Source: Woeseiaceae bacterium
Lineage (GTDB): Bacteria; Pseudomonadota; Gammaproteobacteria; Steroidobacterales; Woeseiaceae
Length of the DNA stretch: 64,000 nt
Direction of reading: 5' to 3'
Assembly: GCA_021773135.1 (NCBI GenBank)
Contig: JAJFKP010000017.1
Location: 50,520-114,519, forward strand
Position 1 is the first letter of the stretch, and the number at the start of each line of letters is the position of its first letter. This document shows, in pieces, positions 1 to 64,000 of this stretch. A model generated the notes under the pieces. The model was not told where the DNA came from and made no database searches. It saw only the letters and a list, made by a program, of their open reading frames with translations. The translations under genes and the position numbers were made by a program.

Positions 1-1
1 A

Positions 2-241
2 AGCGCTCCAAGTAAGACGCATGCTCGCTCGAAACAATCGGCAGCGCCAGATCGGAAACACGTTTTACCTGTCGATTTGACGCGGCGAATGTTGGAGCTC
101 GAAAAGGAACTTGTCCTGGCAGCGTTGCGGCGGGCGAAATTCAATCAACGAGTTGCAGCAACGTTGCTTGGCCTGAGTTACCACCAGCTGCGCGGCAAGA
201 TCAGGAAACACACCCTCGATGTCCGCAACATGGAAACCTAG
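2..241 (+). CDS. C-terminal fragment of a Fis-type HTH (NtrC/sigma-54 activator-like) transcriptional regulator, 5' end outside the window
   Basis: Frame 2 is open from the window edge to TAG 239-241. The tail LEKELVLAALRRAKFNQRVAATLLGLSYHQLRGKIRKH looks like the Fis-family HTH that ends enhancer-binding proteins. Confidence 0.55.
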   Translation, partial: SAPSKTHARSKQSAAPDRKHVLPVDLTRRMLELEKELVLAALRRAKFNQRVAATLLGLSYHQLRGKIRKHTLDVRNMET

Positions 242-252
242 GAGTCGTCTCG

Positions 253-1164
253 CTAGGAGTCGTCCCGATAGCGTCGTACGTAGATTGCCGCGGTGGTAAA
301 CAGACCACAGACTACAATGCCAATCCAGAGGCCGCCGCTCGTGAGGAATCCGCCCAGATCCATGATGTCAAAAAGGCTTACGCCCTCCGAAACGGTGTTA
401 CTGCGTTCATCGAAAAAATCTGTCGGATCTACGCCCTGGAAAAGCGGCATCTTCCACGCTCTGATATAGAACGCCTCTGCCACTGCCGAAGACCCCAGCA
501 GAATTTTTTCAAGCATGGGCAGGATCAGGAGAGGCAGTACTGCCATTATGAGCGGCGAGCGTTTGGTGAATGCGGAAACGAACAGAAACCAGCCGATAAA
601 CGGGGCTGACCACAACGGCACCGCTATCATGAATACGAGCGTAGCCGCCCAATTGTCGACCAACGGCGCGGCGCTCCAGATCATATGCCCGGCATCGGCG
701 CCCTGGAAGCCGATCCATATGCTTGAGATCACCAGCACTGCGATATGCGTAGCCATTACGAATGCAAACGTGATGAGCGGAATAACGAAAATGGCTGTCA
801 GTAATTTCGACAGCACGGTTTCGAAATCAGTACACGGAATCGACCTCCAGAAAAGGATGCTGCGATCCTTGCGCTCGGCATAGAGTGCATCCAGCGTATA
901 AAAGATTGTCAGAAACCACATTCCGATCACGAAGAAAACAGAGACGCCTGACATGACCGCAGAAATTGCCGCAGCGCGTTCGTTCTCGCCGAGATTGGAA
1001 CCACCGAGCATAGCGAGGTCCACTGCCTGATCGAACGCTGAAAAGGTTGCCTGACCGGTAACGGTGCCAAGCGACACCAGCAACGCAATAATCGCGGGTG
1101 TCAGATAAATGGAACGATGCTCCCAAAGTTCCCTTCTGATGAGCGCGACCTGATCCTTGATCAT
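253..1164 (-). CDS. ABC-2 type transporter permease (multi-pass membrane protein)
   Basis: 303 aa hydrophobic ORF. Its start overlaps the stop of the upstream ABC ATPase by 4 nt (1161-1164). It is the last gene of a GntR/ATPase/permease operon. Confidence 0.7.
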   Translation of the reverse strand: MIKDQVALIRRELWEHRSIYLTPAIIALLVSLGTVTGQATFSAFDQAVDLAMLGGSNLGENERAAAISAVMSGVSVFFVIGMWFLTIFYTLDALYAERKDRSILFWRSIPCTDFETVLSKLLTAIFVIPLITFAFVMATHIAVLVISSIWIGFQGADAGHMIWSAAPLVDNWAATLVFMIAVPLWSAPFIGWFLFVSAFTKRSPLIMAVLPLLILPMLEKILLGSSAVAEAFYIRAWKMPLFQGVDPTDFFDERSNTVSEGVSLFDIMDLGGFLTSGGLWIGIVVCGLFTTAAIYVRRYRDDS

Positions 1165-2018
1165 TGTGCCGCTCCTTTAACTTTCGCAACGAACAGATCT
1201 GCGACGTCCGGAGTCCGGAGGTCACCAAGTCCCTGCAATTGTTCCCGCTCGACGCCCTCGAACGTCATGACTTTCTTGCCGAAGACATCCTTTTCATAGA
1301 TCGGATTCAGATGTTTCGCCTTGGCCGCATTTTCAGCGGTAGCCATAAGTTCCACGTACCGCTCTGACACTGCTTCCATCGGCGTATCCAGAACTACGCG
1401 CCCGTCGTTTATGAACATCACGTCGGTAAGAAGGTTTTCGATCTCCTCCACCTGGTGCGTTGTGATGATGATCGTGCGCTCTTCATCAAAATAGTCGTTG
1501 AGCAGGTTTGCGTAGAAATCTTTGCGAAAGATGATATCGAGACCGATTGTCGGCTCATCGAGGACCAGGAGTTTGGCATCAATAGCGGTAATGATTGACA
1601 GGTGCAGTTGGGTAACCATGCCCTTGGACAGTTCTCTGACTTTTGCAGTCTTGTGAATCTTGGTCTGGGCAAGCAGTTCTTCCGCGCGCTCACGTGAAAA
1701 TCGCGGATGAATCGATTCGAGGAAGTCGAGCAGCTGCGAAACCTTGATCCAGCGAGGCAAAACCGCTACATCCGCAATGAAGCAAATGTTCTGCATCAGG
1801 TCTTTACGTTGCCGGAATGGATCAAGGCCTAAAACGGATAGCGTGCCCTGGCAGTCCGTCAGCCCGAGGACGGCTTTCAGCAGAGTGGTCTTGCCGGCGC
1901 CGTTCGGACCAATCAGGCCCATGATGCGCCCTTTTTCGATATCGAAACTGACATTGTCCACAGCAAGCGTAGAGCCGTAGCTTTTGGAAACGTTACGCGC
2001 ACTGACAATGCTAGTCAT
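1161..2018 (-). CDS. ABC transporter ATP-binding protein
   Basis: Walker A GPNGAGKTT, signature LSKGM, Walker B LLVLDEPT. The ATG at 2018 is preferred over 2042 because GGGGAG lies just upstream. It overlaps the GntR stop by 8 nt. Confidence 0.9.
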   Translation of the reverse strand: MTSIVSARNVSKSYGSTLAVDNVSFDIEKGRIMGLIGPNGAGKTTLLKAVLGLTDCQGTLSVLGLDPFRQRKDLMQNICFIADVAVLPRWIKVSQLLDFLESIHPRFSRERAEELLAQTKIHKTAKVRELSKGMVTQLHLSIITAIDAKLLVLDEPTIGLDIIFRKDFYANLLNDYFDEERTIIITTHQVEEIENLLTDVMFINDGRVVLDTPMEAVSERYVELMATAENAAKAKHLNPIYEKDVFGKKVMTFEGVEREQLQGLGDLRTPDVADLFVAKVKGAAQ

Positions 2019-2409
2019 CTTGCTCCCCTTCTTCTGTGGCATCAGAGGCAGCGTATTGTTCGGCCCGGTTCAGCAGATCCTCAGCGTCCAGCCCCAGTCG
2101 CGCTATTGTCGCTGCAACAAGTGGCCATTCTTTTTCGAGAAATTTTTGTCGCTCATCCAACAACAGCTGCTTGCGAGCGCCCTCCGTAACGAACATGCCA
2201 CGACCACGTTTTTTCTCCACCAGTCCTTCGTCCACCAGCTCCTGGTAGCCTTTAAGTACGGTGAGAGGATTCAGCCGATATTCAGCAGCGACGTTGCGAA
2301 CCGACGGCAGAGCATCACCATCTTTAAGAACGCCTTCCAACATCATCGCCACAACTCTATCTCGCAGCTGGCGATAAATCGGCTGGTCGTCGTTCCATTT
2401 TGGATCCAT
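2011..2409 (-). CDS. GntR-family transcriptional regulator, YtrA-like short subfamily
   Basis: 132 aa. N-terminal winged HTH (PIYRQLRDRVVAMMLEGVLKDGDALPSVRNVAAEYRLNPLTVLKGYQELVDEGLVEKKRGRGMFV) with a short C-terminal tail. Precedes an ABC ATPase and permease as in ytrA operons. Confidence 0.85.
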   Translation of the reverse strand: MDPKWNDDQPIYRQLRDRVVAMMLEGVLKDGDALPSVRNVAAEYRLNPLTVLKGYQELVDEGLVEKKRGRGMFVTEGARKQLLLDERQKFLEKEWPLVAATIARLGLDAEDLLNRAEQYAASDATEEGEQDD

Positions 2410-2426
2410 TGCGTATCCGGTCCCGA

Positions 2427-2588
2427 CTATTTCTTATCGCTATTTGCGTCGCAGAAGACTACCTGCATTCCGGCGGTCTTCTCGGCAGTGGTAACAGGGC
2501 GGAGCACCAGCTCACCGTATGAACGCAGCGGCGCCCACAGGGCAATTCTTGTGAGCAATCGGCGTCCTTTTTGTTTCCAGTTTGTCAT
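2427..2588 (-). CDS. Hypothetical small protein (53 aa)
   Basis: ATG at 2588 is preceded by GGAG with a 7-nt spacer, directly after the TAG of the upstream ORF. It ends 17 nt before the GntR start. Too short for the ORF track and has no recognisable family. Confidence 0.3.
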   Translation of the reverse strand: MTNWKQKGRRLLTRIALWAPLRSYGELVLRPVTTAEKTAGMQVVFCDANSDKK

Positions 2589-2600
2589 CAGGGGGCTCCG

Positions 2601-2906
2601 CTATTTGGACTTAAGCGGTGCAACATTCTCCTGAGAGACGTCGCCGCGCAGTATCCTGGTATCGATGCGCAATTCGATATTAATAGGCATCAATAGCAGG
2701 CGATCGACTATCCCCGGTAACACGTCAAGTTTTTGCAGCTGCTCGGTGTCTGGCGTGATTTCGGTCGGTGCCGTGTGCAGGGGCACAGGCCTCTGTGCAT
2801 GCGGCAGATTCGCCCGTGCCTGACCTGCCACCAATGCAGCAGCCAGCAGCGCCATCACCACGATAGGAATCCAGCCGCTTGTCATTTGAATAAACTGTTT
2901 GCTCAT
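2601..2906 (-). CDS. Hypothetical exported or membrane-anchored small protein (101 aa)
   Basis: N-terminal hydrophobic segment WIPIVVMALLAAALVAGQA. First ORF of the minus-strand GntR/ABC operon, 47 nt downstream of a perfect palindrome. Confidence 0.45.
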   Translation of the reverse strand: MSKQFIQMTSGWIPIVVMALLAAALVAGQARANLPHAQRPVPLHTAPTEITPDTEQLQKLDVLPGIVDRLLLMPINIELRIDTRILRGDVSQENVAPLKSK

Positions 2907-2952
2907 CTCATCCCGCCAGTGCCAGTGCGCACGGCCCCCGTTAAGTGACGTA

Positions 2953-2974
2953 GTGTTATAGTTGACTATAACAC
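2953..2974. promoter_or_regulatory. Perfect 10-2-10 inverted repeat GTGTTATAGT-tg-ACTATAACAC, candidate GntR (YtrA-type) operator
   Basis: Read directly. Both arms contain GT..TA..AC cores typical of GntR-family operators. It lies in the divergent region between the GntR/ABC operon and the ECF sigma gene. Confidence 0.5.
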
Positions 2975-3256
2975 CAAGCTAGCTGAATGCAAGCAAGCCT
3001 GCGAAATAACCCGCAACTCGGCCGGCCCGCGTTTAATTAGTCAACGACAGGCTGGTTAAACTTTGAAATCAATGAGTTATAGTAAAATCTACTGCTTTTA
3101 CGCAGGCCATCTCCGGGCTTTCTGGCGCGCGGTAGCGAGTCTTCGGTGCGTGCTGTTTACGACCGCCAGGATATGCCGATGACAACGCTTGCGACGGGCA
3201 TCGACAAACTCCCACCGCGACTATGCGCTCGCCGGAACGTCGCTTATGCTCGCAAT

Positions 3257-3805
3257 ATGACGGCCGATCTCGATGATTCCGCTTTGATGCTGCGCTACCG
3301 GGACGGTGATGTTGCCGCTTTCGAGGCGCTGTACCGACGCCATAACGATTCGCTTTACCGGTACCTGTTAAGACTGTGTCTGAACCAGGCTACGACTGAT
3401 GATCTGTTCCAGGAAACGTGGGGCAAGATTGTCAAAGCACGTGGCAACTATCGTCCTACCGCAAAATTTTCTACCTTCCTTTTTCGGGTTGCTCACAACT
3501 GCTTTATCGATTATGTACGGCGCAATAAGCGCCATACGAACGAAATCGATGTTGACCCTGACCTGAGCGCTACCGCAGACGATTCGCCCGAATACCTGAC
3601 CGAGAGGCATCTCGCCCGCCGACGCCTGCATACCTGCCTGGCGAAACTTCCGGACGACCAACGCGACGTCTTCCTGCTGCATGAAGAAGCAGGCCTGTCG
3701 ATTGATGAAATCGCGCAGATAACGAGCGTCAACCGGGAAACAGCCAAAAGCCGACTTCGCTACGCGGTTCGTAAGCTAAAACTCGCGCTGACGGAAGAAA
3801 ATTAA
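3257..3805 (+). CDS. ECF-type RNA polymerase sigma-70 family factor
   Basis: Region 2 (DVAAFEALYRRHNDSLYRYLLRLC...DLFQETWGKIV) and region 4 (LPDDQRDVFLLHEEAGLSIDEIAQITSVNRETAKSRLRYAVRKLK). The ORF is open from GTG 3146. ATG 3257 (MTADLDDSALM) gives a typical ECF length. Confidence 0.85.
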   Translation: MTADLDDSALMLRYRDGDVAAFEALYRRHNDSLYRYLLRLCLNQATTDDLFQETWGKIVKARGNYRPTAKFSTFLFRVAHNCFIDYVRRNKRHTNEIDVDPDLSATADDSPEYLTERHLARRRLHTCLAKLPDDQRDVFLLHEEAGLSIDEIAQITSVNRETAKSRLRYAVRKLKLALTEEN

Positions 3806-3807
3806 TC

Positions 3808-4401
3808 ATGCGCGATAAAACAGAAGACAACAGTCAGCAAACCGATAGTTTCACGGTATCTGCTGTATACCAGCAGATTGCAATAGAGCAGGCCCCGCAG
3901 GAACTGGACAGCAAAATCTTGCGAGCGGCGACCATTGAGGCGCGCGGTAGCGGCAACCGAACACTGTGGTGGCTGCGACCGGCGGCGCTGGCCGCAACGT
4001 TGGCACTAAGCGTTGCCCTGGTGCTGCAAGTCGCGGATACAGGTGCGACGAAATCCATTCCCCGCGAGCTGGGATCGCCGACAGCTGCGCCGCAAAACGA
4101 GAATGTGTTCGATGCCGCGGCGGCGGCTGGCATGGAACGAATCAGGGAAGCTGAAGCAGCAGCCCGTGCAAACCCGGGCCCAACGGACCCGCCGACTGCA
4201 CCCGTCAATCGGGTTGGGCCTGATCCCGCTCTGAACAGATCCACGATCGACTACCAGGGTTGCAGTGCAGAGCAGAAGTCGTCGTCGGTTAGCTGGTGGC
4301 AGTGTATCCAGTCGCTAGAAAAGCGCGGCTTGACCGACCTGGCCAGGAGTGAACTCGAGGCACTTTTTGCGGCCAACCCGGGATTCGACGTACCCAATTA
4401 G
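3808..4401 (+). CDS. Putative anti-sigma factor (single-pass membrane protein)
   Basis: Starts 2 nt after the sigma stop. Short cytoplasmic N-terminus, one TM (WWLRPAALAATLALSVALVLQV), Ala/Pro-rich periplasmic part. No HxxxCxxC zinc motif. Confidence 0.55.
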   Translation: MRDKTEDNSQQTDSFTVSAVYQQIAIEQAPQELDSKILRAATIEARGSGNRTLWWLRPAALAATLALSVALVLQVADTGATKSIPRELGSPTAAPQNENVFDAAAAAGMERIREAEAAARANPGPTDPPTAPVNRVGPDPALNRSTIDYQGCSAEQKSSSVSWWQCIQSLEKRGLTDLARSELEALFAANPGFDVPN

Positions 4402-4628
4402 GTCTCGGCTCGAAATAGGCGCCCCCGGCAAACGCCTGTTATCAAGCCTGGCGTCCAGTTAAGGGTATTCCGATCCTTGAAAAGGGCTTGGTACTTCCTG
4501 CAAACTGCGTCTTGTCTTGATCCAAGCTGGATGTTTGATTGCCTGCGCCAACGCGCTTTCTTCGGCCTGCAGGCATCGCTCGCCAGATACACCTGAATAT
4601 AACGCTCCCTAGATAAGGTTGCCGCACA

Positions 4629-5606
4629 ATGAAAAAACCCGTTCGCGTCACAATTACCGGCGCAGCCGGACAAATCGGCTATCAGCTGGCATTTCGAATC
4701 GCATCTGGACAGATGCTGGGAGCCGATCAGCCTGTCATTTTGCAGCTACTTGAGATCCCACCGGCATTGCCGGCACTGCATGGCGTTGTTATGGAGCTTG
4801 ATGACTGCGCCTTCCCGACCATGGCCGGAATCGTCGCCACTGATGATCCTGATGTGGCATTCAGGGACAGCGACTATGCGCTTCTGGTTGGCGCCCGCCC
4901 GCGCGGACCCGGTATGGAGCGGAAAGACTTGCTGGAGGCCAACGCACAGATATTTTCCGTGCAGGGTAAGGCAATGAACGATCACGCGAATCGTGAAATC
5001 CGTGTACTCGTGGTCGGCAATCCGGCTAACACGAATGCGCTGATCGCCAGCGCGAACGCACCGGACATCGATAAGTCCTGTTTCACGGCCATGACGCGAC
5101 TCGATCATAACCGGGCGCTGGCACAACTCGCGGCCAAGACGAACAGTCATACCACGGATATTCGGCAATTGACGATCTGGGGTAACCACTCGGCAACCCA
5201 GTATCCGGATATCAATCATGCATCGGTCGCGGGAAAGGCGGCGACCGAGCTTGTCGACCAGGCCTGGCTTAGCGAAGAATTCATTCCAACCGTGCAACAG
5301 CGCGGCGCTGCTATCATCAAGGCTCGCGGTGCATCATCAGCGGCATCAGCTGCGTCGGCCGCAATCGATCATATGCACGACTGGGCGCTCGGTACGCCGG
5401 ATGACGACTGGGTCAGCATGGGAATTCCGGCTGATGGCAGTTACGGCATCGAAGCAGGCATTATCTATTCGTACCCCGTTCGCTGCGCGGCGCGAACTTA
5501 CGAAATTGTGCAGGGTCTCGATATCAGCGAATTCAGTCGGGCGCGTATGTCAGCCACCGAAACTGAACTGCGAGAAGAGCGCGCTGCTATCGAATCGTTA
5601 TTGTAA
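4629..5606 (+). CDS. mdh: Malate dehydrogenase (LDH-like, type 2)
   Basis: [18 protein letters not shown] Rossmann start, [20 protein letters not shown] and WGNHS motifs. 325 aa. Confidence 0.95.
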
Positions 5607-5723
5607 GACGGTAGCTCGTTCTACCTGAATGTGACTCGCGATCTGGCGCCACCTGGCGCCCGATGATAGGGTCTCAGGGCTGCGGCGATCCTCGCCGACG
5701 CTTATTCAAATGAGGAATATTTC

Positions 5724-8393
5724 GTGTCCGGTTTTCTTTTGAGTCTTGGCTGGTTTCTACTCTTTTTCGGCGGCGCAATTTATCTCGCCTATAGCCGCGT
5801 AAGCCTGTTTTCATCGACGGTTACGATGGGAGCCATCTTGCTGGCATACGTGTTTTTCGGCGACTGGAACCTGCTGTGGCTGATCGTACTATTTGCGTTG
5901 TACGGCGTACTTGTCTTCCCCAACTTCGTTGACCTCCGGCGGGAGAAAGTCACGCGGCCGGCGCTCGATATCTATCGAACAATGCTGCCCTCAATGTCCG
6001 ATACCGAGAAAGAAGCGCTTGAAGCTGGCAGCACGTGGTGGGACGGGCAGCTGTTTTCCGGCATGCCCGACTGGGATCGATTGATGTCGTTCCCCGCGCC
6101 CCGGTTGTCCGACGAGGAACAGGCGTTCCTGGACGGACCGTGTGAGGAACTTTGCTCCATGCTGGACGACTGGGAGATCGCGCACGAACGTGCTGACATG
6201 CCACCAGCTGCCTGGGAATATATCAAGAAGCACAAATTCTTCGCGATGATTATCCCGAAACATTACGGCGGGCTGGAATTCTCCGCGTATGCGAACGCAA
6301 TGGTAATTACGAAACTTGCCAGTCGCAACGCCACGGCATCGTCAACGGTGGGTGTCCCCAATTCCCTGGGGCCGGCGGAGTTGTTACTGCATTACGGCAC
6401 CGAAGAGCAAAAGAATCGCTGGCTGCCGGGCCTCGCCTCCGGAGATGAGATCCCATGTTTCGCGCTAACGTCGCCGCAGGCCGGCTCGGACGCCGCAGCA
6501 CTGATTGATACCGGCGTAATCTGCAAAGGAACCTGGGAGGGCAAACAGACGCTCGGCATTCGGCTGAACTGGGAAAAGCGCTATATAACCCTGGCACCGG
6601 TCGCAACCGTACTGGGGCTCGCATTCAAACTGTACGATCCTGATCACCTGATAGGCGACCAGGATGAATACGGGATCACGGCCGCCCTGATACCGACGGA
6701 CCTGCCTGGTATCAGCATCGGCCGGCGACACTATCCGTTGAACATCCCGTTCCAGAATGGCCCGACTTCCGGCGAGGATGTGTTTGTACCACTCGACTTC
6801 ATTATTGGTGGGCAGGAAATGGCCGGCAAAGGCTGGAAGATGCTGGTCGAATTACTGTCGGTCGGACGTGCCATTACATTGCCGTCAACGGCCGCTGGAG
6901 GTGGCCAGGCTGCTGCCTACGCAACCGGCGCCTATGCGCAAATCAGGCGCCAGTTTAACCTGCCGATTGCTAAGTTTGAGGGTGTTGGCGAAGCCCTTGC
7001 GCGCATTGCAGGCTACACCTACACCATGAATGCCGCTGTGTCAGTTACAGCCGGGGCAATTGACCAGGGTGAAAAGCCGGCCGTGCCATCGGCAATCCTG
7101 AAATATCACTGTACGGAGTTAGGTCGAAAAGTCGCGAACGACGCAATGGATGTTCACGGCGGCAAGGCGATCATGATGGGCCCAAAGAATTACGTTGGCC
7201 GAAATTACATGGCGACACCCATCGCAATTACCGTAGAGGGTGCCAATATTCTGACCCGCAGCCTGATTATTTTCGGCCAGGGCGCCATGCGCTGCCATCC
7301 CTACGTACTGCGTGAACTCCAGGCTGCACAGGACACCGATTCCGAGCGCGGGTTACACGAATTTGACGATGCGCTGTTTTCACACATCGGCTATGCGATA
7401 AGCAATGCCGCGCGCGCGTTTTTCCTGGCACTGACCCACGCTAAATTCAGCAATGTGCCATTGAATACGCCAACGCGACGCTATTACCAGAATGTAAATC
7501 GGTATAGCGCTGCATTTGCATTGACGACCGATTTCGCCATGTTGACGCTGGGCGGCAAACTGAAAATAAAAGAGTTGTTATCTGCACGTTTGGGTGATGT
7601 GCTAAGCAGCATGTACCTGGCTTCGACGGTATTGAAACACTTCGAAAACCAGGGCCGGCGCGCGACAGATATTCCACTGGTCGAATGGTCTGTGCGAACC
7701 TTGATGTACAGCGCCCAGGAACAGTTGCACAGCTTTCTACTGAATTTTCCGAATCGTCCGGTTGCATTTCTCCTTCGACTGATCATCTTTCCACGAGGGC
7801 GAACCTATTCCTCTCCCTCCGACGACCTGGGCAAGAAGATAGTCGACCTGATCACTGAAACGGGAGAGGCCAGGCAAAGATTAAGCGAACAAGCATTTAA
7901 GGCTCTTGAACCTGGCAGTCCACTGGGACTCCTGCAGGAAGCCCTTGAGTTATCAGAGAAACAGCTGCCGCTGGAGAAAAAGCTCCGCCAGGCACGTAAG
8001 GAAGGGCTCATTCAGTCGGAGTATCTCGGTCATCAGATAGAAGAGGCAGGGCGTGCAGGCGTTATCAGTGAAAAAGAGGCCAGCACCTTGCGTGAATATC
8101 ATGAAAAAGTTTTGCATCTCCTGTCCGTCGACGATTTTTCGCCGGATGAACTGGGGCGCCAAGATTCGAATACCGATAGCCCCGTCGTTGCAGAAACGAA
8201 TCGGCCGCCGGTCGAGATGGTTATAGCGCCGGACGAACCGGACGAAAATGAGGCTGCCGGCAGCAGGAAGGTCGCGAAGAAGGCGGCCAAGAAAAAAGTT
8301 ACCGGCAAAAAAAGCAGCAGCAAGAAAAAAACCAGTAACAAGAAAAGTTCCCCCAGGCAGTCAGGTGCCAAGAACGATAAGAAAGCAGGATAG
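5724..8393 (+). CDS. fadE: Long-chain acyl-CoA dehydrogenase FadE type, with Lys-rich C-terminal extension
   Basis: GTG start with GAGGAA upstream. N-terminal membrane-like segment, ACAD core (FALTSPQAGSDAAA, GGQEMAGKGWKML) and FadE C-terminal domain. 889 aa, ending in a KKAAKKK-type tail. Confidence 0.9.
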   Translation: MSGFLLSLGWFLLFFGGAIYLAYSRVSLFSSTVTMGAILLAYVFFGDWNLLWLIVLFALYGVLVFPNFVDLRREKVTRPALDIYRTMLPSMSDTEKEALEAGSTWWDGQLFSGMPDWDRLMSFPAPRLSDEEQAFLDGPCEELCSMLDDWEIAHERADMPPAAWEYIKKHKFFAMIIPKHYGGLEFSAYANAMVITKLASRNATASSTVGVPNSLGPAELLLHYGTEEQKNRWLPGLASGDEIPCFALTSPQAGSDAAALIDTGVICKGTWEGKQTLGIRLNWEKRYITLAPVATVLGLAFKLYDPDHLIGDQDEYGITAALIPTDLPGISIGRRHYPLNIPFQNGPTSGEDVFVPLDFIIGGQEMAGKGWKMLVELLSVGRAITLPSTAAGGGQAAAYATGAYAQIRRQFNLPIAKFEGVGEALARIAGYTYTMNAAVSVTAGAIDQGEKPAVPSAILKYHCTELGRKVANDAMDVHGGKAIMMGPKNYVGRNYMATPIAITVEGANILTRSLIIFGQGAMRCHPYVLRELQAAQDTDSERGLHEFDDALFSHIGYAISNAARAFFLALTHAKFSNVPLNTPTRRYYQNVNRYSAAFALTTDFAMLTLGGKLKIKELLSARLGDVLSSMYLASTVLKHFENQGRRATDIPLVEWSVRTLMYSAQEQLHSFLLNFPNRPVAFLLRLIIFPRGRTYSSPSDDLGKKIVDLITETGEARQRLSEQAFKALEPGSPLGLLQEALELSEKQLPLEKKLRQARKEGLIQSEYLGHQIEEAGRAGVISEKEASTLREYHEKVLHLLSVDDFSPDELGRQDSNTDSPVVAETNRPPVEMVIAPDEPDENEAAGSRKVAKKAAKKKVTGKKSSSKKKTSNKKSSPRQSGAKNDKKAG

Positions 8394-8535
8394 CGGCCTT
8401 TCGCGGGCATAGCTCAATATCGCAGGACGACTCCGTGCACACAGCACGGAATCACTTTGTGCCTTCGGAGCATGGACGGTGTGGACGTCCGCGGCCGCAC
8501 TGCAAACCGCAGGAAGTCGCTTTGGGTAGCAGGAT

Positions 8536-9912
8536 ATGGCAGTCAGCTCAGGTCCGGTCTACGAAGTAACGCATAAGATCGATCGCGCGATTGTCGCGGA
8601 CTTCGACCTGTGGCTGCACGAGCACGCGGAAGAAATGCTCTCGGTGCAGGGCATTCATCGTGTGAATATCCATGTTGCCGGCGATACTGATGACGGCAGC
8701 GCCATGCGGGTCTCGCACTATCATTTTGACAATGACGAGCATCTCGCCACCTATCTTGACGGCCCTGCTGCGACGATGCGCCTGGAAGCCGACAGGCAGT
8801 TCGGCGAGCAATTTAGCGTCTCGCGTCGAGTGCTGCACCGTGCAGGCGAATTTCATGAAAATCTCAAACCGGAATCGAAGTGCCTGAATTGCGGCACGAC
8901 GCTTGCAGGTCAATACTGCGGTCACTGCGGTCAGCGAGCACAGAACCGGCTGATCAGCATCTGGGAGCTGATTAGGGACGCGTTCGGCGACCTGCTTGAG
9001 CTCGACTCAAGACTTTGGCGAACGCTCATTCCGCTCACTATCAGGCCAGGAAAGTTAACGCGCGATTATCTTGAAGGCCGGCGAGCACGTTACATGCCGC
9101 CCTTCAGGACCTACCTGGTTCTGAGTATCGTGTTTTTCCTCGTCGCATTTTTTGATCCAACCGAAGAGTTTGGAGTCTTTCTCAATACCGCAGAACCATC
9201 ACCCGCAGCAGAGCAAAACAACCCGTCGCCAACTCAGGAATTTCGCGACGGCGTTAATGATGGGCTGACTGCTGAGGGCGATTCGGATGAGGATGATTCA
9301 GAATTCGTAAGCCCCGAGTCAGCAACACCCGAGCAGGTTGCCGGAAGCGACCAGGGTGTCAGCATTCAGATTGATAGGGACGGCACAACGGCAAATCGTA
9401 ATTGTGACGACATAGATGCCGAAGACCTGCCCGAATGGATGTCGGCCTGGATGACCGCTGACCGCCTGCAAGCCATGTGTGAACGAGTTTTTGCAGATGA
9501 TGGCAAAGCGTTCGCGGGTAAATTGCTGGACAACGTGCCGGCTGCGCTGATTGCATTACTGCCGCTAATGGCATTTATTCTGAAAATTTTGTATCCGCTT
9601 TCGAAACGATATTACGTCGAGCACGTTTTGTTCGTCGTCCATTTCCACGCCTTCGTATTTCTGATCCTTACTTTGCAAATTTTATTTGCTCGACTGACCT
9701 CATTACTCACACTGTCCGGCACGTTGGCGACGATAACGTCCGTAGCAGTAACGCTTTACATCCCCGTCTACTTCTTCAGATCAATGCGGCGTGTCTATCA
9801 GCAACACTGGTTCGTCACGTTTCTGAAATTCGTGGTTCTGACACTGGCGTATACGATCGGCTTGCTCGTGATTCTGATGATTACGGCGGCACTGGCGGCT
9901 TTTACCATCTAA
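8536..9912 (+). CDS. DUF4286-like N-domain fused to a zinc-ribbon/DUF3667-type multi-pass membrane protein
   Basis: CLNCGTTLAGQYCGHCGQ followed by SIWELIRDAFGDLLELDSRLWRTLIPLTIRPGKLTRDYLEGRRARYMPPFRTYL (DUF3667 hallmark). Acidic linker, then C-terminal TM helices. Confidence 0.6.
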   Translation: MAVSSGPVYEVTHKIDRAIVADFDLWLHEHAEEMLSVQGIHRVNIHVAGDTDDGSAMRVSHYHFDNDEHLATYLDGPAATMRLEADRQFGEQFSVSRRVLHRAGEFHENLKPESKCLNCGTTLAGQYCGHCGQRAQNRLISIWELIRDAFGDLLELDSRLWRTLIPLTIRPGKLTRDYLEGRRARYMPPFRTYLVLSIVFFLVAFFDPTEEFGVFLNTAEPSPAAEQNNPSPTQEFRDGVNDGLTAEGDSDEDDSEFVSPESATPEQVAGSDQGVSIQIDRDGTTANRNCDDIDAEDLPEWMSAWMTADRLQAMCERVFADDGKAFAGKLLDNVPAALIALLPLMAFILKILYPLSKRYYVEHVLFVVHFHAFVFLILTLQILFARLTSLLTLSGTLATITSVAVTLYIPVYFFRSMRRVYQQHWFVTFLKFVVLTLAYTIGLLVILMITAALAAFTI

Positions 9913-10034
9913 GCTTGCTACGCTCTGCAGGCCACAACATGGTGGAATTGCCTTGAGCGCAGGATCGAACACCACTAGAATTTCAGGGCTACGTCCGTCG
10001 CAGGATAAAATGAGACCCTCACAATCAGTCGACC

Positions 10035-11507
10035 ATGGATAAAAAAAGCATAGGAATCAGTGGTTTGGCTGCTTACACGCCTCCGTTTCGAGTCTGGCTC
10101 GAGGACTGGTGTGACTGGACTGGCAACCAATGGCCAAAGATTCGCGAGGTTGTTGGTCGTAGTTTCCGGGTCCGGGGACGGAATCAGAGCGTATATACGA
10201 TGGCGGCGACGGCCGTCATACGACTGATCGATCAATACGACATTGACCCTGCCCGCGTAAAATTTCTCGGGCTTGGCACCGAATCGAGCACCGATAATTC
10301 AGCTGGTGCGATTATTGTAAAAGGAATGGTCGACCAGGCACTGGTTGCTAAGGGCAAACAGCCGATTGCTCGCAGCTGTGAAGTTCCCGAGTTCAAGCAC
10401 GCCTGTCTCGGCGGTGTCTATGGCATGAAAAACGCGATCCGGCACCTGGCGCTCGATGGCGCTGGCGGTCAGGCTATTGTTGTCTGTGCTGACATTGCAG
10501 AATATGCCCGCGGATCGAGCGGTGAACCCACCCAGGGTGCCGGCGCCGTTGCGATGCTGCTGGAAGAGAATCCCAAACTCGTGGAAGTAGACCTGGTGCA
10601 ATCTGGCTCGGCGTCTGACTACCGCATTATGGACTTCCGCAAACCAATGATGCGATTTTGCGGGCAGGACCGGAGCGAGGGCCACCAGGTTCAGGACTTT
10701 CCCGTTTTTAACGGTAAATACTCGACCACGTGTTACATCGACGAAACCATACATGCATTGAATGACATGTATGAAAAGCGGGGATTGAAAGCTTCCGAAT
10801 ACCTGCGCTCGCTAAAAACTGTATTCATGCATCGACCGTATCGGCGCATGCCGGAAACCGGATGGGCAGTCGCCTACCTGTTTGCACTGGGAAACGGGTC
10901 TCCTGAAGATCGCGCCGAGTTGGCATCGTTCTGCTATGAAGCAGGTGTCGAGCCGGAGGCGTTGTTGGCGGAAATGAGCAGCAAACCTGAAATTGCGTTG
11001 CTCGCCGATCCCGAACGGCTTAACTACGAAGCGTACCCGCTCACCATGGCGGTATTCCGGATATTTCGAGCATCACGCCGCTATCGTCGCGAAATCCTCG
11101 ACAAGCTGGCGCTGGGCAGCGACACAATGCTGGATCTCGGCAACCTGTATACAGCCGCTTTGCCGGCGTGGATCGCAGCAGGGTTTGAACAGGCGGCAGA
11201 CGAAAATCTCGATATGGCAGGTGAAGAACTTCTGACCCTGGGGTATGGCAGCGGAGATGCCGCCGAGGTCATTCCTTTCATTGTCGCCGATAGCTGGCGC
11301 GAGGCAACCGCGGCTATCAGGTTCGGCCAGTCCATGGAATTTGCGGTCGATATCAATGAGGCGCAGTACGATGCGCTGCATGGTGGCAGGCGCCCGCCCA
11401 ATCTCGACTACCTGCCAAGTAACGAGTTCGTCATAGACAAGGTAGGCCGCACTGACGAACGCCAGTTCCAGGACCTCGGAATCGAGTACTACAAATACGT
11501 CAGCTAG
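10035..11507 (+). CDS. mvaS: Hydroxymethylglutaryl-CoA synthase
   Basis: GLGTESSTDNS (catalytic Glu), KHACLGGVYG (catalytic Cys), FMHRPY (His) and GNLYTAALP motifs of HMGS. 490 aa. Confidence 0.85.
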   Translation: MDKKSIGISGLAAYTPPFRVWLEDWCDWTGNQWPKIREVVGRSFRVRGRNQSVYTMAATAVIRLIDQYDIDPARVKFLGLGTESSTDNSAGAIIVKGMVDQALVAKGKQPIARSCEVPEFKHACLGGVYGMKNAIRHLALDGAGGQAIVVCADIAEYARGSSGEPTQGAGAVAMLLEENPKLVEVDLVQSGSASDYRIMDFRKPMMRFCGQDRSEGHQVQDFPVFNGKYSTTCYIDETIHALNDMYEKRGLKASEYLRSLKTVFMHRPYRRMPETGWAVAYLFALGNGSPEDRAELASFCYEAGVEPEALLAEMSSKPEIALLADPERLNYEAYPLTMAVFRIFRASRRYRREILDKLALGSDTMLDLGNLYTAALPAWIAAGFEQAADENLDMAGEELLTLGYGSGDAAEVIPFIVADSWREATAAIRFGQSMEFAVDINEAQYDALHGGRRPPNLDYLPSNEFVIDKVGRTDERQFQDLGIEYYKYVS

Positions 11508-11615
11508 ACCCTAGGCAGAGTCTCGACGGTCTGCAGAATCCACCGAGCGATGCCACATCACGCCGGCACTTGTGGATGATCCCTCGCTATTCCCTGTTGG
11601 CAAAACCGCCCTCGT

Positions 11616-11639
11616 GGAATGTACATATTCTGACATTCC
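11616..11639. promoter_or_regulatory. Inverted repeat GGAATGT-N10-ACATTCC upstream of the cytochrome gene
   Basis: Read directly. It ends 60 nt upstream of ATG 11699. The binding factor is unknown. Confidence 0.3.
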
Positions 11640-11698
11640 GGTGCGCTTGCTATCGTCTCTACTCCCGTGCGCGTTTTGGCAATTTTCGGAGAAACGAT

Positions 11699-12232
11699 AT
11701 GACTGGCAGAGAAAGGAGCGTGGTTGGAACGGCGATCGTTATGGCGATGCTCTCAATGGGGCTTTACGGCGTGAGTTTCGCGGCCGAGCCTACCAGGACC
11801 GAGCGCGAGTTTATTGAAATGCAAACGAGTATCAATGCGACGATGGTCGCCGTTGTTGACTGGGCCGCACATGAAATCTGGGAAGCTGGCTATGCAGAGA
11901 CGATGACCGGCCGCAATTGGCTAACGACCAAGCAATTTGCCATTCAGCTACTGGCATCCGGCACTCTGGTATCACTCGGCGGCAACGGCAAGGCGGATAT
12001 GGGTTGGGCTAATAACGCCGAATGGCAAACATGGTCAGCCAAAATGATCCAGGAAACCGAACGAGCACTGGTTGCCATCGACGCAAAGGACCAGGCTGCG
12101 CTGAAAGAATCCGGGGAAAGGCTGGTCGACACCTGTGAGGGCTGCCACGACGCCTTCAAACCGGACATTCCCACAGAAGGAATACTGCACGTTCCTCATC
12201 ATGAGTACGGAGAGCCGCTCATCACTGAGTAG
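11699..12232 (+). CDS. Class II cytochrome c (cytochrome c'/c556-like), exported
   Basis: GGAGA RBS 7 nt before the ATG, signal-like N-terminus (AIVMAMLSMGLYGVSFAAEP) and a single C-terminal CEGCH heme site, as in four-helix-bundle class II cytochromes. Confidence 0.7.
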   Translation: MTGRERSVVGTAIVMAMLSMGLYGVSFAAEPTRTEREFIEMQTSINATMVAVVDWAAHEIWEAGYAETMTGRNWLTTKQFAIQLLASGTLVSLGGNGKADMGWANNAEWQTWSAKMIQETERALVAIDAKDQAALKESGERLVDTCEGCHDAFKPDIPTEGILHVPHHEYGEPLITE

Positions 12233-12604
12233 GCATAGCGAAATGCTTGCAAGACCGATGCAGGCCCTGCCAATTCCTCCACTGCCGGTCAGGTTGACCA
12301 GTCTGCACCTGCAGGCCGTATCCAGCTCCTCTATTGGCGGTCAGCGTTGTCAGCCATGACCGGCGGGCCGCGGTTTTCAGCGGACTTGTAAGCGCGAGCC
12401 ACAAGCGGCTTTGTTGTAGCCTATTTGGACGAAATGCGCCTGCATTTAACGATTTACCCCCTGGTTGTCCATAACCAACATCCAGTAGTGGCTATAGATA
12501 TCTGAAAATAATTCAGTTTCCGGTTTTTGCCGCACCCAGGCTTCCGAGTCCCGCTCGATTTCGATTTTTTTGCAGTAGAATGGCCGCTCGCAACGGGGAT
12601 ATCG

Positions 12605-14383
12605 ATGCACGTACAAGAAAACAGCAAGGCCGGTTTGTCACAAACGGCACCACTTCCTAAAAGAGGCGACCCGGCTTTTACAGCAGAACCGGTTGCAATG
12701 ACCTCTCACTCGCTTGCGCCAGTTTCGCGGGACGCGGGAGCGCACCTGATTGGTGACATCGTCGGCAATCGTTATGTACTGCAGACGCGGGTCGGTCCCG
12801 GCCGTCTGGGCGTCGTTTACGAGGCGACGGATCAACAGCTAATGCAGGCAAGCCGCAGCGATTACCGCGTCACCATAGAATTGTTTTGTTTGCCGAGCGA
12901 ACAAGCTCACCTGCGGACACGTTTCGCCAGCGAGTTTGTGGACCTGCTCTCTTTATCTCATCCCAATATCGTAAGAATTTTAGATTTTGGAATCGATGGC
13001 GAAACGATCTTTTTTACCACCGAGTTGATGGAAGGTACTTCGCTTAACTCGATGCTCGACGCTGACTCGACCGATTCGTTTTCAGACAAAGAGATTCTGG
13101 CGGTACTTCGTAACGTTTCAGACGCGCTGCAATATGCGCACGCCAAAGGTTTCATTCACGGCGGAATCAGTTCGGATTCAATATTTATAACGACTGACTA
13201 TGAAGTAAAGATTTCGGACCTTGCCATTGAGGTATTGAAACGGACTCTCGGCAATCCTGACGACCAACTCGCGGCCAGTTCGCAACAGGCGCTCAAACCG
13301 ACTGCAGATGTGTTCGGAATCGCGGCGGTTGCTTACGAACTTCTGGCAAGCGTTGCACCTTATGAAGGACTGCCCCGCGGCCACGCGCGCAAGCGCGGAT
13401 TGCGGCTGCGACGAATTAAAGGCATTGCGCGTCACCGGTGGAAGGCACTCGTAAGCGCCCTTCAACTCCGGCCGGTCGATCGGACGCAGACGGTATCGCA
13501 ATTCGCCACAGACTTCGGTATTACCGGAACGGAATCTCTGCAGACCATTGAAGCAGGTGAAAAAGCGAAAGAGCGACGCTTGTTCTTGCCGGCTTTGCTG
13601 CTGGTTACCGTTGCGGCAGCGGTTTCGTTGGCGCAATTCGGTGTTTGGAATCCCGCCGAAGTTCTGTCAGACGTTCGAGAGCGGATTAGCGCCGGTGTAC
13701 CAACAGCCGTTACCGATAATGAACTTGTTGCGGAAACAATTACCGCAGAAGACCTTGCTGCAGGCGACGCTGTCATCGTCGACAACCAGCTCGACGAGGT
13801 CCTGCTGCAAACGACGCCCGATCCGTCAAGTGAGCCAGCAGGCGCCGAATCCGGCCCGGTTGAGGTCCCAATGGCTGATGCCGCCGTGCCTGCCGATCCA
13901 GGCTTTGTGGCGCAGGAGCCTGCGGCCCTCAATGAAACCCCGCTTCGGGAGGCGGCAAGCAGCGTCAGCGAACTCGCTGTCGCTGATACGACCGGAACGA
14001 TCGCGGTAGTGGCTGAAGCGCCGATTGCCGCACCGATAGCTGTGCCTCCCGCAATTGCTTTTGCCGAGGAAGCCGTGGTCGTGCGCGAAGGCCAGGATAT
14101 GGCCTCAGTTGTTCTGCAGCGTGTTGGCGACGCCGAGACCGAAATGCCGATATTTTGGTGGACCGGTGACAACACTGCGATCGCTGATCTCGACTATGCA
14201 GATCTTGGCGTTCGATCCGAGACTTTCGCGGCAGGCGTTGAATTCATTTCACTGTACGTGCCGTTAATTTCGGATTCGCGGGCCGAACAAAGAGAATCAT
14301 TCTATGTCTTTGTGGCGTCAGATCTCGAGCCAGAAACTGTTAGTGACCGCATTGAAGTTATCGTCAACGACGACGATCGATGA
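12605..14383 (+). CDS. Membrane-anchored Ser/Thr protein kinase-like protein (predicted pseudokinase) with C-terminal Calx-beta domain
   Basis: Kinase fold motifs GPGRLGVVY, SHPNIVRILDF and DVFGIAAVAYELL, but VTIE replaces VAIK and HGGISSDS replaces HRDLKPxN. One TM (LFLPALLLVTVAAAVSLAQFGVW), an Ala/Pro/Glu linker, and a Calx-beta-like end (EGQDMASVVLQRVGDAETEMPIFWWTGDNTAIADLDYAD...ESFYVFV). The start is uncertain; the ORF is open from 12527. Confidence 0.7.
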   Translation: MHVQENSKAGLSQTAPLPKRGDPAFTAEPVAMTSHSLAPVSRDAGAHLIGDIVGNRYVLQTRVGPGRLGVVYEATDQQLMQASRSDYRVTIELFCLPSEQAHLRTRFASEFVDLLSLSHPNIVRILDFGIDGETIFFTTELMEGTSLNSMLDADSTDSFSDKEILAVLRNVSDALQYAHAKGFIHGGISSDSIFITTDYEVKISDLAIEVLKRTLGNPDDQLAASSQQALKPTADVFGIAAVAYELLASVAPYEGLPRGHARKRGLRLRRIKGIARHRWKALVSALQLRPVDRTQTVSQFATDFGITGTESLQTIEAGEKAKERRLFLPALLLVTVAAAVSLAQFGVWNPAEVLSDVRERISAGVPTAVTDNELVAETITAEDLAAGDAVIVDNQLDEVLLQTTPDPSSEPAGAESGPVEVPMADAAVPADPGFVAQEPAALNETPLREAASSVSELAVADTTGTIAVVAEAPIAAPIAVPPAIAFAEEAVVVREGQDMASVVLQRVGDAETEMPIFWWTGDNTAIADLDYADLGVRSETFAAGVEFISLYVPLISDSRAEQRESFYVFVASDLEPETVSDRIEVIVNDDDR

Positions 14384-14483
14384 AGCGGCGCTTTTTGCCA
14401 CTTTAATCCAATCCTCCCGCGACGGAGAAACGTGCCTCAGCGACCGGTGAGGATTGATCTTTAGTCCACGGCTGAAAAGCAAC

Positions 14484-15062
14484 TCAGACTGGGCTCGTAT
14501 ACCGGGCCAAAGTATCCGAAAACTCGGAGTTTAATCGTTCCCATTCCAGCTTAAACCAAGGCGTAAAAACATCAGGCGTCTCCGCTAACTCCCGATCAAG
14601 CTCCCTCGCACTCAAGTATCTCAACGCCTCGATCTCTGTTTCGTTTGCCTGCGGGTCTTCCGCCAGCGACCCAAGGAACACGTGACAAAATTCGTTTTCC
14701 GCACCCAGCGCACCGAAAGTTGCCTGATAGGTAAAGCGATAGACGAACTCCAGATCAGCTTGCGTTTGTAGTTCATCACTGAGGCGACGGCTTGTGGCTA
14801 CCTCGATTGATTCACCCTGTCGGGGATGACTGCAACAGCTGTTGGACCAGAAACCCGGCCACAGTCTTTTTCCCTGTGCGCGTTGCTGTAGCAGAAGTTC
14901 ACCGCTGCGGTTGAACAAAAAAACCGAAAACGCACGATGCAAAACGCCATCGCCATCGTGGCACGCTGCTTTGCTCATCGTTCCTGACTGGTTGTCATTC
15001 TCGTCGACGAGAATAAGAAGCTCGTCTTCCGAAGATACAATTTTTGCTGATTCCTGTGACAC
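14484..15062 (-). CDS. idi: Isopentenyl-diphosphate delta-isomerase, type 1 (Nudix)
   Basis: HRAFSVFLFN, LLLQQRAQGKRLWPGFWSNSCCSHP, ENEFCHVF. Starts 10 nt after the upstream gene. Confidence 0.9.
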   Translation of the reverse strand: MSQESAKIVSSEDELLILVDENDNQSGTMSKAACHDGDGVLHRAFSVFLFNRSGELLLQQRAQGKRLWPGFWSNSCCSHPRQGESIEVATSRRLSDELQTQADLEFVYRFTYQATFGALGAENEFCHVFLGSLAEDPQANETEIEALRYLSARELDRELAETPDVFTPWFKLEWERLNSEFSDTLARYTSPV

Positions 15063-15072
15063 CTGGTTCCCG

Positions 15073-17295
15073 TTAAATCCGAATTTGAATTATTGTGTAT
15101 CCCGCGTTGACCAAAGCGCAAGACACAGCATCCGTTTTCCCCGGGCAGAGCGCTATGATCGACCCGCCACCGCCGGCGCCTGTCAGTTTTGCGCCAACTG
15201 CCCCGGCAGAGCGCGCGATGCCTGTCATTTGTTCGAGATCCGGAGACGAGACGCCGATTGCACTCAGTAAACCGTGACACACGTTCATCAACTCACCCAG
15301 CCGCCCGTAGTCTGACGCCTCGAGTGCTTCGACACCAGCCAACGCGACTTCATCAATGCTATTGAATATGCCCGTATACAGCGCCTTGTTATTTTCGTAT
15401 CGTCCGCGGACGCCGCTGACCAAAGACTTCGTATTTCCTCGGGTATGACTTGCGGCAACGACCAAAGGTAACGGCTCATCGAGATGTACGACGGTCGGAC
15501 CCGAAGCGTTACCCTTGCGGAACAGAATCGGTTTGGCGAATGTCGCGACATGATTGTCGATGCCTGATGGCGTTCCGTGGGTTATGGTCTCGCACTTCAG
15601 CGCCAGTTCGTTCACGTCGGCGTTTGTCAGGGACATTTTGATGAACTTTGCCGCAGCGCGTATCACAGCAACCGCAAAAGCCGCTGATGAGCCGAGACCC
15701 ATGCCCAGCGGAATACGGGCATTGACCGTTAGGTCGATGTCACGCGTGGTGCAGCCCAATTCTCTGAGAATCAGGTCGACGATGGCTGCTGCGCCGTCCA
15801 GACCAGTACTCCCTGCGCTCCATTGCTGCTGGATTCCCCAATCTGCGATAGCCAGTCGCACCCCATGCTGACCCTCCTCAATGTCGGCAGCCACAGCCCG
15901 ATCGATGGGTATCGCAAGCGCATGTCGGTCGTGAACGACCGCGTGCTCTCCAAACAAAATTACTTTGCCTGCCGCGGCATCGTCACGATCGCGTAGCAAC
16001 TGAGGCACGGTGCTGCTGGCATGAACGACTTTGAGTTCCTTGGCCTTGCGGATCTTTATTTCACCTGACTCAATCATTGCATCGACGACATCGGTGAAAA
16101 TTTCGTCAGGTATACCTGCTGATGCCGCAACACTGCGGGCGTGTAATCGCATATGGCCTTTTTGAATGCCGCTGGATACAAGCGCTTTGAGTGCCGCAAA
16201 GTTTTGCGCCAGACCGACCGCACCCATCAGTTCGGCAAGCTCGGTTGAACTCGTTACCCCGCTGATCGCTAGCCCAAGCGAGGCGCCAGGATTTGATTGC
16301 AGTGACCCGCCGACAATGCCGGGCTTCAGCGGCAGCTTAAGCTCACCGCACAGATCACCAGCGTCTCCGACAAACCAGTCAGTCAGCGCTCGATAGCGGC
16401 CTTTTGTTGCCGCATACGCATGCGCGCCGGCCTCGATAGCCCGCCAGTCGTTCCCTGTAGCAATCGCCACGGCGTCGATGCCATTCATAATGCCTTTATT
16501 GTGTGTCGCCGCCCGATACGGGTCCGCAAGCGCGAACCGGTTGGCCCTGACGATCCCGTCGCGAATTGCCAGAGCAGTATCGGCATTGGCATCCAGCGCG
16601 GAAAGCGGGACATTCCCGCGGGCGATGACCAGTGACGCATCGGCAAGGTTTGAGAGGATACGCAGCCCGACTCGGCCGCCGGCGACGCGCTCGATCTCGG
16701 GGCCCAGGGCCTCACAAAGTGTATTGACAACGTTCGCGCCCATCGCGTCGCGCGTATCGACATGCAAATGCACCACGACGATTGGCTCACCACCTTCCAG
16801 TTCGTGCTGTAAAAACTCGATGCCCCTGACGCCACCACCTCGCGCAACCAGGCTTGGCTGGAGTTTGTTCGCGAACTCGATAAGCGCTGACTTTGCTGTC
16901 TCCAGGCGCTGGATATATTGATCCGGAGCGGCCACATCCGACACCTGTATTTGTCCGATCAGCACGGGCTCACTGCCGGTGACAGTGAATCCACCGCTGT
17001 CGCGAAACAGCTTTGCGGCACCGCTCACGCCGGCCACAATCGATGGCTCCTCTACCACCATTGGTACAAGATAGTCCTGTCCGTTCACCAGGAAGTTGGG
17101 TGCAACGCCCAAGGGCAATCCAAATACGCCGACTACGTTCTCGATCATGTGGTCAGCGTTTCTTACCGGCAGCAAAGGCTGTCCGCCAGACAGCATCGCC
17201 GACATTTTCGAGTCAAGGTAACCGCGTTCCCGCAGTACCTCTATGCGCTCGCTAATCGATTTGCGATACAGCCCACTGATTCGCGAGTCGCTCAT
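15073..17295 (-). CDS. Bifunctional class II HMG-CoA reductase (aa 1 to about 423) / mevalonate kinase (aa about 442 to 740)
   Basis: HMGR motifs EEPSIVAG, DAMGANVVN, GIVGGS, GHMRLHARS. A linker (ASSTVPQLLRDRDDAA) is followed by GHMP-kinase motifs GKVILFGEHAVVH, PLGMGLGSSAAFAVA, TPSGIDN, KLTGAGGGGS, all in one uninterrupted frame. Confidence 0.85.
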   Translation of the reverse strand: MSDSRISGLYRKSISERIEVLRERGYLDSKMSAMLSGGQPLLPVRNADHMIENVVGVFGLPLGVAPNFLVNGQDYLVPMVVEEPSIVAGVSGAAKLFRDSGGFTVTGSEPVLIGQIQVSDVAAPDQYIQRLETAKSALIEFANKLQPSLVARGGGVRGIEFLQHELEGGEPIVVVHLHVDTRDAMGANVVNTLCEALGPEIERVAGGRVGLRILSNLADASLVIARGNVPLSALDANADTALAIRDGIVRANRFALADPYRAATHNKGIMNGIDAVAIATGNDWRAIEAGAHAYAATKGRYRALTDWFVGDAGDLCGELKLPLKPGIVGGSLQSNPGASLGLAISGVTSSTELAELMGAVGLAQNFAALKALVSSGIQKGHMRLHARSVAASAGIPDEIFTDVVDAMIESGEIKIRKAKELKVVHASSTVPQLLRDRDDAAAGKVILFGEHAVVHDRHALAIPIDRAVAADIEEGQHGVRLAIADWGIQQQWSAGSTGLDGAAAIVDLILRELGCTTRDIDLTVNARIPLGMGLGSSAAFAVAVIRAAAKFIKMSLTNADVNELALKCETITHGTPSGIDNHVATFAKPILFRKGNASGPTVVHLDEPLPLVVAASHTRGNTKSLVSGVRGRYENNKALYTGIFNSIDEVALAGVEALEASDYGRLGELMNVCHGLLSAIGVSSPDLEQMTGIARSAGAVGAKLTGAGGGGSIIALCPGKTDAVSCALVNAGYTIIQIRI

Positions 17296-18299
17296 CGCTG
17301 CTCCCTGCCGGATACTTTCACGCCGTTCAGGTCCAGTTCGACCGGCAATTCGACAAAGCCGTGCTCGCCAGCGGCTTCACAAAAACTCGAAATTGAATTG
17401 CTGTTGGTGCCCAATACGATGCCGATATCTCCGCCGCCGGATCCACATGGCTTGTACACGACATCACGGCCATAAGCCAAGCGGTAAATTTCATTGTGAC
17501 CGCCAGCGAAAATTCCGAGTGCCTGTGCAGCGCTGAACCGATGCAGTGTTGCTGTGTAGGCCCGTATCGATTCAACCATCCCGGCGGCGTCGGCTCCGGC
17601 CCACTTAACGGCAACGTTTTCCGCCGCTGCAATGAATGGAAGCCAATTTCGATCAGTCGGGCTGCCGGTGTCCAGCCGCCTGAGATGGGAGGGTGTATCA
17701 GCGGAATGGCCACTCCAGATGACACGATACAATAAATTGTCGGGCCAGGAATGATGCGCTGCCACAACGTTTTCATGCATGCGGTATTCAATCACGCCGC
17801 CGTTGAGACTGGTCGCAATATCAATCCCGCTGCCTAGTCCGCGCTGCAAACTCGCATGTGCCTGGTAGGCGAGTGCACCAGGTTCCGCTGTCTGCTCACA
17901 ACACTGGCATAACGCAACCACCAGGGCGGTCGTTGCGGCAGCACTGGAGCCGAGCCCGAATTTCTGGCCTGATTCCTGATCAGTGAATGCTGTCGTATCC
18001 ACACTGATTGCCAGTGGGTCAGGATCACCGTTGACTGCGCTGGTCCATGCGGCCTCTATCAGTTCCAATTCGGGGTGGCGGTCCTGCCACTCGAGCTTGC
18101 CATCTGCACTCACCCGGAAGCGCCACTCTCCGTCTGCGTAACCGGGTGTTCGCACGATGTGAAACTCGTCTTTCGCTGCCTCGATTCGTACGATTGCCCG
18201 GCTGTCTAATGCCATTGATATTGCAGGCGCGCCAACCAAAACCGCGTATTCGCCGGCTACAATGGCCTTGCCCGGCGCCGAGACCATAATGGGGCTCAT
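17292..18299 (-). CDS. mvaK2: Phosphomevalonate kinase (GHMP family)
   Basis: SAPGKAIVAGEYAVL start motif and GLGSSAAATTALV. ATG 18299 overlaps the decarboxylase stop (ATGA), and its stop overlaps the HMGR-MK start. The longer ORF to 18566 is read as spurious. Confidence 0.8.
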   Translation of the reverse strand: MSPIMVSAPGKAIVAGEYAVLVGAPAISMALDSRAIVRIEAAKDEFHIVRTPGYADGEWRFRVSADGKLEWQDRHPELELIEAAWTSAVNGDPDPLAISVDTTAFTDQESGQKFGLGSSAAATTALVVALCQCCEQTAEPGALAYQAHASLQRGLGSGIDIATSLNGGVIEYRMHENVVAAHHSWPDNLLYRVIWSGHSADTPSHLRRLDTGSPTDRNWLPFIAAAENVAVKWAGADAAGMVESIRAYTATLHRFSAAQALGIFAGGHNEIYRLAYGRDVVYKPCGSGGGDIGIVLGTNSNSISSFCEAAGEHGFVELPVELDLNGVKVSGREQR

Positions 18300-19258
18300 G
18301 TTGACCGCAGCAACCTTGCACCAGCGCCAAGTTTGCTGTGCATCAGGTCCTGCACGCCGGGCGTCTGTCGCAGCGCCGCCATAACGACATCGACAGAATC
18401 TGGGAGACAGATTGCTTTGACCTGAGGGCCGGCATCCATCGTGAAGAAGACAGCATGCCCCTGGTCCTGCAGCGTGCGAATGGCCTCCAGGCAGGACAGC
18501 GTGGCACTGTTCCAATAGACGATAGGCGGCTTTGAACTCCACATGACTGAATGCATTTTCAGGCAATTGTGTTCTGCAACCTCTGCAAGGCTGTTGAAGT
18601 CTTGTCGCAGCACTGCCGCTCTCGCTACCTCCAGGTCTTCGTCCTGCCGAGCCAGCCAGCTTGAATAAAAGGGAGATGTTTTCTCACCCCGTACCATTGC
18701 CTCACCGGACCCCACCGGCTTTTTCCCTTTCTCCGTTACCGCAACGACAACTTCGAGTGGCCATGGCTGGCTTTGCAGTAGTGGCTGCACCGAAATCTGT
18801 TCCTCGCCCGCAGTCAACTCAACGATGCCACCGTAAAGCGAGCGTGCGGCGGACCCGGAGCAGGCGCCGGCAAGTCGCGCAAGTGTCTGCGTATCAATCG
18901 TTGTTCGTGAAGACGCGGCGGCCGCGACAACGAGTGCCGCAAAGGCAGACGACGACGACGCAAGTCCGGCGCCTATCGGGAAATTGACTTCGCTAATGAC
19001 TTCCGCGGCCGCGCGCTTCGAACCGACGACAAGGTCCAGGCAGGCGCTCACCCGATCCAGCATTCCAGGTGCAGGGGCATCGTTGACACGCAGCGTGTCG
19101 CGGCCCGGGCGATCGCAAAACTCTACCGACATCGTTGTGCGCAGACTGTCCAGTGTTAAGGAGAAAGAGCTGACTGCGGGCAGATTCGCCTCATGGTCAC
19201 GTTTTCCCCAGTACTTGATCAGCGCGATATTAGGTTGTGCCTGTGCTACGGCTTTCAT
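18296..19258 (-). CDS. mvaD: Diphosphomevalonate decarboxylase
   Basis: NIALIKYWGKRD, FPIGAGLASSSSAFAALV, TMDAGPQV motifs. 320 aa. Confidence 0.9.
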   Translation of the reverse strand: MKAVAQAQPNIALIKYWGKRDHEANLPAVSSFSLTLDSLRTTMSVEFCDRPGRDTLRVNDAPAPGMLDRVSACLDLVVGSKRAAAEVISEVNFPIGAGLASSSSAFAALVVAAAASSRTTIDTQTLARLAGACSGSAARSLYGGIVELTAGEEQISVQPLLQSQPWPLEVVVAVTEKGKKPVGSGEAMVRGEKTSPFYSSWLARQDEDLEVARAAVLRQDFNSLAEVAEHNCLKMHSVMWSSKPPIVYWNSATLSCLEAIRTLQDQGHAVFFTMDAGPQVKAICLPDSVDVVMAALRQTPGVQDLMHSKLGAGARLLRST

Positions 19259-19374
19259 ATTTATGCGGCTTCTTGCCTGGCGCGATCAACGCTGAATATC
19301 TGGAGCCGGATTATAGCGCCGGAGCGCATCCAAAGCAGGATTCGTGTACGCTTGTCGCGATGACAGGAGTGTGC

Positions 19375-20277
19375 ATGATTGAGTCGGACAGTGAAGATTT
19401 CGTCCGAAGAATGGGTACCTACACGGATCGCACGGAGCGCTGCCTGGATCGTGTACTGCGGCCAGCCGACAAGGTGCCAGCGAGGCTTCATGAAGCGATG
19501 CGTTACGCTGTTCTCAACGGCGGCAAGCGCATTCGACCTTTACTGGTCTATGCTGCGGGAGCCTGTCTCGGCGTCGCGCCGGAAAAACTGGACGTTCCGG
19601 CTACAGCAATCGAACTCCTGCACGCCTTTTCGCTGGTGCATGACGATCTTCCCGCAATGGACGATGACGATCTGCGTCGTGGCCAGCCAACTGTGCATCG
19701 AAAATTCGACGAGGCCACGGCGATACTGGCAGCCGATGCGCTGCAGCCACTGGCTTTTCATACGATAGCAGCGGCGGTGGCGCTCGACGATACGGAAAGC
19801 CGGCAACTCACAAAGCTGATAGCAGATGCCTGCGGCTCGCGCGGCATGACTGGCGGACAGGCGATTGATCTCGCCTCGGAAGGCAAGAACCTTTCCATTG
19901 ACGAACTTACTGAAATGCACGGCCTCAAGACCGGCGCGCTGATTCGTGCCGCCGCCATGTCACCGTGCTACCTCGCGGGCGACCTCTGCGAGAGTTACTG
20001 GACGGCAATGGACGGTTTTTCCCGCGACATTGGCTTAGCCTTCCAGATTCGCGACGATATTCTGGACGTAACCGGTCAAACCGATGTCATCGGCAAACCG
20101 GCTGGATCAGATCAGAGTATGAACAAGGCAACGTGGCCGGCGATATTTGGCATGGACGAGAGCGTCCGTCGTTGCGACGAGCTGCTCGCCGCGTCTATGC
20201 AACACCTCGATACCTTTGGACTGCAGGCCGAACCGCTGCGACTGCTTGCCCATTTTATTGTTTCACGGCGCCGCTGA
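19375..20277 (+). CDS. ispA: (2E,6E)-farnesyl diphosphate synthase
   Basis: GGKRIRPLL, FARM LVHDDLPAMDDDDLRRG, SARM FQIRDDILD. ATG 19375 has AGGAG 7 nt upstream. Confidence 0.9.
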   Translation: MIESDSEDFVRRMGTYTDRTERCLDRVLRPADKVPARLHEAMRYAVLNGGKRIRPLLVYAAGACLGVAPEKLDVPATAIELLHAFSLVHDDLPAMDDDDLRRGQPTVHRKFDEATAILAADALQPLAFHTIAAAVALDDTESRQLTKLIADACGSRGMTGGQAIDLASEGKNLSIDELTEMHGLKTGALIRAAAMSPCYLAGDLCESYWTAMDGFSRDIGLAFQIRDDILDVTGQTDVIGKPAGSDQSMNKATWPAIFGMDESVRRCDELLAASMQHLDTFGLQAEPLRLLAHFIVSRRR

Positions 20278-21434
20278 TGGCGCGACGTCGCATCCTGCAT
20301 GTCGACATGGATGCTTTTTACGCATCAGTCGAGCAACGGGACAATCCGTCACTACAAGGCAAGCCAGTGGTGGTCGGTGGCAATACCCGCGGCGTCGTCG
20401 CGGCAGCGAGCTATGAAGCTCGGCAGTTCGGTATCCGTTCGGCAATGCCCATGCGTGATGCGCTCAGGCGCTGCCCTGATTTGTGTCGGGTCCCGCCGCG
20501 CATGTCTCACTATCAGACTGTGTCTAAGGAAGTTTTCCGCATCTTTCGCGAATTTACGCCGTTGGTCGAGGGTCTCTCACTGGACGAAGCGTTTCTCGAT
20601 GTTAGCCAGAGCCTGCAGCTGTTTGGCGACGAAGTCTCAATTGCTGCAGAAATAAAACGTCGCATACGTAAATGCACCGGGCTTACCGCATCGGTGGGTG
20701 TTGCACCCAACAAGCTGGTTGCAAAAATTGCTTCCGATCTTGATAAGCCGGACGGCCTTTGCGTGGTAACGCCCGCCAACCTGCGGACAACCCTTGATCC
20801 GTTGCCGGTGCAGGTCATTCCGGGTATTGGCAAGGAAACGCTCGCGCGTCTGCAACGAATCCCCATTAACACGGTTGCCGATCTGCGGCTCGCTGCAGAC
20901 AGGGACCTTGAATCCGTTTTCGGACGTTTTGCCGCACGGACCCGGGAGCGAGCATCCGGCATCGATGAGCGACCGGTAGTTGCGTCGCGCACGGACAAAT
21001 CGATCAGCGCGGAGGAAACGTTCGACGTTGATCTGAGTAATCGCAGAGACCTGCGCCGCCATTTGCTGCGCTTGAGTGAAAAAACAACGGGACGACTGCG
21101 ATCGAAGGAGCTTGTTGCCGGGACGGTCCAGGTCAAAATAAGGCGTGACGACTTTTCGACCTGTACGCGGCAGTGCGCGCTGCGCCCACCGTCCAATGGC
21201 ACCGAGACCATCTATGCGGCGGCCGGCAGGCTACTCGATGACTGGATGGCGGAGAACCCGGACGCGAAGATTCGGCTGCTTGGCGTGGGTGGCAGTGAAC
21301 TGGTGCGTGATGCGCAGCCCGATTTGTTCGCGCCGGCCGTGACTGCCGGTGGTTCAGCACTCGATCAGACGGTAGACCAGATTCGGGATCGGTTCGGAGA
21401 TCTTTCGCTGGGTCGCGCACGGACGCTGGATTAG
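20277..21434 (+). CDS. dinB: DNA polymerase IV (Y-family translesion polymerase)
   Basis: ILHVDMDAFYASVEQRDNPSLQGKPVVVGG, SLDEAFLDV, GVAPNKLVAKIASD. The ATG shares one nucleotide with the ispA TGA (TGATG). Confidence 0.9.
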   Translation: MARRRILHVDMDAFYASVEQRDNPSLQGKPVVVGGNTRGVVAAASYEARQFGIRSAMPMRDALRRCPDLCRVPPRMSHYQTVSKEVFRIFREFTPLVEGLSLDEAFLDVSQSLQLFGDEVSIAAEIKRRIRKCTGLTASVGVAPNKLVAKIASDLDKPDGLCVVTPANLRTTLDPLPVQVIPGIGKETLARLQRIPINTVADLRLAADRDLESVFGRFAARTRERASGIDERPVVASRTDKSISAEETFDVDLSNRRDLRRHLLRLSEKTTGRLRSKELVAGTVQVKIRRDDFSTCTRQCALRPPSNGTETIYAAAGRLLDDWMAENPDAKIRLLGVGGSELVRDAQPDLFAPAVTAGGSALDQTVDQIRDRFGDLSLGRARTLD

Positions 21435-21494
21435 TCTGAATCAGGTAAGATCTGCCGACCGACAAACAATATAAGCCTTTGCACGCTGCGCCTT

Positions 21495-23156
21495 ATGTAT
21501 ACGAGTTTCTTTGGCCTGAACGAAAAGCCATTTACGATAACGCCTGATCCGCGCTATTTGTTCATGAGCGAACGCCATGGCGAGGGCCTGGCACACCTTG
21601 TTTACGGCGTCACCGAAAGCGGTGGCTTCATCCAGCTCACCGGCGAAGTCGGCACCGGCAAGACCACGCTGGTGAGAACGCTTCTCGGCCAGATACCTGC
21701 TGAAGTCGATATCGCACTGATTCTCAATCCACAGCTTACCTCGCTCGAGTTTTTGCTCGCGATATGTGAAGAGTTAGGCGTAGCGATTCCTTCTATCAAG
21801 AACAGCTCGAAGGCAATGGTTGATGCCCTTAACCGGCATCTGCTGGAGGCGCACTCTCGCGGACGCCGGGTAATTCTGCTCATCGATGAAGCACAGAATT
21901 TGTCAGAGGGCGTGCTGGAACAACTGCGTCTCCTGACCAATCTGGAAACCGCGCGCCAGAAACTGCTACAGATTATTCTTATCGCGCAACCGGAGCTCAG
22001 GGAGAAATTATCTCAGGAAAGTCTGCGCCAACTGGCACAGCGCATTACTGGCCGATACCACCTGGAACCGTTGTCTCGTGAAGAGGCCGCGAAATATATC
22101 GATCATCGGCTGCGAGTCGCGGGCGCGCTGACAGAAATTTTTACGCCGGCCGCAAAGCAGGAAGTCTATCGGATATCAGGGGGTGTACCCCGGGTCATGA
22201 ACGTGATCTGCGATCGTGCACTACTCGGCGCCTACAGCCGTGAATCCCGCACCGTCGACAAAGACCTGGTCAGGAAAGCAGCCGGTGAGGTTGCAGGCCA
22301 GAAAGTTACCCCGATTTTCCTGAGGTGGCTGTTGCCTGTGCTCGGCATCGCCGCCCTGGTCGCAGTGATTTCCGTTCTATGGCCGGTGTTCGGTGAACGG
22401 TCCACGCCGGATGACGCCAGCAGTATAGTTTCGCCATCCGTTGACAGCAGCGGCGAGGAATCTGCCGCCCTGGCTGCGTATGTACCAGCAACCGAGGCGA
22501 CCGGCACGCCGGAGGTCATTCCGGACGCCGAACCTGCGGCTATCGATATTGATGCGCTGTTTGCAGGCTATGACGACGGCGAGAGCTTTCGAACGTTGTT
22601 CGAACTTTGGAATGAAACCTTTGACAGTGCTCGTGGAACGGCCTGTGAACAGGCCACGGCGGCGGGCCTGCGGTGCTACTTTCAACGCGGCACGTGGACG
22701 ACGCTGCAACAGCTGGATCGACCGGCAGTTATTACGCTGACCCGCAGTGACGGATCAACCTGGAGAGCAGCACTTGTCGGTCTGGACGAAAAGAAAGCAC
22801 GGCTGATGGTCAACGGAGGCGAAGTTGTGGTGCCGATCGCCAGCCTCGCTCCGTACTGGTTTGGACAGGCCCTGATATTGTGGCGCCCGCCGACCGGCAG
22901 TGACCAGCCGATAGGGCCTGCTTCGAGCGGTGAGAACGTCCGCTGGCTGAGAGAGAGTCTCGCTGCCCTGGATGACGAATATGCAGTGGCCGCGGACGCG
23001 GCGGACGCCTTTGACGAGGAACTCGTTGGGCGGTTGCAGGCGTTTCAGCGCAAGCACAGGCTCGAAGCCGATGGCATTGCCGGCCTGAAAACGCAGATCA
23101 TCATTAATTCACTGCTGGAGACAGACGACTTGCCGCGCCTGTCGACCAGTCCTTAG
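21495..23156 (+). CDS. gspA: ExeA/GspA-like AAA ATPase with C-terminal peptidoglycan-binding domain
   Basis: FGLNEKPFTITPDPRYLFMSERH, Walker A GEVGTGKTT, Walker B LLIDEAQ, one TM, and a C-terminal LQAFQRKHRLEADGIAGLKT PG-binding repeat. Confidence 0.8.
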   Translation: MYTSFFGLNEKPFTITPDPRYLFMSERHGEGLAHLVYGVTESGGFIQLTGEVGTGKTTLVRTLLGQIPAEVDIALILNPQLTSLEFLLAICEELGVAIPSIKNSSKAMVDALNRHLLEAHSRGRRVILLIDEAQNLSEGVLEQLRLLTNLETARQKLLQIILIAQPELREKLSQESLRQLAQRITGRYHLEPLSREEAAKYIDHRLRVAGALTEIFTPAAKQEVYRISGGVPRVMNVICDRALLGAYSRESRTVDKDLVRKAAGEVAGQKVTPIFLRWLLPVLGIAALVAVISVLWPVFGERSTPDDASSIVSPSVDSSGEESAALAAYVPATEATGTPEVIPDAEPAAIDIDALFAGYDDGESFRTLFELWNETFDSARGTACEQATAAGLRCYFQRGTWTTLQQLDRPAVITLTRSDGSTWRAALVGLDEKKARLMVNGGEVVVPIASLAPYWFGQALILWRPPTGSDQPIGPASSGENVRWLRESLAALDDEYAVAADAADAFDEELVGRLQAFQRKHRLEADGIAGLKTQIIINSLLETDDLPRLSTSP

Positions 23157-23177
23157 TCCTTCCGCGGATCACGACTA

Positions 23178-23801
23178 ATGTCATTTATTCTTGACGCACT
23201 GAAAAAGTCCGAAGCTGAGCGACAGCGCCAGAATGCGCCGGGAATCGCGAGTATCCCCGAGCGGCACAAAGCGAAAACATCCGGCAAATGGATATGGCTC
23301 GTGACGGGATTGCTGGCTGTCAATCTGCTGGCTCTCGGCGCTCTGCTTCTTTGGAAAAGTGGTGGCCAAGCACCGGTGGAGACGCCGATCGCCTCGACTC
23401 AACTCGAGCCGCCCGCCGCCACGTTTTCTGAAATGGTAACCGAGGTCAAGCGCAGCCAGCGCAGCGTTGGTCCACCGGCAGAGGTGCAACAGCAGACCGA
23501 GGACGATGCTGTGACTACGACTGCGCCACCTGCGCCGGCAGAGAACGCGATGCGCGGACAGGTCAATACAGGCCTGGAATCGTTCAATGACCTGCGAGTG
23601 AAGGGCGAACTGCAGCTGCCCGACATGCATTTGGACATTCACGTATACAGCGGCGCGCCTGAGGATCGATTCGTGTTCGTCAACATGGCGAAGTACAAAG
23701 AGAACGCGACCTTAAGCGAAGGCCCTGTTGTTAAGGAAATCACGCCGGATGGTGTTGTTCTCCAGCACCGCGACAAAGTGTTTCTGCTGCCGCGGCAATA
23801 G
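23178..23801 (+). CDS. gspB: GspB/ExeB-like general secretion pathway protein B
   Basis: MSFILDALKKSEAERQ N-terminus, a single TM, and a C-terminal conserved block (LPDMHLDIHVYSGAPEDRFVFVN). Immediately follows the ExeA-like gene. Confidence 0.7.
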   Translation: MSFILDALKKSEAERQRQNAPGIASIPERHKAKTSGKWIWLVTGLLAVNLLALGALLLWKSGGQAPVETPIASTQLEPPAATFSEMVTEVKRSQRSVGPPAEVQQQTEDDAVTTTAPPAPAENAMRGQVNTGLESFNDLRVKGELQLPDMHLDIHVYSGAPEDRFVFVNMAKYKENATLSEGPVVKEITPDGVVLQHRDKVFLLPRQ

Positions 23802-23827
23802 CAACCGTTATCTCGCTCAAGAAGTGG

Positions 23828-24508
23828 TCAGCTTTGCTGCTGAATAATAGTGTCTCCAGCCGGATCGATGAGATCCGTTGATTCGTTGCGGGCGTTGTTG
23901 ACCTTTCGGTCCACCGGCCAGGTACGAAATGCAGGTGCGTCCGCTGTGACTTCTTCCAGCAATTCTGTGTCACCATCCAGCCAGCGCTTTGCGTTTTCAG
24001 GCTGCAGCACCACAGGCATGCGATGGTGTACCTGCGCAAGAAAATCGTTGGCAGCCGCAGTTACTATAGTGGTTGTTTGCAATGACTCGTCTGAGTCCTT
24101 GCTGTCCCAATGCTCCCATAGTCCGGCGAATGCGAACGGCGTTCCATCAGCCAGCGAAATGAAGTACGGGATCTTGATATCGCCCTCACGATGCCACTCG
24201 TAAAAGCCGTCCGCGAGGATCAGACAACGGCGCTTTCGATACGCGTTCCGGAAGGACGGTTTTTCCGCAACAGTTTCGGAGCGGGCGTTGATCATTCGAT
24301 TTCCGATGGACGGGTCCTTGGCCCAGAACGGAACCAATCCCCAGCGCAGCATGGTTAGCTCGGGCGATTGGTTTTCATCCCTGCGAATTGCGGCAATGTA
24401 CTGTGTCGGCGCAATGTTATAGCGGGGCTTCACGTCGATCGATTGGGCCACGCCGAATAACGCGGCGACTGCTTCGCTGGGGGAATAGAAGGCGAATCGT
24501 CCGCACAT
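23828..24508 (-). CDS. yedK: SOS response-associated peptidase (SRAP/YedK family, abasic-site processing)
   Basis: MCGRF N-terminus with catalytic Cys2, NIAPTQ, LRWGLVPFWAKD, YEW motif. 226 aa. Confidence 0.9.
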   Translation of the reverse strand: MCGRFAFYSPSEAVAALFGVAQSIDVKPRYNIAPTQYIAAIRRDENQSPELTMLRWGLVPFWAKDPSIGNRMINARSETVAEKPSFRNAYRKRRCLILADGFYEWHREGDIKIPYFISLADGTPFAFAGLWEHWDSKDSDESLQTTTIVTAAANDFLAQVHHRMPVVLQPENAKRWLDGDTELLEEVTADAPAFRTWPVDRKVNNARNESTDLIDPAGDTIIQQQS

Positions 24509-24509
24509 A

Positions 24510-25283
24510 CTATTCCCGAATCCCGATGCCGCGATTCAGCAGGAACAAATTCAGTGAAAACAGGCCGACGACGAAAACACCGACCAGGAGGTAGGCATAC
24601 TCTATGCTGATATCGGAAACGCCAAGGATGCCGTAACGAAACGCATTGACCATGTAGAGAATCGGGTTTCCCAATGAAATATTCTGCCAAAATTCGGGCA
24701 GCATGGAAATCGAATAGAAAACGCCGCCAAGGTAGGTCAGCGGCGTAAGCACAAACGTAGGGATGATTGAGATATCGTCGAATTTCTTGGCAAATACGGC
24801 GTTCACAAAACCTAGCAAGGCGAAGACGACCGATGCGAGTATGACCATTGAGAAAGTAATCAGCGGATGTGCCACGGTCAGGTTAGTGAAGAACAATGCA
24901 ATCGCTGTGACCATGGCGCCGACGAACAGCCCCCGCACCACGCCGCCGGCAACGTGCCCCAGAATGATGGTCGCATTGGACAACGGCGCTACTACCATTT
25001 CCTCGACGTGCTTACCGAATTTGGCGCCGAAGAATGACGACACAACGTTGCCATAGGAATTCGTGATTACCGACATCATGATGAGTCCTGGCGCGATGTA
25101 CTGCATATAGTCAAAGCCGTCCATCTCGCCGATGCGTCGCCCAATCAGGTTGCCAAAGATAATAAAGTACAAAGTCATGGTTATTGCGGGCGGCACAATC
25201 GTCTGAATCCAGATGCGGACAACCCGGATGAATTCCTTTCTTACGATTGTTTTGAAACCGATCCAGTTGACTCTGAAATTCAT
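24510..25283 (-). CDS. yadH: ABC-2 family transporter permease (YadH-like)
   Basis: Six hydrophobic segments. Follows the YadG-like ATPase after 16 nt. ATG 25283 (MNFRVNW) is chosen over the overlapping upstream start at 25328. Confidence 0.75.
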   Translation of the reverse strand: MNFRVNWIGFKTIVRKEFIRVVRIWIQTIVPPAITMTLYFIIFGNLIGRRIGEMDGFDYMQYIAPGLIMMSVITNSYGNVVSSFFGAKFGKHVEEMVVAPLSNATIILGHVAGGVVRGLFVGAMVTAIALFFTNLTVAHPLITFSMVILASVVFALLGFVNAVFAKKFDDISIIPTFVLTPLTYLGGVFYSISMLPEFWQNISLGNPILYMVNAFRYGILGVSDISIEYAYLLVGVFVVGLFSLNLFLLNRGIGIRE

Positions 25284-25299
25284 TTTGCTGGATTTCCTG

Positions 25300-26226
25300 T
25301 TAGCCGGTTGCGGACTGCTTGTTTTCAACCAGGCCCATGAAAAGCTCTTCCAGCCGGTTTGCCTTGTTACGCAGACTGAGAACCGTGATGCCGGAATCGC
25401 TAAGCGTGCCGAAAAGTGTATTGAGATTAGTGCCGGCCGTTACGGCGACCTCGAGTTCACACGAGTCGCGCAGGTTGGTTTCGAATCCGGGCAGGTTCGG
25501 CGCTGACTCCAGTGGATCGCGCACACTCAACACGAAGACCTCGCGTTGCAGCTTGCGTAGAACTGTGCTCATTGGTGCGTCTTCGATAATCTTGCCCTCG
25601 TCGATGATCGCGACATGCCGACACAGGCTCTCCGCCTCCTCCAGGTAATGCGTCGTCAGAATGATCGTAGTGCCTGCTTCGTTGGTGCGGCGCAGGAAAT
25701 CCCACATCGATCTGCGAATCTCTATATCGACGCCGGCCGTCGGCTCGTCAAGGATCAGCAGGCGAGGTTCGTGAATCAAAGCGCGGGCAATCATGAGCCT
25801 GCGCTTCATACCACCGGAGAGGTTGCGCGCGATTTCTGATCGTTTGTCCCATAGCCGTAGCTCGCCGAGATAGGTCTCGGCTCGCTGCAGCGCGAGCCCT
25901 CGTTCAATGCCGTAGTACCCGGCCTGGTTGACGACGATGTTCAGCACCGAGTCAAACGTGTTCATATTTAGTTCCTGCGGCACCAGGCCGATGCAGGACT
26001 TGGCGGTTTCCAGATCAGTATCGATATCATGACCGAAAATCTCGACCCTGCCGGAGGTCTTGTTCACCAGCGAAGATATGATACCTATGGCCGTCGTCTT
26101 ACCGGCGCCATTCGGCCCGAGCAGCGCGTAGAAATCGCCGGACTCGACGCTGAGATCGATTCCCTTTAATGCCTGGACACCGTTTGAGTACGTTTTCGTC
26201 AGGTCTTTAATGGTTAGGGCATGCAT
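25300..26226 (-). CDS. yadG: ABC transporter ATP-binding protein (YadG-like)
   Basis: GDFYALLGPNGAGKTTAIGIISSLVNKTSGRV, LSGGMKRRLMIARAL, LLILDEPTAGVD, NKANRLEELF. 308 aa from ATG 26226. The 380-aa ORF extension would overlap the upstream gene. Confidence 0.85.
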   Translation of the reverse strand: MHALTIKDLTKTYSNGVQALKGIDLSVESGDFYALLGPNGAGKTTAIGIISSLVNKTSGRVEIFGHDIDTDLETAKSCIGLVPQELNMNTFDSVLNIVVNQAGYYGIERGLALQRAETYLGELRLWDKRSEIARNLSGGMKRRLMIARALIHEPRLLILDEPTAGVDIEIRRSMWDFLRRTNEAGTTIILTTHYLEEAESLCRHVAIIDEGKIIEDAPMSTVLRKLQREVFVLSVRDPLESAPNLPGFETNLRDSCELEVAVTAGTNLNTLFGTLSDSGITVLSLRNKANRLEELFMGLVENKQSATG

Positions 26227-26252
26227 AGCGTCGCGTATTGTATACGCGCTCG

Positions 26253-26924
26253 CTAGTTCTGTGTTGTTTCGTTTGACCTGGCAATTCGCTGCTGGGGCAC
26301 GGCAATTGACCGCGCGGCCAGCGTGAATTTGTCCTGCGTGACATCGGTAGCCTGCGTAAGGATTGATTGCAGTGCCGCCATTTGTGCCGCGTGACATGAC
26401 AGCAGTTGTCGACTGACACCACTGCCTAGTAGTTTTCGCCACAGGTCGGTGTGGCGGCCCAAGCGTGCGACGGGAGGTTCTCCGGTCGCCCTGACTGCGT
26501 CGAGTAATTCGAAAAACGTCAGCTCTGCAATGCGCTCACTCCAATACAGCGTGGCACCGCATATCACCCTTAACGCGTAGGGGTTTCTGCGCGCAAGTTG
26601 CCAGATGAAGCCGAGCGCGGCCGAAATTAAAGTATCAGCATCTTCCGTTGACCTTATGTCAAAAAGCCCGGCGCCTGGACGTTCCGCCAGAGTCTGTGTC
26701 CAGTAGGCCTCATCAGTTTCGCGAAACGAAAATAGCAGAAACGGTGTCTTTGCGAGGCGAGCGATCTGGCTGCTGCTCAGGCTGGTCATGCGTTTGCAGA
26801 GATCAACAGGCATGCCGTCAAGCCCGCGTTGCAAAGCCGCATCGCGCGGTGTCAGTTCAAGCCAGGCTTGATTCAGTGTCAGAACATTTTCGTAGTCAGT
26901 GGCATCAGGGCCGTTAAATCCCAT
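26253..26924 (-). CDS. Hypothetical regulator with two FlhD-like repeats
   Basis: Strong RBS GGGAGG. aa about 10-65 (LNQAWLELTPRDAALQRGLDGMPVDLCKRMTSLSSSQIARLAKTPFLLFSFRE) resemble E. coli FlhD (LSYLLLAQRL...[28 protein letters not shown]). A second similar block is at about aa 105-160 (FIWQLARRNPYALRVICGATLYWSERIAELTFFELLDAVRATGEPPVARL). The similarity was judged by eye only. Confidence 0.45.
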   Translation of the reverse strand: MGFNGPDATDYENVLTLNQAWLELTPRDAALQRGLDGMPVDLCKRMTSLSSSQIARLAKTPFLLFSFRETDEAYWTQTLAERPGAGLFDIRSTEDADTLISAALGFIWQLARRNPYALRVICGATLYWSERIAELTFFELLDAVRATGEPPVARLGRHTDLWRKLLGSGVSRQLLSCHAAQMAALQSILTQATDVTQDKFTLAARSIAVPQQRIARSNETTQN

Positions 26925-27067
26925 GGTTTTCCTCCCGTTTTCGCGATTTTTCGCTTGTTATTAGGGAAAATGGTCAAATTTGGTATTGTTGTTTGATTTC
27001 CCATTTATGGATGATATAGGCTCTTTAAATACTATATATGGTTATTAACTAGCATAAAAGGAAAGAA

Positions 27068-27628
27068 ATGAGGCTTACGGACAACCGCTATGCGAGCGAA
27101 AAACAACAATTCGAGCTCGCCCTGAGAATGATTCAACACGAGGCCCGAACCCGAACCATCCGCGAATGCACGGGCCTGAGTGACGACCGGATCCGCAAGG
27201 TATATACAACCTATTTCCGGGATGCAGGCGACTGCGGCGTAAAACGCCGGCGGGGCAAATCACCGCGCCAGATAACCCTGTTCGTGAAAACGCCGCAGAA
27301 TCAGCTGGAGGCAACCACGCTGATCGCCCTGTATTGCGCCAGCCTGCTACTGCGGGTCGATGCCAGTAACAACGTTCACTCCTGCTGGCCAAGGCCTGAC
27401 GTGGAGTTCGGCCATCGGGTTTGTCGCGCTTACGAGACCTATCTGCTACTGCACCCTGAACCATCGCTGAGTTTCGAATGGGCCTGGAACCTATTGCAAA
27501 GCATTAGCAGAAACGATGAGCTGTATCTCGCTGCTTGCAGAAGCTGTCGCAGCCGTTATGTGCAGGATGCGTACGCCCTGGACCGACGGATCTGTCCCAG
27601 CTGCGAAATAGCAGATAAACCCGGCTGA
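27068..27628 (+). CDS. FlhC-family transcriptional activator-like protein
   Basis: 186 aa. Collinear with E. coli FlhC: [31 protein letters not shown] vs [39 protein letters not shown] vs [17 protein letters not shown] vs RAWTLVRFV. C-terminal Cys4 site CRSC-x15-CPSC. Confidence 0.7.
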   Translation: [186 protein letters not shown]

Positions 27629-27664
27629 TCCAGGGCGGCAAAGTTTCGCTACACTGTGGCGGCC

Positions 27665-28552
27665 ATGAATAATCAAAACGTATTTGCCGGCGCATTCGTC
27701 GACAGGTCGGGCCATCGTCGCGAGGACTCAGACTGGCTGAGTACCGCCATTAACGGATCCGATTCCAGGTTCCTGCCGGTCTGGCAAAACAAATGCCTGA
27801 CATTTGGGGAATCGCCACGAATCAGTCTCCTCGAACGAGCCGACGTGGCGGAACACATCGTGGAAGATGAAACGATATTTTTGGGGCTGTACGAGGACAG
27901 GCCCGCTTTCGCCCTGCCGATGGCGGATTCGGTGGATGCCCCAATTGATGCAGAGGAACGATTTCATGACCTGCGTTACCTTGGCAGCGTGCTACCGGCC
28001 GACGAATCCAACCTGGCTGCCCATGCAATCGCGTTGATCAACTGGCACCGGCTACATCGGTTTTGCACAATCTGTGGCTCATCAACCCGCACTGAATCGG
28101 GTGGTAACACGCGCATTTGTGAAAACCAAACATGCGTGAATCGAGTTTTTCCCCGCGTAGATCCGGCCATCATTGTACTGGTTTCCCGTCGCGACCGGTG
28201 CCTGCTTGGACGCCAGTCATCATGGCCAGAGGGACGATTTTCAACGATCGCAGGTTTCGTTGAGCCGGGCGAAAGCCTCGAAGATGCGGTGCGGCGAGAA
28301 GTACTCGAAGAAACAAACATTCGCGTTGGCAGCGTGCATTATCACAGCTCGCAGCCGTGGCCTTTTCCGTCGTCCCTGATGCTTGGCTTCACCGCGAGCG
28401 CTGAGTCCGAAGACATTCAACTGAACGATGGCGAACTCGAAGACGCACGGTGGTTTAGCCGCAAGGAACTTCGGTCCGGTTTCCCAAAATTGCCATACCG
28501 CCTTTCCATTGCGCGACGCCTGGTCGACAACTGGCTTACCGATGGTACGTAG
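27665..28552 (+). CDS. nudC: NAD+ diphosphatase / NADH pyrophosphatase (Nudix, RNA NAD-decapping)
   Basis: Zinc ribbon CTICGSSTRTESGGNTRICENQTC and Nudix box GFVEPGESLEDAVRREVLEETNI, then SQPWPFPSSLM. A GTG at 27656 is an alternative start. Confidence 0.9.
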   Translation: MNNQNVFAGAFVDRSGHRREDSDWLSTAINGSDSRFLPVWQNKCLTFGESPRISLLERADVAEHIVEDETIFLGLYEDRPAFALPMADSVDAPIDAEERFHDLRYLGSVLPADESNLAAHAIALINWHRLHRFCTICGSSTRTESGGNTRICENQTCVNRVFPRVDPAIIVLVSRRDRCLLGRQSSWPEGRFSTIAGFVEPGESLEDAVRREVLEETNIRVGSVHYHSSQPWPFPSSLMLGFTASAESEDIQLNDGELEDARWFSRKELRSGFPKLPYRLSIARRLVDNWLTDGT

Positions 28553-28568
28553 TGATTAGCGTACGCCG

Positions 28569-29327
28569 ATGTGCCTGATCCTCTTTGCCTGGAAAATCGA
28601 TCCGGATTACCCCCTGGTGCTGGTAGCGAACCGCGACGAGTTTCATCAGCGCCCGACGCAGTCGCTGCACAGGTGGCCGGATAAACCGGACGTTATAGCG
28701 GGACGTGACCTGCAGGCGGGTGGCACGTGGTTGGGCGTCGGTCCGTCAGGAAAACTTGCCGCTGTCACCAACTACCGGGAAGAAAAGCCAAAGCGAACAG
28801 GCAAACATTCGCGCGGTGAGCTTGTTACGGATTTTCTCCTGGGTTCCGAAACACCGCAAGAATTCTCAAGTTCGATCGATTGCGCACGCTACGCGGGCTT
28901 TAGTCTTCTGACGTCAGATGCGGATGAAATTTGCTACCTTTCAAATCGGGGTGATGCGGTAACGCGACTGTCGCCCGGAATCTATGGCCTCAGTAACGCA
29001 TCGCTCGACACGCCATGGCCAAAGCTCTTAAGAACGCGAGAAGCGTTCCGCAATATCGTAACGACAGGCGATGCGAATGAAACGACGCTCATGCGACTAT
29101 TGGCCGACCGGCAAATGTCATCGGCAGCTGCGATTGAGCAGGGCGCCCTTCCTTTTGCGCTTGCGCGTGCGATCACTGCGCCGTTTATCGTTACACCGGA
29201 GTACGGTACGCGGTGCACGACCGTGGTATTGCGCAATTCAGCAGGTCAGACCAGCATCAGCGAACGTAGCTACGACGCAAGCGGAACACCAGTCGGTGAA
29301 GCACGCCTGTCAATCTCGGCGAACTGA
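28569..29327 (+). CDS. NRDE family protein (TANGO2/DUF833-like)
   Basis: MCLILFAW start, LVANRDEF (NRDE motif), GGTWLGV. Confidence 0.85.
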   Translation: MCLILFAWKIDPDYPLVLVANRDEFHQRPTQSLHRWPDKPDVIAGRDLQAGGTWLGVGPSGKLAAVTNYREEKPKRTGKHSRGELVTDFLLGSETPQEFSSSIDCARYAGFSLLTSDADEICYLSNRGDAVTRLSPGIYGLSNASLDTPWPKLLRTREAFRNIVTTGDANETTLMRLLADRQMSSAAAIEQGALPFALARAITAPFIVTPEYGTRCTTVVLRNSAGQTSISERSYDASGTPVGEARLSISAN

Positions 29328-29329
29328 GC

Positions 29330-29998
29330 TCAAGCGGGAATGCCATAAACCCTGAGAAGCCACTCCCGGATATCGAGAATCTCTTGCGGACATACTGCAT
29401 GCGCCATCGGATATTCGCGCCACTCCACTGTGAACCCGCAGGCTGACAGGCTGTCGCGGGCAGCCTTCCCCAGCTCCATTGGCAGCACCGGATCAAAGGC
29501 GCCGTGTGCCATGAATATCGGCAGATCGTGAGGCTGCGGCAGGTCTGACCCTGCACCTGCCGGCAATGGCAGGTAGGTTGACAGGGCCATCATTCCGGCA
29601 AGCGGAAGTCCGAAGCTGATTGCAGTATGTGCAGCAATTGCGCCGCCTTGCGAAAACCCGGCGAGGACGATCTTGTCGTAGGGCACTCCGCGGTCGTGTT
29701 CCTGTTCGATGATCTCGGTCAATCGCTTGCTACTGGAACGAATACCCGCTTCATCCATCGGCCCGCTTCGGTCAAGCGACACAATATCGAACCACGCACG
29801 CATCGACACACCGCCGTTTATAGTGACCGGCCGGATCGGCGCATGCGGAAAAATGAAGCGCAGGTTCAAGTCCTCAGCCAGTCTCAATTCAGGCACAATC
29901 GGCTCAAAATCATGGCCGTCCGCACCGAGCCCATGCAACCAGATAATACTTCCGTCGGGTTCTCCGGCGGGTTCCACGATCACTTCGGTTTCTGACAT
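29330..29998 (-). CDS. Phospholipase/carboxylesterase family alpha/beta hydrolase
   Basis: IWLHGLGADGHDF, nucleophile elbow GFSQGG, C-terminal H (YPMAHAV). 222 aa. Confidence 0.85.
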   Translation of the reverse strand: MSETEVIVEPAGEPDGSIIWLHGLGADGHDFEPIVPELRLAEDLNLRFIFPHAPIRPVTINGGVSMRAWFDIVSLDRSGPMDEAGIRSSSKRLTEIIEQEHDRGVPYDKIVLAGFSQGGAIAAHTAISFGLPLAGMMALSTYLPLPAGAGSDLPQPHDLPIFMAHGAFDPVLPMELGKAARDSLSACGFTVEWREYPMAHAVCPQEILDIREWLLRVYGIPA

Positions 29999-30121
29999 TT
30001 ATAACTCCACACAGCGGACGCGCATGGTAACAGCAAAAAATGAACGAGTGCGGACGCGGCAGTCGTGGTGGCGCGCAAGATTCTTTTTGCTCTGTGTGGA
30101 ACCGTGACATACTTAAGCACG

Positions 30122-31312
30122 ATGAGTCGTCTCTGGGAAAAAGGCCTGCCGCTTGACGAACGTGTGCTGCGTTACACGGCTGGGGAAGACCATCAGCTGG
30201 ATGCGCGCCTCGTGGAATTCGATATTCGCGGCTCAATTGCACATGCGCAAATGCTGGCGGAACAGGGCTTGCTGAGCGGGCAAGATTGCCAGGCAATTAC
30301 GGACGGGCTAGGCGAGCTGCAGTCTGAGTTCGACGCAGGTGAGTGGTGCATTCAACTTGAGGATGAGGATGTTCACACTGCCCTCGAATCACAACTAACG
30401 AAAAAAATTGGTGCAGCTGGCGCCCGGGTCCATCTCGGCCGCTCCCGCAATGATCAGGTTCTCACGGCAATCCGACTTTACCTGCGGTCGGCGACCGCCG
30501 AAGTGTCCGCAAGCGTTTCCGGCCTTTGCGAATCATTGGATGGACTCGCTGCCGCTCAGGGAGACATCAAACTTCCCGGTACGACCCATATGCAACACGC
30601 CATGCCATCGAGCGTTGCCCTGTGGTGTGGCGGATTTCAGGAAGGCTTTCAGGACGCGATAGATGGACTGGACGCCGCGCTACGACGCATTAACAAGAAT
30701 CCGCTTGGCAGTGCGGCCGGCTACGGCACGCCGGGGCTCGATCTTGACCGCGAGGCAACGACCCGCAAACTGGGTTTTGCGCAAACCCAGGAACCGGTTA
30801 CAGCGGTACAGCTGTCCCGCGGCAAGGCGGAAGCCGGACTGCTGTTCGAACTGTCGCTGCTGATGCAGGACTTGAGTCGTCTTGCCAGCGACCTGCTCCT
30901 CTTCTATACACAGGAATATCGTTACGTGTCACTCGCGCCTGAGGTCACGACCGGTTCGTCCATCATGCCGCAAAAACGAAATCCGGATGTTCTTGAACTG
31001 GTTCGCGCCGCGGCGGGCACTGTTCTGGCCTGCCTTAACGAATGTCAGCTGATCACGACGAAGCTGCCGTCGGGCTTTCAGCGCGATCTGCAGCGATTGA
31101 AGGCACCGGTATTCCGGGCAATTGACCTGACCATCGAGAGTGTCGATATCATGGCGTATCTCATGACGACAGTTCGGTTCCTGCCGGAGAACATTCGCAT
31201 GGGCAAGGAACTGTTCGCAACCGAAGAGGCGTTTGCGTTGGTGCGCGCAGAGGGCATTCCGTTTCGCGAAGCTTATCGGCGCATAGCACACAAACTAGAG
31301 GCTGCTGAATAA
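30122..31312 (+). CDS. argH: Argininosuccinate lyase (fumarate-lyase superfamily), C-terminally short form
   Basis: LGRSRNDQV, GTTHMQHAMP, GSSIMPQKRNPDVLE signature. 396 aa from MSRLWEK. It ends soon after GIPFREAYRRIA, about 60 aa earlier than E. coli ArgH. Confidence 0.8.
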   Translation: MSRLWEKGLPLDERVLRYTAGEDHQLDARLVEFDIRGSIAHAQMLAEQGLLSGQDCQAITDGLGELQSEFDAGEWCIQLEDEDVHTALESQLTKKIGAAGARVHLGRSRNDQVLTAIRLYLRSATAEVSASVSGLCESLDGLAAAQGDIKLPGTTHMQHAMPSSVALWCGGFQEGFQDAIDGLDAALRRINKNPLGSAAGYGTPGLDLDREATTRKLGFAQTQEPVTAVQLSRGKAEAGLLFELSLLMQDLSRLASDLLLFYTQEYRYVSLAPEVTTGSSIMPQKRNPDVLELVRAAAGTVLACLNECQLITTKLPSGFQRDLQRLKAPVFRAIDLTIESVDIMAYLMTTVRFLPENIRMGKELFATEEAFALVRAEGIPFREAYRRIAHKLEAAE

Positions 31313-31387
31313 CTTCACAGTATTTCAATCACGTTCTGGTATACCATTTGAGAAATCGTTGTTACCGTCATTTTGGTGGAGACCGTC

Positions 31388-31588
31388 ATGCAGAAAACTG
31401 TCAGTTCGATCGCATTGCTGCTGTCATTGGCCTTCCTGTCGGCATGCGGTCAGAAGGGTCCGCTGTTTTTGCCTGGCGACGCGAGCCAGGTTCAGTCTGT
31501 GCCATCTGCAGAGCAGGCACAGATTAACCCCGGGACAGACGACGAAGACGAAGACGACGACGAAGAACTAACAATAATCCGCAACTAA
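31388..31588 (+). CDS. lptM: LptM/YifL-family small lipoprotein with poly-acidic tail
   Basis: GGAGA RBS, lipobox LSACGQKGPLFLP typical of YifL/LptM, tail DDEDEDDDEE. Confidence 0.75.
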   Translation: MQKTVSSIALLLSLAFLSACGQKGPLFLPGDASQVQSVPSAEQAQINPGTDDEDEDDDEELTIIRN

Positions 31589-31622
31589 AACCGACGCGGG
31601 CCGCACCCGCGAGTAAAATCTG

Positions 31623-34325
31623 ATGAGCGACAGCAAACTCGTCCTGGTGGACGGATCTTCCTACCTGTATCGCGCCTATCATGCGCTGCCCAAACTCACG
31701 AGCTCCCGCGGTGAGGCGACCGGCGCCATTCACGGCGTTCTGAATATGATTAACAAACTGGCGCAGGAGGAATCCACCGAACACCTGGTGGTGGTCTTCG
31801 ATGCACCCGGCAGGACTTTTCGCGATGACATGTATGACGACTACAAAGCCAATCGTCCGCCGATGCCGGATGATCTGCGCGAACAGGTCGAACCATTGCT
31901 CGAGGCTATTCCGGCAATGGGACTGCCGCTGCTCAGAATTGACGGCGTTGAGGCCGACGATGTCATTGGCACTTTGTGCCAGCAGGCCAGCGAATCCGGG
32001 ATGGACGTACTGGTATCCACAGGTGACAAGGATATGGCGCAACTCGTCAACGAGCGAGTTACGCTTGTCAACACAATGTCCGGATCGATTCTCGATCGGG
32101 ACGGAGTCAAGAAGAAGTTCGACGTTTTCCCGGAACAGATAATCGATTACCTTGCCCTGGTCGGTGACAGCTCCGACAACATTCCAGGCGTACCAAAAGT
32201 AGGCGCAAAAACCGCGGCCAAGTGGCTGAACCAATATTCAAGTGCCGATGCAATCGTCGCCAATGCCGCGGAAATAAAGGGCAAGGTCGGAGAAAGCCTC
32301 CGCGACAATATTGAACAGCTCAGGCTGTCACAGAAACTGGCGACGATTCGTCTGGACGTCGACCTGCCGCAAGGTCCTGCGGACCTGAAGCGCGGCCCGG
32401 CGGACACTGACACGCTAAGGTCGCTGTATAGCCGCCTTGAACTGAAACGACTGCTGACACTATTAGGCGAAACCGACGCTGACGCAACGGCGGTCGATGC
32501 TCCGAAGCCCGCAGAAAAGGGAAACTACGAGACCGTACTTGACCAGGATGGATTCGAACGCTGGCTGAAAAAAATTGACGCCGCGACGCTGACCGCAATC
32601 GACACGGAAACGACCAGCGTCAATTACATGGAAGCCGAATTGGTCGGAATTTCACTAGCCGTGGAACCGGGAGAAGCGGCCTACATACCGGTTGCCCATG
32701 ATTATCCGGGTGCGCCGGATCAGCTGAATCGTGATGCTGTCCTGGCCGCGCTGAAAACATTTCTCGAGAACCCGGACAAGAAGAAAGTCGGTCACCACCT
32801 GAAGTACGACGCGCACATTTTTGCCCGCTACGACATCGCAATGCGGGGCATGGCTTTCGATTCTATGCTGGAGTCTTACGTTCTCAATAGTGTCGCAACG
32901 CGGCATGATATGGATTCTGTCGCTCGGTATTACCTGAACGTCGACACCATTCACTACGAGGACGTTGCCGGCAAAGGCGCCAAGCAGCTCACCTTCAATC
33001 AGGTTGATCTCGAACAGGCAGCTCCGTACGCAGCAGAAGATGCCGACATTACCCTGAAGTTGCACAACCAGCTGTGGGGCGAACTGGAAAAGACACCTAC
33101 ACTGCGTTCGGTCTATGCAGAAATCGAGCAGCCTCTGGTGCCGGTCTTGCTGGCAATGGAGGAAGCCGGTGTTTTGATCGACAAGGGCATGCTGAAGAAG
33201 CAGAGCAGCGAGCTGGCTACAACCATGCAGAGCCTGGAGCAAGAGGCGCACGAACTTGCAGGTGGACCGTTTAATCTCGGCTCGCCCAAGCAGTTGCAGG
33301 AAATCCTGTTTGGCCAGCTCGGCTTGCCGGTCATTCGCAAAACGCCGAAAGGGCAGCCCTCAACCGCAGAAGATGTTCTGCAGGAGTTGGCGAATGAATT
33401 TGATCTGCCGCGGGTGATACTTGAGTATCGCAGCGTCAGCAAACTGAAAAGCACCTATACAGATAAACTACCAAAACAGGTTGCGGCGCACACCGGTCGC
33501 GTCCACACGTCTTATCACCAGGCGGTAGCCGCAACAGGGCGACTCTCGTCAACGGACCCGAATTTACAGAATATCCCGATTCGCACTCCCGAGGGTCGCC
33601 GGATCCGGCAGGCATTTATTCCGCCGGACGGCAAGGTTCTGCTCGCGGCGGACTATTCTCAAATTGAATTGCGCATCATGGCGCACCTGTCCGGCGATGA
33701 GGGCCTCGTTAAAGCATTTACGGAAGACCTGGATGTGCACAGCGCGACGGCCGCGGAAGTTTTCGGGCTCAAAGCCGACGCGGTGACCGCCGATCATCGC
33801 CGCTCCGCCAAGGCCATCAATTTCGGGCTGATGTACGGCATGTCCGCGTTCGGCCTAGGCAAGCAACTCGGCATTGGCCGCGGGCAGGCACAGGAGTATG
33901 TCGATCTGTATTTTGACCGGTATCCGGGCGTGCGCAAGTTTATGGATAATATTCGCGAGCAGGCGCGCGCGGCAGGCTTTGTAGAAACGGAGTTCGGGCG
34001 CCGCCTGTACCTGCCGGACATCAACGCCCGTAATGCACAACGAAGACAGTATGCAGAACGCAGCGCGATCAACGCGCCGATGCAGGGTACCGCGGCGGAT
34101 ATTATCAAGCGGGCAATGGTTACGGTGCAGGACTGGCTGCACAGCGATAAAGTGCCGGCCCGAATGATCATGCAGGTACACGATGAACTGGTTCTCGAGG
34201 TAGACGAAGCCGCTGTGAATTCGGTCCGCGATGAAGTTGTCAGACTGATGAGTTCGGCAGCCGATCTTTCTGTGCCGCTGAAGGTTGATGCGGGTGTCGG
34301 CGAGAACTGGGACCAGGCCCACTGA
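31623..34325 (+). CDS. polA: DNA polymerase I
   Basis: 5' nuclease start LVLVDGSSYLYRAYHALP, 3'-5' exo block (IDTETTS), polymerase motifs DYSQIELR and QVHDELV. 900 aa. Confidence 0.97.
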   Translation: MSDSKLVLVDGSSYLYRAYHALPKLTSSRGEATGAIHGVLNMINKLAQEESTEHLVVVFDAPGRTFRDDMYDDYKANRPPMPDDLREQVEPLLEAIPAMGLPLLRIDGVEADDVIGTLCQQASESGMDVLVSTGDKDMAQLVNERVTLVNTMSGSILDRDGVKKKFDVFPEQIIDYLALVGDSSDNIPGVPKVGAKTAAKWLNQYSSADAIVANAAEIKGKVGESLRDNIEQLRLSQKLATIRLDVDLPQGPADLKRGPADTDTLRSLYSRLELKRLLTLLGETDADATAVDAPKPAEKGNYETVLDQDGFERWLKKIDAATLTAIDTETTSVNYMEAELVGISLAVEPGEAAYIPVAHDYPGAPDQLNRDAVLAALKTFLENPDKKKVGHHLKYDAHIFARYDIAMRGMAFDSMLESYVLNSVATRHDMDSVARYYLNVDTIHYEDVAGKGAKQLTFNQVDLEQAAPYAAEDADITLKLHNQLWGELEKTPTLRSVYAEIEQPLVPVLLAMEEAGVLIDKGMLKKQSSELATTMQSLEQEAHELAGGPFNLGSPKQLQEILFGQLGLPVIRKTPKGQPSTAEDVLQELANEFDLPRVILEYRSVSKLKSTYTDKLPKQVAAHTGRVHTSYHQAVAATGRLSSTDPNLQNIPIRTPEGRRIRQAFIPPDGKVLLAADYSQIELRIMAHLSGDEGLVKAFTEDLDVHSATAAEVFGLKADAVTADHRRSAKAINFGLMYGMSAFGLGKQLGIGRGQAQEYVDLYFDRYPGVRKFMDNIREQARAAGFVETEFGRRLYLPDINARNAQRRQYAERSAINAPMQGTAADIIKRAMVTVQDWLHSDKVPARMIMQVHDELVLEVDEAAVNSVRDEVVRLMSSAADLSVPLKVDAGVGENWDQAH

Positions 34326-34508
34326 CTCCTGCCCAAAGGCCGGCGACCCCATTGACCGGCAGCCGCTACGAGTTTGCTGCTGGCCTTTCCACAGGAACCG
34401 CTCGCCCCGCCGGCTACTCGACGGTGTTTTGGACAACCTGGCGTCGCGCACCCGCCGATGGTAGGCACCGCTTAATACTACATTATTTTCAATAGGTTAT
34501 AAGCCAGG

Positions 34509-34536
34509 GGAACTCCTCGGGCCATTATTGTTCCAA
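34509..34536 (+). promoter_or_regulatory. Candidate RpoE/AlgU (sigma-E/sigma-22) type promoter
   Basis: GGAACTC (34509-34515), 16 nt spacer, TCCAA (34532-34536), against the consensus GGAACTT-N16-TCnAA. An AT-rich tract lies immediately upstream (34480-34505). Confidence 0.5.
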
Positions 34537-34542
34537 TTCTTC

Positions 34543-34657
34543 GAGTGCGTTAGTCACTTGTCTGTTTACCTCCCTAAGCAGACTTGCAACCCGGTAACCC
34601 CAAGCCGGTTGCTAATGCTAGACCCCGACTGTCGCAAGACACGTCGGGGTTTTTTTG
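34543..34657 (+). ncRNA. Candidate sRNA of about 115 nt, positional analogue of Spot 42 (spf) / ErsA between polA and engB
   Basis: Bounded by the sigma-E-like promoter and an intrinsic terminator. Three hairpins: 34560-34583, 34586-34612 and 34622-34650. The first loop is UUUACCUCCCUAAG. The 5' end is only inferred from promoter spacing. Confidence 0.5.
34622..34657 (+). terminator. Rho-independent terminator
   Basis: ACCCCGACTGTC-GCAA-GACA(C)GTCGGGGT stem with a GNRA loop, followed by a T7 run. Confidence 0.8.
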
Positions 34658-34884
34658 TGCACGGACGCACTTATGTCGCGACGCACAGGGATGTGCGAGA
34701 GCGACGTTTATACAGGGATGTATTGATGTCGCGACCAAATCGCCGGGAGCGATTTTGGACAACACCACAGGTGTTGGCCCGAGGGGCAGCGGGCAGGATA
34801 GTCCGCTGCAACGACAGGACGTCCGGGAGCGGCGCTTGTGCAGGGACGCACTGATGCCGGGACAAAGTCGCCGGGCGCGACGTT
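34657..34884. repeat. REP-like intergenic repeat family: two full 44-nt units (34710-34753 and 34838-34881) plus a degenerate copy (34657-34708)
   Basis: Each unit has hairpin A (4-bp stem, loop AGGGAY), then TGATGYCGSGAC, then hairpin B (5-bp stem, loop CGGGM). The units are 33/44 identical by hand alignment, with 3 compensatory base-pair changes. Confidence 0.7.
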
Positions 34885-34898
34885 ATGCAAAATCGAAA

Positions 34899-35495
34899 CT
34901 AGGCCGCAGCACCGTCGCCTAACAATTTTTCCAGTGCTTCCCGGGCTTCCTCGACGCCCTGCCGATTAAGCGCGGAAAACAACTGTACGCTTGCGCTGCT
35001 GCCAAGCTCCTTCCTGACCGTAAGAAGAGCGGTAGACGCCTGACCCCGCTTTAGCTTGTCGGCCTTGGTCAGCAATACGTGAACCGGCAGTTCAACAGAG
35101 GCGGCGAACGCCAGCATTTGCCGGTCGAATTCCTGCAGTTGACGCCTGATATCAACGACCAGAATCAGGCCATTGAGACAGTCCCGCTGCTCGAAATAGC
35201 CCTGCAACAGGCGGCCCCAGTGTTCCCGCACGGCATCTGCTACCCAGGCAAAGCCGTATCCGGGCAAATCCACCAGTCGTTGTCCGGGCCGCAATTCGAA
35301 GAAGTTGACCAGCTGGGTCCTGCCCGGCGTTTTGCTGGTCCTGGCAAACTGGCGGCGATTGACTATGACGTTGATGGCGCTCGATTTACCGGCATTGGAG
35401 CGCCCGGCTACGGCAACCTCGGCGCCCTCATCCGGCAGGAACTGAGCTGCGGAATTGGCGCTCATAATGAACTTTGCGTCTGGGAATTGAGACAT
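34899..35495 (-). CDS. engB: Ribosome biogenesis GTP-binding protein EngB/YihA
   Basis: GRSNAGKSSAIN (G1), TPGRTQ, DLPGYG (G3), TKADK (G4). Start taken at MSQFPDAKF. The ORF is open to 35567. Confidence 0.9.
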   Translation of the reverse strand: MSQFPDAKFIMSANSAAQFLPDEGAEVAVAGRSNAGKSSAINVIVNRRQFARTSKTPGRTQLVNFFELRPGQRLVDLPGYGFAWVADAVREHWGRLLQGYFEQRDCLNGLILVVDIRRQLQEFDRQMLAFAASVELPVHVLLTKADKLKRGQASTALLTVRKELGSSASVQLFSALNRQGVEEAREALEKLLGDGAAA

Positions 35496-35707
35496 GGGAA
35501 TGTGTATAATTCGGGCCTGCGGCGCGGGCCGGGGCTCAATACTGACGGGTCTCTCGCTCAGCAGCAAGGCATAACAGCAACTCGCAGTTGTTAGCCAGTC
35601 AGGCGCTCGGCGTGAGAGATTTCAGATTTGCGTCACGACGTTAGAATTTCAGATTGATAGTCTCAGGCGGTATTGCGATGGCCGCTTTGAAGTAACGGTT
35701 GAAAGAT

Positions 35708-36328
35708 ATGAAGAAGATTTTTAGCGCGCTGGCCGGTTTGTTTCTATTTGCGGGCAGCGCTTTTGCCGATGGCCTCGTTGCGGGCGATGCCGCCGCCGGG
35801 CAGGCGAAATCTGTTACCTGCAGCGCATGTCATGGCGCGGATGGCAACAGCGTAAATCCGGTCTGGCCAAGTATAGCCGGGCAACACCCAACGTATATTC
35901 TTGAGCAATTGCAGGCGTTCAAGAACGGCGTTCGGAATGAGCCCCTGATGCTCGGCCAGGTCATGTTGTTAAGCGACGAAGACATGGCAAACCTCGCCGT
36001 TTTTTATGGCGAAAAACCTGCTGCAGCCAAGTCAGTCGCCGACCCGGCCAGCGTAGATCTCGGTGCACGCCTCTATCGCGGCGGTGACCGGGAAGACAAC
36101 ATTGCTGCGTGCGGCGCCTGCCATGGCCCGACGGGACGCGGCAATCCGGCGGCGTCTGTGCCGTCGGTGAAGGGACAGTATGCTGTTTATTCCGCCGCTC
36201 AGCTGCGCGCCTACGCCAGCGGCGCGCGGACTTCGGACGGTCCTACGCGAGTGATGCGTGACATCGCATCCAAGCTGAGCGAAGCGGAGATCCTCGCGGT
36301 CACCTCGTACATGCAGGGCCTGCAGTAA
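35708..36328 (+). CDS. cc4: Cytochrome c4 (dihaem)
   Basis: Signal peptide plus two CxxCH sites (CSACHG, CGACHG), each with a downstream Met region. Follows engB as in Pseudomonas. Confidence 0.9.
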   Translation: MKKIFSALAGLFLFAGSAFADGLVAGDAAAGQAKSVTCSACHGADGNSVNPVWPSIAGQHPTYILEQLQAFKNGVRNEPLMLGQVMLLSDEDMANLAVFYGEKPAAAKSVADPASVDLGARLYRGGDREDNIAACGACHGPTGRGNPAASVPSVKGQYAVYSAAQLRAYASGARTSDGPTRVMRDIASKLSEAEILAVTSYMQGLQ

Positions 36329-36392
36329 AAAGGCCTAAACCATTTTTGAAAGAAGCTGTCAGACCAAGATAGTTCTCAGCGGAGATTTCCCA

Positions 36393-37247
36393 ATGACGCG
36401 AATCAGTTTTTTAGTTGTTCTCTTAGCATTCATCGTGAGTGGCTGCGGCGGTTCCGATGATGCGGCCGTCCAGGCGCCGAAGGTTTCCCCAGCTGAGCAG
36501 AATACGGTTGCAGACGAGATGCCCGCGGCCCCGGTTGCGACCCCGGCCGACGAGGCCGAGCCCGCTGAAATGGTTGAAGAATCGGGAGCTGAGGAAGATG
36601 AAACGGAAGCTGCAGATGTCCCCATTGTCCTGGCCCAGGCTGACGTACCTGCTGCGAAACAGGACTGGAAATTTACAGAGGGCAAGCACTACCAGCGCAT
36701 GGTGCCTACCCAGCCGACCATTGGCGGAGCGGACAAGGTCGAAGTTGCCGAGATATTCTGGTATGGCTGCAACCACTGTTACACGTTTGAGCCGTTCATC
36801 AATCGCTGGGCGGAAAACGTACCGGCAAATGCGCGACTCGTTCGAATTCCCGCTACCTGGAATCCATTGGTCAAACTTCACGCGCAGCTTTATTACACCG
36901 AGGAAGTCCTTGTGAGTAACGGTAAGATCGCCGAACCGGAAGTGTTTCGTAATGCAGTCTTTGCGGAATATCACCGGCGCGGAAACCGACTCACGTCCAT
37001 CGATGCTATTCAGGAACTGTTTGCCAAACACGGCGTCAGTGAAGAAGATTTTACGAAGACCTGGGGTTCGTTTGAGGTCTCGCAAAAATTACGCATAGCT
37101 GACGATTTGCAGCGTCGCTACGGGATTACAGGTGTTCCCGCTGTTGTCGTTAACGGCAAGTATCGAACCGGCGCCGGCGAGGCTGGGGGATACCCGGAAT
37201 TGCTTGAGATCATCGACGAGCTGATCGCCAAAGAATCGGTTCGCTAA
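36393..37247 (+). CDS. dsbA: Thiol:disulfide interchange protein DsbA, predicted lipoprotein form with long linker
   Basis: Lipobox FIVSGC, an Ala/Pro/Glu linker of about 75 aa, then a DsbA fold with FWYGCNHCYTFEP and the cis-Pro region GVPAVVVNGKY. Confidence 0.85.
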   Translation: MTRISFLVVLLAFIVSGCGGSDDAAVQAPKVSPAEQNTVADEMPAAPVATPADEAEPAEMVEESGAEEDETEAADVPIVLAQADVPAAKQDWKFTEGKHYQRMVPTQPTIGGADKVEVAEIFWYGCNHCYTFEPFINRWAENVPANARLVRIPATWNPLVKLHAQLYYTEEVLVSNGKIAEPEVFRNAVFAEYHRRGNRLTSIDAIQELFAKHGVSEEDFTKTWGSFEVSQKLRIADDLQRRYGITGVPAVVVNGKYRTGAGEAGGYPELLEIIDELIAKESVR

Positions 37248-38176
37248 CCCGCATCCTCGGAAACAATGCGCCAGCGGCTGTCGTCAGAGCGCCGCCAATA
37301 AAGTCGCTTCGTTGTGGTTACCGGGCCGTCAGTGGTCTGGAGCACCTGGGTGAACCGACTTAAATACAGATCAGGAACTTCCGGGTCTGCGACCAGGAAC
37401 ACATCGGCCAGCGTCACACTGCCAAGCTTGCGTGCGTCGAATACGTTGTAGCGATATGACGCCCACGAGTCGCGATCCATACCACGATAGCGAAAGTCAT
37501 CCGCATACATGGAAAGATAGGTGAATAAATCACCGCTTTCGAGGCTTTCGCGCCAGGTAGCCAGCGCCGCCCGGAATTCAGTACGTGTCGCATCAATATC
37601 GCTTGGCTCCGCCCACTCGATTTCACGAGCAACGATCACGGGCGTCACCAGCGGCTGCAAGCTGTCCACCAGGCGTAACAACTCATCATTCGGGATCGCG
37701 AGGCAGCCATCTGTATCCAACGGCGGGCGGTGCGGGTTGTTATGGTCGACCCCATGCAACCAAATGCCGTAACCGGTGCGGTCGTTGTACCTGTCCCAGG
37801 CGTTCGGATAATCCAGCGGGAAAGCCGCGACCCCGTATTTGTCATGCAGTTTGCTGGTATCGAGTGTTTCGGTGATGAAATAGACTCCAAGCGGCGTTTT
37901 CCTGTCCCATGCCCGCTGTTTGCCTGCCCCCGCTGTGCCGATCGACATATAGCGCTGATCAACCGCAACGACCCCTTTTCCGGACCGCTCGAATCGATGC
38001 ATGGTGGCGGAACCCGCGTCAGCTATCAAAATATCAGTAACGGATTCCGGAACCTCGAGGAGGTACGCGGGCAGCAGGGACTCGCCGCTCGCCGTGACAT
38101 GCAGATCCTCGCCTCGAAGCCCTCCGGTGAGGAACATTCCAGCGACGAGAATTGATACCAGACGCATCTTATACAT
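37244..38176 (-). CDS. L,D-transpeptidase (YkuD) family protein with NTF2/SnoaL-like looking C-terminal domain
   Basis: Signal peptide and YkuD catalytic block GIWLHGVDHNNPHRPPLDTDGCLAI. The C-terminal 120 aa (LATWRESLESGDLFTYLSMYADDFRY...) resemble NTF2-like domains; that part is an inference. Confidence 0.75.
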   Translation of the reverse strand: MYKMRLVSILVAGMFLTGGLRGEDLHVTASGESLLPAYLLEVPESVTDILIADAGSATMHRFERSGKGVVAVDQRYMSIGTAGAGKQRAWDRKTPLGVYFITETLDTSKLHDKYGVAAFPLDYPNAWDRYNDRTGYGIWLHGVDHNNPHRPPLDTDGCLAIPNDELLRLVDSLQPLVTPVIVAREIEWAEPSDIDATRTEFRAALATWRESLESGDLFTYLSMYADDFRYRGMDRDSWASYRYNVFDARKLGSVTLADVFLVADPEVPDLYLSRFTQVLQTTDGPVTTTKRLYWRRSDDSRWRIVSEDAG

Positions 38177-38246
38177 AGCCTTGATTGCAGCTTTTTACGC
38201 GGAAAATATCAAGCACCCTGATCACAGATGACGGCCGTTGTCGCGG

Positions 38247-39278
38247 TTACGCGGCCTCTAATCCGCGCAGAAATTCCAGCGTATTCTGGCCAATCCAGTC
38301 AACGGAGTAACCGCCTTCAAGAACTACCAATGTCGGCAGTCCGAGTTCACCGATTACGCGTCCCATTTTGTTGAAGTCCTGGGTCTCTATTTCAAAGAAC
38401 GTCGTCGGATCACCGGCAAAAGTATCCAGTCCCAATGCAAGCACCAGTGCATCCGGTGCGAATCCCTGCAGCTGGCGCAACGCATCTGCAAGCACATCGC
38501 CGTAGGTGTCCCAACCGGTACCAAACGGTAGTGGGTAATTGAGGTTAAATCCGTGACCAACACCTTCGCCGCGTTCATCGGCATAGCCGAGGAAAAACGG
38601 ATACTCGACCAAGGGATCTGCATGCAGGGAAAGCGTCATCACATCATTGCGGTGGTAGAACAGGGTCTGCGTGCCATTGCCATGATGGTAGTCGACATCA
38701 AGAACGGCTACGCGGCGAGCGCCGCCATCGATGATTGACTGCGCGGCCAGCGCGTTGTTGTTTAGGTAACAATAGCCGCCGCAATAGTTGGACGCTGCGT
38801 GATGACCCGGCGGTCGGCATGCGGAAAAAGCAATTCGCGCGTCACCCTTGACCAACTCAGCGCCCGTTAGTGCAACGTTGGCGGACGATCGAATTGCCTG
38901 CCAGCTTCCCTTGACTATTGGGGAAGTTGCGTCGAACGAATAACGGCCGAGTTTACCAACAATGTTTTCTGTCTCGGCATAGCGCATGCCGGCACCGACA
39001 AAGGCCTCAGGTCGCGCGTTGCTACCGTTCGCCCCGGAACGCTCCCAATCAGTCCACGCTGTTTTGAGAAACTCCAGGTAGTCAGGCGTATGTAAACGAG
39101 TAATTCTCCCGTCAGGAAAAATGTCTGGTTCAATAATGTCGCCAAACCCTTCCTCCCGGAAAAGGGCAGCAATATTATTGGCCCGTGCCGGGCATTCCGC
39201 ACTCGGCCCCCAGGTATCACCGTCGGGAAACAGCAGGCCGTCATGCAGATTGTGATCGTCGGAATAGACTATTTTCAT
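38247..39278 (-). CDS. Histone deacetylase-family amidohydrolase (acetylpolyamine/acetoin-utilisation type)
   Basis: CRPPGHHA, LDVDYHHGNGTQ, EGGY motifs of the arginase/deacetylase fold. 343 aa. Confidence 0.85.
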   Translation of the reverse strand: MKIVYSDDHNLHDGLLFPDGDTWGPSAECPARANNIAALFREEGFGDIIEPDIFPDGRITRLHTPDYLEFLKTAWTDWERSGANGSNARPEAFVGAGMRYAETENIVGKLGRYSFDATSPIVKGSWQAIRSSANVALTGAELVKGDARIAFSACRPPGHHAASNYCGGYCYLNNNALAAQSIIDGGARRVAVLDVDYHHGNGTQTLFYHRNDVMTLSLHADPLVEYPFFLGYADERGEGVGHGFNLNYPLPFGTGWDTYGDVLADALRQLQGFAPDALVLALGLDTFAGDPTTFFEIETQDFNKMGRVIGELGLPTLVVLEGGYSVDWIGQNTLEFLRGLEAA

Positions 39279-39344
39279 GGTTTGCCTCGAGCCTGGTCGG
39301 AAATCGTCATGTGACGGCTGCCGCTCCGGACCTCCTGCCAGAAT

Positions 39345-41456
39345 TTACAGGTTAGTTGATAATGTGCTGCATTGCCCAGCGGCGTTGCAGATCACCAGCG
39401 CATCGACAGCAATGCAGGTCTGCGCGCCCACTATGACCGGATTGACATCGATTTCCTGCAGGTTCACGGCGAGCGCCTCTACCATGACCGAGAAACGTGC
39501 TGCCACGTGACAAAAGGCGTCGATCGCAGCCGGATGGTTGCCGCGCACGCCGTCAAGCAGCGGCCGCAAACGCAGACCATCCAGACACCGCCTGGCACAG
39601 GCTGCGTCAAATGGAGGCAACGCAAATGCCACATCGTGCAGGACCTCTGCGAGTGTACCGCCAAAACCCATGACCACAACGAGACCAAACTGCGGGTCGC
39701 GGTGAGCACCAAGAATCATTTCTATGCCGGGACCGACCATCGCGGAGACGAGCACCTTCGGGCCAAGGCGCGCGGCCATCTCGGCATAGGCAAGTTGTAG
39801 CGATGCCTCGTCTTCAATTCCGAGAATGACGCCGTTATGATCCGATTTGTGAGAGATCCCTGGGGCAGCCGTTTTCAAAGCGACCGGATATTTAATCTCT
39901 TTCGCAATTCGCGACGTCTCTGCGAATGTTGCAGCAGTGCCGCACCGGGTCGCCGGTACACCAAAGTCATTCAGCATATGAAGCGAAGTCGCCTCGTCGA
40001 CTTCAGCATTTTGTGAAATGCGTTTTTGCCATTTTTTGATCGCGTCGGCGGGCGGCTTCTCGTCGTTCATCTTCGGTGCAGCAAGAAAATCCCGATAGCG
40101 CATCAGGCCACGAACACCTTTGAGAAACGGGGTCACTCCGTCCAATACCGGAAAGCCGCGATGCGTTGCCTCGACCGCCAGTGAATCGGCACCGGTACCC
40201 TGCCGTGCCGCCACCAGCGCTACGGGTTTTCCGGCAACGCTGCGGGCATGCTCCATATATCCAATGTAGGATTTATAGATCAGGCCATCGGGAGCACGGT
40301 CGTGCATGACGGCACCCAGCGCCGCATTTTCATCCTGCATCATGATGGTCAGGCAATCCGTCATCTGCTGCGCTGCGCTCGCACCGCCACGGCTCCAGGC
40401 GTCCAATGGATTAACCGGCGGCAGTTCGGGATCGAGGTGTTGCGTCAGCGCTGTCACGGTGTGGTGAGATAAATCCGTAAGCGGCACGTCTATAGCATGC
40501 GCCAGGTCGGCGATAAGCTGACGCTCGCCGCCAGAGTCGTGCAACGTTACCAGGCCACCTGGCCCCAGGGGATTGAACTCTGCAAAGAGGATCAGCGCAG
40601 TAGCGAATTCATCCATGTCGTCCACACGGTGCACGCCGTAGCGCTCAAACAACGCTGTATAGGTTGCATCATCGCCTGCCATTGCGCCTGAATGAGAAAC
40701 AGCCAGTTCGGCGGTCTGCTGACTGCGGCCGACCTTCAGGGCAACAATCGGAATCTTGCGGACGCGAGCTTTTTCAAGCGCCGCGCGAAATCCGGCCGGA
40801 TCGCGAGCGGTCTCGATGAAGAGTCCAACGACTTTCGTTTCGGGCAGGTCCAGTACGAAATCGAGGTATTGATCCATCGACACTGAAAGTTCGTTTCCGG
40901 TCGAAACAGCAACATTCACGCGCAGTCGTTCTTCGCAATCGATTATCCCGGACATGCCGGAGCCTGAATGACTGATCAGGCTGGCATTACCCTTGCCGGT
41001 GTGGCATCTGCTGTCAAATCCACAGGCCCAGACGCCATCTCTGAAATTGTAAAAGCCCATGCCATTTGCCCCGCATACCAACATGCCGGAATTCTTAATT
41101 TTCACCTGTATGCGCGCTTTTAGGTTGGGCGTAACATCATCATCGAGGACCAGTGGGGACATGATGACCGCTGCCGGAACGCCGCAGGCGATCGCGTCAT
41201 CCAGCGACGCCTCGATCCGGCGATCACTAATGGCAAATATGACGAGGTCCGGCGTTTGCGGCAAATTCGCAAAGGCGGGGAAGCAGCGCTTACCCCGCAA
41301 CTCGTCGTAACCGGGATTAATCGGGTAAATGCTGCCTGCGTAGCGCCCGCGCAGCAGGTTCTTGAGCGCCCACTCACCCATGGAACCCTTTCGCGCAGAA
41401 GCGCCTACAACAGCAACTGAACGAGGTCGGAGCAGAGGATCAAGCTGGTGTTGCAT
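39345..41456 (-). CDS. ADP-forming acyl-CoA (acetate-CoA) ligase family protein, fused alpha/beta
   Basis: N-terminal CoA-binding domain (PRSVAVVGASARKGSMGEWALKNLL...IYPINP), succinyl-CoA-synthetase-like flavodoxin domains and a C-terminal ATP-grasp. 703 aa. Confidence 0.8.
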   Translation of the reverse strand: MQHQLDPLLRPRSVAVVGASARKGSMGEWALKNLLRGRYAGSIYPINPGYDELRGKRCFPAFANLPQTPDLVIFAISDRRIEASLDDAIACGVPAAVIMSPLVLDDDVTPNLKARIQVKIKNSGMLVCGANGMGFYNFRDGVWACGFDSRCHTGKGNASLISHSGSGMSGIIDCEERLRVNVAVSTGNELSVSMDQYLDFVLDLPETKVVGLFIETARDPAGFRAALEKARVRKIPIVALKVGRSQQTAELAVSHSGAMAGDDATYTALFERYGVHRVDDMDEFATALILFAEFNPLGPGGLVTLHDSGGERQLIADLAHAIDVPLTDLSHHTVTALTQHLDPELPPVNPLDAWSRGGASAAQQMTDCLTIMMQDENAALGAVMHDRAPDGLIYKSYIGYMEHARSVAGKPVALVAARQGTGADSLAVEATHRGFPVLDGVTPFLKGVRGLMRYRDFLAAPKMNDEKPPADAIKKWQKRISQNAEVDEATSLHMLNDFGVPATRCGTAATFAETSRIAKEIKYPVALKTAAPGISHKSDHNGVILGIEDEASLQLAYAEMAARLGPKVLVSAMVGPGIEMILGAHRDPQFGLVVVMGFGGTLAEVLHDVAFALPPFDAACARRCLDGLRLRPLLDGVRGNHPAAIDAFCHVAARFSVMVEALAVNLQEIDVNPVIVGAQTCIAVDALVICNAAGQCSTLSTNL

Positions 41457-41480
41457 CAGCGCTTGCCGCTTGGAATAAAC

Positions 41481-42674
41481 CTAGAACGGTCCGGGTGGCG
41501 TTGCCCGTTTACGCGGCGGGTCCCAGAATGGCTTGTCAACCACGATTGCTTCCGCCATTACGCGCGACCAATGCATTTCGCGTTGATAATACACTTCTAC
41601 ATAAAGTTTATCGCCAACCTTGCCGTGCGGCGAGCGGACTGTACCAAGCGCGATATTCTGCTTGCACACTGGCGACCAGACGGCCGACGTAATGAAACCG
41701 ACTTCCTTTTTCGATTTCGGGTTGGCATACACGTAAGAGTGATGCGCCGGTTTGTTACCCTCGATATCGAGCTTCACGAGTTGCCAGGTGGATCCCTTGC
41801 GTTTCTCTTCCGCCAGAGCACGCCGACCATTGAAGTTTGGTTTCTTGAAGTCGACCAGCCAGTCGAGACCCAGCTCCAGGGGGGATCGCGACCTGCCGCT
41901 GCGAACCGTTACATCGGCAGGCAGGAAATCAACGTACGCTGCGATAAAACCGGCTTCAATTCTGGACTGCTCGAGCGCTTCGGTACCGATAGCCATAATG
42001 CCGTAGATCTTGCCTGCCTCGAACAGCGCATCCCACAGGTCGAGCGCCTGGTCGGGCGACAGCCACACTTCGTAACCAAGGTCGCCGGTAAATCCCGTCC
42101 GCGAAATCATTATCCCGGAGCCCTGGAAATCGAAATGGGCAAGTCCGAAAGGCCTTAGCTTTTCGATGCCCTTGATTCCCATCGCCTGGAGAATGCTGAA
42201 GGATGTGGGTCCCTGCACGGCCAATGCACATATCTCCTCGGTTTCGTCGACGATGCTCACATCCATCCCGATTGCCGACATGGTCAGCCAGGACATATGC
42301 CGTTCCTGGGAACACAGGCGATAGTCGCCCTCCGACAGGTGAAAAATAGTGCCATCATCGATGACCTGGCCCTGATCGTCACACCAGACGGCATAAGCAA
42401 CCCGGCCCGGTTTTATCTTGCGCATGTCGCGCGTAACCAGGCGATTGAGATAGTCGAGCGCATCTGGCCCTGTAATCCGATACTTGGTCATCGGTGTCAG
42501 ATCAAACACACCTGTGCTGTTACGAATTGAGAAGTATTCGAGTGTCGTATCGTAGAACCCGTCCGCACTTGAATAGCCTTTCCACTCGTGCCAGTTATTG
42601 AGGCGGTCAATTTCAGCCTGTCGCGGATAGAACGGCGAGCGCAGCCGGCCTTGTTCGACTTCCTGAATCGTCAT
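41481..42674 (-). CDS. GcvT-family aminomethyltransferase-like protein (folate-binding)
   Basis: FDLTPMTKYRITGPDALDYLNRLVTRD, ISRTGFTGDLGYEVW, and EALEQSRIEAG blocks typical of GcvT/DMGDH C-domains. The start overlaps the upstream stop by 4 nt. Confidence 0.8.
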   Translation of the reverse strand: MTIQEVEQGRLRSPFYPRQAEIDRLNNWHEWKGYSSADGFYDTTLEYFSIRNSTGVFDLTPMTKYRITGPDALDYLNRLVTRDMRKIKPGRVAYAVWCDDQGQVIDDGTIFHLSEGDYRLCSQERHMSWLTMSAIGMDVSIVDETEEICALAVQGPTSFSILQAMGIKGIEKLRPFGLAHFDFQGSGIMISRTGFTGDLGYEVWLSPDQALDLWDALFEAGKIYGIMAIGTEALEQSRIEAGFIAAYVDFLPADVTVRSGRSRSPLELGLDWLVDFKKPNFNGRRALAEEKRKGSTWQLVKLDIEGNKPAHHSYVYANPKSKKEVGFITSAVWSPVCKQNIALGTVRSPHGKVGDKLYVEVYYQREMHWSRVMAEAIVVDKPFWDPPRKRATPPGPF

Positions 42675-44218
42675 AGTGCATACCCCGATTTTAGAATGGC
42701 TCGGGCAGCGTTGCGGCCAGCCGCGCCACTGATTCCCCCTCCCGGGTGCGAGCCGGCCCCACAGAGATAAAGTCCGTCCAGCGGCATTGCGTACTGCGCT
42801 GCGCCACCAACCGGGCGCGTAAAAAGGAACTGGTCGAGGGTCAACTCACCGTGATGCCAGTGACCACCGTGGATATGAAACTGTTCCTCGATATCTACAG
42901 GCGTCAGCAGTTCCGTCGCTGTAATGCGTTCTTTTAAATCCGGCATATATTCTGCCAATGTAGCGATAGCCAGTTTTTCGAAGGCGCTCCGGCTTTTCTT
43001 GTTCCAATTGGCCCTTAATTCGTAGGGAACGTACTGCACGATTGCCGACAATACGTGCTTGCCAGTTGGTGCCAGGCTGCTATCTCTGAAACTCGGGAAG
43101 ACGATTTCAAATACTGGCTTCGCTGACGTTTCTCCATACTTGGCATGATTGAACGCGCGCTCGACATAGTCGTCTCCGGGGGCGATGATAAAACGACCGG
43201 CGAATTCTCGCTTATCCACCCCTTTGATTGCCGGCAGGCCGTCGAGTGCCAGGTGCAGTTTGGCTGCATTACCGCGCATACGCATGTGGTGGATACGATG
43301 CGTGAATCCGGTTTCCACGTTTTTGGGTTTTACCAGTTCCATGATTGTCGTTTTCGGATCGGCATTGGAAACAACCAGCCAGCTTGAAAATTTTTCGCCG
43401 CTCTCCGTTTCTACACCGGCTGCCCGCCCATTCTCAACGACAATGCGCCTTACCTTCATATTGGTGCGTATGGTCGCGCCATTGTCCCTGGCGGAGTGGG
43501 CCAGCGCCTCTGACACCGCACTCATACCTCCGCTTGGCTGGTCGATCGCACCGTGTGTCGCCGCAAGTCGGTACAGGTAGGTGAGAATCGTATTCGGGGA
43601 TCGCGGGCCAAGGTGCGTGCCCATAACGGCGTCCAGACTGATTGCACCTCGCAGTATTTCACTGTCAAAACGCTCCACCACTTCATCGCGAATATTCATG
43701 CCGATCAAACGCAGAAACTCCTGCATTTCGACCTTGCCCAGACGTCGAATGTCGAGACCGAGTTGCGCCAGGGTCAGCAGGTCTGACCTGCTCGCATCCT
43801 TTGCCAGTCGTGGCGGCGTTTTGTTCAGAAAAGTCTTCAGGAGATCGGCAAATCGATTCATCCTTGTGCAAAAATTTTTGTAACCGGCTACATCGTGTGC
43901 GTTTACCCCGGATACTTCATCGCCACTGATCCGCACATGCTTGCCGTCCGTCGACAGCGCGACCGTGGGCATGTCGCTGGCAGTCATCTCAATGTTCAGG
44001 CCAAGATCCTTGCGCACCTGTGGTTGCAGCTGATAGAGCAAATGTGCCACGGATGATACCGAGTAGCCGTCCGCAAATGTGCGCGTGACGGCGGCCCCGC
44101 CCACCTGGCTGTTAGCCTCGAGCACAAGCACCTTCTTCCCCGCTTTAGCCAGCAGGGATGCACAGACCAGTCCATTGTGCCCGGCACCCACGACTATGGC
44201 ATCGTATCGTTCACTCAT
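42671..44218 (-). CDS. FAD-dependent oxidoreductase, CrtI/phytoene-desaturase-like (amine-oxidase fold), paralogue B
   Basis: YDAIVVGAGHNGLVCASLLAKAGKKVLVLEANSQVGG dinucleotide fold and C-terminal LYLCGAGSHPGGGISGAAGRNAA. 515 aa. Confidence 0.8.
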   Translation of the reverse strand: MSERYDAIVVGAGHNGLVCASLLAKAGKKVLVLEANSQVGGAAVTRTFADGYSVSSVAHLLYQLQPQVRKDLGLNIEMTASDMPTVALSTDGKHVRISGDEVSGVNAHDVAGYKNFCTRMNRFADLLKTFLNKTPPRLAKDASRSDLLTLAQLGLDIRRLGKVEMQEFLRLIGMNIRDEVVERFDSEILRGAISLDAVMGTHLGPRSPNTILTYLYRLAATHGAIDQPSGGMSAVSEALAHSARDNGATIRTNMKVRRIVVENGRAAGVETESGEKFSSWLVVSNADPKTTIMELVKPKNVETGFTHRIHHMRMRGNAAKLHLALDGLPAIKGVDKREFAGRFIIAPGDDYVERAFNHAKYGETSAKPVFEIVFPSFRDSSLAPTGKHVLSAIVQYVPYELRANWNKKSRSAFEKLAIATLAEYMPDLKERITATELLTPVDIEEQFHIHGGHWHHGELTLDQFLFTRPVGGAAQYAMPLDGLYLCGAGSHPGGGISGAAGRNAARAILKSGYAL

Positions 44219-45834
44219 CAGTCGTCACCGAAGTTGGCCGGCGTAATATCGCGGCGTTTGAGATCCAGCAGTATTTCCCTGGCAGCATTGCATCCCGGTG
44301 CGGCCATCACGCCTCCACCCGGATGATTGCTCGATCCGCACATGTACAGCCCGCCCACGGGGCCGCGATATTGCGCGTAACCCGGAATGGGCCGGTTAAA
44401 CATCAGCTGGTCCATGGTCAGTTCACCGTGAAATATATTGCCTTCCGTCAAGCCGGCTTCGTTTTCAATTTCCTTCGGTGTCCGGACTTCACAGTGCAGG
44501 ATCAGGTCCTTGAAATCGGGGCTGTATTCGGCAATCTGGTCAATAACGGTCTGGCCGAACTGATCGCGCTCCTCGTCGGTCCATTCACGCCCTTCAACCG
44601 TCGCCGGGCAGTACTGGACAAAGCAACTCATGAAGTGTTTGCCGGGCGGCGCCATGGTTGGGTCGCATACGGTTGGAATGACCATGTCCACGTAAGGGTC
44701 TTTTGACCACGTACCCTCTTTCCAATCGTCGTAAGCCCGCTCCATTCTCTCCATCGAATCGATGAAGTGCATATCTCCATCGAGTAGCGGACTGTTTTTT
44801 GGCAACGCAGGAAAGGTCGGCAGGCCATCCAGGGCAATATTGAGTTTTCCTGAAGAGCCGCGGATCTTGAAATTTTTCACGCGATTATAGAAATCATCGT
44901 CGAGGTCGTTCTTGTCCATACACTTCAGGAACGTACGTTTTACGTCCATGGCCGAGACCACGATTGACGCATCGATCTCTTCGCCGGTCGTCAGCGCGAC
45001 GCCTTTGACTTTGCCATTCTTAACCACGATCTGGTCTACGCCGGCATCCGTCCTGAGTTCGCCCCCGTAAGACTGGAACGCGCCGCTGATTGCTTTTGCG
45101 ACTGAACCCATGCCGCCACGAGCGTAGCCCCAGGCTCCCATGCTCCCGTCAACATCGCCCATGTAGTGGTGCAGTAGTACGTAAGCGGTGCCAGGTGAAT
45201 GGATACCCAGCGCAGTGCCAATAATTCCGCTGCCCGACAGCGCCGCTTTGATGACATCGGTTTCAAAATATTCGTCCAGGTACTCGGCAACACTCATCGT
45301 CCAGAAGCGAATCGTGTCATACATCCGCTGCTCACCCATTTCATAAAACCTCGATCCGAGATGGGCCAGCTCTTTAAGATCCTTGGGTTTAAAAGATGTG
45401 GGATCCGGCGGTGTACGCAGGAGAAAGTCGCGAATGAAGCGGCACTGGCGCATCGTATCGGCGGAATAGCGTTCGTACGCGTCTGCATCTGCTTTTGAGA
45501 AACGCGCATATTCGCGATAGTGGACCTCGTGGTCCGGGTAGCTGCCCAGGTAGTCCCCGTTTTCCATGAAAACGGTGCCGCCGCCATACGGCGTCACCTG
45601 CAGTCCGTGACGTGCCAGGTTCAGATCTCGAAAAATTTCCGGCCGCAGCAGACTGCAAACGTAGGAACAATTTGAGTAATACCAGTCCTTGTAGAGGTTG
45701 CGGCTTACCGTCGCGCCGCCGATATAGTCGTTCTTCTCCAGACACAGGACATCAAGTCCTGATTTAGCCAGGTATGCGGCGTTGGTCAGGCCATTGTGTC
45801 CTGCACCAACGACGATGGCATCGTATTTCTTCAT
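44218..45834 (-). CDS. FAD-dependent oxidoreductase, CrtI/phytoene-desaturase-like (amine-oxidase fold), paralogue A
   Basis: YDAIVVGAGHNGLTNAAYLAKSGLDVLCLEKNDYIGG and C-terminal LYMCGSSNHPGGGVMAAPGCNAA. 538 aa. Its stop shares a nucleotide with the next start. Confidence 0.8.
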   Translation of the reverse strand: MKKYDAIVVGAGHNGLTNAAYLAKSGLDVLCLEKNDYIGGATVSRNLYKDWYYSNCSYVCSLLRPEIFRDLNLARHGLQVTPYGGGTVFMENGDYLGSYPDHEVHYREYARFSKADADAYERYSADTMRQCRFIRDFLLRTPPDPTSFKPKDLKELAHLGSRFYEMGEQRMYDTIRFWTMSVAEYLDEYFETDVIKAALSGSGIIGTALGIHSPGTAYVLLHHYMGDVDGSMGAWGYARGGMGSVAKAISGAFQSYGGELRTDAGVDQIVVKNGKVKGVALTTGEEIDASIVVSAMDVKRTFLKCMDKNDLDDDFYNRVKNFKIRGSSGKLNIALDGLPTFPALPKNSPLLDGDMHFIDSMERMERAYDDWKEGTWSKDPYVDMVIPTVCDPTMAPPGKHFMSCFVQYCPATVEGREWTDEERDQFGQTVIDQIAEYSPDFKDLILHCEVRTPKEIENEAGLTEGNIFHGELTMDQLMFNRPIPGYAQYRGPVGGLYMCGSSNHPGGGVMAAPGCNAAREILLDLKRRDITPANFGDD

Positions 45835-45885
45835 CGACTGTTTTCCGCCCCAGTAATATCGGATGACTTTCTTCGGGTGACCTGC

Positions 45886-47220
45886 TCAGGCCGTATTGTT
45901 TGATCTATTATCGCCCGGCAGTTTTCTAATCGTAATTTCCACCGCCTGTTCAAATTTGTCCAGCGTTTCATCGAGACATTTCACATCATGAGCCTCGCAA
46001 AAAAACCACGGTTCACGTGAATCGGGTTCGACGAGAATTCCCAGCTCATGCAGCTCGGCAGCCAGTGCGTCGTAAAAATCATAGTTGGTATTAACCCAGT
46101 CCCGGTAATCCCGCGGGGCTTCGTCACTGAAAAACAGGCCAGACATGGAGGGATGTCCTACAAAGGAATGTGGAATACCTTTAGCCGTGAGGATCCTGCC
46201 AATGCCAGTCTGCATTTGGGTGCCATAGCGCCTGACTGTTTCGAGGGCGTCAGTCTCTTCGAGGATCTGCAGCGTTTTGTCGGCGGCAGCCAGTGACACT
46301 GAATGGCCGGTAAATGTGCCGCCGTGAACGACACCATCGCCGACGATTCGCATGATGTCCTCGCGACCCGCGACGACGGAAATCGGATAGCCGTTCGCGA
46401 GTGCCTTGGCGAAAGTACAAAGATCCGCTTTAACGCCGAGCAATTCCTGGACGCCCCCCATCGCCACGCGAAAGCCCGTTTTGACTTCGTCGACAATTAG
46501 CACAACATTATATCGGTCGCACAGCGATCTGACGTCCTGCAGGTACTGCTTCGTTGCTGTCAGCCCGCAGCAGTTTCCCATGATAGGTTCGATCAGGAAA
46601 GCGCCTATGTCGTTGTGATTCTTGCGCAGAACTTCTTCTACAACGTTGGCGTCGTTGAGCGGTACCGTATGAAACAATGGTTTTACAATCTGTGGTGTGC
46701 CGGCACAGAAGGGTAGAATCTCCGGTGCGCCGTCGCGCGGATCCCAGTCCTCAACTTCCGCGTACCAGAGAACCTCCGTAAATACTCCGTGGTACCCGCC
46801 CTCAACCACGATATGTCCGTCCTTGCCGCTGTGAGCTCGCGCAATTCTCAGCGCTGCCATGACCGCTTCCGTGCCGGAGTTCGAGAACCTGACCAATTCC
46901 GCAGCCGGCACCATCCTGCTGATGCGGTTGGCGACCTCATATTCGAGCTCGGTACCCAGTGCAAATACGCCGCCAACCTGCATTCCATTGCGTGCAGCCT
47001 CGTCCACGCGCGGATCGGCGTAGCCGAGAATCGCTGGTCCGTAGCCCAGGCGATAGTCTATATATTCGTTGTCGTCGATATCCCAGATTCGACCGCCCTT
47101 GCCTCGTTTCGCATAAATGGTCTTGTCGTCACCCCAGTAGCGAAAATTTGACGCAACCCCGAGCGGCAGTTTGCCGACTGCTTTCCTGAAGTGCCTGTTG
47201 GATTTCTCAAGCGACCGCAT
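45886..47220 (-). CDS. Class III (GSA-aminomutase-like) PLP-dependent aminotransferase
   Basis: SNSGTEAVMAALRIAR and DEVKTGFR (PLP lysine). ATG 47220 has a G-rich RBS. A GTG at 47250 is an alternative start. Confidence 0.85.
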   Translation of the reverse strand: MRSLEKSNRHFRKAVGKLPLGVASNFRYWGDDKTIYAKRGKGGRIWDIDDNEYIDYRLGYGPAILGYADPRVDEAARNGMQVGGVFALGTELEYEVANRISRMVPAAELVRFSNSGTEAVMAALRIARAHSGKDGHIVVEGGYHGVFTEVLWYAEVEDWDPRDGAPEILPFCAGTPQIVKPLFHTVPLNDANVVEEVLRKNHNDIGAFLIEPIMGNCCGLTATKQYLQDVRSLCDRYNVVLIVDEVKTGFRVAMGGVQELLGVKADLCTFAKALANGYPISVVAGREDIMRIVGDGVVHGGTFTGHSVSLAAADKTLQILEETDALETVRRYGTQMQTGIGRILTAKGIPHSFVGHPSMSGLFFSDEAPRDYRDWVNTNYDFYDALAAELHELGILVEPDSREPWFFCEAHDVKCLDETLDKFEQAVEITIRKLPGDNRSNNTA

Positions 47221-47282
47221 ACCACCCCCGCTGCTCCGTGACTGGCGCACAGGATCTCACGAACCATCCGGATAAGTCCATA

Positions 47283-47308
47283 AAAATGAATGAATAATCA
47301 TTCATTTT
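47283..47308. promoter_or_regulatory. Near-perfect palindrome AAAATGAATGA-ataa-TCATTCATTTT, candidate TetR operator
   Basis: Read directly. 11-nt perfect arms with a 4-nt spacer, centred in the 167-bp divergent region between the aminotransferase operon and the tetR-ACAD pair. Confidence 0.55.
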
Positions 47309-47387
47309 CTGGCATTATCTGCATCTACAACAAATGTTTATGATAATTCTGCCAGTTACCGCTGGTCGAATGATGTGAGTCAATCTC

Positions 47388-48032
47388 ATGGCAGCTGCCA
47401 GTGCAAACATGACGCGTCGAGAGATCGCCAAGGAGCGGCGACGGCAACAACTCATCGATGCCACGATCAAGTGCATCTCTAACAAGGGCCTGGGCAGCAC
47501 GACATTATCGGATGTCGCAAGTGAAGCCGGCTTGTCCCAGGGTATCGTAAACCTGCACTTCAACAGCAAGGATAATCTGCTGCATGAAACATTGAAGTTT
47601 CTTGCTGAGGATTACGACGCCGAGTTCATGCGCACGCTTGATGGCGCACCAGATGAACCTGCAGCTCGCCTGCTTGCGCTGATGAAAATGGATCTCAAGC
47701 CGGCGATTTGTGATCGCAGGAAACTCGCCGTGTGGTTTGCTTTCTGGGGCGAAGTAAAGTCTGTACCCACCTATCAGAAAATCTGCGCAACTTATGATGA
47801 CAAGTATGACGGCATCGTGCTGGACCTTGCCGACGCAATCATTCGCTCAGGAAGCTACGCTAACATCGAGGCGCAAACGGTAACGGATGTGTTGTCATCG
47901 TTAACCGATGGGCTGTGGTTGTCATGTCTCATCAATCCAAAATCTTTTAGAAGGGCAGCAGCACTCAACGCTGTTACCAGTTATCTTTACGCCATCTTTC
48001 CTGACCATTATCCACTGGAGTCTCAACATTGA
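47388..48032 (+). CDS. TetR/AcrR family transcriptional regulator
   Basis: N-terminal HTH RRQQLIDATIKCISNKGLGSTTLSDVASEAGLSQGIVNLHFNSKDNLL. 214 aa. Confidence 0.9.
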   Translation: MAAASANMTRREIAKERRRQQLIDATIKCISNKGLGSTTLSDVASEAGLSQGIVNLHFNSKDNLLHETLKFLAEDYDAEFMRTLDGAPDEPAARLLALMKMDLKPAICDRRKLAVWFAFWGEVKSVPTYQKICATYDDKYDGIVLDLADAIIRSGSYANIEAQTVTDVLSSLTDGLWLSCLINPKSFRRAAALNAVTSYLYAIFPDHYPLESQH

Positions 48033-49189
48033 AAATCGAACTGACTGACAGTGCACGCGAGTGGCAGGCCAAGGCGCGCGAATATGCGGATAATTTTCTT
48101 CAGCCGCACGAAGTCGAAGCAGAACTGAACGGGGGCGTGATCGATAGCGAAACTACGCGGCGCAACAAGAAACGTGCACTCGAACTCGGTTTCAGCGCGA
48201 TCGACGTGCCCGAACGTTGGGGCGGACTCGCATTACCGCTGGTCGATCAGGTCGCGATCTGGGAGCAGCTAGGACGCGTAACCAACGCGCTCTCATGGTG
48301 CTTTTCGGAGCCGCAGAGGTGGATGTTCGAGGCGTGCACCGCGGAACAGATCGAATGCTATGTCCTGCCCCTGATGCGCGGCGAGAAAAAAGACTGTTAT
48401 GCGATTACTGAGGCCGGGCCAGGTTCTGATGTGGCCGGCATCGAAGCGACGGCACATTTGGACGATGGCCATTATCGGCTGAATGGCGAAAAGTGGTACG
48501 TGACCAGCGCGAATTTTGCGGACTATTTCTGGTTCCAGGCGCAACTGCCCGACGAAGGCGGCGACGCACTATTCTTTGTGGAAAAGGATAGCCCGGGAAT
48601 CGAGATGACCGACAACCCGCTTTTCAGTCATACCTACGCCGCACACCACCCCACCTTTCAATTCAGCGACGTAATGGTCCCAGCGACGAATCGGGTTGGC
48701 AAAGCCGGCGATGGCATGGCCTATACCCGCAGCTGGTTTCGCCATGAGCGGCTGATGATTGGGGCTCGAAGTTGCGGCGCCGCAGCCAGGCTGATCGAAG
48801 ACGCTACCGCGTTCGCGCAATCGAGATTAGTCGCGGGTGTGCCGCTAAGCGAAAAGCAGGCGATTCAGCTCATGCTTGCCGATTGCGCAACGGAGCTTTG
48901 GGCCGCACGCCTGATGACCTTTGAGGCCGCAGCGGCAAGCGACCGCGGCGAGGATTTAAAGGCGCTGCACAATCGTTGCTCGATGGTCAAACTGTATGTG
49001 TCCGAGATGGCCAATCGCGTAGCGGATCGGGCACTGCAAATATTCGGCGGGCGTGGCTACATGCGTGAAAACGTTGCCGAGCGTTTTTTTCGCGAGCTGC
49101 GGGTGGACCGAATCTGGGAAGGCACTAGCGAAATTCAACGACTTATCATTGCCCGCAATCTTTTGAAGCGCGGACTCGATAACATGTGA
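48029..49189 (+). CDS. Acyl-CoA dehydrogenase family protein
   Basis: TTG start overlapping the tetR stop, GGAG 8 nt upstream. YAITEAGPGSDVAG, and C-terminal QIFGGRGYMRENVAERFFRELRVDRIWEGTSEIQ. Confidence 0.9.
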   Translation: MKIELTDSAREWQAKAREYADNFLQPHEVEAELNGGVIDSETTRRNKKRALELGFSAIDVPERWGGLALPLVDQVAIWEQLGRVTNALSWCFSEPQRWMFEACTAEQIECYVLPLMRGEKKDCYAITEAGPGSDVAGIEATAHLDDGHYRLNGEKWYVTSANFADYFWFQAQLPDEGGDALFFVEKDSPGIEMTDNPLFSHTYAAHHPTFQFSDVMVPATNRVGKAGDGMAYTRSWFRHERLMIGARSCGAAARLIEDATAFAQSRLVAGVPLSEKQAIQLMLADCATELWAARLMTFEAAAASDRGEDLKALHNRCSMVKLYVSEMANRVADRALQIFGGRGYMRENVAERFFRELRVDRIWEGTSEIQRLIIARNLLKRGLDNM

Positions 49190-49254
49190 CGTAAAGCATG
49201 AACGGTCTTGCTGGCCTTCCGTTTTGGATTGCCGGGATACAAACGCTAAGAAAA

Positions 49255-50496
49255 TTAGCTGATTACTTTTGGCGCTTTCCTGAGCTCGTGCAAGACCCAT
49301 TCAATCCAGCGCTGTTCCATTTGCTCCATGCCGGAAAACCGGCCGGGTCTGTAGTAACGGGATTGCACGCCCTTCCAGTTGTTAACGATGATCCTTTCGT
49401 CAGCCAGTGTCGTGACATCCCATAGCCATTTAAGCGCTTCGCGATCGTAGTCTTTGCCCTCCTCCGCGTCGCCGCGCACCAGCCAGTAGATTTCACACTG
49501 ACAGTGATCCTGGTCAACCGGAGTAAACACGTAACCGACAACATGGTCGCTGTAGGCCAGAAGGAATGACAAAGGGCCGACCGTAAAATCAGAAGCGCCG
49601 CCATCGTAGTCTGTAAGGTTTCCGAGCAAAGGTGCGAGTGGTTCGCCATCCCGGCTGCCCGTCTTATAGCCCTCGAACATGGCCGTGCGGCTATAGCCAT
49701 AACCCTGCTGACCGCTTGGTGCTTCCGTGTCTACGAAATCGAAGTCAATTTCTGTCAATCCGCAGGCGGACATTTTTTGACGCATTCTATCCTGCACGCG
49801 CTCAAGCTTTTTTTTGTCAAGCATTAGCGTGTGCATCTTTGCATACTCGGCATGTGCCGGCGCGCAGTGATAGCACTCCTGGTAGTTTTCAACCGAGAGC
49901 TTCCAGTTCGCTGCTATCGGGTAAGTTTTGGTCGCGGCTACCTTCAGGTTCTCGAAATCGAACATGGCCATCGGCTTTGCCAGGTCCCGCTTGGCGTATT
50001 CGAGAGATGGCGGATCGTTGCAGAAACATATGAATATGAGTCCGTGAACGATCTCCACTGAAACCGGGTGCAGACCGTTGGCCGACTTGTCGAAATCATC
50101 CGGCATGTCACGCGTACCGATGAGTCGCCCATCGGTGTCATAGACCCAGGCATGATAGGGACACTCGAAGCGACGCGTATTGCCTTCTTGCTGCAGGCAA
50201 ACGATTGAGCCGCGATGCCGGCAGACGTTGGCGAAGGCTTTGATCCGGCCGTTTTCGCTGCGGACGATGATGGCCGACTCGTTGGCAACTTTGAAAACCT
50301 TGAAGTCGCCAGCTTCTGCAATCTGGGACTGATGGCCGGCAAGGATCCAGTTGCGCATGACAATCTGGTCTAGCTCAAGCGAATAGATCTCAGGATCGGT
50401 ATAAAACCGCTGCTCCAGCGACCAGCCGGTCTTCTGGCAGGCTATCAGCTCACGAATAGGTCGGTCGTCTTGCATGGCTACCAGTCTCTTTGGCAT
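49255..50496 (-). CDS. Rieske [2Fe-2S] non-haem iron oxygenase alpha subunit (GbcA/CntA/Stc2-like class)
   Basis: CRHRGSIVC...CPYHAWVY Rieske site and NYQECYHCAPAHAEY mononuclear iron motif. The start is uncertain (50496, 50475 or 50541). Confidence 0.85.
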   Translation of the reverse strand: MPKRLVAMQDDRPIRELIACQKTGWSLEQRFYTDPEIYSLELDQIVMRNWILAGHQSQIAEAGDFKVFKVANESAIIVRSENGRIKAFANVCRHRGSIVCLQQEGNTRRFECPYHAWVYDTDGRLIGTRDMPDDFDKSANGLHPVSVEIVHGLIFICFCNDPPSLEYAKRDLAKPMAMFDFENLKVAATKTYPIAANWKLSVENYQECYHCAPAHAEYAKMHTLMLDKKKLERVQDRMRQKMSACGLTEIDFDFVDTEAPSGQQGYGYSRTAMFEGYKTGSRDGEPLAPLLGNLTDYDGGASDFTVGPLSFLLAYSDHVVGYVFTPVDQDHCQCEIYWLVRGDAEEGKDYDREALKWLWDVTTLADERIIVNNWKGVQSRYYRPGRFSGMEQMEQRWIEWVLHELRKAPKVIS

Positions 50497-50595
50497 TCGG
50501 CGTGTTCGACCCCTTATTCTAGTGCGCAAAGATAGGAACACGAAGCCGCCGTTTCACCTTGTGAATCTGCCGCACTATACTGACAGCCGATTCGT

Positions 50596-52587
50596 ATGTT
50601 CGATGCGCTATTAATGAACCCACCAAAATATGCGTCCGTCCTTGTTACCGTCATTGTCAGCGCGTGGCTGCCAGATTGCGCCTGCGCACAATCGGCTGAA
50701 GACAAACGACCACTAATCCTGGAAGACCGCAGCAAGTTACGATATCCGGGTCCACCTAGCATCTCGCCAGACGGGCGCCGGATTGCGTACGCCGAAGACG
50801 GCACGGTCTTCGTCATTAACGACAGCGGACAGGAACCTGTCGCGGTAACCACGGATTCAGGTTCTGCATGGTCGCCGCGCTGGTCGAACGACGGTTCTTC
50901 GCTGTACTTTGCGTCCGACCGCGGCGACATTGCTCAGATCTTTTCATTGCCTGTCGTCGGCCCGGGCGAAGCACGGGCAATCACCAGCTACGAGCACGGC
51001 ATATCGACGACGAATTTTTCGCCGGATGAATCGCGGCTGCTCGTAGAATTTCGTGATGACGAGCTACGTAACGAGGCGCAGGACTCCGACACGCCGAGGC
51101 CGCCGTTTGTGGTGACAAGGCGGCAGTTCAAGAGCGATGCCGGAGATGGCTATCTGACCGCGGGCAGCAGCCGACATTTGTATGTCTACGACGTTGAATC
51201 CGGGGAACTTGCCCAGGTAACGGCAGGTTCATTCAATGAGGGCGACGGCTCCTGGTCGCCGGACGGCAAGTCCATTGTGTTCGTCAGCAATCGTGAGCCG
51301 GAACCTGATGCGAGTTATCGCGCCGATATCTGGCTACTTGACGTGGCAGACAACACTGAGGGCGACCTGCAGCAGCTTACTGACAACGAGAATTCCAAGT
51401 ACTCGCCGAGCTTCAGTCCGGACGGGACGATGGTTGCCTACCTGTCTGCAGGTGACGGCGTATACAGCGTGCCGCACATTGCACTGGTTCCGGTCGGTGG
51501 CGGCACGCCGAGAATCCTGACAACAGGCCTTGATCGCTGGATCAGCGGTTACGAATTCTCGGCGAACGGGAAGTGGATATACGTGAGCTTTGACAATGCG
51601 GGCAGCTCACATCTCGCTCGCGTGCGCGTCAGTGACGGGCGCATCGAGAGAGTCATTGATGGCGAGATTTCAGTCGGCGCTTTCGACGTGGGTCCGGGAG
51701 CGTCGATTGCACTGAATGCAAGTCCGAAAGAGCGCATGTCCGATGTCCATCGACTTGATGGCAAACGACTGACCAGGCTTACCGACCTCAATCGTCACTA
51801 CCTTGACGAAATCATTGTGCATTCCAAGCAGAAATTCGCTTTCGAGAGTACAGGCGGCACGCCGGTCGAGGCTTTTATCACCGTGCCACACGGCTACGAG
51901 AAAGGCAGGACTTACCCGACCGTTCTGAATCTGCACGGTGGTCCGGTAGGTCAGTTTGACTGGAGTTATTCTTTCCCGTCTCAATACCTGGCAGCAAACG
52001 GGTACGTCGTTGTCGAACCCAATCCGCGCGGTTCATCGGGATTCGGTGAAGACTATATTCGTGCGATTTACCGGACGTGGGGAATAACCGACTACGATGA
52101 CATCATCGCTGCCGTTGATTACGCCATTGAGCAGGGCCTTGCTGACCCCGAGAGGCTGGCTGTAACGGGCTATTCCTATGGCGGTTACATGACCAACGTC
52201 GTTATCACGTCAACTGATCGTTTCAAAGCCGCAGCCTCTGGTGCCGGTCACAGCCTCATCGAGGCCAATTTTGGACACGATATTTACCAACAGTGGTACC
52301 TGTGGGAACTTGGCGTTCCGTGGGAGAATCGCGACAGATATGATCGGCTGTCCCCGTTTCTCAGAGCCGGTAACGCAACAACACCAACTCTGTTTCTGGG
52401 GGGGCGTGTCGACTGGAACGTACCGGTGATCAATGCCGAGTTGATGTTCCAGGCGCTGCAGGTGCGCGGTATTGACTCGGAACTGGTTGTCTATCCAGGT
52501 GTACATCACGGCGGTTGGCCAGATGAATACGAGCGAGACTACCTGCAGCGGATTGTCACCTGGTTTGATCGCTACACCAGCCACTGA
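50596..52587 (+). CDS. S9 family serine peptidase (prolyl oligopeptidase/acylaminoacyl peptidase) with N-terminal beta-propeller
   Basis: Repeated SP(D/R)G propeller blades, GYSYGGYMT nucleophile, and C-terminal D and H (VYPGVHHG). 663 aa. Confidence 0.9.
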   Translation: MFDALLMNPPKYASVLVTVIVSAWLPDCACAQSAEDKRPLILEDRSKLRYPGPPSISPDGRRIAYAEDGTVFVINDSGQEPVAVTTDSGSAWSPRWSNDGSSLYFASDRGDIAQIFSLPVVGPGEARAITSYEHGISTTNFSPDESRLLVEFRDDELRNEAQDSDTPRPPFVVTRRQFKSDAGDGYLTAGSSRHLYVYDVESGELAQVTAGSFNEGDGSWSPDGKSIVFVSNREPEPDASYRADIWLLDVADNTEGDLQQLTDNENSKYSPSFSPDGTMVAYLSAGDGVYSVPHIALVPVGGGTPRILTTGLDRWISGYEFSANGKWIYVSFDNAGSSHLARVRVSDGRIERVIDGEISVGAFDVGPGASIALNASPKERMSDVHRLDGKRLTRLTDLNRHYLDEIIVHSKQKFAFESTGGTPVEAFITVPHGYEKGRTYPTVLNLHGGPVGQFDWSYSFPSQYLAANGYVVVEPNPRGSSGFGEDYIRAIYRTWGITDYDDIIAAVDYAIEQGLADPERLAVTGYSYGGYMTNVVITSTDRFKAAASGAGHSLIEANFGHDIYQQWYLWELGVPWENRDRYDRLSPFLRAGNATTPTLFLGGRVDWNVPVINAELMFQALQVRGIDSELVVYPGVHHGGWPDEYERDYLQRIVTWFDRYTSH

Positions 52588-52654
52588 TTGTCCAAGACTA
52601 GGGAAAGCAGCGTATCAAACTTACACGCAACGACCGCGGCAATAGATCAGACTG

Positions 52655-53803
52655 TTGACCAGATCATCGAGAATAGCGCATGCCGCTGCTAACAATGCGC
52701 GGCTGTTTCGAGCCCCCGGACGGGCCAATATTATCGGCGAACACACTGACTACAACGATGGCCTGGTGCTGCCAACCAATACCGCGTTGTATACATGGCT
52801 CACCATCAGTCCGCGCAATGATCGCCTGGTAATGGTCACCGCAGAGAGTCTTGCAGAACATGGACGATTCGATCTTGATGATATCGCTCCTGTGCAACAT
52901 CCGACGTGGATTGATTATCTGAAGGGGGTGGCGGCTGAGATTGAAACGACGGGCATTGAATTGAAAGGTGCGGATTTAACGATTTTTGGCGAAATACCGA
53001 TCGGTGGAGGGCTTAGTTCGTCAGCGTCTGTCGAGATTGCGATGGCATTTGCAATGCTTGGCATTGCCGGTGTGTCCATGCCCGGGCGGGAAGTGGCCAA
53101 AGCGTGTCAGCGCGCAGAGCACAACTATGGCGGCGTCAAGTGCGGCATCATGGACCAGTTTTCAGTTGCCTGCGGTCAACATGGCGATGCGATGTTGCTC
53201 GATTGCCGCACGCTCACAACGGAATCGGTGACGATCCCCGTGGAAATGACGCTGCTGGTTACTGACAGCGGAGTCAAACACAGGCTTTCCGAGGGCGGTT
53301 ATAACCAGCGAGCGGATGAGTGTCGGAAAGCCGTTGAGATGCTAAAGGCCAAGGATTCTTCGATCATGGCGCTGCGCGACGTTGAGCCGGAAACCCTGGA
53401 CGTGCACGCGGCGATGCTTGGCAAAGACCTGCTGCGGCGATGTCGCCACGTAGTCAGTGAGAATCAGCGCGTCCGGCAGGCCTTCCATGCATTACAGGCA
53501 GGAGATATTAGCGGTGTAGGTACGCTGGTAAAGCACTCGCACATGAGCTTGCGCGACGACTATGAGGTTAGCTGTGACGAAATCGAATCCCTCGTTGGCA
53601 TTGCTGATGCCTGTGACGGTGTCCTGGGATCAAGAATGATGGGTGCAGGCTTCGGCGGATGTGTTCTATCCGTCGTACGGACAGAATGCGTTTCTGACGT
53701 CAGGCGTGAGATAGGCGAAAAATACGGCGCAATTTGTGGTGCGGAACCATGGATACACACAGTTTCAGCCGCAGCGCCGGCCGGAGAGGTTGCGGTGACA
53801 TGA
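52655..53803 (+). CDS. galK: Galactokinase
   Basis: PGRANIIGEHTDYNDG signature and GGLSSSASVE GHMP motif. TTG start. Confidence 0.92.
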   Translation: MTRSSRIAHAAANNARLFRAPGRANIIGEHTDYNDGLVLPTNTALYTWLTISPRNDRLVMVTAESLAEHGRFDLDDIAPVQHPTWIDYLKGVAAEIETTGIELKGADLTIFGEIPIGGGLSSSASVEIAMAFAMLGIAGVSMPGREVAKACQRAEHNYGGVKCGIMDQFSVACGQHGDAMLLDCRTLTTESVTIPVEMTLLVTDSGVKHRLSEGGYNQRADECRKAVEMLKAKDSSIMALRDVEPETLDVHAAMLGKDLLRRCRHVVSENQRVRQAFHALQAGDISGVGTLVKHSHMSLRDDYEVSCDEIESLVGIADACDGVLGSRMMGAGFGGCVLSVVRTECVSDVRREIGEKYGAICGAEPWIHTVSAAAPAGEVAVT

Positions 53804-54810
53804 AATCAGGGCACCATTCCCATTCCCGCCGAAACCTGCTTACCGATGAATGGGTGCTGGTTTCCCCGGACCGGAACGAACGCCCCTGGCAGGGTCAGCT
53901 TGAGAGCGTCATTCTGGAGCCCGATGCAATCTACGCACCCGATTGCTACCTGTGCCCCGGGAATCAGCGTGCCAACAAAGTTCATAATCCTGATTACAGC
54001 GGCCCCTTTGCTTTCGATAATGATTTTGCCGCACTCTCACCTGCTGGCGATGCAGAGTCTGGCGGCAATCCTTTGTTTGAATCACGCCCCGAATCTGGCC
54101 GCTGTCGGGTGGTCTGCTACAGCCACCAGCATAACGAGCGATTGAGCACCATGGGCGTCGCGCACATTGCGCAGGCTATAGAGATGCTCACTGAGGAGTA
54201 CGTCACTCTCGCTGCGGACGACGCGATGCGCTATGTACAGGTTTTCGAAAATCGCGGTCAGATGATGGGCAGCAGTAATCCGCACCCGCACGCCCAGATC
54301 TGGGCAACCGAGCACATCCCGGACGAGCCTGCCAAGGAACTTCTCACGCAAACACAATGGTGGAACGACAAGCAAACGCTGCTGCTTGCCGACTACCGGC
54401 GCGCGGAAACCGAGACCGGCAGCCGTGTCGTTGTGGAAAACAGACACTTTGTGGTGCTGGTGCCTTTCTGGGCAACCTGGCCATTCGAGACCCTGCTGCT
54501 GCCAAAAAGGAACTTCGCCGCATTCGATCAAATGTCGCCGGACGAAGTGACCGGCCTGGCGCAGATACTTAAATCTGTGCTTGCTGTTTACGACAGGTTG
54601 TTTGACGTGCCCATGCCGTATTCGCTCGGATTTCATCCGCAGCCCGCTGACGGGAACGCACATCCGGAATGGCTGTTTCACGCTCACATCTGTCCTCCTT
54701 TGTTGCGCTCGGCCAGCGTACGCAAGCACCTGGTTGGCTTCGAGATGTTTGGCATGCCACAACGTGACCTGACGCCCGAATTGGCGGCAGCGCGACTGCG
54801 TAGCGTTTGA
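53800..54810 (+). CDS. galT: Galactose-1-phosphate uridylyltransferase
   Basis: CYLCPGN zinc site and HPHAQIW active-site His-Pro-His. The ATG overlaps the galK TGA (ATGA). Confidence 0.92.
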   Translation: MKSGHHSHSRRNLLTDEWVLVSPDRNERPWQGQLESVILEPDAIYAPDCYLCPGNQRANKVHNPDYSGPFAFDNDFAALSPAGDAESGGNPLFESRPESGRCRVVCYSHQHNERLSTMGVAHIAQAIEMLTEEYVTLAADDAMRYVQVFENRGQMMGSSNPHPHAQIWATEHIPDEPAKELLTQTQWWNDKQTLLLADYRRAETETGSRVVVENRHFVVLVPFWATWPFETLLLPKRNFAAFDQMSPDEVTGLAQILKSVLAVYDRLFDVPMPYSLGFHPQPADGNAHPEWLFHAHICPPLLRSASVRKHLVGFEMFGMPQRDLTPELAAARLRSV

Positions 54811-54903
54811 TTTTGTATCATTTCTGCAGTGTCGGATACGTTATCGAATTCCACAGACGCACCGCCTGGCTTTGCCAAACTCACTATGCGCTGAGATTAC
54901 CCT

Positions 54904-56469
54904 ATGCATCTTGAATCACTTGATCTGGCTGTCGTTGTGATTTACGCGATCTCGCTTCTGCTTCTCGCGCAATGGGTGTCACGCGAGAAGCCTGGCCACC
55001 GGAAAAATACACAGGATTACTTTCTCGCCGGTCGTGCACTCCCGTGGTGGGCAATTGGCGCCTCGCTGATCGCAGCCAACATATCGGCTGAACAGATCAT
55101 CGGTATGTCCGGTAGCGCGTTCGTCATGGGCATTGCCATAGGCGCCTATGAATGGATGGCGGCGATAACGCTGATCATCGTCGGCAAATACCTTCTGCCG
55201 GTTTTCCTGGAGCACAAAATCTACACAATGCCGCAGTTTCTCGAGCAGCGGTTCGATTCGCGGGTGAAAACCATACTCGGCCTGTTCTGGTTGGGGCTGT
55301 ACGTTTTCGTCAACCTGACATCGATACTCTGGCTTGGTTCGCTGGCAATCAATACCGTCACGGGCCTCGATATCGGTTATGCACTGGTGCTGCTGGCCGC
55401 TTTCGCCACCGGTTACTCACTTTATGGTGGCCTCAAGGCCGTTGCCATGACCGATATCATCCAGGTTGTCCTGCTGGTGCTGGGCGGCTTCTTCATTGCG
55501 TATTATTCGATGGACGAAATATCCGGTGGCAGGGGTGTCATCGCTGGATTTCAGATGGTGCTCGAACAGGCGCCGGACAAATTCGACCTTATTCTTGCGA
55601 AGGACAATCCGAACTATGTGAGCCTGCCGGGCATTTCCGTGCTCGTCGGCGGCATGTGGATCATGAATTTGTCTTACTGGGGGTTCAATCAGTACATCAT
55701 CCAGCGCGCACTCGCCGCGAAGAGTAGCCGTGAGGCGCAGAAAGGGATTGTCTTTGCGGCTTTCCTGAAAATGCTTATGCCGGTACTGGTTGTATTGCCT
55801 GGCATTGCTGCCGTTATCCTGGCACCTGACCTGGAATCTCCGGACAAAGCGTACCCCGAGGTCATGAAGTTATTGCCGGCAGGACTTACCGGCCTGGTTT
55901 TCGCCGCGCTGATTGCGGCGATTGTCTCCTCGCTTGCATCGATGATGAATTCAATCTCGACCATATTTACGATGGACATCTATTTACAGTTCAGCAAAAG
56001 CCACAAATCGGATACCGAACTCGTTACTGTCGGTCGCATTGTTAGCCTGACCGCAATCTCCATAGCGGCAATCGTCGCCCGGCCGCTGCTCGGGAGTTTT
56101 GATCAGGCATTCCAGTACATCCAGGATTACACCGGCTTTTTCACGCCTGGTGTTGTCGTTATTTTCCTCATGGGAATTTTCTGGAAGAAAGCGACCGCCA
56201 TGGGAGCCATAGGCGCCGCCGTTGGTTCATTCCTGATCTCGCTTGCTTTCTATTTGCTCTTGCCGACGTTGCCGTTCATCGACCGGGTCGGAATCGTATT
56301 CCTGGCGTGTCTGGCAATAGGTATCCTGATATCCACCTTTCAGGGCCATGGAGAGCACCCCAACGCGGTGGACTACGAGGCTGTCGATACGTCGACGAGC
56401 GGCAGCTTTAACCTGGCATCCGGCGTCGTGGTTATGATGCTGATCGCACTCTACGCCACCTGGTGGTAA
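54904..56469 (+). CDS. Sodium:solute symporter, SGLT-like (probable Na+/galactose or glucose transporter)
   Basis: SSS family N-terminus (DYFLAGRALPWWAIGASLIAANISAEQIIGMSG), about 13-14 TM helices, downstream of galKT. Confidence 0.85.
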   Translation: MHLESLDLAVVVIYAISLLLLAQWVSREKPGHRKNTQDYFLAGRALPWWAIGASLIAANISAEQIIGMSGSAFVMGIAIGAYEWMAAITLIIVGKYLLPVFLEHKIYTMPQFLEQRFDSRVKTILGLFWLGLYVFVNLTSILWLGSLAINTVTGLDIGYALVLLAAFATGYSLYGGLKAVAMTDIIQVVLLVLGGFFIAYYSMDEISGGRGVIAGFQMVLEQAPDKFDLILAKDNPNYVSLPGISVLVGGMWIMNLSYWGFNQYIIQRALAAKSSREAQKGIVFAAFLKMLMPVLVVLPGIAAVILAPDLESPDKAYPEVMKLLPAGLTGLVFAALIAAIVSSLASMMNSISTIFTMDIYLQFSKSHKSDTELVTVGRIVSLTAISIAAIVARPLLGSFDQAFQYIQDYTGFFTPGVVVIFLMGIFWKKATAMGAIGAAVGSFLISLAFYLLLPTLPFIDRVGIVFLACLAIGILISTFQGHGEHPNAVDYEAVDTSTSGSFNLASGVVVMMLIALYATWW

Positions 56470-56482
56470 CAGGATTTTTTCG

Positions 56483-57778
56483 ATGAAGATTCAGTCACTA
56501 TTCTGCCTGGCCGTATTGACCGCATTTGCCGGTACCGCCCACGCTGATGAACACGCAGGCTTTAAGGCCGTATCGAGCATGGACGAGATCCAGGCCAGGC
56601 AGCGACAGGTACCGGACGACGACATCTGGTGGAACGTTCGCGGCGAGCAGATGCGCTGGATGCATTTGAACGCGCATCAGCTTTTTCCGACCGTCAACGT
56701 GTATCGGAAGGGCCCGGTCCGCGCACTGGAAACCAGGCTCATGCCTGCAATTGGCCAGACAGAAGTCAGCCTGGATTCCGGCACACTGACGTTCGACGAT
56801 TTCCTTGATAGTGAGTATTCCACGGCAATGGGCGTGGTCGTGCTCCACCAGGGCAGGATCGTGTTTGAACGTTACCCGCGCATGCGGGAATTCGAGAAGC
56901 CGATATACTGGTCGGTGGCAAAGGTCCTGCCTGCAACTGTGTTGCGTATCATGGAAGAACGTGGCGAGGTCGACGTTAGTAAAACTATCGAAGAGTACAT
57001 TCCGGACCTGGCGCAAAGCGACTTCGCTGGCATCACTGTTCGCAATATCCTCGATATGGCGACCGGCCTTGATTGCCAGGATGAATATGAAGAGCGTGAA
57101 TCCTGTTATTACCAGTATTCAATGGCGATTGGTGACGGGTTTCGCGAGCAGGATGCGCCGGACAATCCCTACGATTTCTTAAAGTCGCTCGAGGTTTCAA
57201 AACACGCTGAGCAGGGAACGCAATTCTCCTATTCAGGTGTTAACACGTTCATTCTGGCGTGGCTTGTTGAAGAGTTGACTGGCAGGGCGTTTCACGATGT
57301 CTTTACTGAAGAGGTGTGGCAGCACATTGGCGCAGAATCTGACGCCTCCTATATTGCCTATCGCTACGGCATTCCGCTCACTCACGGCGGCTTTCTGTCA
57401 AACATGCGCGACCTGGCGCGATTCGGATTGTTGTTCACACCAAGCTTTAAGGCGATTTCCGACCGGCAGGTGATTTCCACCAGTCACATTGAATTCATTC
57501 GCTCTGCGGGCAATCCGGAACTGCTCGCCAAAGCCGGCCTACCGCCGGTAGCGGTGAGCGGTATAAAGCACAATATCTATCAGTGGGACCGCATTCACGC
57601 CAACGGCACTTTCTACAAGGGTGGTTGGGGAGGCCAGGGCCTGATTGTTAATCCGGAACAGGACCTGGTTGCGGTCTTTACGAGTTACTTCAAGGAGGAT
57701 TCTAGCGAGACACACCTCGAGCCGGTTCTCTTTGATGTTCTCGAACGGAATTTTGGCAGCAGGATGAACCGCCAATAA
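56483..57778 (+). CDS. Exported serine hydrolase, beta-lactamase/esterase (class C-like) family
   Basis: Signal peptide, SVAK (SxxK) motif, YSGVN (YxN-like). 431 aa. Confidence 0.65.
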   Translation: MKIQSLFCLAVLTAFAGTAHADEHAGFKAVSSMDEIQARQRQVPDDDIWWNVRGEQMRWMHLNAHQLFPTVNVYRKGPVRALETRLMPAIGQTEVSLDSGTLTFDDFLDSEYSTAMGVVVLHQGRIVFERYPRMREFEKPIYWSVAKVLPATVLRIMEERGEVDVSKTIEEYIPDLAQSDFAGITVRNILDMATGLDCQDEYEERESCYYQYSMAIGDGFREQDAPDNPYDFLKSLEVSKHAEQGTQFSYSGVNTFILAWLVEELTGRAFHDVFTEEVWQHIGAESDASYIAYRYGIPLTHGGFLSNMRDLARFGLLFTPSFKAISDRQVISTSHIEFIRSAGNPELLAKAGLPPVAVSGIKHNIYQWDRIHANGTFYKGGWGGQGLIVNPEQDLVAVFTSYFKEDSSETHLEPVLFDVLERNFGSRMNRQ

Positions 57779-57857
57779 CGCTCACACCCGCCGACAAGAC
57801 TTCGCATGTCGTGTTGGCTATAGTCACTTTTACAACCAGCAAGAATAACGACCAATC

Positions 57858-59363
57858 ATGGATCAAAGTCGCATCGACTGGCCAAATTTCGGAACCTGTG
57901 TTGCGATCATTATTTTCGTTTGCCTGCCACTGGCCCTTGCCCCGGAAAGGGGCGGACAGATCATGGAAGCAATGTACGCCTACATTGCGACCGAGTTTGG
58001 CATTTTTTACCTGTCTGCCGGCGTCGCCTGTATCGGCTTTCTGGTCTGGCTCGCCTGCAGCAAATATGGAACCGTCAAGCTCGGCACTGAAGATGACGTA
58101 GCGGAATTCTCCACACTCAGCTGGGTCGCGATGCTTTTTTGTACCGGTGTTGGTGCGGGTCTCATGTACTGGTGCGGCACCGAGTGGGCTTACTATTATC
58201 AGGCGCCTCCCTTTGGGGCAGAGCCCCGCAGCGCTGAAGCTGCCGAGTGGGCGTCAACCTACGGCATGTACCACTGGGGCGTGTCGGCGTGGGCCTTTTA
58301 CTGCTTGCCAACCATCGCAATTGCCTACCCCTATTACGTCAAGAAGCTGGATTTTCTGCGCTTTAGCGGCAGCTGCCACTATTTTCTGAAAGGCCGCGAA
58401 CACGGCTTGCTCGCAAGATTTATCGATTTCCTCTTCATGATTGCGCTTATTGGAGGAGCCGCGTCTTCGCTCGGCTTTTCAACCCCGATGATCGCCGCGT
58501 GTATCGCACGAATATTTGATGTTCAGCATGACTTTGGTCTCGAAATGACTGTAGTTGTCCTGTGCATGCTTCTTTTCGCGACCAGTGTGTGGCTCGGATT
58601 GAAGAAGGGCATTAAGAAGCTAAGCGACATCAACATGCTCCTCGCCTTCGGGCTGCTCGCTTTCATACTTGTTGTAGGACCGACGGCGTTTCTGTTTAAG
58701 ACCAGTCTGAATAGTGTCGGTTTGATGGCCCAGAACTTCGTCCGCATGAGCTTTTGGACCGATCCGTTCACCGACTCAAGATTTGTCGAAGACTGGACCG
58801 TCTTCTACTGGGCGTGGTGGATCGCGTATGCGCCATTTGTCGGTCTCTTTGTAACGCGGATTTCCCGCGGTCGATCCATTCGCCAGGTCATCAGTGGAAT
58901 GTTGATTTACGGTTCACTGGGAAGCTGGGTCTTCTACATGATCATTGGCAACTACTCACTCTTCCTCGAACTGGAAGGGGTTATAAGCATTACGGAAGTA
59001 ATGAATGCGCAGAGCGGTAATGAAGCCATCGTTGCCATGTTAGATCAGCTGCCTCTTGCGACGCTGGTGATCAGCATCTTCAGCCTGGTCGCATTCATTT
59101 TCGCCGCCACGACCTATGACTCCGCGTCCTACATCCTTGCATCCGGCGCGACGCTGCATCTGAAAGCAGGAGACGATCCGGCGCGATGGCACAGGGTCTT
59201 CTGGGCATTTGCACTCGGCCTGATGCCGGCAACGCTGATGTTTATAGGCGGTTTGCGGGTTATGCAGGTAACACTCCTGATTGTGTCGGCGCCTATTCTT
59301 GTCGTCGGCGTCGCAATGTCGGTTTCGTTAATGCGTTCCTTACGCGAACAGCTGCACGCGTGA
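57858..59363 (+). CDS. BCCT family (betaine/carnitine/choline) transporter
   Basis: WTVFYWAWWIAYAPFVGLFVTRISRGRSIRQ BCCT signature. 12 TM-like profile. Confidence 0.9.
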   Translation: MDQSRIDWPNFGTCVAIIIFVCLPLALAPERGGQIMEAMYAYIATEFGIFYLSAGVACIGFLVWLACSKYGTVKLGTEDDVAEFSTLSWVAMLFCTGVGAGLMYWCGTEWAYYYQAPPFGAEPRSAEAAEWASTYGMYHWGVSAWAFYCLPTIAIAYPYYVKKLDFLRFSGSCHYFLKGREHGLLARFIDFLFMIALIGGAASSLGFSTPMIAACIARIFDVQHDFGLEMTVVVLCMLLFATSVWLGLKKGIKKLSDINMLLAFGLLAFILVVGPTAFLFKTSLNSVGLMAQNFVRMSFWTDPFTDSRFVEDWTVFYWAWWIAYAPFVGLFVTRISRGRSIRQVISGMLIYGSLGSWVFYMIIGNYSLFLELEGVISITEVMNAQSGNEAIVAMLDQLPLATLVISIFSLVAFIFAATTYDSASYILASGATLHLKAGDDPARWHRVFWAFALGLMPATLMFIGGLRVMQVTLLIVSAPILVVGVAMSVSLMRSLREQLHA

Positions 59364-59384
59364 TGCGAGCAAGGCAGTGAGCTC

Positions 59385-60629
59385 TTGAAACGCGTTACTC
59401 AGATAATTGTACTGATCGTCGCCGGCGAGATGATCTTCAGCCTGCCGTTTCACACGGCCCGCTTTTTTCGGCCGACTCTTCTCGATGTTTTCAATATTTC
59501 AAACACCAACCTTGGCGACATTTTCGCGATTTACGGCATTACGGCCATGTTGGCCTATTTTCCAGGCGGGCTGATTGCAGACCGTTACTCCGCAAGAAAA
59601 CTGCTCGCAACATCGATGTTGGCAACGGCCTTCGGCGGCTTCTATATGGCCACCATTCCCGACGCATTTTCGCTGGCTCTGCTCTACGGTTACTGGGGAA
59701 TCACGACCATTTTTCTCTTTTGGGCCGCCATGCTGAAGGCAACCCGTGAATGGGGAGGAAATTTATCGCAAGGGAAAGCGTTCGGTATACTCGACGGTGG
59801 TCGGGGACTGGTAGCCGCTGCGTTTGCCGTCTTCTCAGTAGCCTTCATGGCCGGCTTTCTACCCGAGGACGTGGTCTCCTCGACAGGTGCGGAACAAAGA
59901 GCGGCTTTCAGGAACGTAATACTGCTGTATTCGTTTACGACCGCAGCGGTGGGTGTGCTCACATGGTTTCTGCTGCCTGATACCGAATCGCTACCAGACC
60001 AGGCATCGATTGGAAACTCATTCAAGGGAGCCATGTCCGTACTGCACAAGCGCACTGTATGGGCAAAAGCGGGAATCGTTATTTTTGCCTATTGCGGCTA
60101 CAAAGGTCTCGACAACCTGTCTCTCTATGCCGTTCAGGTACTTGGCATGAACGAGGTTGAGGGAGCACGCCTCTTCGCCTATGCGTCCTACCTGCGGCCC
60201 ATAGCTGCCGTAGCGGCTGGAATTGTCGCCGACCGATTTGTCGCGAGCCGGGTAATCGGACTTACTTTTACGGTCTTGACGGTTTCTTTTGGCATGCTTT
60301 GGCTGGCCGTTCCGGAGAACGGCTGGCTGACGATCATCTATGCCAACATCTATGTCAGCGTGTTTGCGGTGTTCGCAATCCGCGGCATTTACTTCGCACT
60401 GTTGCAGGAGACGAAGACGCCGACCGAGTTGACCGGCACTACGATCGGCATAGTGTCATTTATCGGCTATACCCCCGAGATCTTCTTTGCGCCAATTGCA
60501 GGGCGCATTCTGGACGCGTCGCCCGGCATCGAGGGACACCAGAACTACTTCCTGTTCCTGGCAGCACTATCGGCCGTTGGTTTATTTACGGTGTTCTATC
60601 TCGTCCGCGTCAACAAGCAGCATGGGTAA
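59385..60629 (+). CDS. MFS transporter
   Basis: 414 aa, about 12 hydrophobic segments, GGLIADRYSARK loop 2-3 motif. TTG start. Confidence 0.75.
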   Translation: MKRVTQIIVLIVAGEMIFSLPFHTARFFRPTLLDVFNISNTNLGDIFAIYGITAMLAYFPGGLIADRYSARKLLATSMLATAFGGFYMATIPDAFSLALLYGYWGITTIFLFWAAMLKATREWGGNLSQGKAFGILDGGRGLVAAAFAVFSVAFMAGFLPEDVVSSTGAEQRAAFRNVILLYSFTTAAVGVLTWFLLPDTESLPDQASIGNSFKGAMSVLHKRTVWAKAGIVIFAYCGYKGLDNLSLYAVQVLGMNEVEGARLFAYASYLRPIAAVAAGIVADRFVASRVIGLTFTVLTVSFGMLWLAVPENGWLTIIYANIYVSVFAVFAIRGIYFALLQETKTPTELTGTTIGIVSFIGYTPEIFFAPIAGRILDASPGIEGHQNYFLFLAALSAVGLFTVFYLVRVNKQHG

Positions 60630-60964
60630 GCCGATCCAGATGTGATTCTGGCTGGCAGCTACCAGGTCTTCGGTTGCCAGAGCGACATTGTCTGCGGTTG
60701 CTTTCGCGTCTTAAGAATATTTCACTTGTTACAGGTTTACAGCTGCCTGTCTGTCTGGCCACAGACGTCACCGCATGCATCAGACTGCTAAAGTCGCGCA
60801 ACTTCTGGCCGGCCAGTGAAACAACAAATTTCCACTGCACAAAGCCTGCTGCGCTACATGCAATTCTGCAGGGTCGCTGGCTGGTGGATTATTGGCGGCC
60901 GGATTTTCGGCCGATTCGTAAACTTTAACTCGCTTGATCCGACCGAATATTCTGACCGTTGCAC

Positions 60965-61432
60965 CTAGATCGGCAGCACTGTCGTATGCTTTATCTCTGA
61001 TAACGCGATGCTGGAGTTAACTTCCTGCACACCCGGAAGCTGCGACAACTTTTCGTATATGAACCGTTCGTAGTCCTTGATGTCCTCGGCGACGATGCGC
61101 AGCAGGAAATCAATGTTGCCCAGCACAACGTAGCAATCCAATACCTCCGGATAGCCCCTGACAGCGTCCGCAAAGTCCGTCAGGTTGCTGCGACCGTGCG
61201 AGGTCAGCTTCACCTGGGCGAAAACCATGGTGCTCAGTCCAACTTTTTCCGGATCGAGAATGACCGGTTGATCCTTGATCACGCCTTCCTCTCGCAGGCG
61301 CTGCATGCGTCGCCAGCAGGCTGACTGTGAGAGACCAATCCGTTCGCCAATGGCGGCGGCGTTAATGCCTGTCTCGGTCTGGAGGAGTTGCAGGATTCGG
61401 CGATCTGTCTGATCAATAGGTATATTTTGCAT
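60965..61432 (-). CDS. bkdR: Lrp/AsnC family transcriptional regulator (BkdR-like)
   Basis: DRRILQLLQTETGINAAAIGERIGLSQSACWRRMQRLREEGVI HTH plus a RAM domain. Divergent from the bkd operon. Confidence 0.85.
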   Translation of the reverse strand: MQNIPIDQTDRRILQLLQTETGINAAAIGERIGLSQSACWRRMQRLREEGVIKDQPVILDPEKVGLSTMVFAQVKLTSHGRSNLTDFADAVRGYPEVLDCYVVLGNIDFLLRIVAEDIKDYERFIYEKLSQLPGVQEVNSSIALSEIKHTTVLPI

Positions 61433-61630
61433 AATTTATGATCAATAGGGGTCTTATATCGCATAGACTATGTCTGTTTCATGTACTTAGCAATGTATTT
61501 TGCAACCACTTTGCCAGTTTGGCCGGATATATTGGGCGACTACGTATTCCGCTGCATCGCAATGAGTGGCAGGATATGCAGCCCCCGAATTCAATTGCCT
61601 CAGACATCGAAGTCAACGAACTGGACCTGC

Positions 61631-62866
61631 ATGACTAGAAAATCGAGACTACATATACCGCATCCGTCAGCCCGTCCCGGTGACAAACCTGACTTCAGTT
61701 ACCTGAATCTTTCGCCCGCAGGAGCGGCCGACAAACCCGCCATTGACGTGCCCACGCGGGAGATCGAACACCTGAGCCTGGAGCTGGTTCGCGTTCTGGA
61801 CGACGACCATCATGCATTGGGAGCATGGAATCCGAATCTCGACCCGGAAAAGCTCCAGGTCGGACTGCGCTGGATGCTGCTCAATCGCGTTTTTGATGAA
61901 CGCATGTGGCAAATCCAGCGGCAGGGAAAAATAACGTTCTACATGCAGGCGACGGGAGAGGAAGCGGTTTCGATTGCGCAGGGCATGGCGCTGCGCGCCG
62001 GCGATATGTGTTTCCCGTCCTACCGAAACCAGGGCCTTTTCTTGCTGCGCGGCACGAAACTCGTCGACATGATGTGCCAGTGTTTGTCTAACACGCGCGA
62101 TATGTGCAAAGGCCGCCAGCTGCCGGTTCTTTATCACAATAAAGATGCAAATATATTTTCGCTTTCGGGCAATCTCGCCACGCAGTACCCACACGCGGTT
62201 GGCTGGGCTATGGCCTCCGCGATCAAGGGTGAAGACCACATTGCAGCATCGTGGGTCGGTGACGGCAGCACGGCCGAAGCGGACTTCCACCACGCGATTA
62301 CGTTTGCCGCCATCTACCAGGCGCCGGTCATCCTCAACATCGTGAATAACCAATGGGCGATATCTACCTTCCAGGGGTTTGCCGGCGGTGAAAGAAGACC
62401 GTTTGCCGCGCGCGGCATTGGCCTGGGCATTCCCGGCATCCGGGTGGACGGCAACGACTTCCTGGCAGTTTATTCTGCAACGCTGTGGGCAGCAGATCGT
62501 GCTCGCAGAGGGGGTGGCCCGACAATTATCGAACACGTTACCTATCGCGGCGGCGCGCATTCCACCAGTGATGATCCGACAAAGTACCGACCAAAAGACG
62601 AGTGGAAATCGTTTCCGCTGGGTGATCCCGTGGAACGACTCAAGCAGCATCTCATTGTTGAAGGTCACTGGTCAGACGAACAACACGAAGAAGTGATCGA
62701 TGAATATCGGGTCAAGGTTCTTGCCGCCTGGAAAGAAGCGCAAAAATTTGGAACGATGACCGAGGGACCATTCCTGGATCCCAGCGAAATGTTTGATGAT
62801 GTGTACGCAGACATCCCTCCACACCTCGAAGAACAGCGTCGCCAGATGCTGGCGCTGGAGGAGTAA
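61631..62866 (+). CDS. bkdA1: 2-oxoisovalerate (branched-chain keto acid) dehydrogenase E1 alpha subunit
   Basis: TPP motif GDGSTAEADFHHAITFAAIYQAPVILNIVNNQWAIST and YRGGAHSTSDDP. Start at MTRKSRLHIPHP. Confidence 0.9.
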   Translation: MTRKSRLHIPHPSARPGDKPDFSYLNLSPAGAADKPAIDVPTREIEHLSLELVRVLDDDHHALGAWNPNLDPEKLQVGLRWMLLNRVFDERMWQIQRQGKITFYMQATGEEAVSIAQGMALRAGDMCFPSYRNQGLFLLRGTKLVDMMCQCLSNTRDMCKGRQLPVLYHNKDANIFSLSGNLATQYPHAVGWAMASAIKGEDHIAASWVGDGSTAEADFHHAITFAAIYQAPVILNIVNNQWAISTFQGFAGGERRPFAARGIGLGIPGIRVDGNDFLAVYSATLWAADRARRGGGPTIIEHVTYRGGAHSTSDDPTKYRPKDEWKSFPLGDPVERLKQHLIVEGHWSDEQHEEVIDEYRVKVLAAWKEAQKFGTMTEGPFLDPSEMFDDVYADIPPHLEEQRRQMLALEE

Positions 62867-62869
62867 GGC

Positions 62870-63886
62870 ATGCCGCAGATGAATATGATCGAGGCAATTC
62901 GCTCGGGACTCGACGTCGTCATGACCCGGGATTCCAATACCGTTATTCTTGGCGAGGACGTCGGTTACTTTGGCGGCGTGTTTCGCTGTACCGATGGCTT
63001 GCAGCGCAAATTCGGGGAACACCGGGTGATCGATGCACCCATCGCCGAGGGTGGCATCATTGGCACGGCAATCGGCATGGGGGTTAACGGGCTGCGACCG
63101 GTTGCGGAGATACAGTTCGCCGACTACATATATCCCGGATTCGACCAGGTTGTTAGTGAGCTGGGCCGATTGCGCTACCGCAGCGGCGGGGATTTTTTCT
63201 CTCCCGTCACCATTCGTACGCCGTGCGGCGGCGGAATTCGCGGCGGCCAGACGCATTCGCAATCGCCGGAAGCGATATTTACGCATATCAGCGGCATAAA
63301 GACAGTGATGCCGTCAAACCCTTACGATGCGAAGGGCTTATTGATCAGTTCGATCGAGTCCGACGACCCGGTGATATTTTTTGAGCCGAAGCGAATCTAT
63401 AACGGTCCGTTTGACGGAGACCCGGACAAACCGGCCGTTCCCTGGACTTCTCACCCAAAGGGAGAAGTCCCAAACGGCTATTACACCGTGCCGCTGGGCT
63501 CTGCGGAGATCGTCGAATCAGGTGACGAACTCACTATAATTACCTACGGCACTCTGGTGCACATAGCACAGGCTGCCGCTGCACTGGTGGGTGTTAACGC
63601 GGAGATTATTGATGTCCGTACGCTCGCGCCACTGGACACGAGGACCTTGACCGAGTCGGTGAAAAAGACCGGGCGCTGCCTGATTGCACACGAGGCTACC
63701 CGCTACAGCGGATTCGGTGCAGAATTGACGGCAACGGTTCAGGAAGAATGCTTTTATCATCTGGAAGCGCCTATCGAACGCGTGGCCGGATGGGATACGC
63801 CCTACCCGCATGCGTTTGAATGGCAGTACTTTCCCGGACAAAAGCGTTTTGCTGCCGGAATTCGCAAAGTCATGGAGGCGAAATGA
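62870..63886 (+). CDS. bkdA2: 2-oxoisovalerate dehydrogenase E1 beta subunit
   Basis: VILGEDVGYFGGVFRCTDGL, DAPIAEGGIIG, IQFADYIYP. 338 aa. Confidence 0.92.
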   Translation: MPQMNMIEAIRSGLDVVMTRDSNTVILGEDVGYFGGVFRCTDGLQRKFGEHRVIDAPIAEGGIIGTAIGMGVNGLRPVAEIQFADYIYPGFDQVVSELGRLRYRSGGDFFSPVTIRTPCGGGIRGGQTHSQSPEAIFTHISGIKTVMPSNPYDAKGLLISSIESDDPVIFFEPKRIYNGPFDGDPDKPAVPWTSHPKGEVPNGYYTVPLGSAEIVESGDELTIITYGTLVHIAQAAAALVGVNAEIIDVRTLAPLDTRTLTESVKKTGRCLIAHEATRYSGFGAELTATVQEECFYHLEAPIERVAGWDTPYPHAFEWQYFPGQKRFAAGIRKVMEAK

Positions 63887-64000
63887 GCGAGTATGTTTTC
63901 AAACTGCCCGACCTGGGTGAAGGAACCGTTGAATCTGAAATCGGCGAATGGAATATCGCGATCGGTGATGAGGTTGCTGAAGAGTCTGTCGTCGGCACCA
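63883..64000 (+). CDS. bkdB: Branched-chain keto acid dehydrogenase E2 (lipoamide acyltransferase), N-terminal fragment, 3' end outside the window
   Basis: The ATG overlaps the E1-beta TGA (ATGA). FKLPDLGEGTVESEIGEW is the start of a lipoyl domain. Confidence 0.85.
   Translation, partial: MSEYVFKLPDLGEGTVESEIGEWNIAIGDEVAEESVVGT

Follow-up and report, generated by a model that had tools for sequence, protein, structure and literature searches.

The gap between polA and engB in a Woeseiaceae bacterium very probably holds a gene for a regulatory RNA of about 115 bases with a promoter of the sigma-E type. On the evidence of sequence comparison, this RNA is a divergent, sub-threshold member of a family that is already described and widespread, and not a new kind of element. 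We read positions 34543-34657 on the + strand as a trans-acting small RNA of about 115 nt that would be induced by sigma-E and whose C-rich loops would repress target mRNAs, a reading to which we assign a probability of roughly 0.7. All coordinates refer to the window, that is, the whole stretch of 64,000 nucleotides that was analysed (GCA_021773135.1 JAJFKP010000017.1:50520-114519), which comes from a genome of 4.55 Mb with 55.2% G+C.

The probable gene and its predicted fold

The gap measures 573 bp, from the polA stop at 34325 to the engB stop codon, which begins at 34899. The flanking open reading frames matched the NCBIfam models for DNA polymerase I (1212 bits) and YihA/YsxC-EngB (222 bits), and an exact look-up of the EngB protein of the window returned no record. 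All elements of the gene lie on the + strand. An A+T-rich tract (34465-34508; 64% A+T compared to 45% for the genome), a possible UP element in which a short ATCAA-like motif is kept within the genus, directly precedes a -35 box of the sigma-E (ECF02/RpoE/AlgU) type, GGAACTC (34509-34515), assigned from its sequence and its conservation in homologues, and the -10 box TCCAA (34532-34536) follows 16 nt past this heptamer. From the onset of conservation and from covariation, transcription is predicted to start at about G34543 with a 5' hairpin, GAGUG-CGUUAGU-CACUU (34543-34559). Indeed, in the alignment the conservation of the transcribed part sets in abruptly at GAGTG, 6 nt past the -10 box.

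Two stem-loops supported by covariation and loop conservation come next. The first (34560-34583) carries the loop CCUCCC (34569-34574), which we propose as the main seed, and as the U-A pairs that close this loop are weak, UUACCUCCCUAA would effectively be exposed. The second (34586-34612) presents AACCCCAA in its loop (34596-34603), a proposed second seed. A single-stranded A/U-rich linker of variable sequence, UAAUGCU (34613-34619), which is unpaired in both the minimum free energy and the consensus folds, leads to a Rho-independent terminator (34620-34657) with a 14-pair stem (34620-34652), a GCAA loop and a U7 tail (34650-34656), recognised from the fold and from covariation. A check of the sequence placed every feature listed in the first-pass annotation where it had been reported. 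That annotation had described a three-hairpin RNA, and while the hairpins it named and the terminator are present, its count was wrong: there are four helices, the 5' hairpin at 34543-34559 having been overlooked.

The predicted fold of the 115-nt RNA has a free energy of -49.5 kcal/mol (z = -6.05), and none of 200 shuffled sequences folded as well. Using sequences from the same genus, RNAalifold returned the four helices, with compensatory changes in 14 of their 32 pairs; in a larger alignment, with 77 sequences drawn from dozens of families, such changes appeared in every one of the 32 pairs. The proportion of paired cells in this larger alignment was 92% and dropped to 74% on shuffling and to 29-50% when the pairing partners were slid, figures that have to be read with the fact that this alignment was fitted to the model and favours the structure. 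At the level of single helices, all five pairs of the 5' hairpin are compensatory (e.g. GAGUG/CACUC in some sequences and GAGCG/CGCUC in others) and 98% of its cells are paired, the stems of stem-loops 1 and 2 covary at nine of nine and at nine pairs, respectively, and the terminator stem covaries strongly above a CCCCG/CGGGG base that is 96-99% conserved. The loops behave differently from the stems. With identities of 97-100% for CUCCC in loop 1 and 94-95% for CCCC in loop 2, they contain the most conserved unpaired bases among the 77 sequences, which were, it should be said, chosen by a model that rewards those motifs. The prominence given to the CCUCCC loop in the earlier description was thus well placed.

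Several further observations concern the surroundings of the RNA. We found no other terminator between the polA stop and the terminator of the RNA, and no intrinsic terminator belonging to polA itself can be recognised ahead of the RNA gene; read-through from polA across 34326-34508 may therefore stop at the RNA terminator and could give a processed form of the RNA. A small-protein reading was rejected, as the sole frame starting with AUG (from 34615) crosses the terminator and its start region is unconserved. The 240 bp from the RNA terminator to the engB stop (34655-34895) carry a small family of hairpin repeats, with a 28-nt unit present three times and a 64-nt unit present twice, which has kin on other contigs of the same genome (C24, C52 and C34). 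The start of the repeat is also visible past the RNA terminator in the two closest relatives. Since most other relatives have no more than 2-60 nt separating the terminator from engB, these repeats look like a REP/MITE-like insertion.

Distribution and relatives of the RNA

By BLAST, the stretch encoding the RNA was found in 20 of 22 genomes of the same genus. We built a covariance model from 21 Woeseiaceae sequences (R1) and a broader one from the 77 sequences (R2). At the level of the order, R1 matched 199 of 301 genomes, which represent 61 of 73 genera and mostly hold a single copy; among 395 good-quality genomes from the GTDB class Gammaproteobacteria, 136 gave a match (106 of 309 genera). 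Nearly all Woeseiaceae carry the RNA once per genome. Of 47 loci in the order, 40 show the arrangement in which polA and the RNA point in the same direction and engB converges on them, and among 28 loci from the class, polA or engB lay beside the RNA at 25 and both did at 16. The earlier proposal of a stand-alone small RNA gene in this gap is therefore borne out by its conservation across relatives, as is the expectation for the alignment of the gap, in which the boxes are fixed and the hairpins covary.

The copy number and the orientation of the RNA vary in places. Tandem duplicates occur in the polA-engB region of several gammaproteobacterial lineages (two copies at L064 and L123, three at L121), and further multicopy genomes carry four (G673) or three copies (G351, G533 and G665). 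At four loci (L048, L069, L092 and L131) the RNA is inverted within the gap, so that it is co-directional with engB and convergent with polA.

Given this location, the hairpins might act mainly in cis, as a 3' untranslated region of polA or engB with a shared terminator, or be processed from the polA transcript. The lack of a separate terminator from the polA stop to the RNA would fit such a role, as would the facts that the RNA is almost always found directly next to the 3' ends of polA and engB and that the distance from its terminator to the engB stop is only 2-60 nt in most relatives. However, the promoter boxes keep a fixed distance to the RNA start while the distance to polA ranges from 39 to over 600 nt, and in some lineages the RNA is inverted in the gap or kept without a nearby polA. 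Furthermore, the loop sequence is kept while the stems covary, a combination that a simple terminator does not need, and homologues have been detected as discrete RNAs by northern blot or RACE (PMC5688073, PMC3771888). We therefore regard a mainly cis-acting role as most improbable and continue with the reading of a trans-acting small RNA.

The first-pass annotation had proposed a homologue of Spot 42 or ErsA. It correctly placed spf of E. coli and ErsA of Pseudomonas in this polA-engB gap, but neither the Spot_42 (RF00021) nor the Pseudomon-1/ErsA (RF01719) model of Rfam matched the window at E <= 10, ErsA is distant at best, and the nearest relatives are two families absent from that annotation, namely anti-hemB/ncS04 (RF02837) and sX13 (RF02232). 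Anti-hemB was put forward as a beta-proteobacterial non-coding RNA (Weinberg 2007, PMC1950547) and is the same as Bc7 or ncS04 of Burkholderia cenocepacia J2315 (PMC5688073), a 105-nt RNA that was confirmed by RACE and northern blot and that co-purifies with Hfq (PMC5688073, PMC4603805).

At the Rfam gathering thresholds nothing in the whole window matched. In a permissive search, the anti-hemB model matched over its full length (positions 1-81) the stretch 34559-34658, from hairpin 1 to the terminator, with 27.6 bits (E = 2.4e-4), below its gathering score of 49.5 bits, and this was the best anti-hemB match of the whole genome, with the CCUCCCU loop of the model aligned onto stem-loop 1. In eight other genomes, R1/R2 matches coincided with anti-hemB matches of 49.8-65.8 bits (loci L079, L082, L094, L097, L099, L105, L106 and L128), and this coincidence with matches above the threshold indicates that the RNA of the window is a divergent anti-hemB member. 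Its layout follows that of the family: a first hairpin whose loop reads CCUCCCU, then another hairpin, and a Rho-independent terminator at the end, all within a similar length of about 105-115 nt and convergent with the neighbouring gene; engB also adjoins the above-threshold anti-hemB matches examined. In contrast to the RNA described here, the Rfam model has no 5' hairpin, and the family was described as beta-proteobacterial whereas Woeseiaceae are gammaproteobacteria. The literature searched contained no report of a sigma-E promoter for anti-hemB/ncS04. One of the coincident copies, L128 (G598:C1:3732023-3732134; 65.8 bits, well above the Rfam threshold), has neither polA nor engB within 3 kb and no upstream GAAC-N18-TC, and so looks like a relocated copy with another promoter.

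The RNA is also clearly related to sX13 of Xanthomonas, as judged from covariance-model alignments. Both R1 (22.5 bits) and R2 (35.4 bits, E = 1.7e-7) aligned sX13 over its full length, and the sX13 and R1 models match the same intermediate sequences in six genomes; the sX13 model itself gave no match in the gap at E <= 10 and none in the genome of the window at E <= 0.001. Like the RNA described here, sX13 adjoins polA, and its 5' hairpin is followed by stem-loops that carry C-rich sequence at their apices; the CCCCAAG loop of stem-loop 2 is the same in both. It differs in having three C-rich loops with apical 4C/5C motifs, including that of the terminator, whereas the RNA of the window has two (CCUCCC and CCCC) and a GCAA terminator loop, in an upstream region that is not a clear sigma-E promoter, and in its neighbourhood, since engB was not found within 1.5 kb at three Xanthomonadaceae loci.

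The sequence of ErsA was obtained from metagenome contigs by means of a published primer, and it corresponds to Rfam RF01719, the model of which scores true ErsA at 137.8 bits. R2 detected it weakly but significantly (25.6 bits, E = 4e-5) and R1 did not detect it. ErsA is thus probably a relative of the RNA, at best a distant one, that has lost the CCUCCC hairpin. ErsA of P. aeruginosa (PA5492.1) shares the gene order with convergent engB, and its promoter, GAACTT-N16-TCAGA, is of the same type and stops 6-7 nt short of the 5' end. It likewise has a 5' hairpin, and its linker and terminator closely resemble those of other gammaproteobacterial members. The place of the CCUCCC hairpin is taken in ErsA, however, by an unstructured U-rich stretch that binds the targets (nt 26-56; PMC5819304), and the C-rich motif of ErsA sits in the terminator loop. 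Spot 42 has the same position in E. coli (polA-spf-yihA(engB)) and a similar size, but it differs in its sigma-70 promoter, which is repressed by CRP, in having no C-rich loops and in encoding the small protein SpfP. R2 gave 14.5 bits on E. coli spf (E = 0.023), which is not significant and probably due to the terminator, and by this comparison Spot 42 has no significant relation to the RNA of the window.

Promoter conservation and the choice of sigma factor

The hexamer GGAACT is invariant in 22 homologues from the genus and the family, with a variable spacer. Beyond these, the pattern GAAC-N18/19-TCnnA was found upstream of 68 of the 77 homologues, compared to 3 of 303 control windows, and it ends 5-8 nt (most commonly 6 nt) before the 5' end of the RNA in 63 of the 68 that carry it. 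The resulting consensus, GAACT(T/C)(T/A) ... (G/C)TC(T/A)(A/T)A, is of the RpoE/AlgU type. The sigma-E/AlgU-type promoter proposed earlier is, indeed, the best-conserved feature upstream of the RNA. Taken by itself the motif is not significant, as the exact promoter pattern occurs 15 times in the genome where about 13 occurrences are expected by chance, and the case consequently rests on comparative evidence, that is, on conservation at a fixed distance from the 5' end of the RNA across many families. A relaxed genome-wide scan picked up both rpoE and the RNA, yet yielded no clear regulon.

Outside the window (contig C39:77041-77692), the genome has a locus in which the gene for an RpoE orthologue (60% identical) precedes genes resembling rseA, rseB and rseC, and then lepA. 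Upstream of this rpoE lies GAACTT-N16-TCTAT, and among 29 rpoE loci from 14 Woeseiaceae genera, 28 keep the motif GAACTT-N16-TCTA(T/C). In two reduced Woeseiaceae genomes of the genus g26 (G240 and G727; 1.8-2.0 Mb and 93-99% complete), searches at E <= 1e-40 returned no RpoE orthologue, and the small RNA gave no significant match either, a co-absence seen in a small sample of two genomes and confounded by genome reduction. We infer from these comparisons that the RNA is transcribed from a sigma-E type promoter.

A real RNA could also be read by another ECF sigma factor or by sigma-70 instead of RpoE. At least 10 other ECF-type sigma paralogues are encoded in the genome and might read similar boxes, the AAC element at -35 is common to many ECF groups, and the exact motif is not enriched genome-wide. 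Furthermore, the anti-hemB copy L128, above the Rfam threshold and away from polA and engB, lacks such a promoter, and ncS04 appears constitutive in B. cenocepacia, its level being unchanged in seven conditions including osmotic stress and low pH, none of them envelope-specific (PMC5688073). Against these points, the boxes and their spacing match both the rpoE promoter of the lineage and the promoter of ErsA, for which dependence on sigma-22 was shown by experiment (PMC13613067). The motif is also kept over dozens of families whose sets of accessory ECF factors must differ, the two reduced genomes lack both rpoE and the RNA, and no sigma-70-like promoter was detected in the polA-engB gap. On balance, we consider it unlikely that a sigma factor other than RpoE reads this promoter, and RpoE is the factor assumed in what follows.

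Proposed action and wider family

Under envelope stress, RpoE would be freed from the anti-sigma factor RseA, recognise GGAACTC-N16-TCCAA (34509-34536) and start transcription near G34543; transcription would run to the intrinsic terminator, with the RNA ending at about 34655. The RNA would then fold into the 5' hairpin, two stem-loops showing CCUCCC and CCCC, and the terminator. Its C-rich loops could pair with G-rich tracts or Shine-Dalgarno sites near start codons and so block the entry of ribosomes, and the resulting drop in translation of the target mRNAs would form a repressing arm of the envelope-stress response, as for MicA, RybB, MicL and ErsA. In enterobacteria and Vibrio, sigma-E activates small RNAs that lower the synthesis of envelope proteins (MicA, RybB, MicL, VrrA and MicV). 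The regulatory logic proposed here is the same, but these RNAs show no similarity in sequence or structure to the RNA of the window, lie at other loci and use linear seeds at the 5' end and not C-rich hairpin loops. As sigma-E would drive the RNA, its targets are, by analogy, probably the mRNAs of exported and outer-membrane proteins.

For sX13, experiments have shown that repression needs the C-rich loops together with G-rich mRNA motifs near start codons and is independent of Hfq (Schmidtke 2013, PMC3771888). Hfq may assist the RNA described here, as the A/U-rich linker and the U tail could form an Hfq-binding module, and an hfq gene is present in the genome; dependence on Hfq within this RNA family is uncertain because sX13 works without it.

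Computational prediction gave no specific targets. The CCUCCC loop had been put forward as a basis for target prediction in the first-pass annotation; the duplex energies of the loops of the RNA against 6,461 putative start regions of one genome were no better than those of shuffled loops. A listing of the longest complements revealed no obvious target, and the mRNA of hfq, a target of sX13, showed no complementarity to the RNA here. Apart from these searches, we observed that among open reading frames of at least 150 aa, 37.7% of those with a G-run ribosome-binding site had signal-peptide-like N-termini, compared to 25.5% of those with other strong Shine-Dalgarno sequences (p = 0.016) and 17.2% of the remaining ones, an enrichment that is a hint only, since it stems from home-made calls of open reading frames and a heuristic signal-peptide test. 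Several of the frames with a G-run site resemble TonB-dependent receptors.

Another way of acting would be for the RNA mainly to bind or sequester a protein or the ribosome through its C-rich loops, which resemble the anti-Shine-Dalgarno sequence, and not to address specific mRNAs. In keeping with this, short and near-invariant loops are identical in very distant lineages, which would be unusual if the targets differ, and the target prediction here was unspecific; to our knowledge, however, no C-rich-RNA-binding regulator is known in such bacteria. The work on sX13 bears on both sides of the matter: compensatory mutations failed to restore regulation and its authors suggested an unknown factor acting on G-rich motifs, yet repression requires the G-rich motif of the mRNA (PMC3771888). 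ErsA, moreover, pairs directly with the mRNAs of algC and amrZ (PMC5819304). Sequestration as the main function therefore seems very unlikely to us, and repression of target mRNAs through the C-rich loops is the action we favour.

Rfam and the literature would, on a reading of all these RNAs as a single lineage, be treating as three unrelated RNAs what are in fact relatives. In this reading, one ancient sigma-E-driven small RNA gene between polA and engB predates the split of gamma- and beta-proteobacteria, and anti-hemB/ncS04, sX13 and ErsA are its descendants, a proposition to which we give an even chance. Spot 42 might then be a replacement with a swapped promoter, and the alpha-r7 RNAs found at polA in alpha-proteobacteria might be further kin. 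In the literature searched, no paper mentions sX13 and ErsA together, anti-hemB, sX13 and ErsA were not found described as one sigma-E-linked polA-engB lineage, and queries with the loop sequence returned unrelated papers only.

About one third of the sampled gammaproteobacterial genomes have, between polA and engB, an RNA that displays CCUCCC and CCCC loops and is preceded by a sigma-E-type promoter. This pattern joins three RNAs that have so far been treated separately, in Burkholderia, Xanthomonas and Pseudomonas. The relationship, once confirmed, would allow results on G-rich targeting from sX13 and on envelope-stress control from ErsA to be transferred across the family, and the Rfam families could be merged or placed in one clan. 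If the single lineage holds, no known sigma-E-dependent regulatory RNA would be more widespread, and its invariant CCUCCC and CCCC loops would act on the G-rich ribosome-binding sites of envelope-protein mRNAs. Woeseiaceae are abundant bacteria of marine sediments, and we know of no small RNA that has been studied in them. The genome analysed here gains a so far unannotated regulatory RNA gene, which would be the first predicted non-coding member of its sigma-E regulon.

What the first reader, a model, noticed from the sequence alone, without database searches (positions are those of the whole stretch)
38247..49189. TetR-associated catabolic island with an unusual enzyme combination (aminotransferase, two amine-oxidase-fold flavoproteins, GcvT-like, ADP-forming acyl-CoA synthetase, HDAC-like amidohydrolase, ACAD)
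Six minus-strand genes run head to tail from 47220 to 38247 with small gaps or overlaps. Divergent from them is a tetR-ACAD pair, with a strong palindrome in the shared promoter region.

A possible logic for the enzyme set (inference only, substrate unknown):
- An N-acylated and/or N-methylated amine is deacylated by the HDAC-like amidohydrolase.
- The released acid is activated by the ADP-forming CoA ligase and handled by the ACAD.
- The amine is oxidised or transaminated by the flavoproteins and the class III aminotransferase.
- One-carbon units are captured on folate by the GcvT-like protein.

A GcvT-like protein, a CoA ligase and an ACAD also recall the DMSP demethylation route (DmdA/B/C). 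Here, however, the ligase is ADP-forming, and I cannot establish DmdA identity by eye. A BCCT transporter and a Rieske N-demethylase-like oxygenase lie within 10 kb. I do not recognise this combination as a described pathway.
Basis: inference. Interest (0 to 1): 0.6.

Follow-up and report, generated by a model that had tools for sequence, protein, structure and literature searches.

The report
Uncharacterised methylated-polyamine breakdown gene cluster
A marine-sediment bacterium (Woeseiaceae) carries a repressor-controlled gene cluster that most likely breaks down polyamine-like, probably N-methylated amines, built around an undescribed trio of two carotenoid-desaturase-like flavoproteins and a folate-binding protein that is conserved in many marine and soil bacteria.

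Summary
Six head-to-tail minus-strand genes (47220-38247) lie opposite a tetR-ACAD pair, with a perfect 11-4-11 palindrome between them.

Comparison with 83 related loci changes the picture:
- **Invariant core.** FlvA-FlvB-GcvT-like is always present: two CrtI/CrtD-fold flavoproteins plus a stand-alone folate protein, translationally coupled.
- **Usual partners.** These are a GbcA-like Rieske oxygenase (window 49255-50541), a GntE/GSAM-like omega-transaminase, the BetI-type TetR with its conserved operator, and, in relatives, a PotF-type polyamine ABC importer.
- **Accessory modules.** The DddX-like ADP-forming CoA ligase and the ACAD are common. The acetylpolyamine amidohydrolase is rare (8 of 31 fully flanked loci).
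- **Polyamine context.** SAR92-type loci place the trio among Puu-like polyamine genes.

Best reading (about 0.5): catabolism of an N-methylated di- or polyamine. The steps would be oxidative N-demethylation with formaldehyde captured on tetrahydrofolate, transamination, then CoA-thioester processing of the carbon skeleton.

It is not the DmdABC route, and the ligase is not a DddX orthologue. The BCCT transporter is not part of the cluster. I found no published characterisation. The substrate is inferred, not shown.

I file it as a new variant of a known kind, interest about 0.6.

The parts
38247..39278 (-). Acetylpolyamine amidohydrolase (APAH; HDAC-fold). An accessory module, last gene of the operon.
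   Evidence: PF00850, 228 bits. Full-length matches to solved APAHs: 9gkz 8e-107, 6phr 6e-100, 3q9b 2e-90. The GHHA, DxH and EGGY motifs are present. Found in only 8 of 31 fully flanked related loci.
39345..41456 (-). ADP-forming acyl-CoA synthetase (ACD superfamily), DddX-like but a separate clade. Proposed to activate a cationic omega-amino or ammonio acid.
   Evidence: CoA_binding, Succ_CoA_lig and ATP-grasp_5 domains. Best PDB matches are nearly equal: DddX 7CM9 3e-67 (230 bits), 3-hydroxypropionate-CoA ligase 225 bits, 4-hydroxybutyrate-CoA ligase 214 bits. His255 and Trp354 (DddX His292 and Trp391) are invariant in 33 sequences. The DddX Glu432 position is Ser396. Tyr394 and Tyr397 are invariant. 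Present in 20 of 31 loci.
41481..42674 (-). Stand-alone GcvT-like tetrahydrofolate-binding protein. Proposed one-carbon (formaldehyde/iminium) acceptor subunit of the FlvAB demethylase.
   Evidence: GCV_T and GCV_T_C domains. NCBIfam: Tdm C-terminal domain 258 bits, GcvT 220, SoxA 168, DmdA 150; all below cut-off. PDB: Tdm 9q5a 2.5e-47. Start overlaps the FlvB stop (ATGA). Present in 31 of 31 loci.
42671..44218 (-). FlvB, a CrtI-like flavoprotein paralogous to FlvA (35% identity). The less conserved subunit.
   Evidence: Amino_oxidase 85 bits; CrtO model 235 bits; crtI_fam 146 bits, below the 238 cut-off. Keeps GxGxxG, Glu33 and the C-terminal HPGGG motif, which are invariant across FlvA+FlvB. 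Median identity among orthologues 67%.
44218..45834 (-). FlvA, a CrtI/CrtD-fold flavoprotein. The highly conserved, presumed catalytic subunit.
   Evidence: CrtO model 279 bits. AlphaFold model pLDDT 87.9; best fold match CrtD 4REP, TM 0.74/0.81. Orthologues are 72-99% identical in Woeseiaceae-type genomes and 60-66% in Alphaproteobacteria. Its stop overlaps the FlvB start (TGATG).
45886..47220 (-). Class III aminotransferase of the GSAM/GntE-like branch (amine to aldehyde omega-transaminase). First gene of the operon.
   Evidence: PF00202, 203 bits. GntE model 442 bits (cut-off 525), hemL 324 bits. PDB: GSAM 2.5e-68. Present in 21 of 31 loci. The ATG at 47220 gives 444 aa, as in L001.
47283..47308 (.). 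Operator-like perfect palindrome AAAATGAATGA-ATAA-TCATTCATTTT in the divergent promoter region.
   Evidence: Unique in the window, and conserved at the same position in about 40 related loci.
47388..48032 (+). TetR-family repressor with a BetI-type C-terminal domain.
   Evidence: TetR_N and TetR_C_6. BetI model 108 bits, below the cut-off of 201. Present in 19 of 31 loci, always divergent from AT or FlvA.
48029..49189 (+). Acyl-CoA dehydrogenase, co-transcribed with TetR (4-nt overlap).
   Evidence: ACAD N, M and C domains. No specific subfamily: AcrC 189 bits, CaiA 173 bits, generic short/medium-chain ACADs in PDB. Present in 17 of 31 loci, mostly together with ACD.
49255..50541 (-). Rieske non-haem-iron oxygenase alpha subunit of the GbcA-like N-demethylase group.
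   Evidence: Rieske and Ring_hydroxyl_A domains. GbcA model 289 bits, cut-off 670. Present in 23 of 31 loci, often directly upstream of FlvA.

Best explanation
This is a TetR-repressed catabolic regulon for a polyamine-like amine that most probably carries N-methyl groups.

**Proposed steps.** Every step is inferred from family, context and co-occurrence. None is shown biochemically.
1. In relatives, a PotF-type ABC system imports a dicationic amine. The window's genome has lost this importer.
2. N-methyl groups are removed oxidatively by two systems.
   - One is the GbcA-like Rieske monooxygenase.
   - The other is a three-protein enzyme: FlvA and FlvB (a heteromer of two CrtI-fold flavoproteins) oxidise the N-CH3 bond. 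The iminium or formaldehyde unit then passes to tetrahydrofolate on the stand-alone GcvT-like protein.
   - This arrangement is a split analogue of dimethylglycine/sarcosine dehydrogenase or heterotetrameric sarcosine oxidase, built on a different flavoprotein fold.
3. The GntE/GSAM-like transaminase converts the freed primary amine to an aldehyde.
4. A PuuC/BADH-like aldehyde dehydrogenase, present in relatives and missing from the window's cluster (the genome's best matches elsewhere are 38-41% identical), makes the omega-amino acid.
5. The DddX-like ADP-forming ligase converts that cationic acid to its CoA thioester. The ACAD (plus an enoyl-CoA hydratase in relatives) then desaturates or eliminates and hydrates it.
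6. The acetylpolyamine amidohydrolase is an optional entry step for N-acetylated forms.
7. The TetR binds the conserved ATGAATGA-N4-TCATTCAT operator and is presumably released by the substrate.
For: **The core behaves as one unit.**
- FlvA-FlvB-GcvT is together in 31 of 31 fully flanked loci (64 of 83 overall; the rest are truncated). The order is fixed and stop/start codons overlap.
- The trio also occurs in cultured Alphaproteobacteria: Shinella, Parasedimentitalea, Fuscovulum, Leisingera.

**The partners are amine-catabolic.**
- Rieske 23/31, AT 21/31, TetR 19/31, PotF-type ABC 18/31.
- The SBP matches E. coli PotF at 1e-92.
- It keeps W37, D39, Y40, S85, W244, D247, D278 and Y314, with E185D and F276W, in 26-29 of 29 copies.
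- The HDAC-like protein is an APAH homologue (8e-107) with its catalytic motifs.
- The ALDH of relatives is closest to PuuC (545 bits) and BADH (506 bits).
- SAR92-type loci add a gamma-glutamylputrescine-synthetase-like protein, a DAO, a GATase1 and a second AT.

**Evidence for N-methyl groups and folate.**
- The GcvT-like protein scores best against the formaldehyde-capturing Tdm domain and against GcvT.
- From established knowledge, every characterised flavoprotein+GcvT pairing (DMGDH, SDH, SoxAB, DMGO) is an N-methyl oxidative demethylase.
- The Rieske protein is nearest to GbcA.
- Alphaproteobacterial versions add further Rieske subunits and a 680-aa FadH/OYE-type Fe-S flavoprotein, the architecture I recall for TMADH and DgcA.
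- Some loci add an MmuM-type homocysteine methyltransferase, 362 bits against a cut-off of 215.

**The ACD pocket.** Trp354, Tyr394 and Tyr397 are invariant. This recalls the cation-pi residues of DddX.

**A recurring association.** A paralogous Flv-GcvT pair in Shinella sumterensis again sits with an ACD (33% identical), an ECH and a HADH.

**The operator** is conserved across about 40 loci.
Against: - No substrate, transcript or enzyme activity has been observed for any member.
- The CrtI family is known for C-C desaturation and isomerisation, not amine oxidation. FlvA resembles MAO-type oxidases only at superfamily level (TM about 0.6).
- No fusion of Flv with GcvT appeared among the best 150 representatives.
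- The window's own genome lacks any PotF-type SBP. The cluster also lacks the ALDH and ECH found in near relatives, so the pathway here is incomplete or fed differently.
- The SBPs of Shinella and Parasedimentitalea have lost three of the four acidic ligand-binding residues, so the substrate may differ between lineages.
- 'Short-form' loci contain only Rieske-FlvA-FlvB-GcvT, or the trio alone, with no polyamine genes.
- N-methylated polyamines are not an established bacterial growth substrate.
Confidence: 0.5

Rival explanations
1. Betaine route. The Rieske oxygenase plus FlvAB-GcvT form an alternative glycine betaine to dimethylglycine to sarcosine to glycine demethylation system (or act on another carboxylate betaine such as beta-alanine betaine or gamma-butyrobetaine). 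This would replace the canonical GbcAB/DgcAB/SoxBDAG or DMGDH enzymes.
For: - The genome (99.7% complete) has only four GCV_T-domain proteins: the true GcvT, the two trio proteins and a weak YgfZ-like hit. It has no SoxB above cut-off, so canonical DMG/sarcosine demethylases are absent.
- The Rieske protein is nearest to GbcA.
- The TetR has a BetI-type C-terminal domain.
- Short-form loci are just Rieske-FlvA-FlvB-GcvT.
- Shinella adds a 680-aa FadH/OYE-type flavoprotein of the architecture I recall for DgcA. This mirrors the three-enzyme betaine logic.
- An ACAD with CaiA similarity (173 bits) and the ACD/ECH could handle a betainyl-CoA.
Against: - The in-cluster transporter of relatives is PotF-type and keeps all four acidic residues. 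That suits a dication, not a zwitterion.
- A transaminase is present in 21 of 31 loci and has no role if glycine is the product.
- GbcA and BetI scores are far below their cut-offs (289 vs 670; 108 vs 201).
- By my recollection (not checked here), Rhizobiaceae and Roseobacter-group carriers already have canonical betaine catabolism (carriers).
- The BCCT transporter is not conserved with the cluster.
Confidence: 0.15
2. Plain (unmethylated) polyamine or acetylpolyamine catabolism. FlvAB would be a polyamine oxidase or dehydrogenase that cleaves secondary-amine C-N bonds in spermidine or norspermidine. The GcvT-like protein would have a structural or non-one-carbon role. This is essentially the first reader's scheme without the demethylation.
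For: - APAH, PotF-type SBP, PuuC-like ALDH and Puu-like neighbours are present.
- FlvA and FlvB hit Pfam Amino_oxidase, the family that holds polyamine oxidases.
- The ACD resembles the 3-hydroxypropionate and 4-hydroxybutyrate CoA ligases, which fit the C3 and C4 skeletons of polyamines.
Against: - It gives no reason for the invariant, translationally coupled folate protein (31 of 31 loci).
- It does not explain the GbcA-like Rieske N-demethylase-type oxygenase, or the extra FadH/OYE-type (TMADH/DgcA-like), Rieske and MmuM demethylation-type genes in relatives.
- From established knowledge, every characterised GcvT-family member transfers a one-carbon unit.
Confidence: 0.15
3. Organosulfur route. 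The cluster degrades DMSP or a sulfonium amine (DMSP-amine, S-methylmethionine). The ACD would act as a DddX-type CoA-ligating lyase and the GcvT-like protein as a DmdA-like demethylase.
For: - The ACD's best solved relative is DddX, with the phosphohistidine and Trp391 equivalents invariant.
- A functional DddX-like enzyme lacking Glu432 is known (PMC13543886).
- The Fuscovulum cluster carries a cupin annotated as 'DMSP lyase family'.
- MmuM-type methyltransferase and Met-salvage or Met-synthesis genes are neighbours in some loci.
- The ACAD's top model is acryloyl-CoA reductase.
Against: - The DmdA model scores 150 bits against a cut-off of 410; the protein is closer to Tdm and GcvT.
- The ACD is equally distant from the 3HP and 4HB ligases, and closer (33%, 364 bits) to a paralogue in a non-DMSP context.
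- The Glu432 equivalent is Ser.
- No dddB/C/T or dmdB/D genes are present.
- Flavin-dependent oxidative S-demethylation coupled to THF is unprecedented.
- The Rieske protein is of the N-demethylase type.
Confidence: 0.08

Closest known systems
Dimethylglycine/sarcosine dehydrogenases, dimethylglycine oxidase and heterotetrameric sarcosine oxidase (SoxBDAG)
   Same: A flavoprotein that oxidises an N-methyl group is coupled to a GcvT-fold folate site that takes the one-carbon unit. In SoxBDAG the parts are also separate, co-translated subunits.
   Different: The flavoprotein here is a pair of CrtI/CrtD-fold paralogues, not a DAO-fold enzyme. The folate protein stands alone rather than being fused. 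The genomic context is polyamine and transaminase genes, not glycine betaine.
TMAO demethylase Tdm (and, from memory, the DmmD folate protein of dimethylamine monooxygenase)
   Same: The window's GcvT-like protein scores best against the C-terminal folate domain of Tdm (258 bits; PDB 9q5a 2.5e-47). In Tdm that domain captures formaldehyde released by a separate catalytic domain.
   Different: There is no DUF1989 catalytic domain. The partner is a flavoprotein pair. The score is far below the Tdm cut-off of 1100.
DddX, the ATP-dependent DMSP lyase (PDB 7CM9; eLife 2021, PMC8163506), and the DddX-like enzyme of Neptunicoccus (PMC13543886)
   Same: The full-length ACD architecture is the same. 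The phosphohistidine (His255) and the Trp391 equivalent (Trp354) are invariant, and the pocket is rich in aromatic residues.
   Different: Similarity is only 230 bits, no closer than to the 3-hydroxypropionate and 4-hydroxybutyrate CoA ligases. The Glu432 base is replaced by Ser. There is no ddd context.
Bacterial polyamine catabolism (Puu/Pau gamma-glutamylation pathway, SpuC/PatA transaminase route, acetylpolyamine amidohydrolase)
   Same: It shares a PotF-type importer, APAH, a PuuC/ABALDH-like aldehyde dehydrogenase and a class III transaminase. In SAR92-type loci it also shares GS-like, DAO and GATase1 genes.
   Different: The known routes contain no folate protein, no CrtI-like flavoproteins, no Rieske oxygenase and no ADP-forming CoA ligase or ACAD.
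Glycine betaine, carnitine and proline betaine Rieske N-demethylases (GbcA, CntA, Stc2)
   Same: A Rieske domain plus catalytic domain; GbcA is the best-scoring model (289 bits).
   Different: The score is below the equivalog cut-off of 670. No reductase partner is encoded in the cluster. The substrate is unknown.

Membership tests
DMSP demethylation pathway (DmdA/DmdB/DmdC) | DmdA-type GcvT-family methyltransferase (NCBIfam NF009133, cut-off 410 bits) | tested here: not met
   149.8 bits. The Tdm domain (258) and GcvT (220) score higher. PDB DmdA 3tfh is only 2e-27, against 2.5e-47 for Tdm.
DMSP demethylation pathway (DmdA/DmdB/DmdC) | DmdB is an AMP-forming acyl-CoA ligase | tested here: not met
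   The ligase has CoA_binding, Succ_CoA_lig and ATP-grasp_5 domains, which is the ADP-forming ACD type.
DddX DMSP lyase | ACD architecture with a phosphohistidine (His292) and a cation-pi Trp391 | tested here: met
   His255 and Trp354 align to these residues and are invariant in 33 sequences.
DddX DMSP lyase | Catalytic base Glu432 | tested here: not met
   The aligned position is Ser396 (Ser in 25 of 33). The alignment is weak in this stretch, and a functional DddX-like enzyme also lacks the Glu.
DddX DMSP lyase | Orthology: closer to DddX than to other ACD enzymes | tested here: not met
   230 bits to DddX, against 225 (3HP-CoA ligase), 214 (4HB-CoA ligase) and 364 (Shinella sumterensis paralogue).
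Acetylpolyamine amidohydrolase (APAH, HDAC fold) | Full-length homology to solved APAHs, plus the His-His dyad, Asp-x-His zinc ligands and the EGGY catalytic Tyr | tested here: met
   9gkz 8e-107, 6phr 6e-100, 3q9b 2e-90. GHHA at 158-161, DYH at 196-198, EGGY at 321-324. Substrate specificity was not tested.
CrtI/phytoene desaturase family (carotenoid enzymes) | Score above the TIGR02734 cut-off (238 bits) and a carotenoid gene context | tested here: not met
   FlvB 146 and FlvA 117 bits; the CrtO model gives 235 and 279 against a cut-off of 1000. No crtB, crtE or crtY in any neighbourhood. The fold is CrtD-like.
Flavin amine oxidases (MAO/PAO/putrescine oxidase) | Closest sequence and fold relatives are amine oxidases | tested here: not met
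   Pfam Amino_oxidase is hit (85 and 39 bits). The nearest structures, however, are CrtD and CrtI. MAO, NicA2 and putrescine oxidase reach TM about 0.55-0.6 at 13-17% identity.
Folate-coupled N-methyl dehydrogenases/oxidases (DMGDH, SDH, SoxBDAG) | DAO-fold flavoprotein joined to a GcvT-fold folate domain | tested here: not met
   The GcvT-fold part is present, but the flavoprotein is CrtI-fold. It works like this family (inferred) without being a member.
Glycine betaine monooxygenase GbcA | NF058607 equivalog cut-off of 670 bits | tested here: not met
   288.6 bits.
BetI choline-responsive repressor | TIGR03384 cut-off of 201 bits | tested here: not met
   107.7 bits. Only the BetI-type C-terminal Pfam domain is met.
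PotF-type polyamine ABC importer (relatives only) | Conservation of the putrescine-binding residues of E. coli PotF | tested here: met
   W37, D39, Y40, W244, D247, D278 and Y314 are kept in 28-29 of 29 copies and S85 in 24 of 29. E185D, F276W and S87Q are substitutions. No such SBP was found in the window's own genome.

The most novel reading that the evidence does not exclude
The long form of the cluster could be a machine for dismantling N-methylated long-chain polyamines, the methylated oligo-propyleneimine chains that diatoms embed in their silica. Woeseiaceae would meet these in sediments.

The proposed cycle is iterative:
1. The Rieske oxygenase and FlvAB-GcvT strip methyl groups onto folate.
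2. The transaminase and aldehyde dehydrogenase turn the freed terminal aminopropyl unit into an N-substituted beta-alanine.
3. The DddX-like ligase makes its CoA thioester. This then beta-eliminates to acryloyl-CoA plus the shortened amine, avoiding free acrolein.
4. The cycle repeats.

FlvAB-GcvT would then be the first folate-coupled demethylase built on a CrtI fold.
Probability: 0.1. Interest if true: 0.85.

Novelty: new variant of a known kind. Interest (0 to 1): 0.6.

Why it matters
- **Ecology.** Woeseiaceae are, by published accounts, among the most abundant bacteria of marine sediments. The trio has thousands of close homologues in the metagenome-derived protein collection, and it also occurs in Roseobacter-group and rhizobial isolates.
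- **Annotation.** Every database copy is labelled only 'phytoene desaturase family' or 'NAD(P)/FAD-dependent oxidoreductase'.
- **Enzymology.** If the trio is a folate-coupled N-demethylase, it adds a new enzyme architecture for methyl-group and one-carbon recovery from organic nitrogen. It would also extend the CrtI family to amine chemistry.
- **Nitrogen cycling.** It would point to an unrecognised pool of methylated polyamine-like compounds being turned over in sediments and in the phycosphere.
- **Testability.** Cultured carriers and conserved parts (the TetR operator and the SBP) make this directly testable.
- **Annotation hygiene.** The DddX-like ligase clade warns against calling DMSP lyases by homology alone.

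Tried and rejected
- **DmdABC reading.** Rejected on HMM scores and ligase type.
- **DddX orthology.** Rejected: the ACD is equidistant from other ACD enzymes and the Glu432 position is Ser.
- **Carotenoid function for FlvA/FlvB.** Rejected: scores are below family cut-offs and no crt genes are nearby.
- **BCCT as the cluster's transporter.** Rejected on neighbourhood data.
- **Genomic island by composition.** No GC or skew anomaly.
- **Promoter and terminator scans.** Counts are not above shuffled expectation, so they say nothing about operon structure.
- **Rosetta-stone fusions of Flv with GcvT.** None among the best 150 representatives. Two longer proteins (764 and 816 aa) were not examined.
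- **Literature.** Five full-text searches on combinations of aminomethyltransferase, phytoene dehydrogenase, Rieske, polyamine, betaine, Woeseiaceae and methylated polyamines found no description of this cluster. Two candidate papers were checked and are irrelevant.
- **ACAD subfamily.** PDB and NCBIfam give only generic short/medium-chain ACAD similarity.
- **unk297.** This 297-aa protein follows ACD in 16 loci and has no Pfam, NCBIfam or PDB match.
- **GcvT tree.** A proper GcvT-family tree with reference DmdA, Tdm, SoxA and DMGDH sequences was not built. Placement rests on HMM and PDB scores.

Full report
**1. What is there**

The window comes from a Woeseiaceae-type gammaproteobacterial genome. 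The closest loci are all Woeseiaceae or Woeseia MAGs. The assembly is 4.55 Mb and 99.7% complete.

On the minus strand, six genes run head to tail:
- class III aminotransferase, 45886-47220/47250
- FlvA, 44218-45834
- FlvB, 42671-44218
- GcvT-like protein, 41481-42674
- ADP-forming acyl-CoA synthetase (ACD), 39345-41456
- HDAC-fold amidohydrolase, 38247-39278

The FlvA stop overlaps the FlvB start (TGATG). The FlvB stop overlaps the GcvT-like start (ATGA). Divergently, a TetR (47388-48032) overlaps an ACAD (48029-49189) by 4 nt.

The 137-nt intergenic region holds a perfect palindrome, AAAATGAATGA-ATAA-TCATTCATTTT, at 47283-47308. Pfam and NCBIfam confirm all family calls.

One refinement is needed. 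The flavoproteins belong to the CrtI/CrtO/CrtD branch of the amine-oxidase superfamily.
- Sequence.
- Fold: the FlvA model has pLDDT 87.9. Its best match is CrtD 4REP at TM 0.74/0.81, against about 0.55-0.6 for MAO, NicA2 and putrescine oxidase.
- Both paralogues keep the dinucleotide-binding GxGxxG, Glu33 and the C-terminal HPGGG motif.

**2. Comparative genomics redraws the unit**

I fetched 80 related loci using FlvA as bait, plus three annotated alphaproteobacterial plasmids. I then mapped every neighbour.

In the 31 loci with full flanks on both sides, the counts are:

| Gene | Loci (of 31) |
|---|---|
| GcvT-like | 31 |
| Rieske oxygenase | 23 |
| Aminotransferase | 21 |
| ACD | 20 |
| TetR | 19 |
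| PotF-type ABC importer | 17-18 |
| ACAD | 17 |
| HDAC | 8 |
| ALDH | 8 |
| Unknown 297-aa protein | 8 |
| ECH | 4 |

The invariant core is FlvA-FlvB-GcvT. FlvA is much more conserved than FlvB (median identity 79% against 67%).

It belongs to the set and is often directly upstream of FlvA.

The window is a reduced version.
- L001 (FlvA 98% identical) additionally carries SBP-ATPase-2 permeases behind the ACAD, and ALDH-ECH between ACD and HDAC.
- L071 (99% identical) has the window's architecture.
- The window's genome has no PotF-type SBP anywhere.

The palindrome's core, ATGAATGA-N4-TCATTCAT, recurs at the same place in about 40 loci, including SAR92-type genomes. It occurs only once in the 64-kb window. 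It is very likely the TetR operator.

The BCCT transporter is not co-conserved.

**3. What the parts say**

*Polyamine context*
- The HDAC-fold protein is a close, full-length homologue of solved acetylpolyamine amidohydrolases (8e-107 to 2e-90). It has the GHHA, DxH and EGGY motifs.
- The relatives' SBP matches E. coli PotF and P. aeruginosa SpuD/E at about 1e-92.
- The SBP retains the putrescine-binding residues W37, D39, Y40, S85, W244, D247, D278 and Y314, with E185D, F276W and S87Q. That suits a dicationic ligand.
- The ALDH is closest to PuuC, BADH and aminobutyraldehyde dehydrogenase.
- In SAR92-type loci the trio sits with a gamma-glutamylputrescine-synthetase-like protein, a DAO, a GATase1 and a second class III AT. 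This is a Puu-like set.

*Signs of N-demethylation*
- The GcvT-like protein scores best against the folate domain of TMAO demethylase (258 bits; PDB 9q5a 2.5e-47) and against GcvT. DmdA gets only 150 bits against a cut-off of 410.
- The Rieske protein is nearest to GbcA, at 289 bits against a cut-off of 670.
- Alphaproteobacterial versions add more Rieske subunits and a 680-aa FadH/OYE-type Fe-S flavoprotein, the architecture I recall for TMADH and DgcA.
- Some Woeseiaceae versions add an MmuM-type homocysteine methyltransferase and a MOSC protein.

*Transaminase*

It is of the GSAM/GntE-like branch (442 bits to GntE). From what I recall of the guanitoxin pathway (not checked here), GntE interconverts an aldehyde and a primary amine.

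*ACD*
- Its best solved relative is the DMSP lyase DddX (3e-67). It is equally close to the 3-hydroxypropionate and 4-hydroxybutyrate CoA ligases.
- The phosphohistidine (His255) and the DddX Trp391 equivalent (Trp354) are invariant.
- The DddX base Glu432 aligns to Ser396.
- Tyr394 and Tyr397 are invariant.
- The aromatic pocket suggests a cationic acid substrate. This is an inference.

*ACAD*

It has no specific subfamily signal.

*A paralogous system*

Shinella sumterensis has a paralogous Flv-GcvT pair with an ACD (33% identical), an ECH, a HADH and a BKACE. The link between flavoprotein/GcvT and CoA-thioester chemistry therefore recurs.

**4. Most likely mechanism (inferred, confidence about 0.5)**

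A TetR-controlled pathway for a polyamine-like amine bearing N-methyl groups:
1. Uptake, by a PotF-type system in relatives.
2. Oxidative N-demethylation by the Rieske oxygenase and by FlvAB. The one-carbon unit is handed to tetrahydrofolate on the GcvT-like subunit. This is a split analogue of DMGDH or SoxBDAG on a CrtI-fold scaffold.
3. Transamination of the freed primary amine.
4. Oxidation to the amino acid, by the ALDH in relatives.
5. CoA activation by the ACD.
6. Desaturation or elimination and hydration by the ACAD (and the ECH in relatives).

APAH is an optional entry for acetylated forms.

ACD is 2.5 times more frequent than HDAC and tracks the transaminase (19 of 21 AT-containing loci).

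**5. Rivals**

- **(a) Betaine demethylation (0.15).** The genome lacks SoxA, DMGDH, Tdm and DmdA-type GCV_T proteins, and has no SoxB above cut-off. The trio could therefore be its dimethylglycine/sarcosine dehydrogenase. The PotF-type SBP, the transaminase and the presence in bacteria that, as I recall, already have canonical betaine pathways argue against this.
- **(b) Plain polyamine oxidation with a non-C1 role for GcvT (0.15).** This leaves the invariant folate protein and the Rieske/TMADH-like/MmuM-type genes unexplained.
- **(c) DMSP or sulfonium amine (0.08).** There are DddX-like, cupin 'DMSP lyase family' and MmuM hints, but the DmdA test fails and there is no ddd/dmd context.

**6. 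Known or new**

Five literature searches found no description of this cluster. All database names for FlvA orthologues are generic. Two earlier first-stage notes on other genomes made the same split-demethylase guess but are unchecked.

I file this as a new variant of a known kind: folate-coupled oxidative N-demethylation inside amine catabolism. The flavoprotein scaffold is undescribed and the substrate is unknown.

**7. Limits**

- There is no expression or biochemical evidence.
- No reference-anchored GcvT phylogeny was built.
- No multimer model was made.
- The window's copy lacks the importer, ALDH and ECH of its relatives.
- The SBPs of Shinella and Parasedimentitalea have lost three acidic residues, so substrates may differ among lineages.

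Noticed in passing
own genome, contig C47:73354-78375 (locus L089:10352-15355): A second, paralogous trio in the order FlvB'-FlvA'-GcvT' (FlvA' 61% and GcvT' 50% identical to the window's). It is convergent with a MOSC-domain gene. A few kb upstream, beyond a Sortilin/BNR-repeat protein and an unassigned ORF, lie IF-2B-family and class II aldolase genes that look like methionine salvage (mtnA/mtnB-like). No TetR, transaminase or Rieske gene is nearby.
   Followed up: partly
own genome, contig C1:16343-17932 (locus L090:8344-9951): A lone third paralogue of FlvA (38% identity). The genome search flagged one in-frame TGA, but the ORF listing shows an intact 535-aa ORF. Its neighbourhood was not annotated.
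   Followed up: no
L033:16410-17303 and 15 other related loci; own genome C47:202892-203752: A conserved 297-aa protein directly follows the ACD in 16 loci. It has no Pfam, NCBIfam or PDB match. It may be a missing pathway enzyme (lyase or hydratase?). The window's cluster lacks it, but the genome has a 61% homologue elsewhere.
   Followed up: partly
L092 (Shinella sumterensis plasmid NZ_CP132306, 52997-63788): A paralogous operon: ECH, ADP-forming CoA ligase, 3-hydroxyacyl-CoA dehydrogenase, a single Flv paralogue, GcvT, class II aldolase, BKACE and an SBP, under a LysR regulator. It is another uncharacterised pathway linking flavoprotein/GcvT to CoA thioesters, possibly for a betaine-type acid.
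   Followed up: partly
L081 (Shinella zoogloeoides) 11959-13041 and L082 (Parasedimentitalea marina) 22511-23572: The PotF-family SBPs of these clusters have lost three of the four acidic ligand-binding residues (D39G, D247T, D278C) while keeping the aromatic ones. This suggests a mono-cationic or quaternary ligand, different from that of the Woeseiaceae clusters.
   Followed up: partly
L082 (Parasedimentitalea marina pW43C) 528-6171: A LysR-linked operon about 8 kb from the trio: HDAC-family protein, BKACE (3-keto-5-aminohexanoate cleavage family), class III aminotransferase, amidohydrolase and alanine racemase. It could be a route for an N-acetylated diamino acid such as N-acetyl-beta-lysine. 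This is speculative.
   Followed up: no
window 50596-57778: Between the Rieske gene and the BCCT transporter lie unrelated genes: an S9 prolyl-oligopeptidase/Dpp5-like peptidase, galK, galT, a sodium:solute symporter and a beta-lactamase-fold protein. These separate the BCCT from the cluster.
   Followed up: partly
window 28569-29327: A bacterial TANGO2-family (PF05742) protein (222 bits) lies beside a NUDIX NADH-pyrophosphatase-like gene. It is unrelated to the finding.
   Followed up: no
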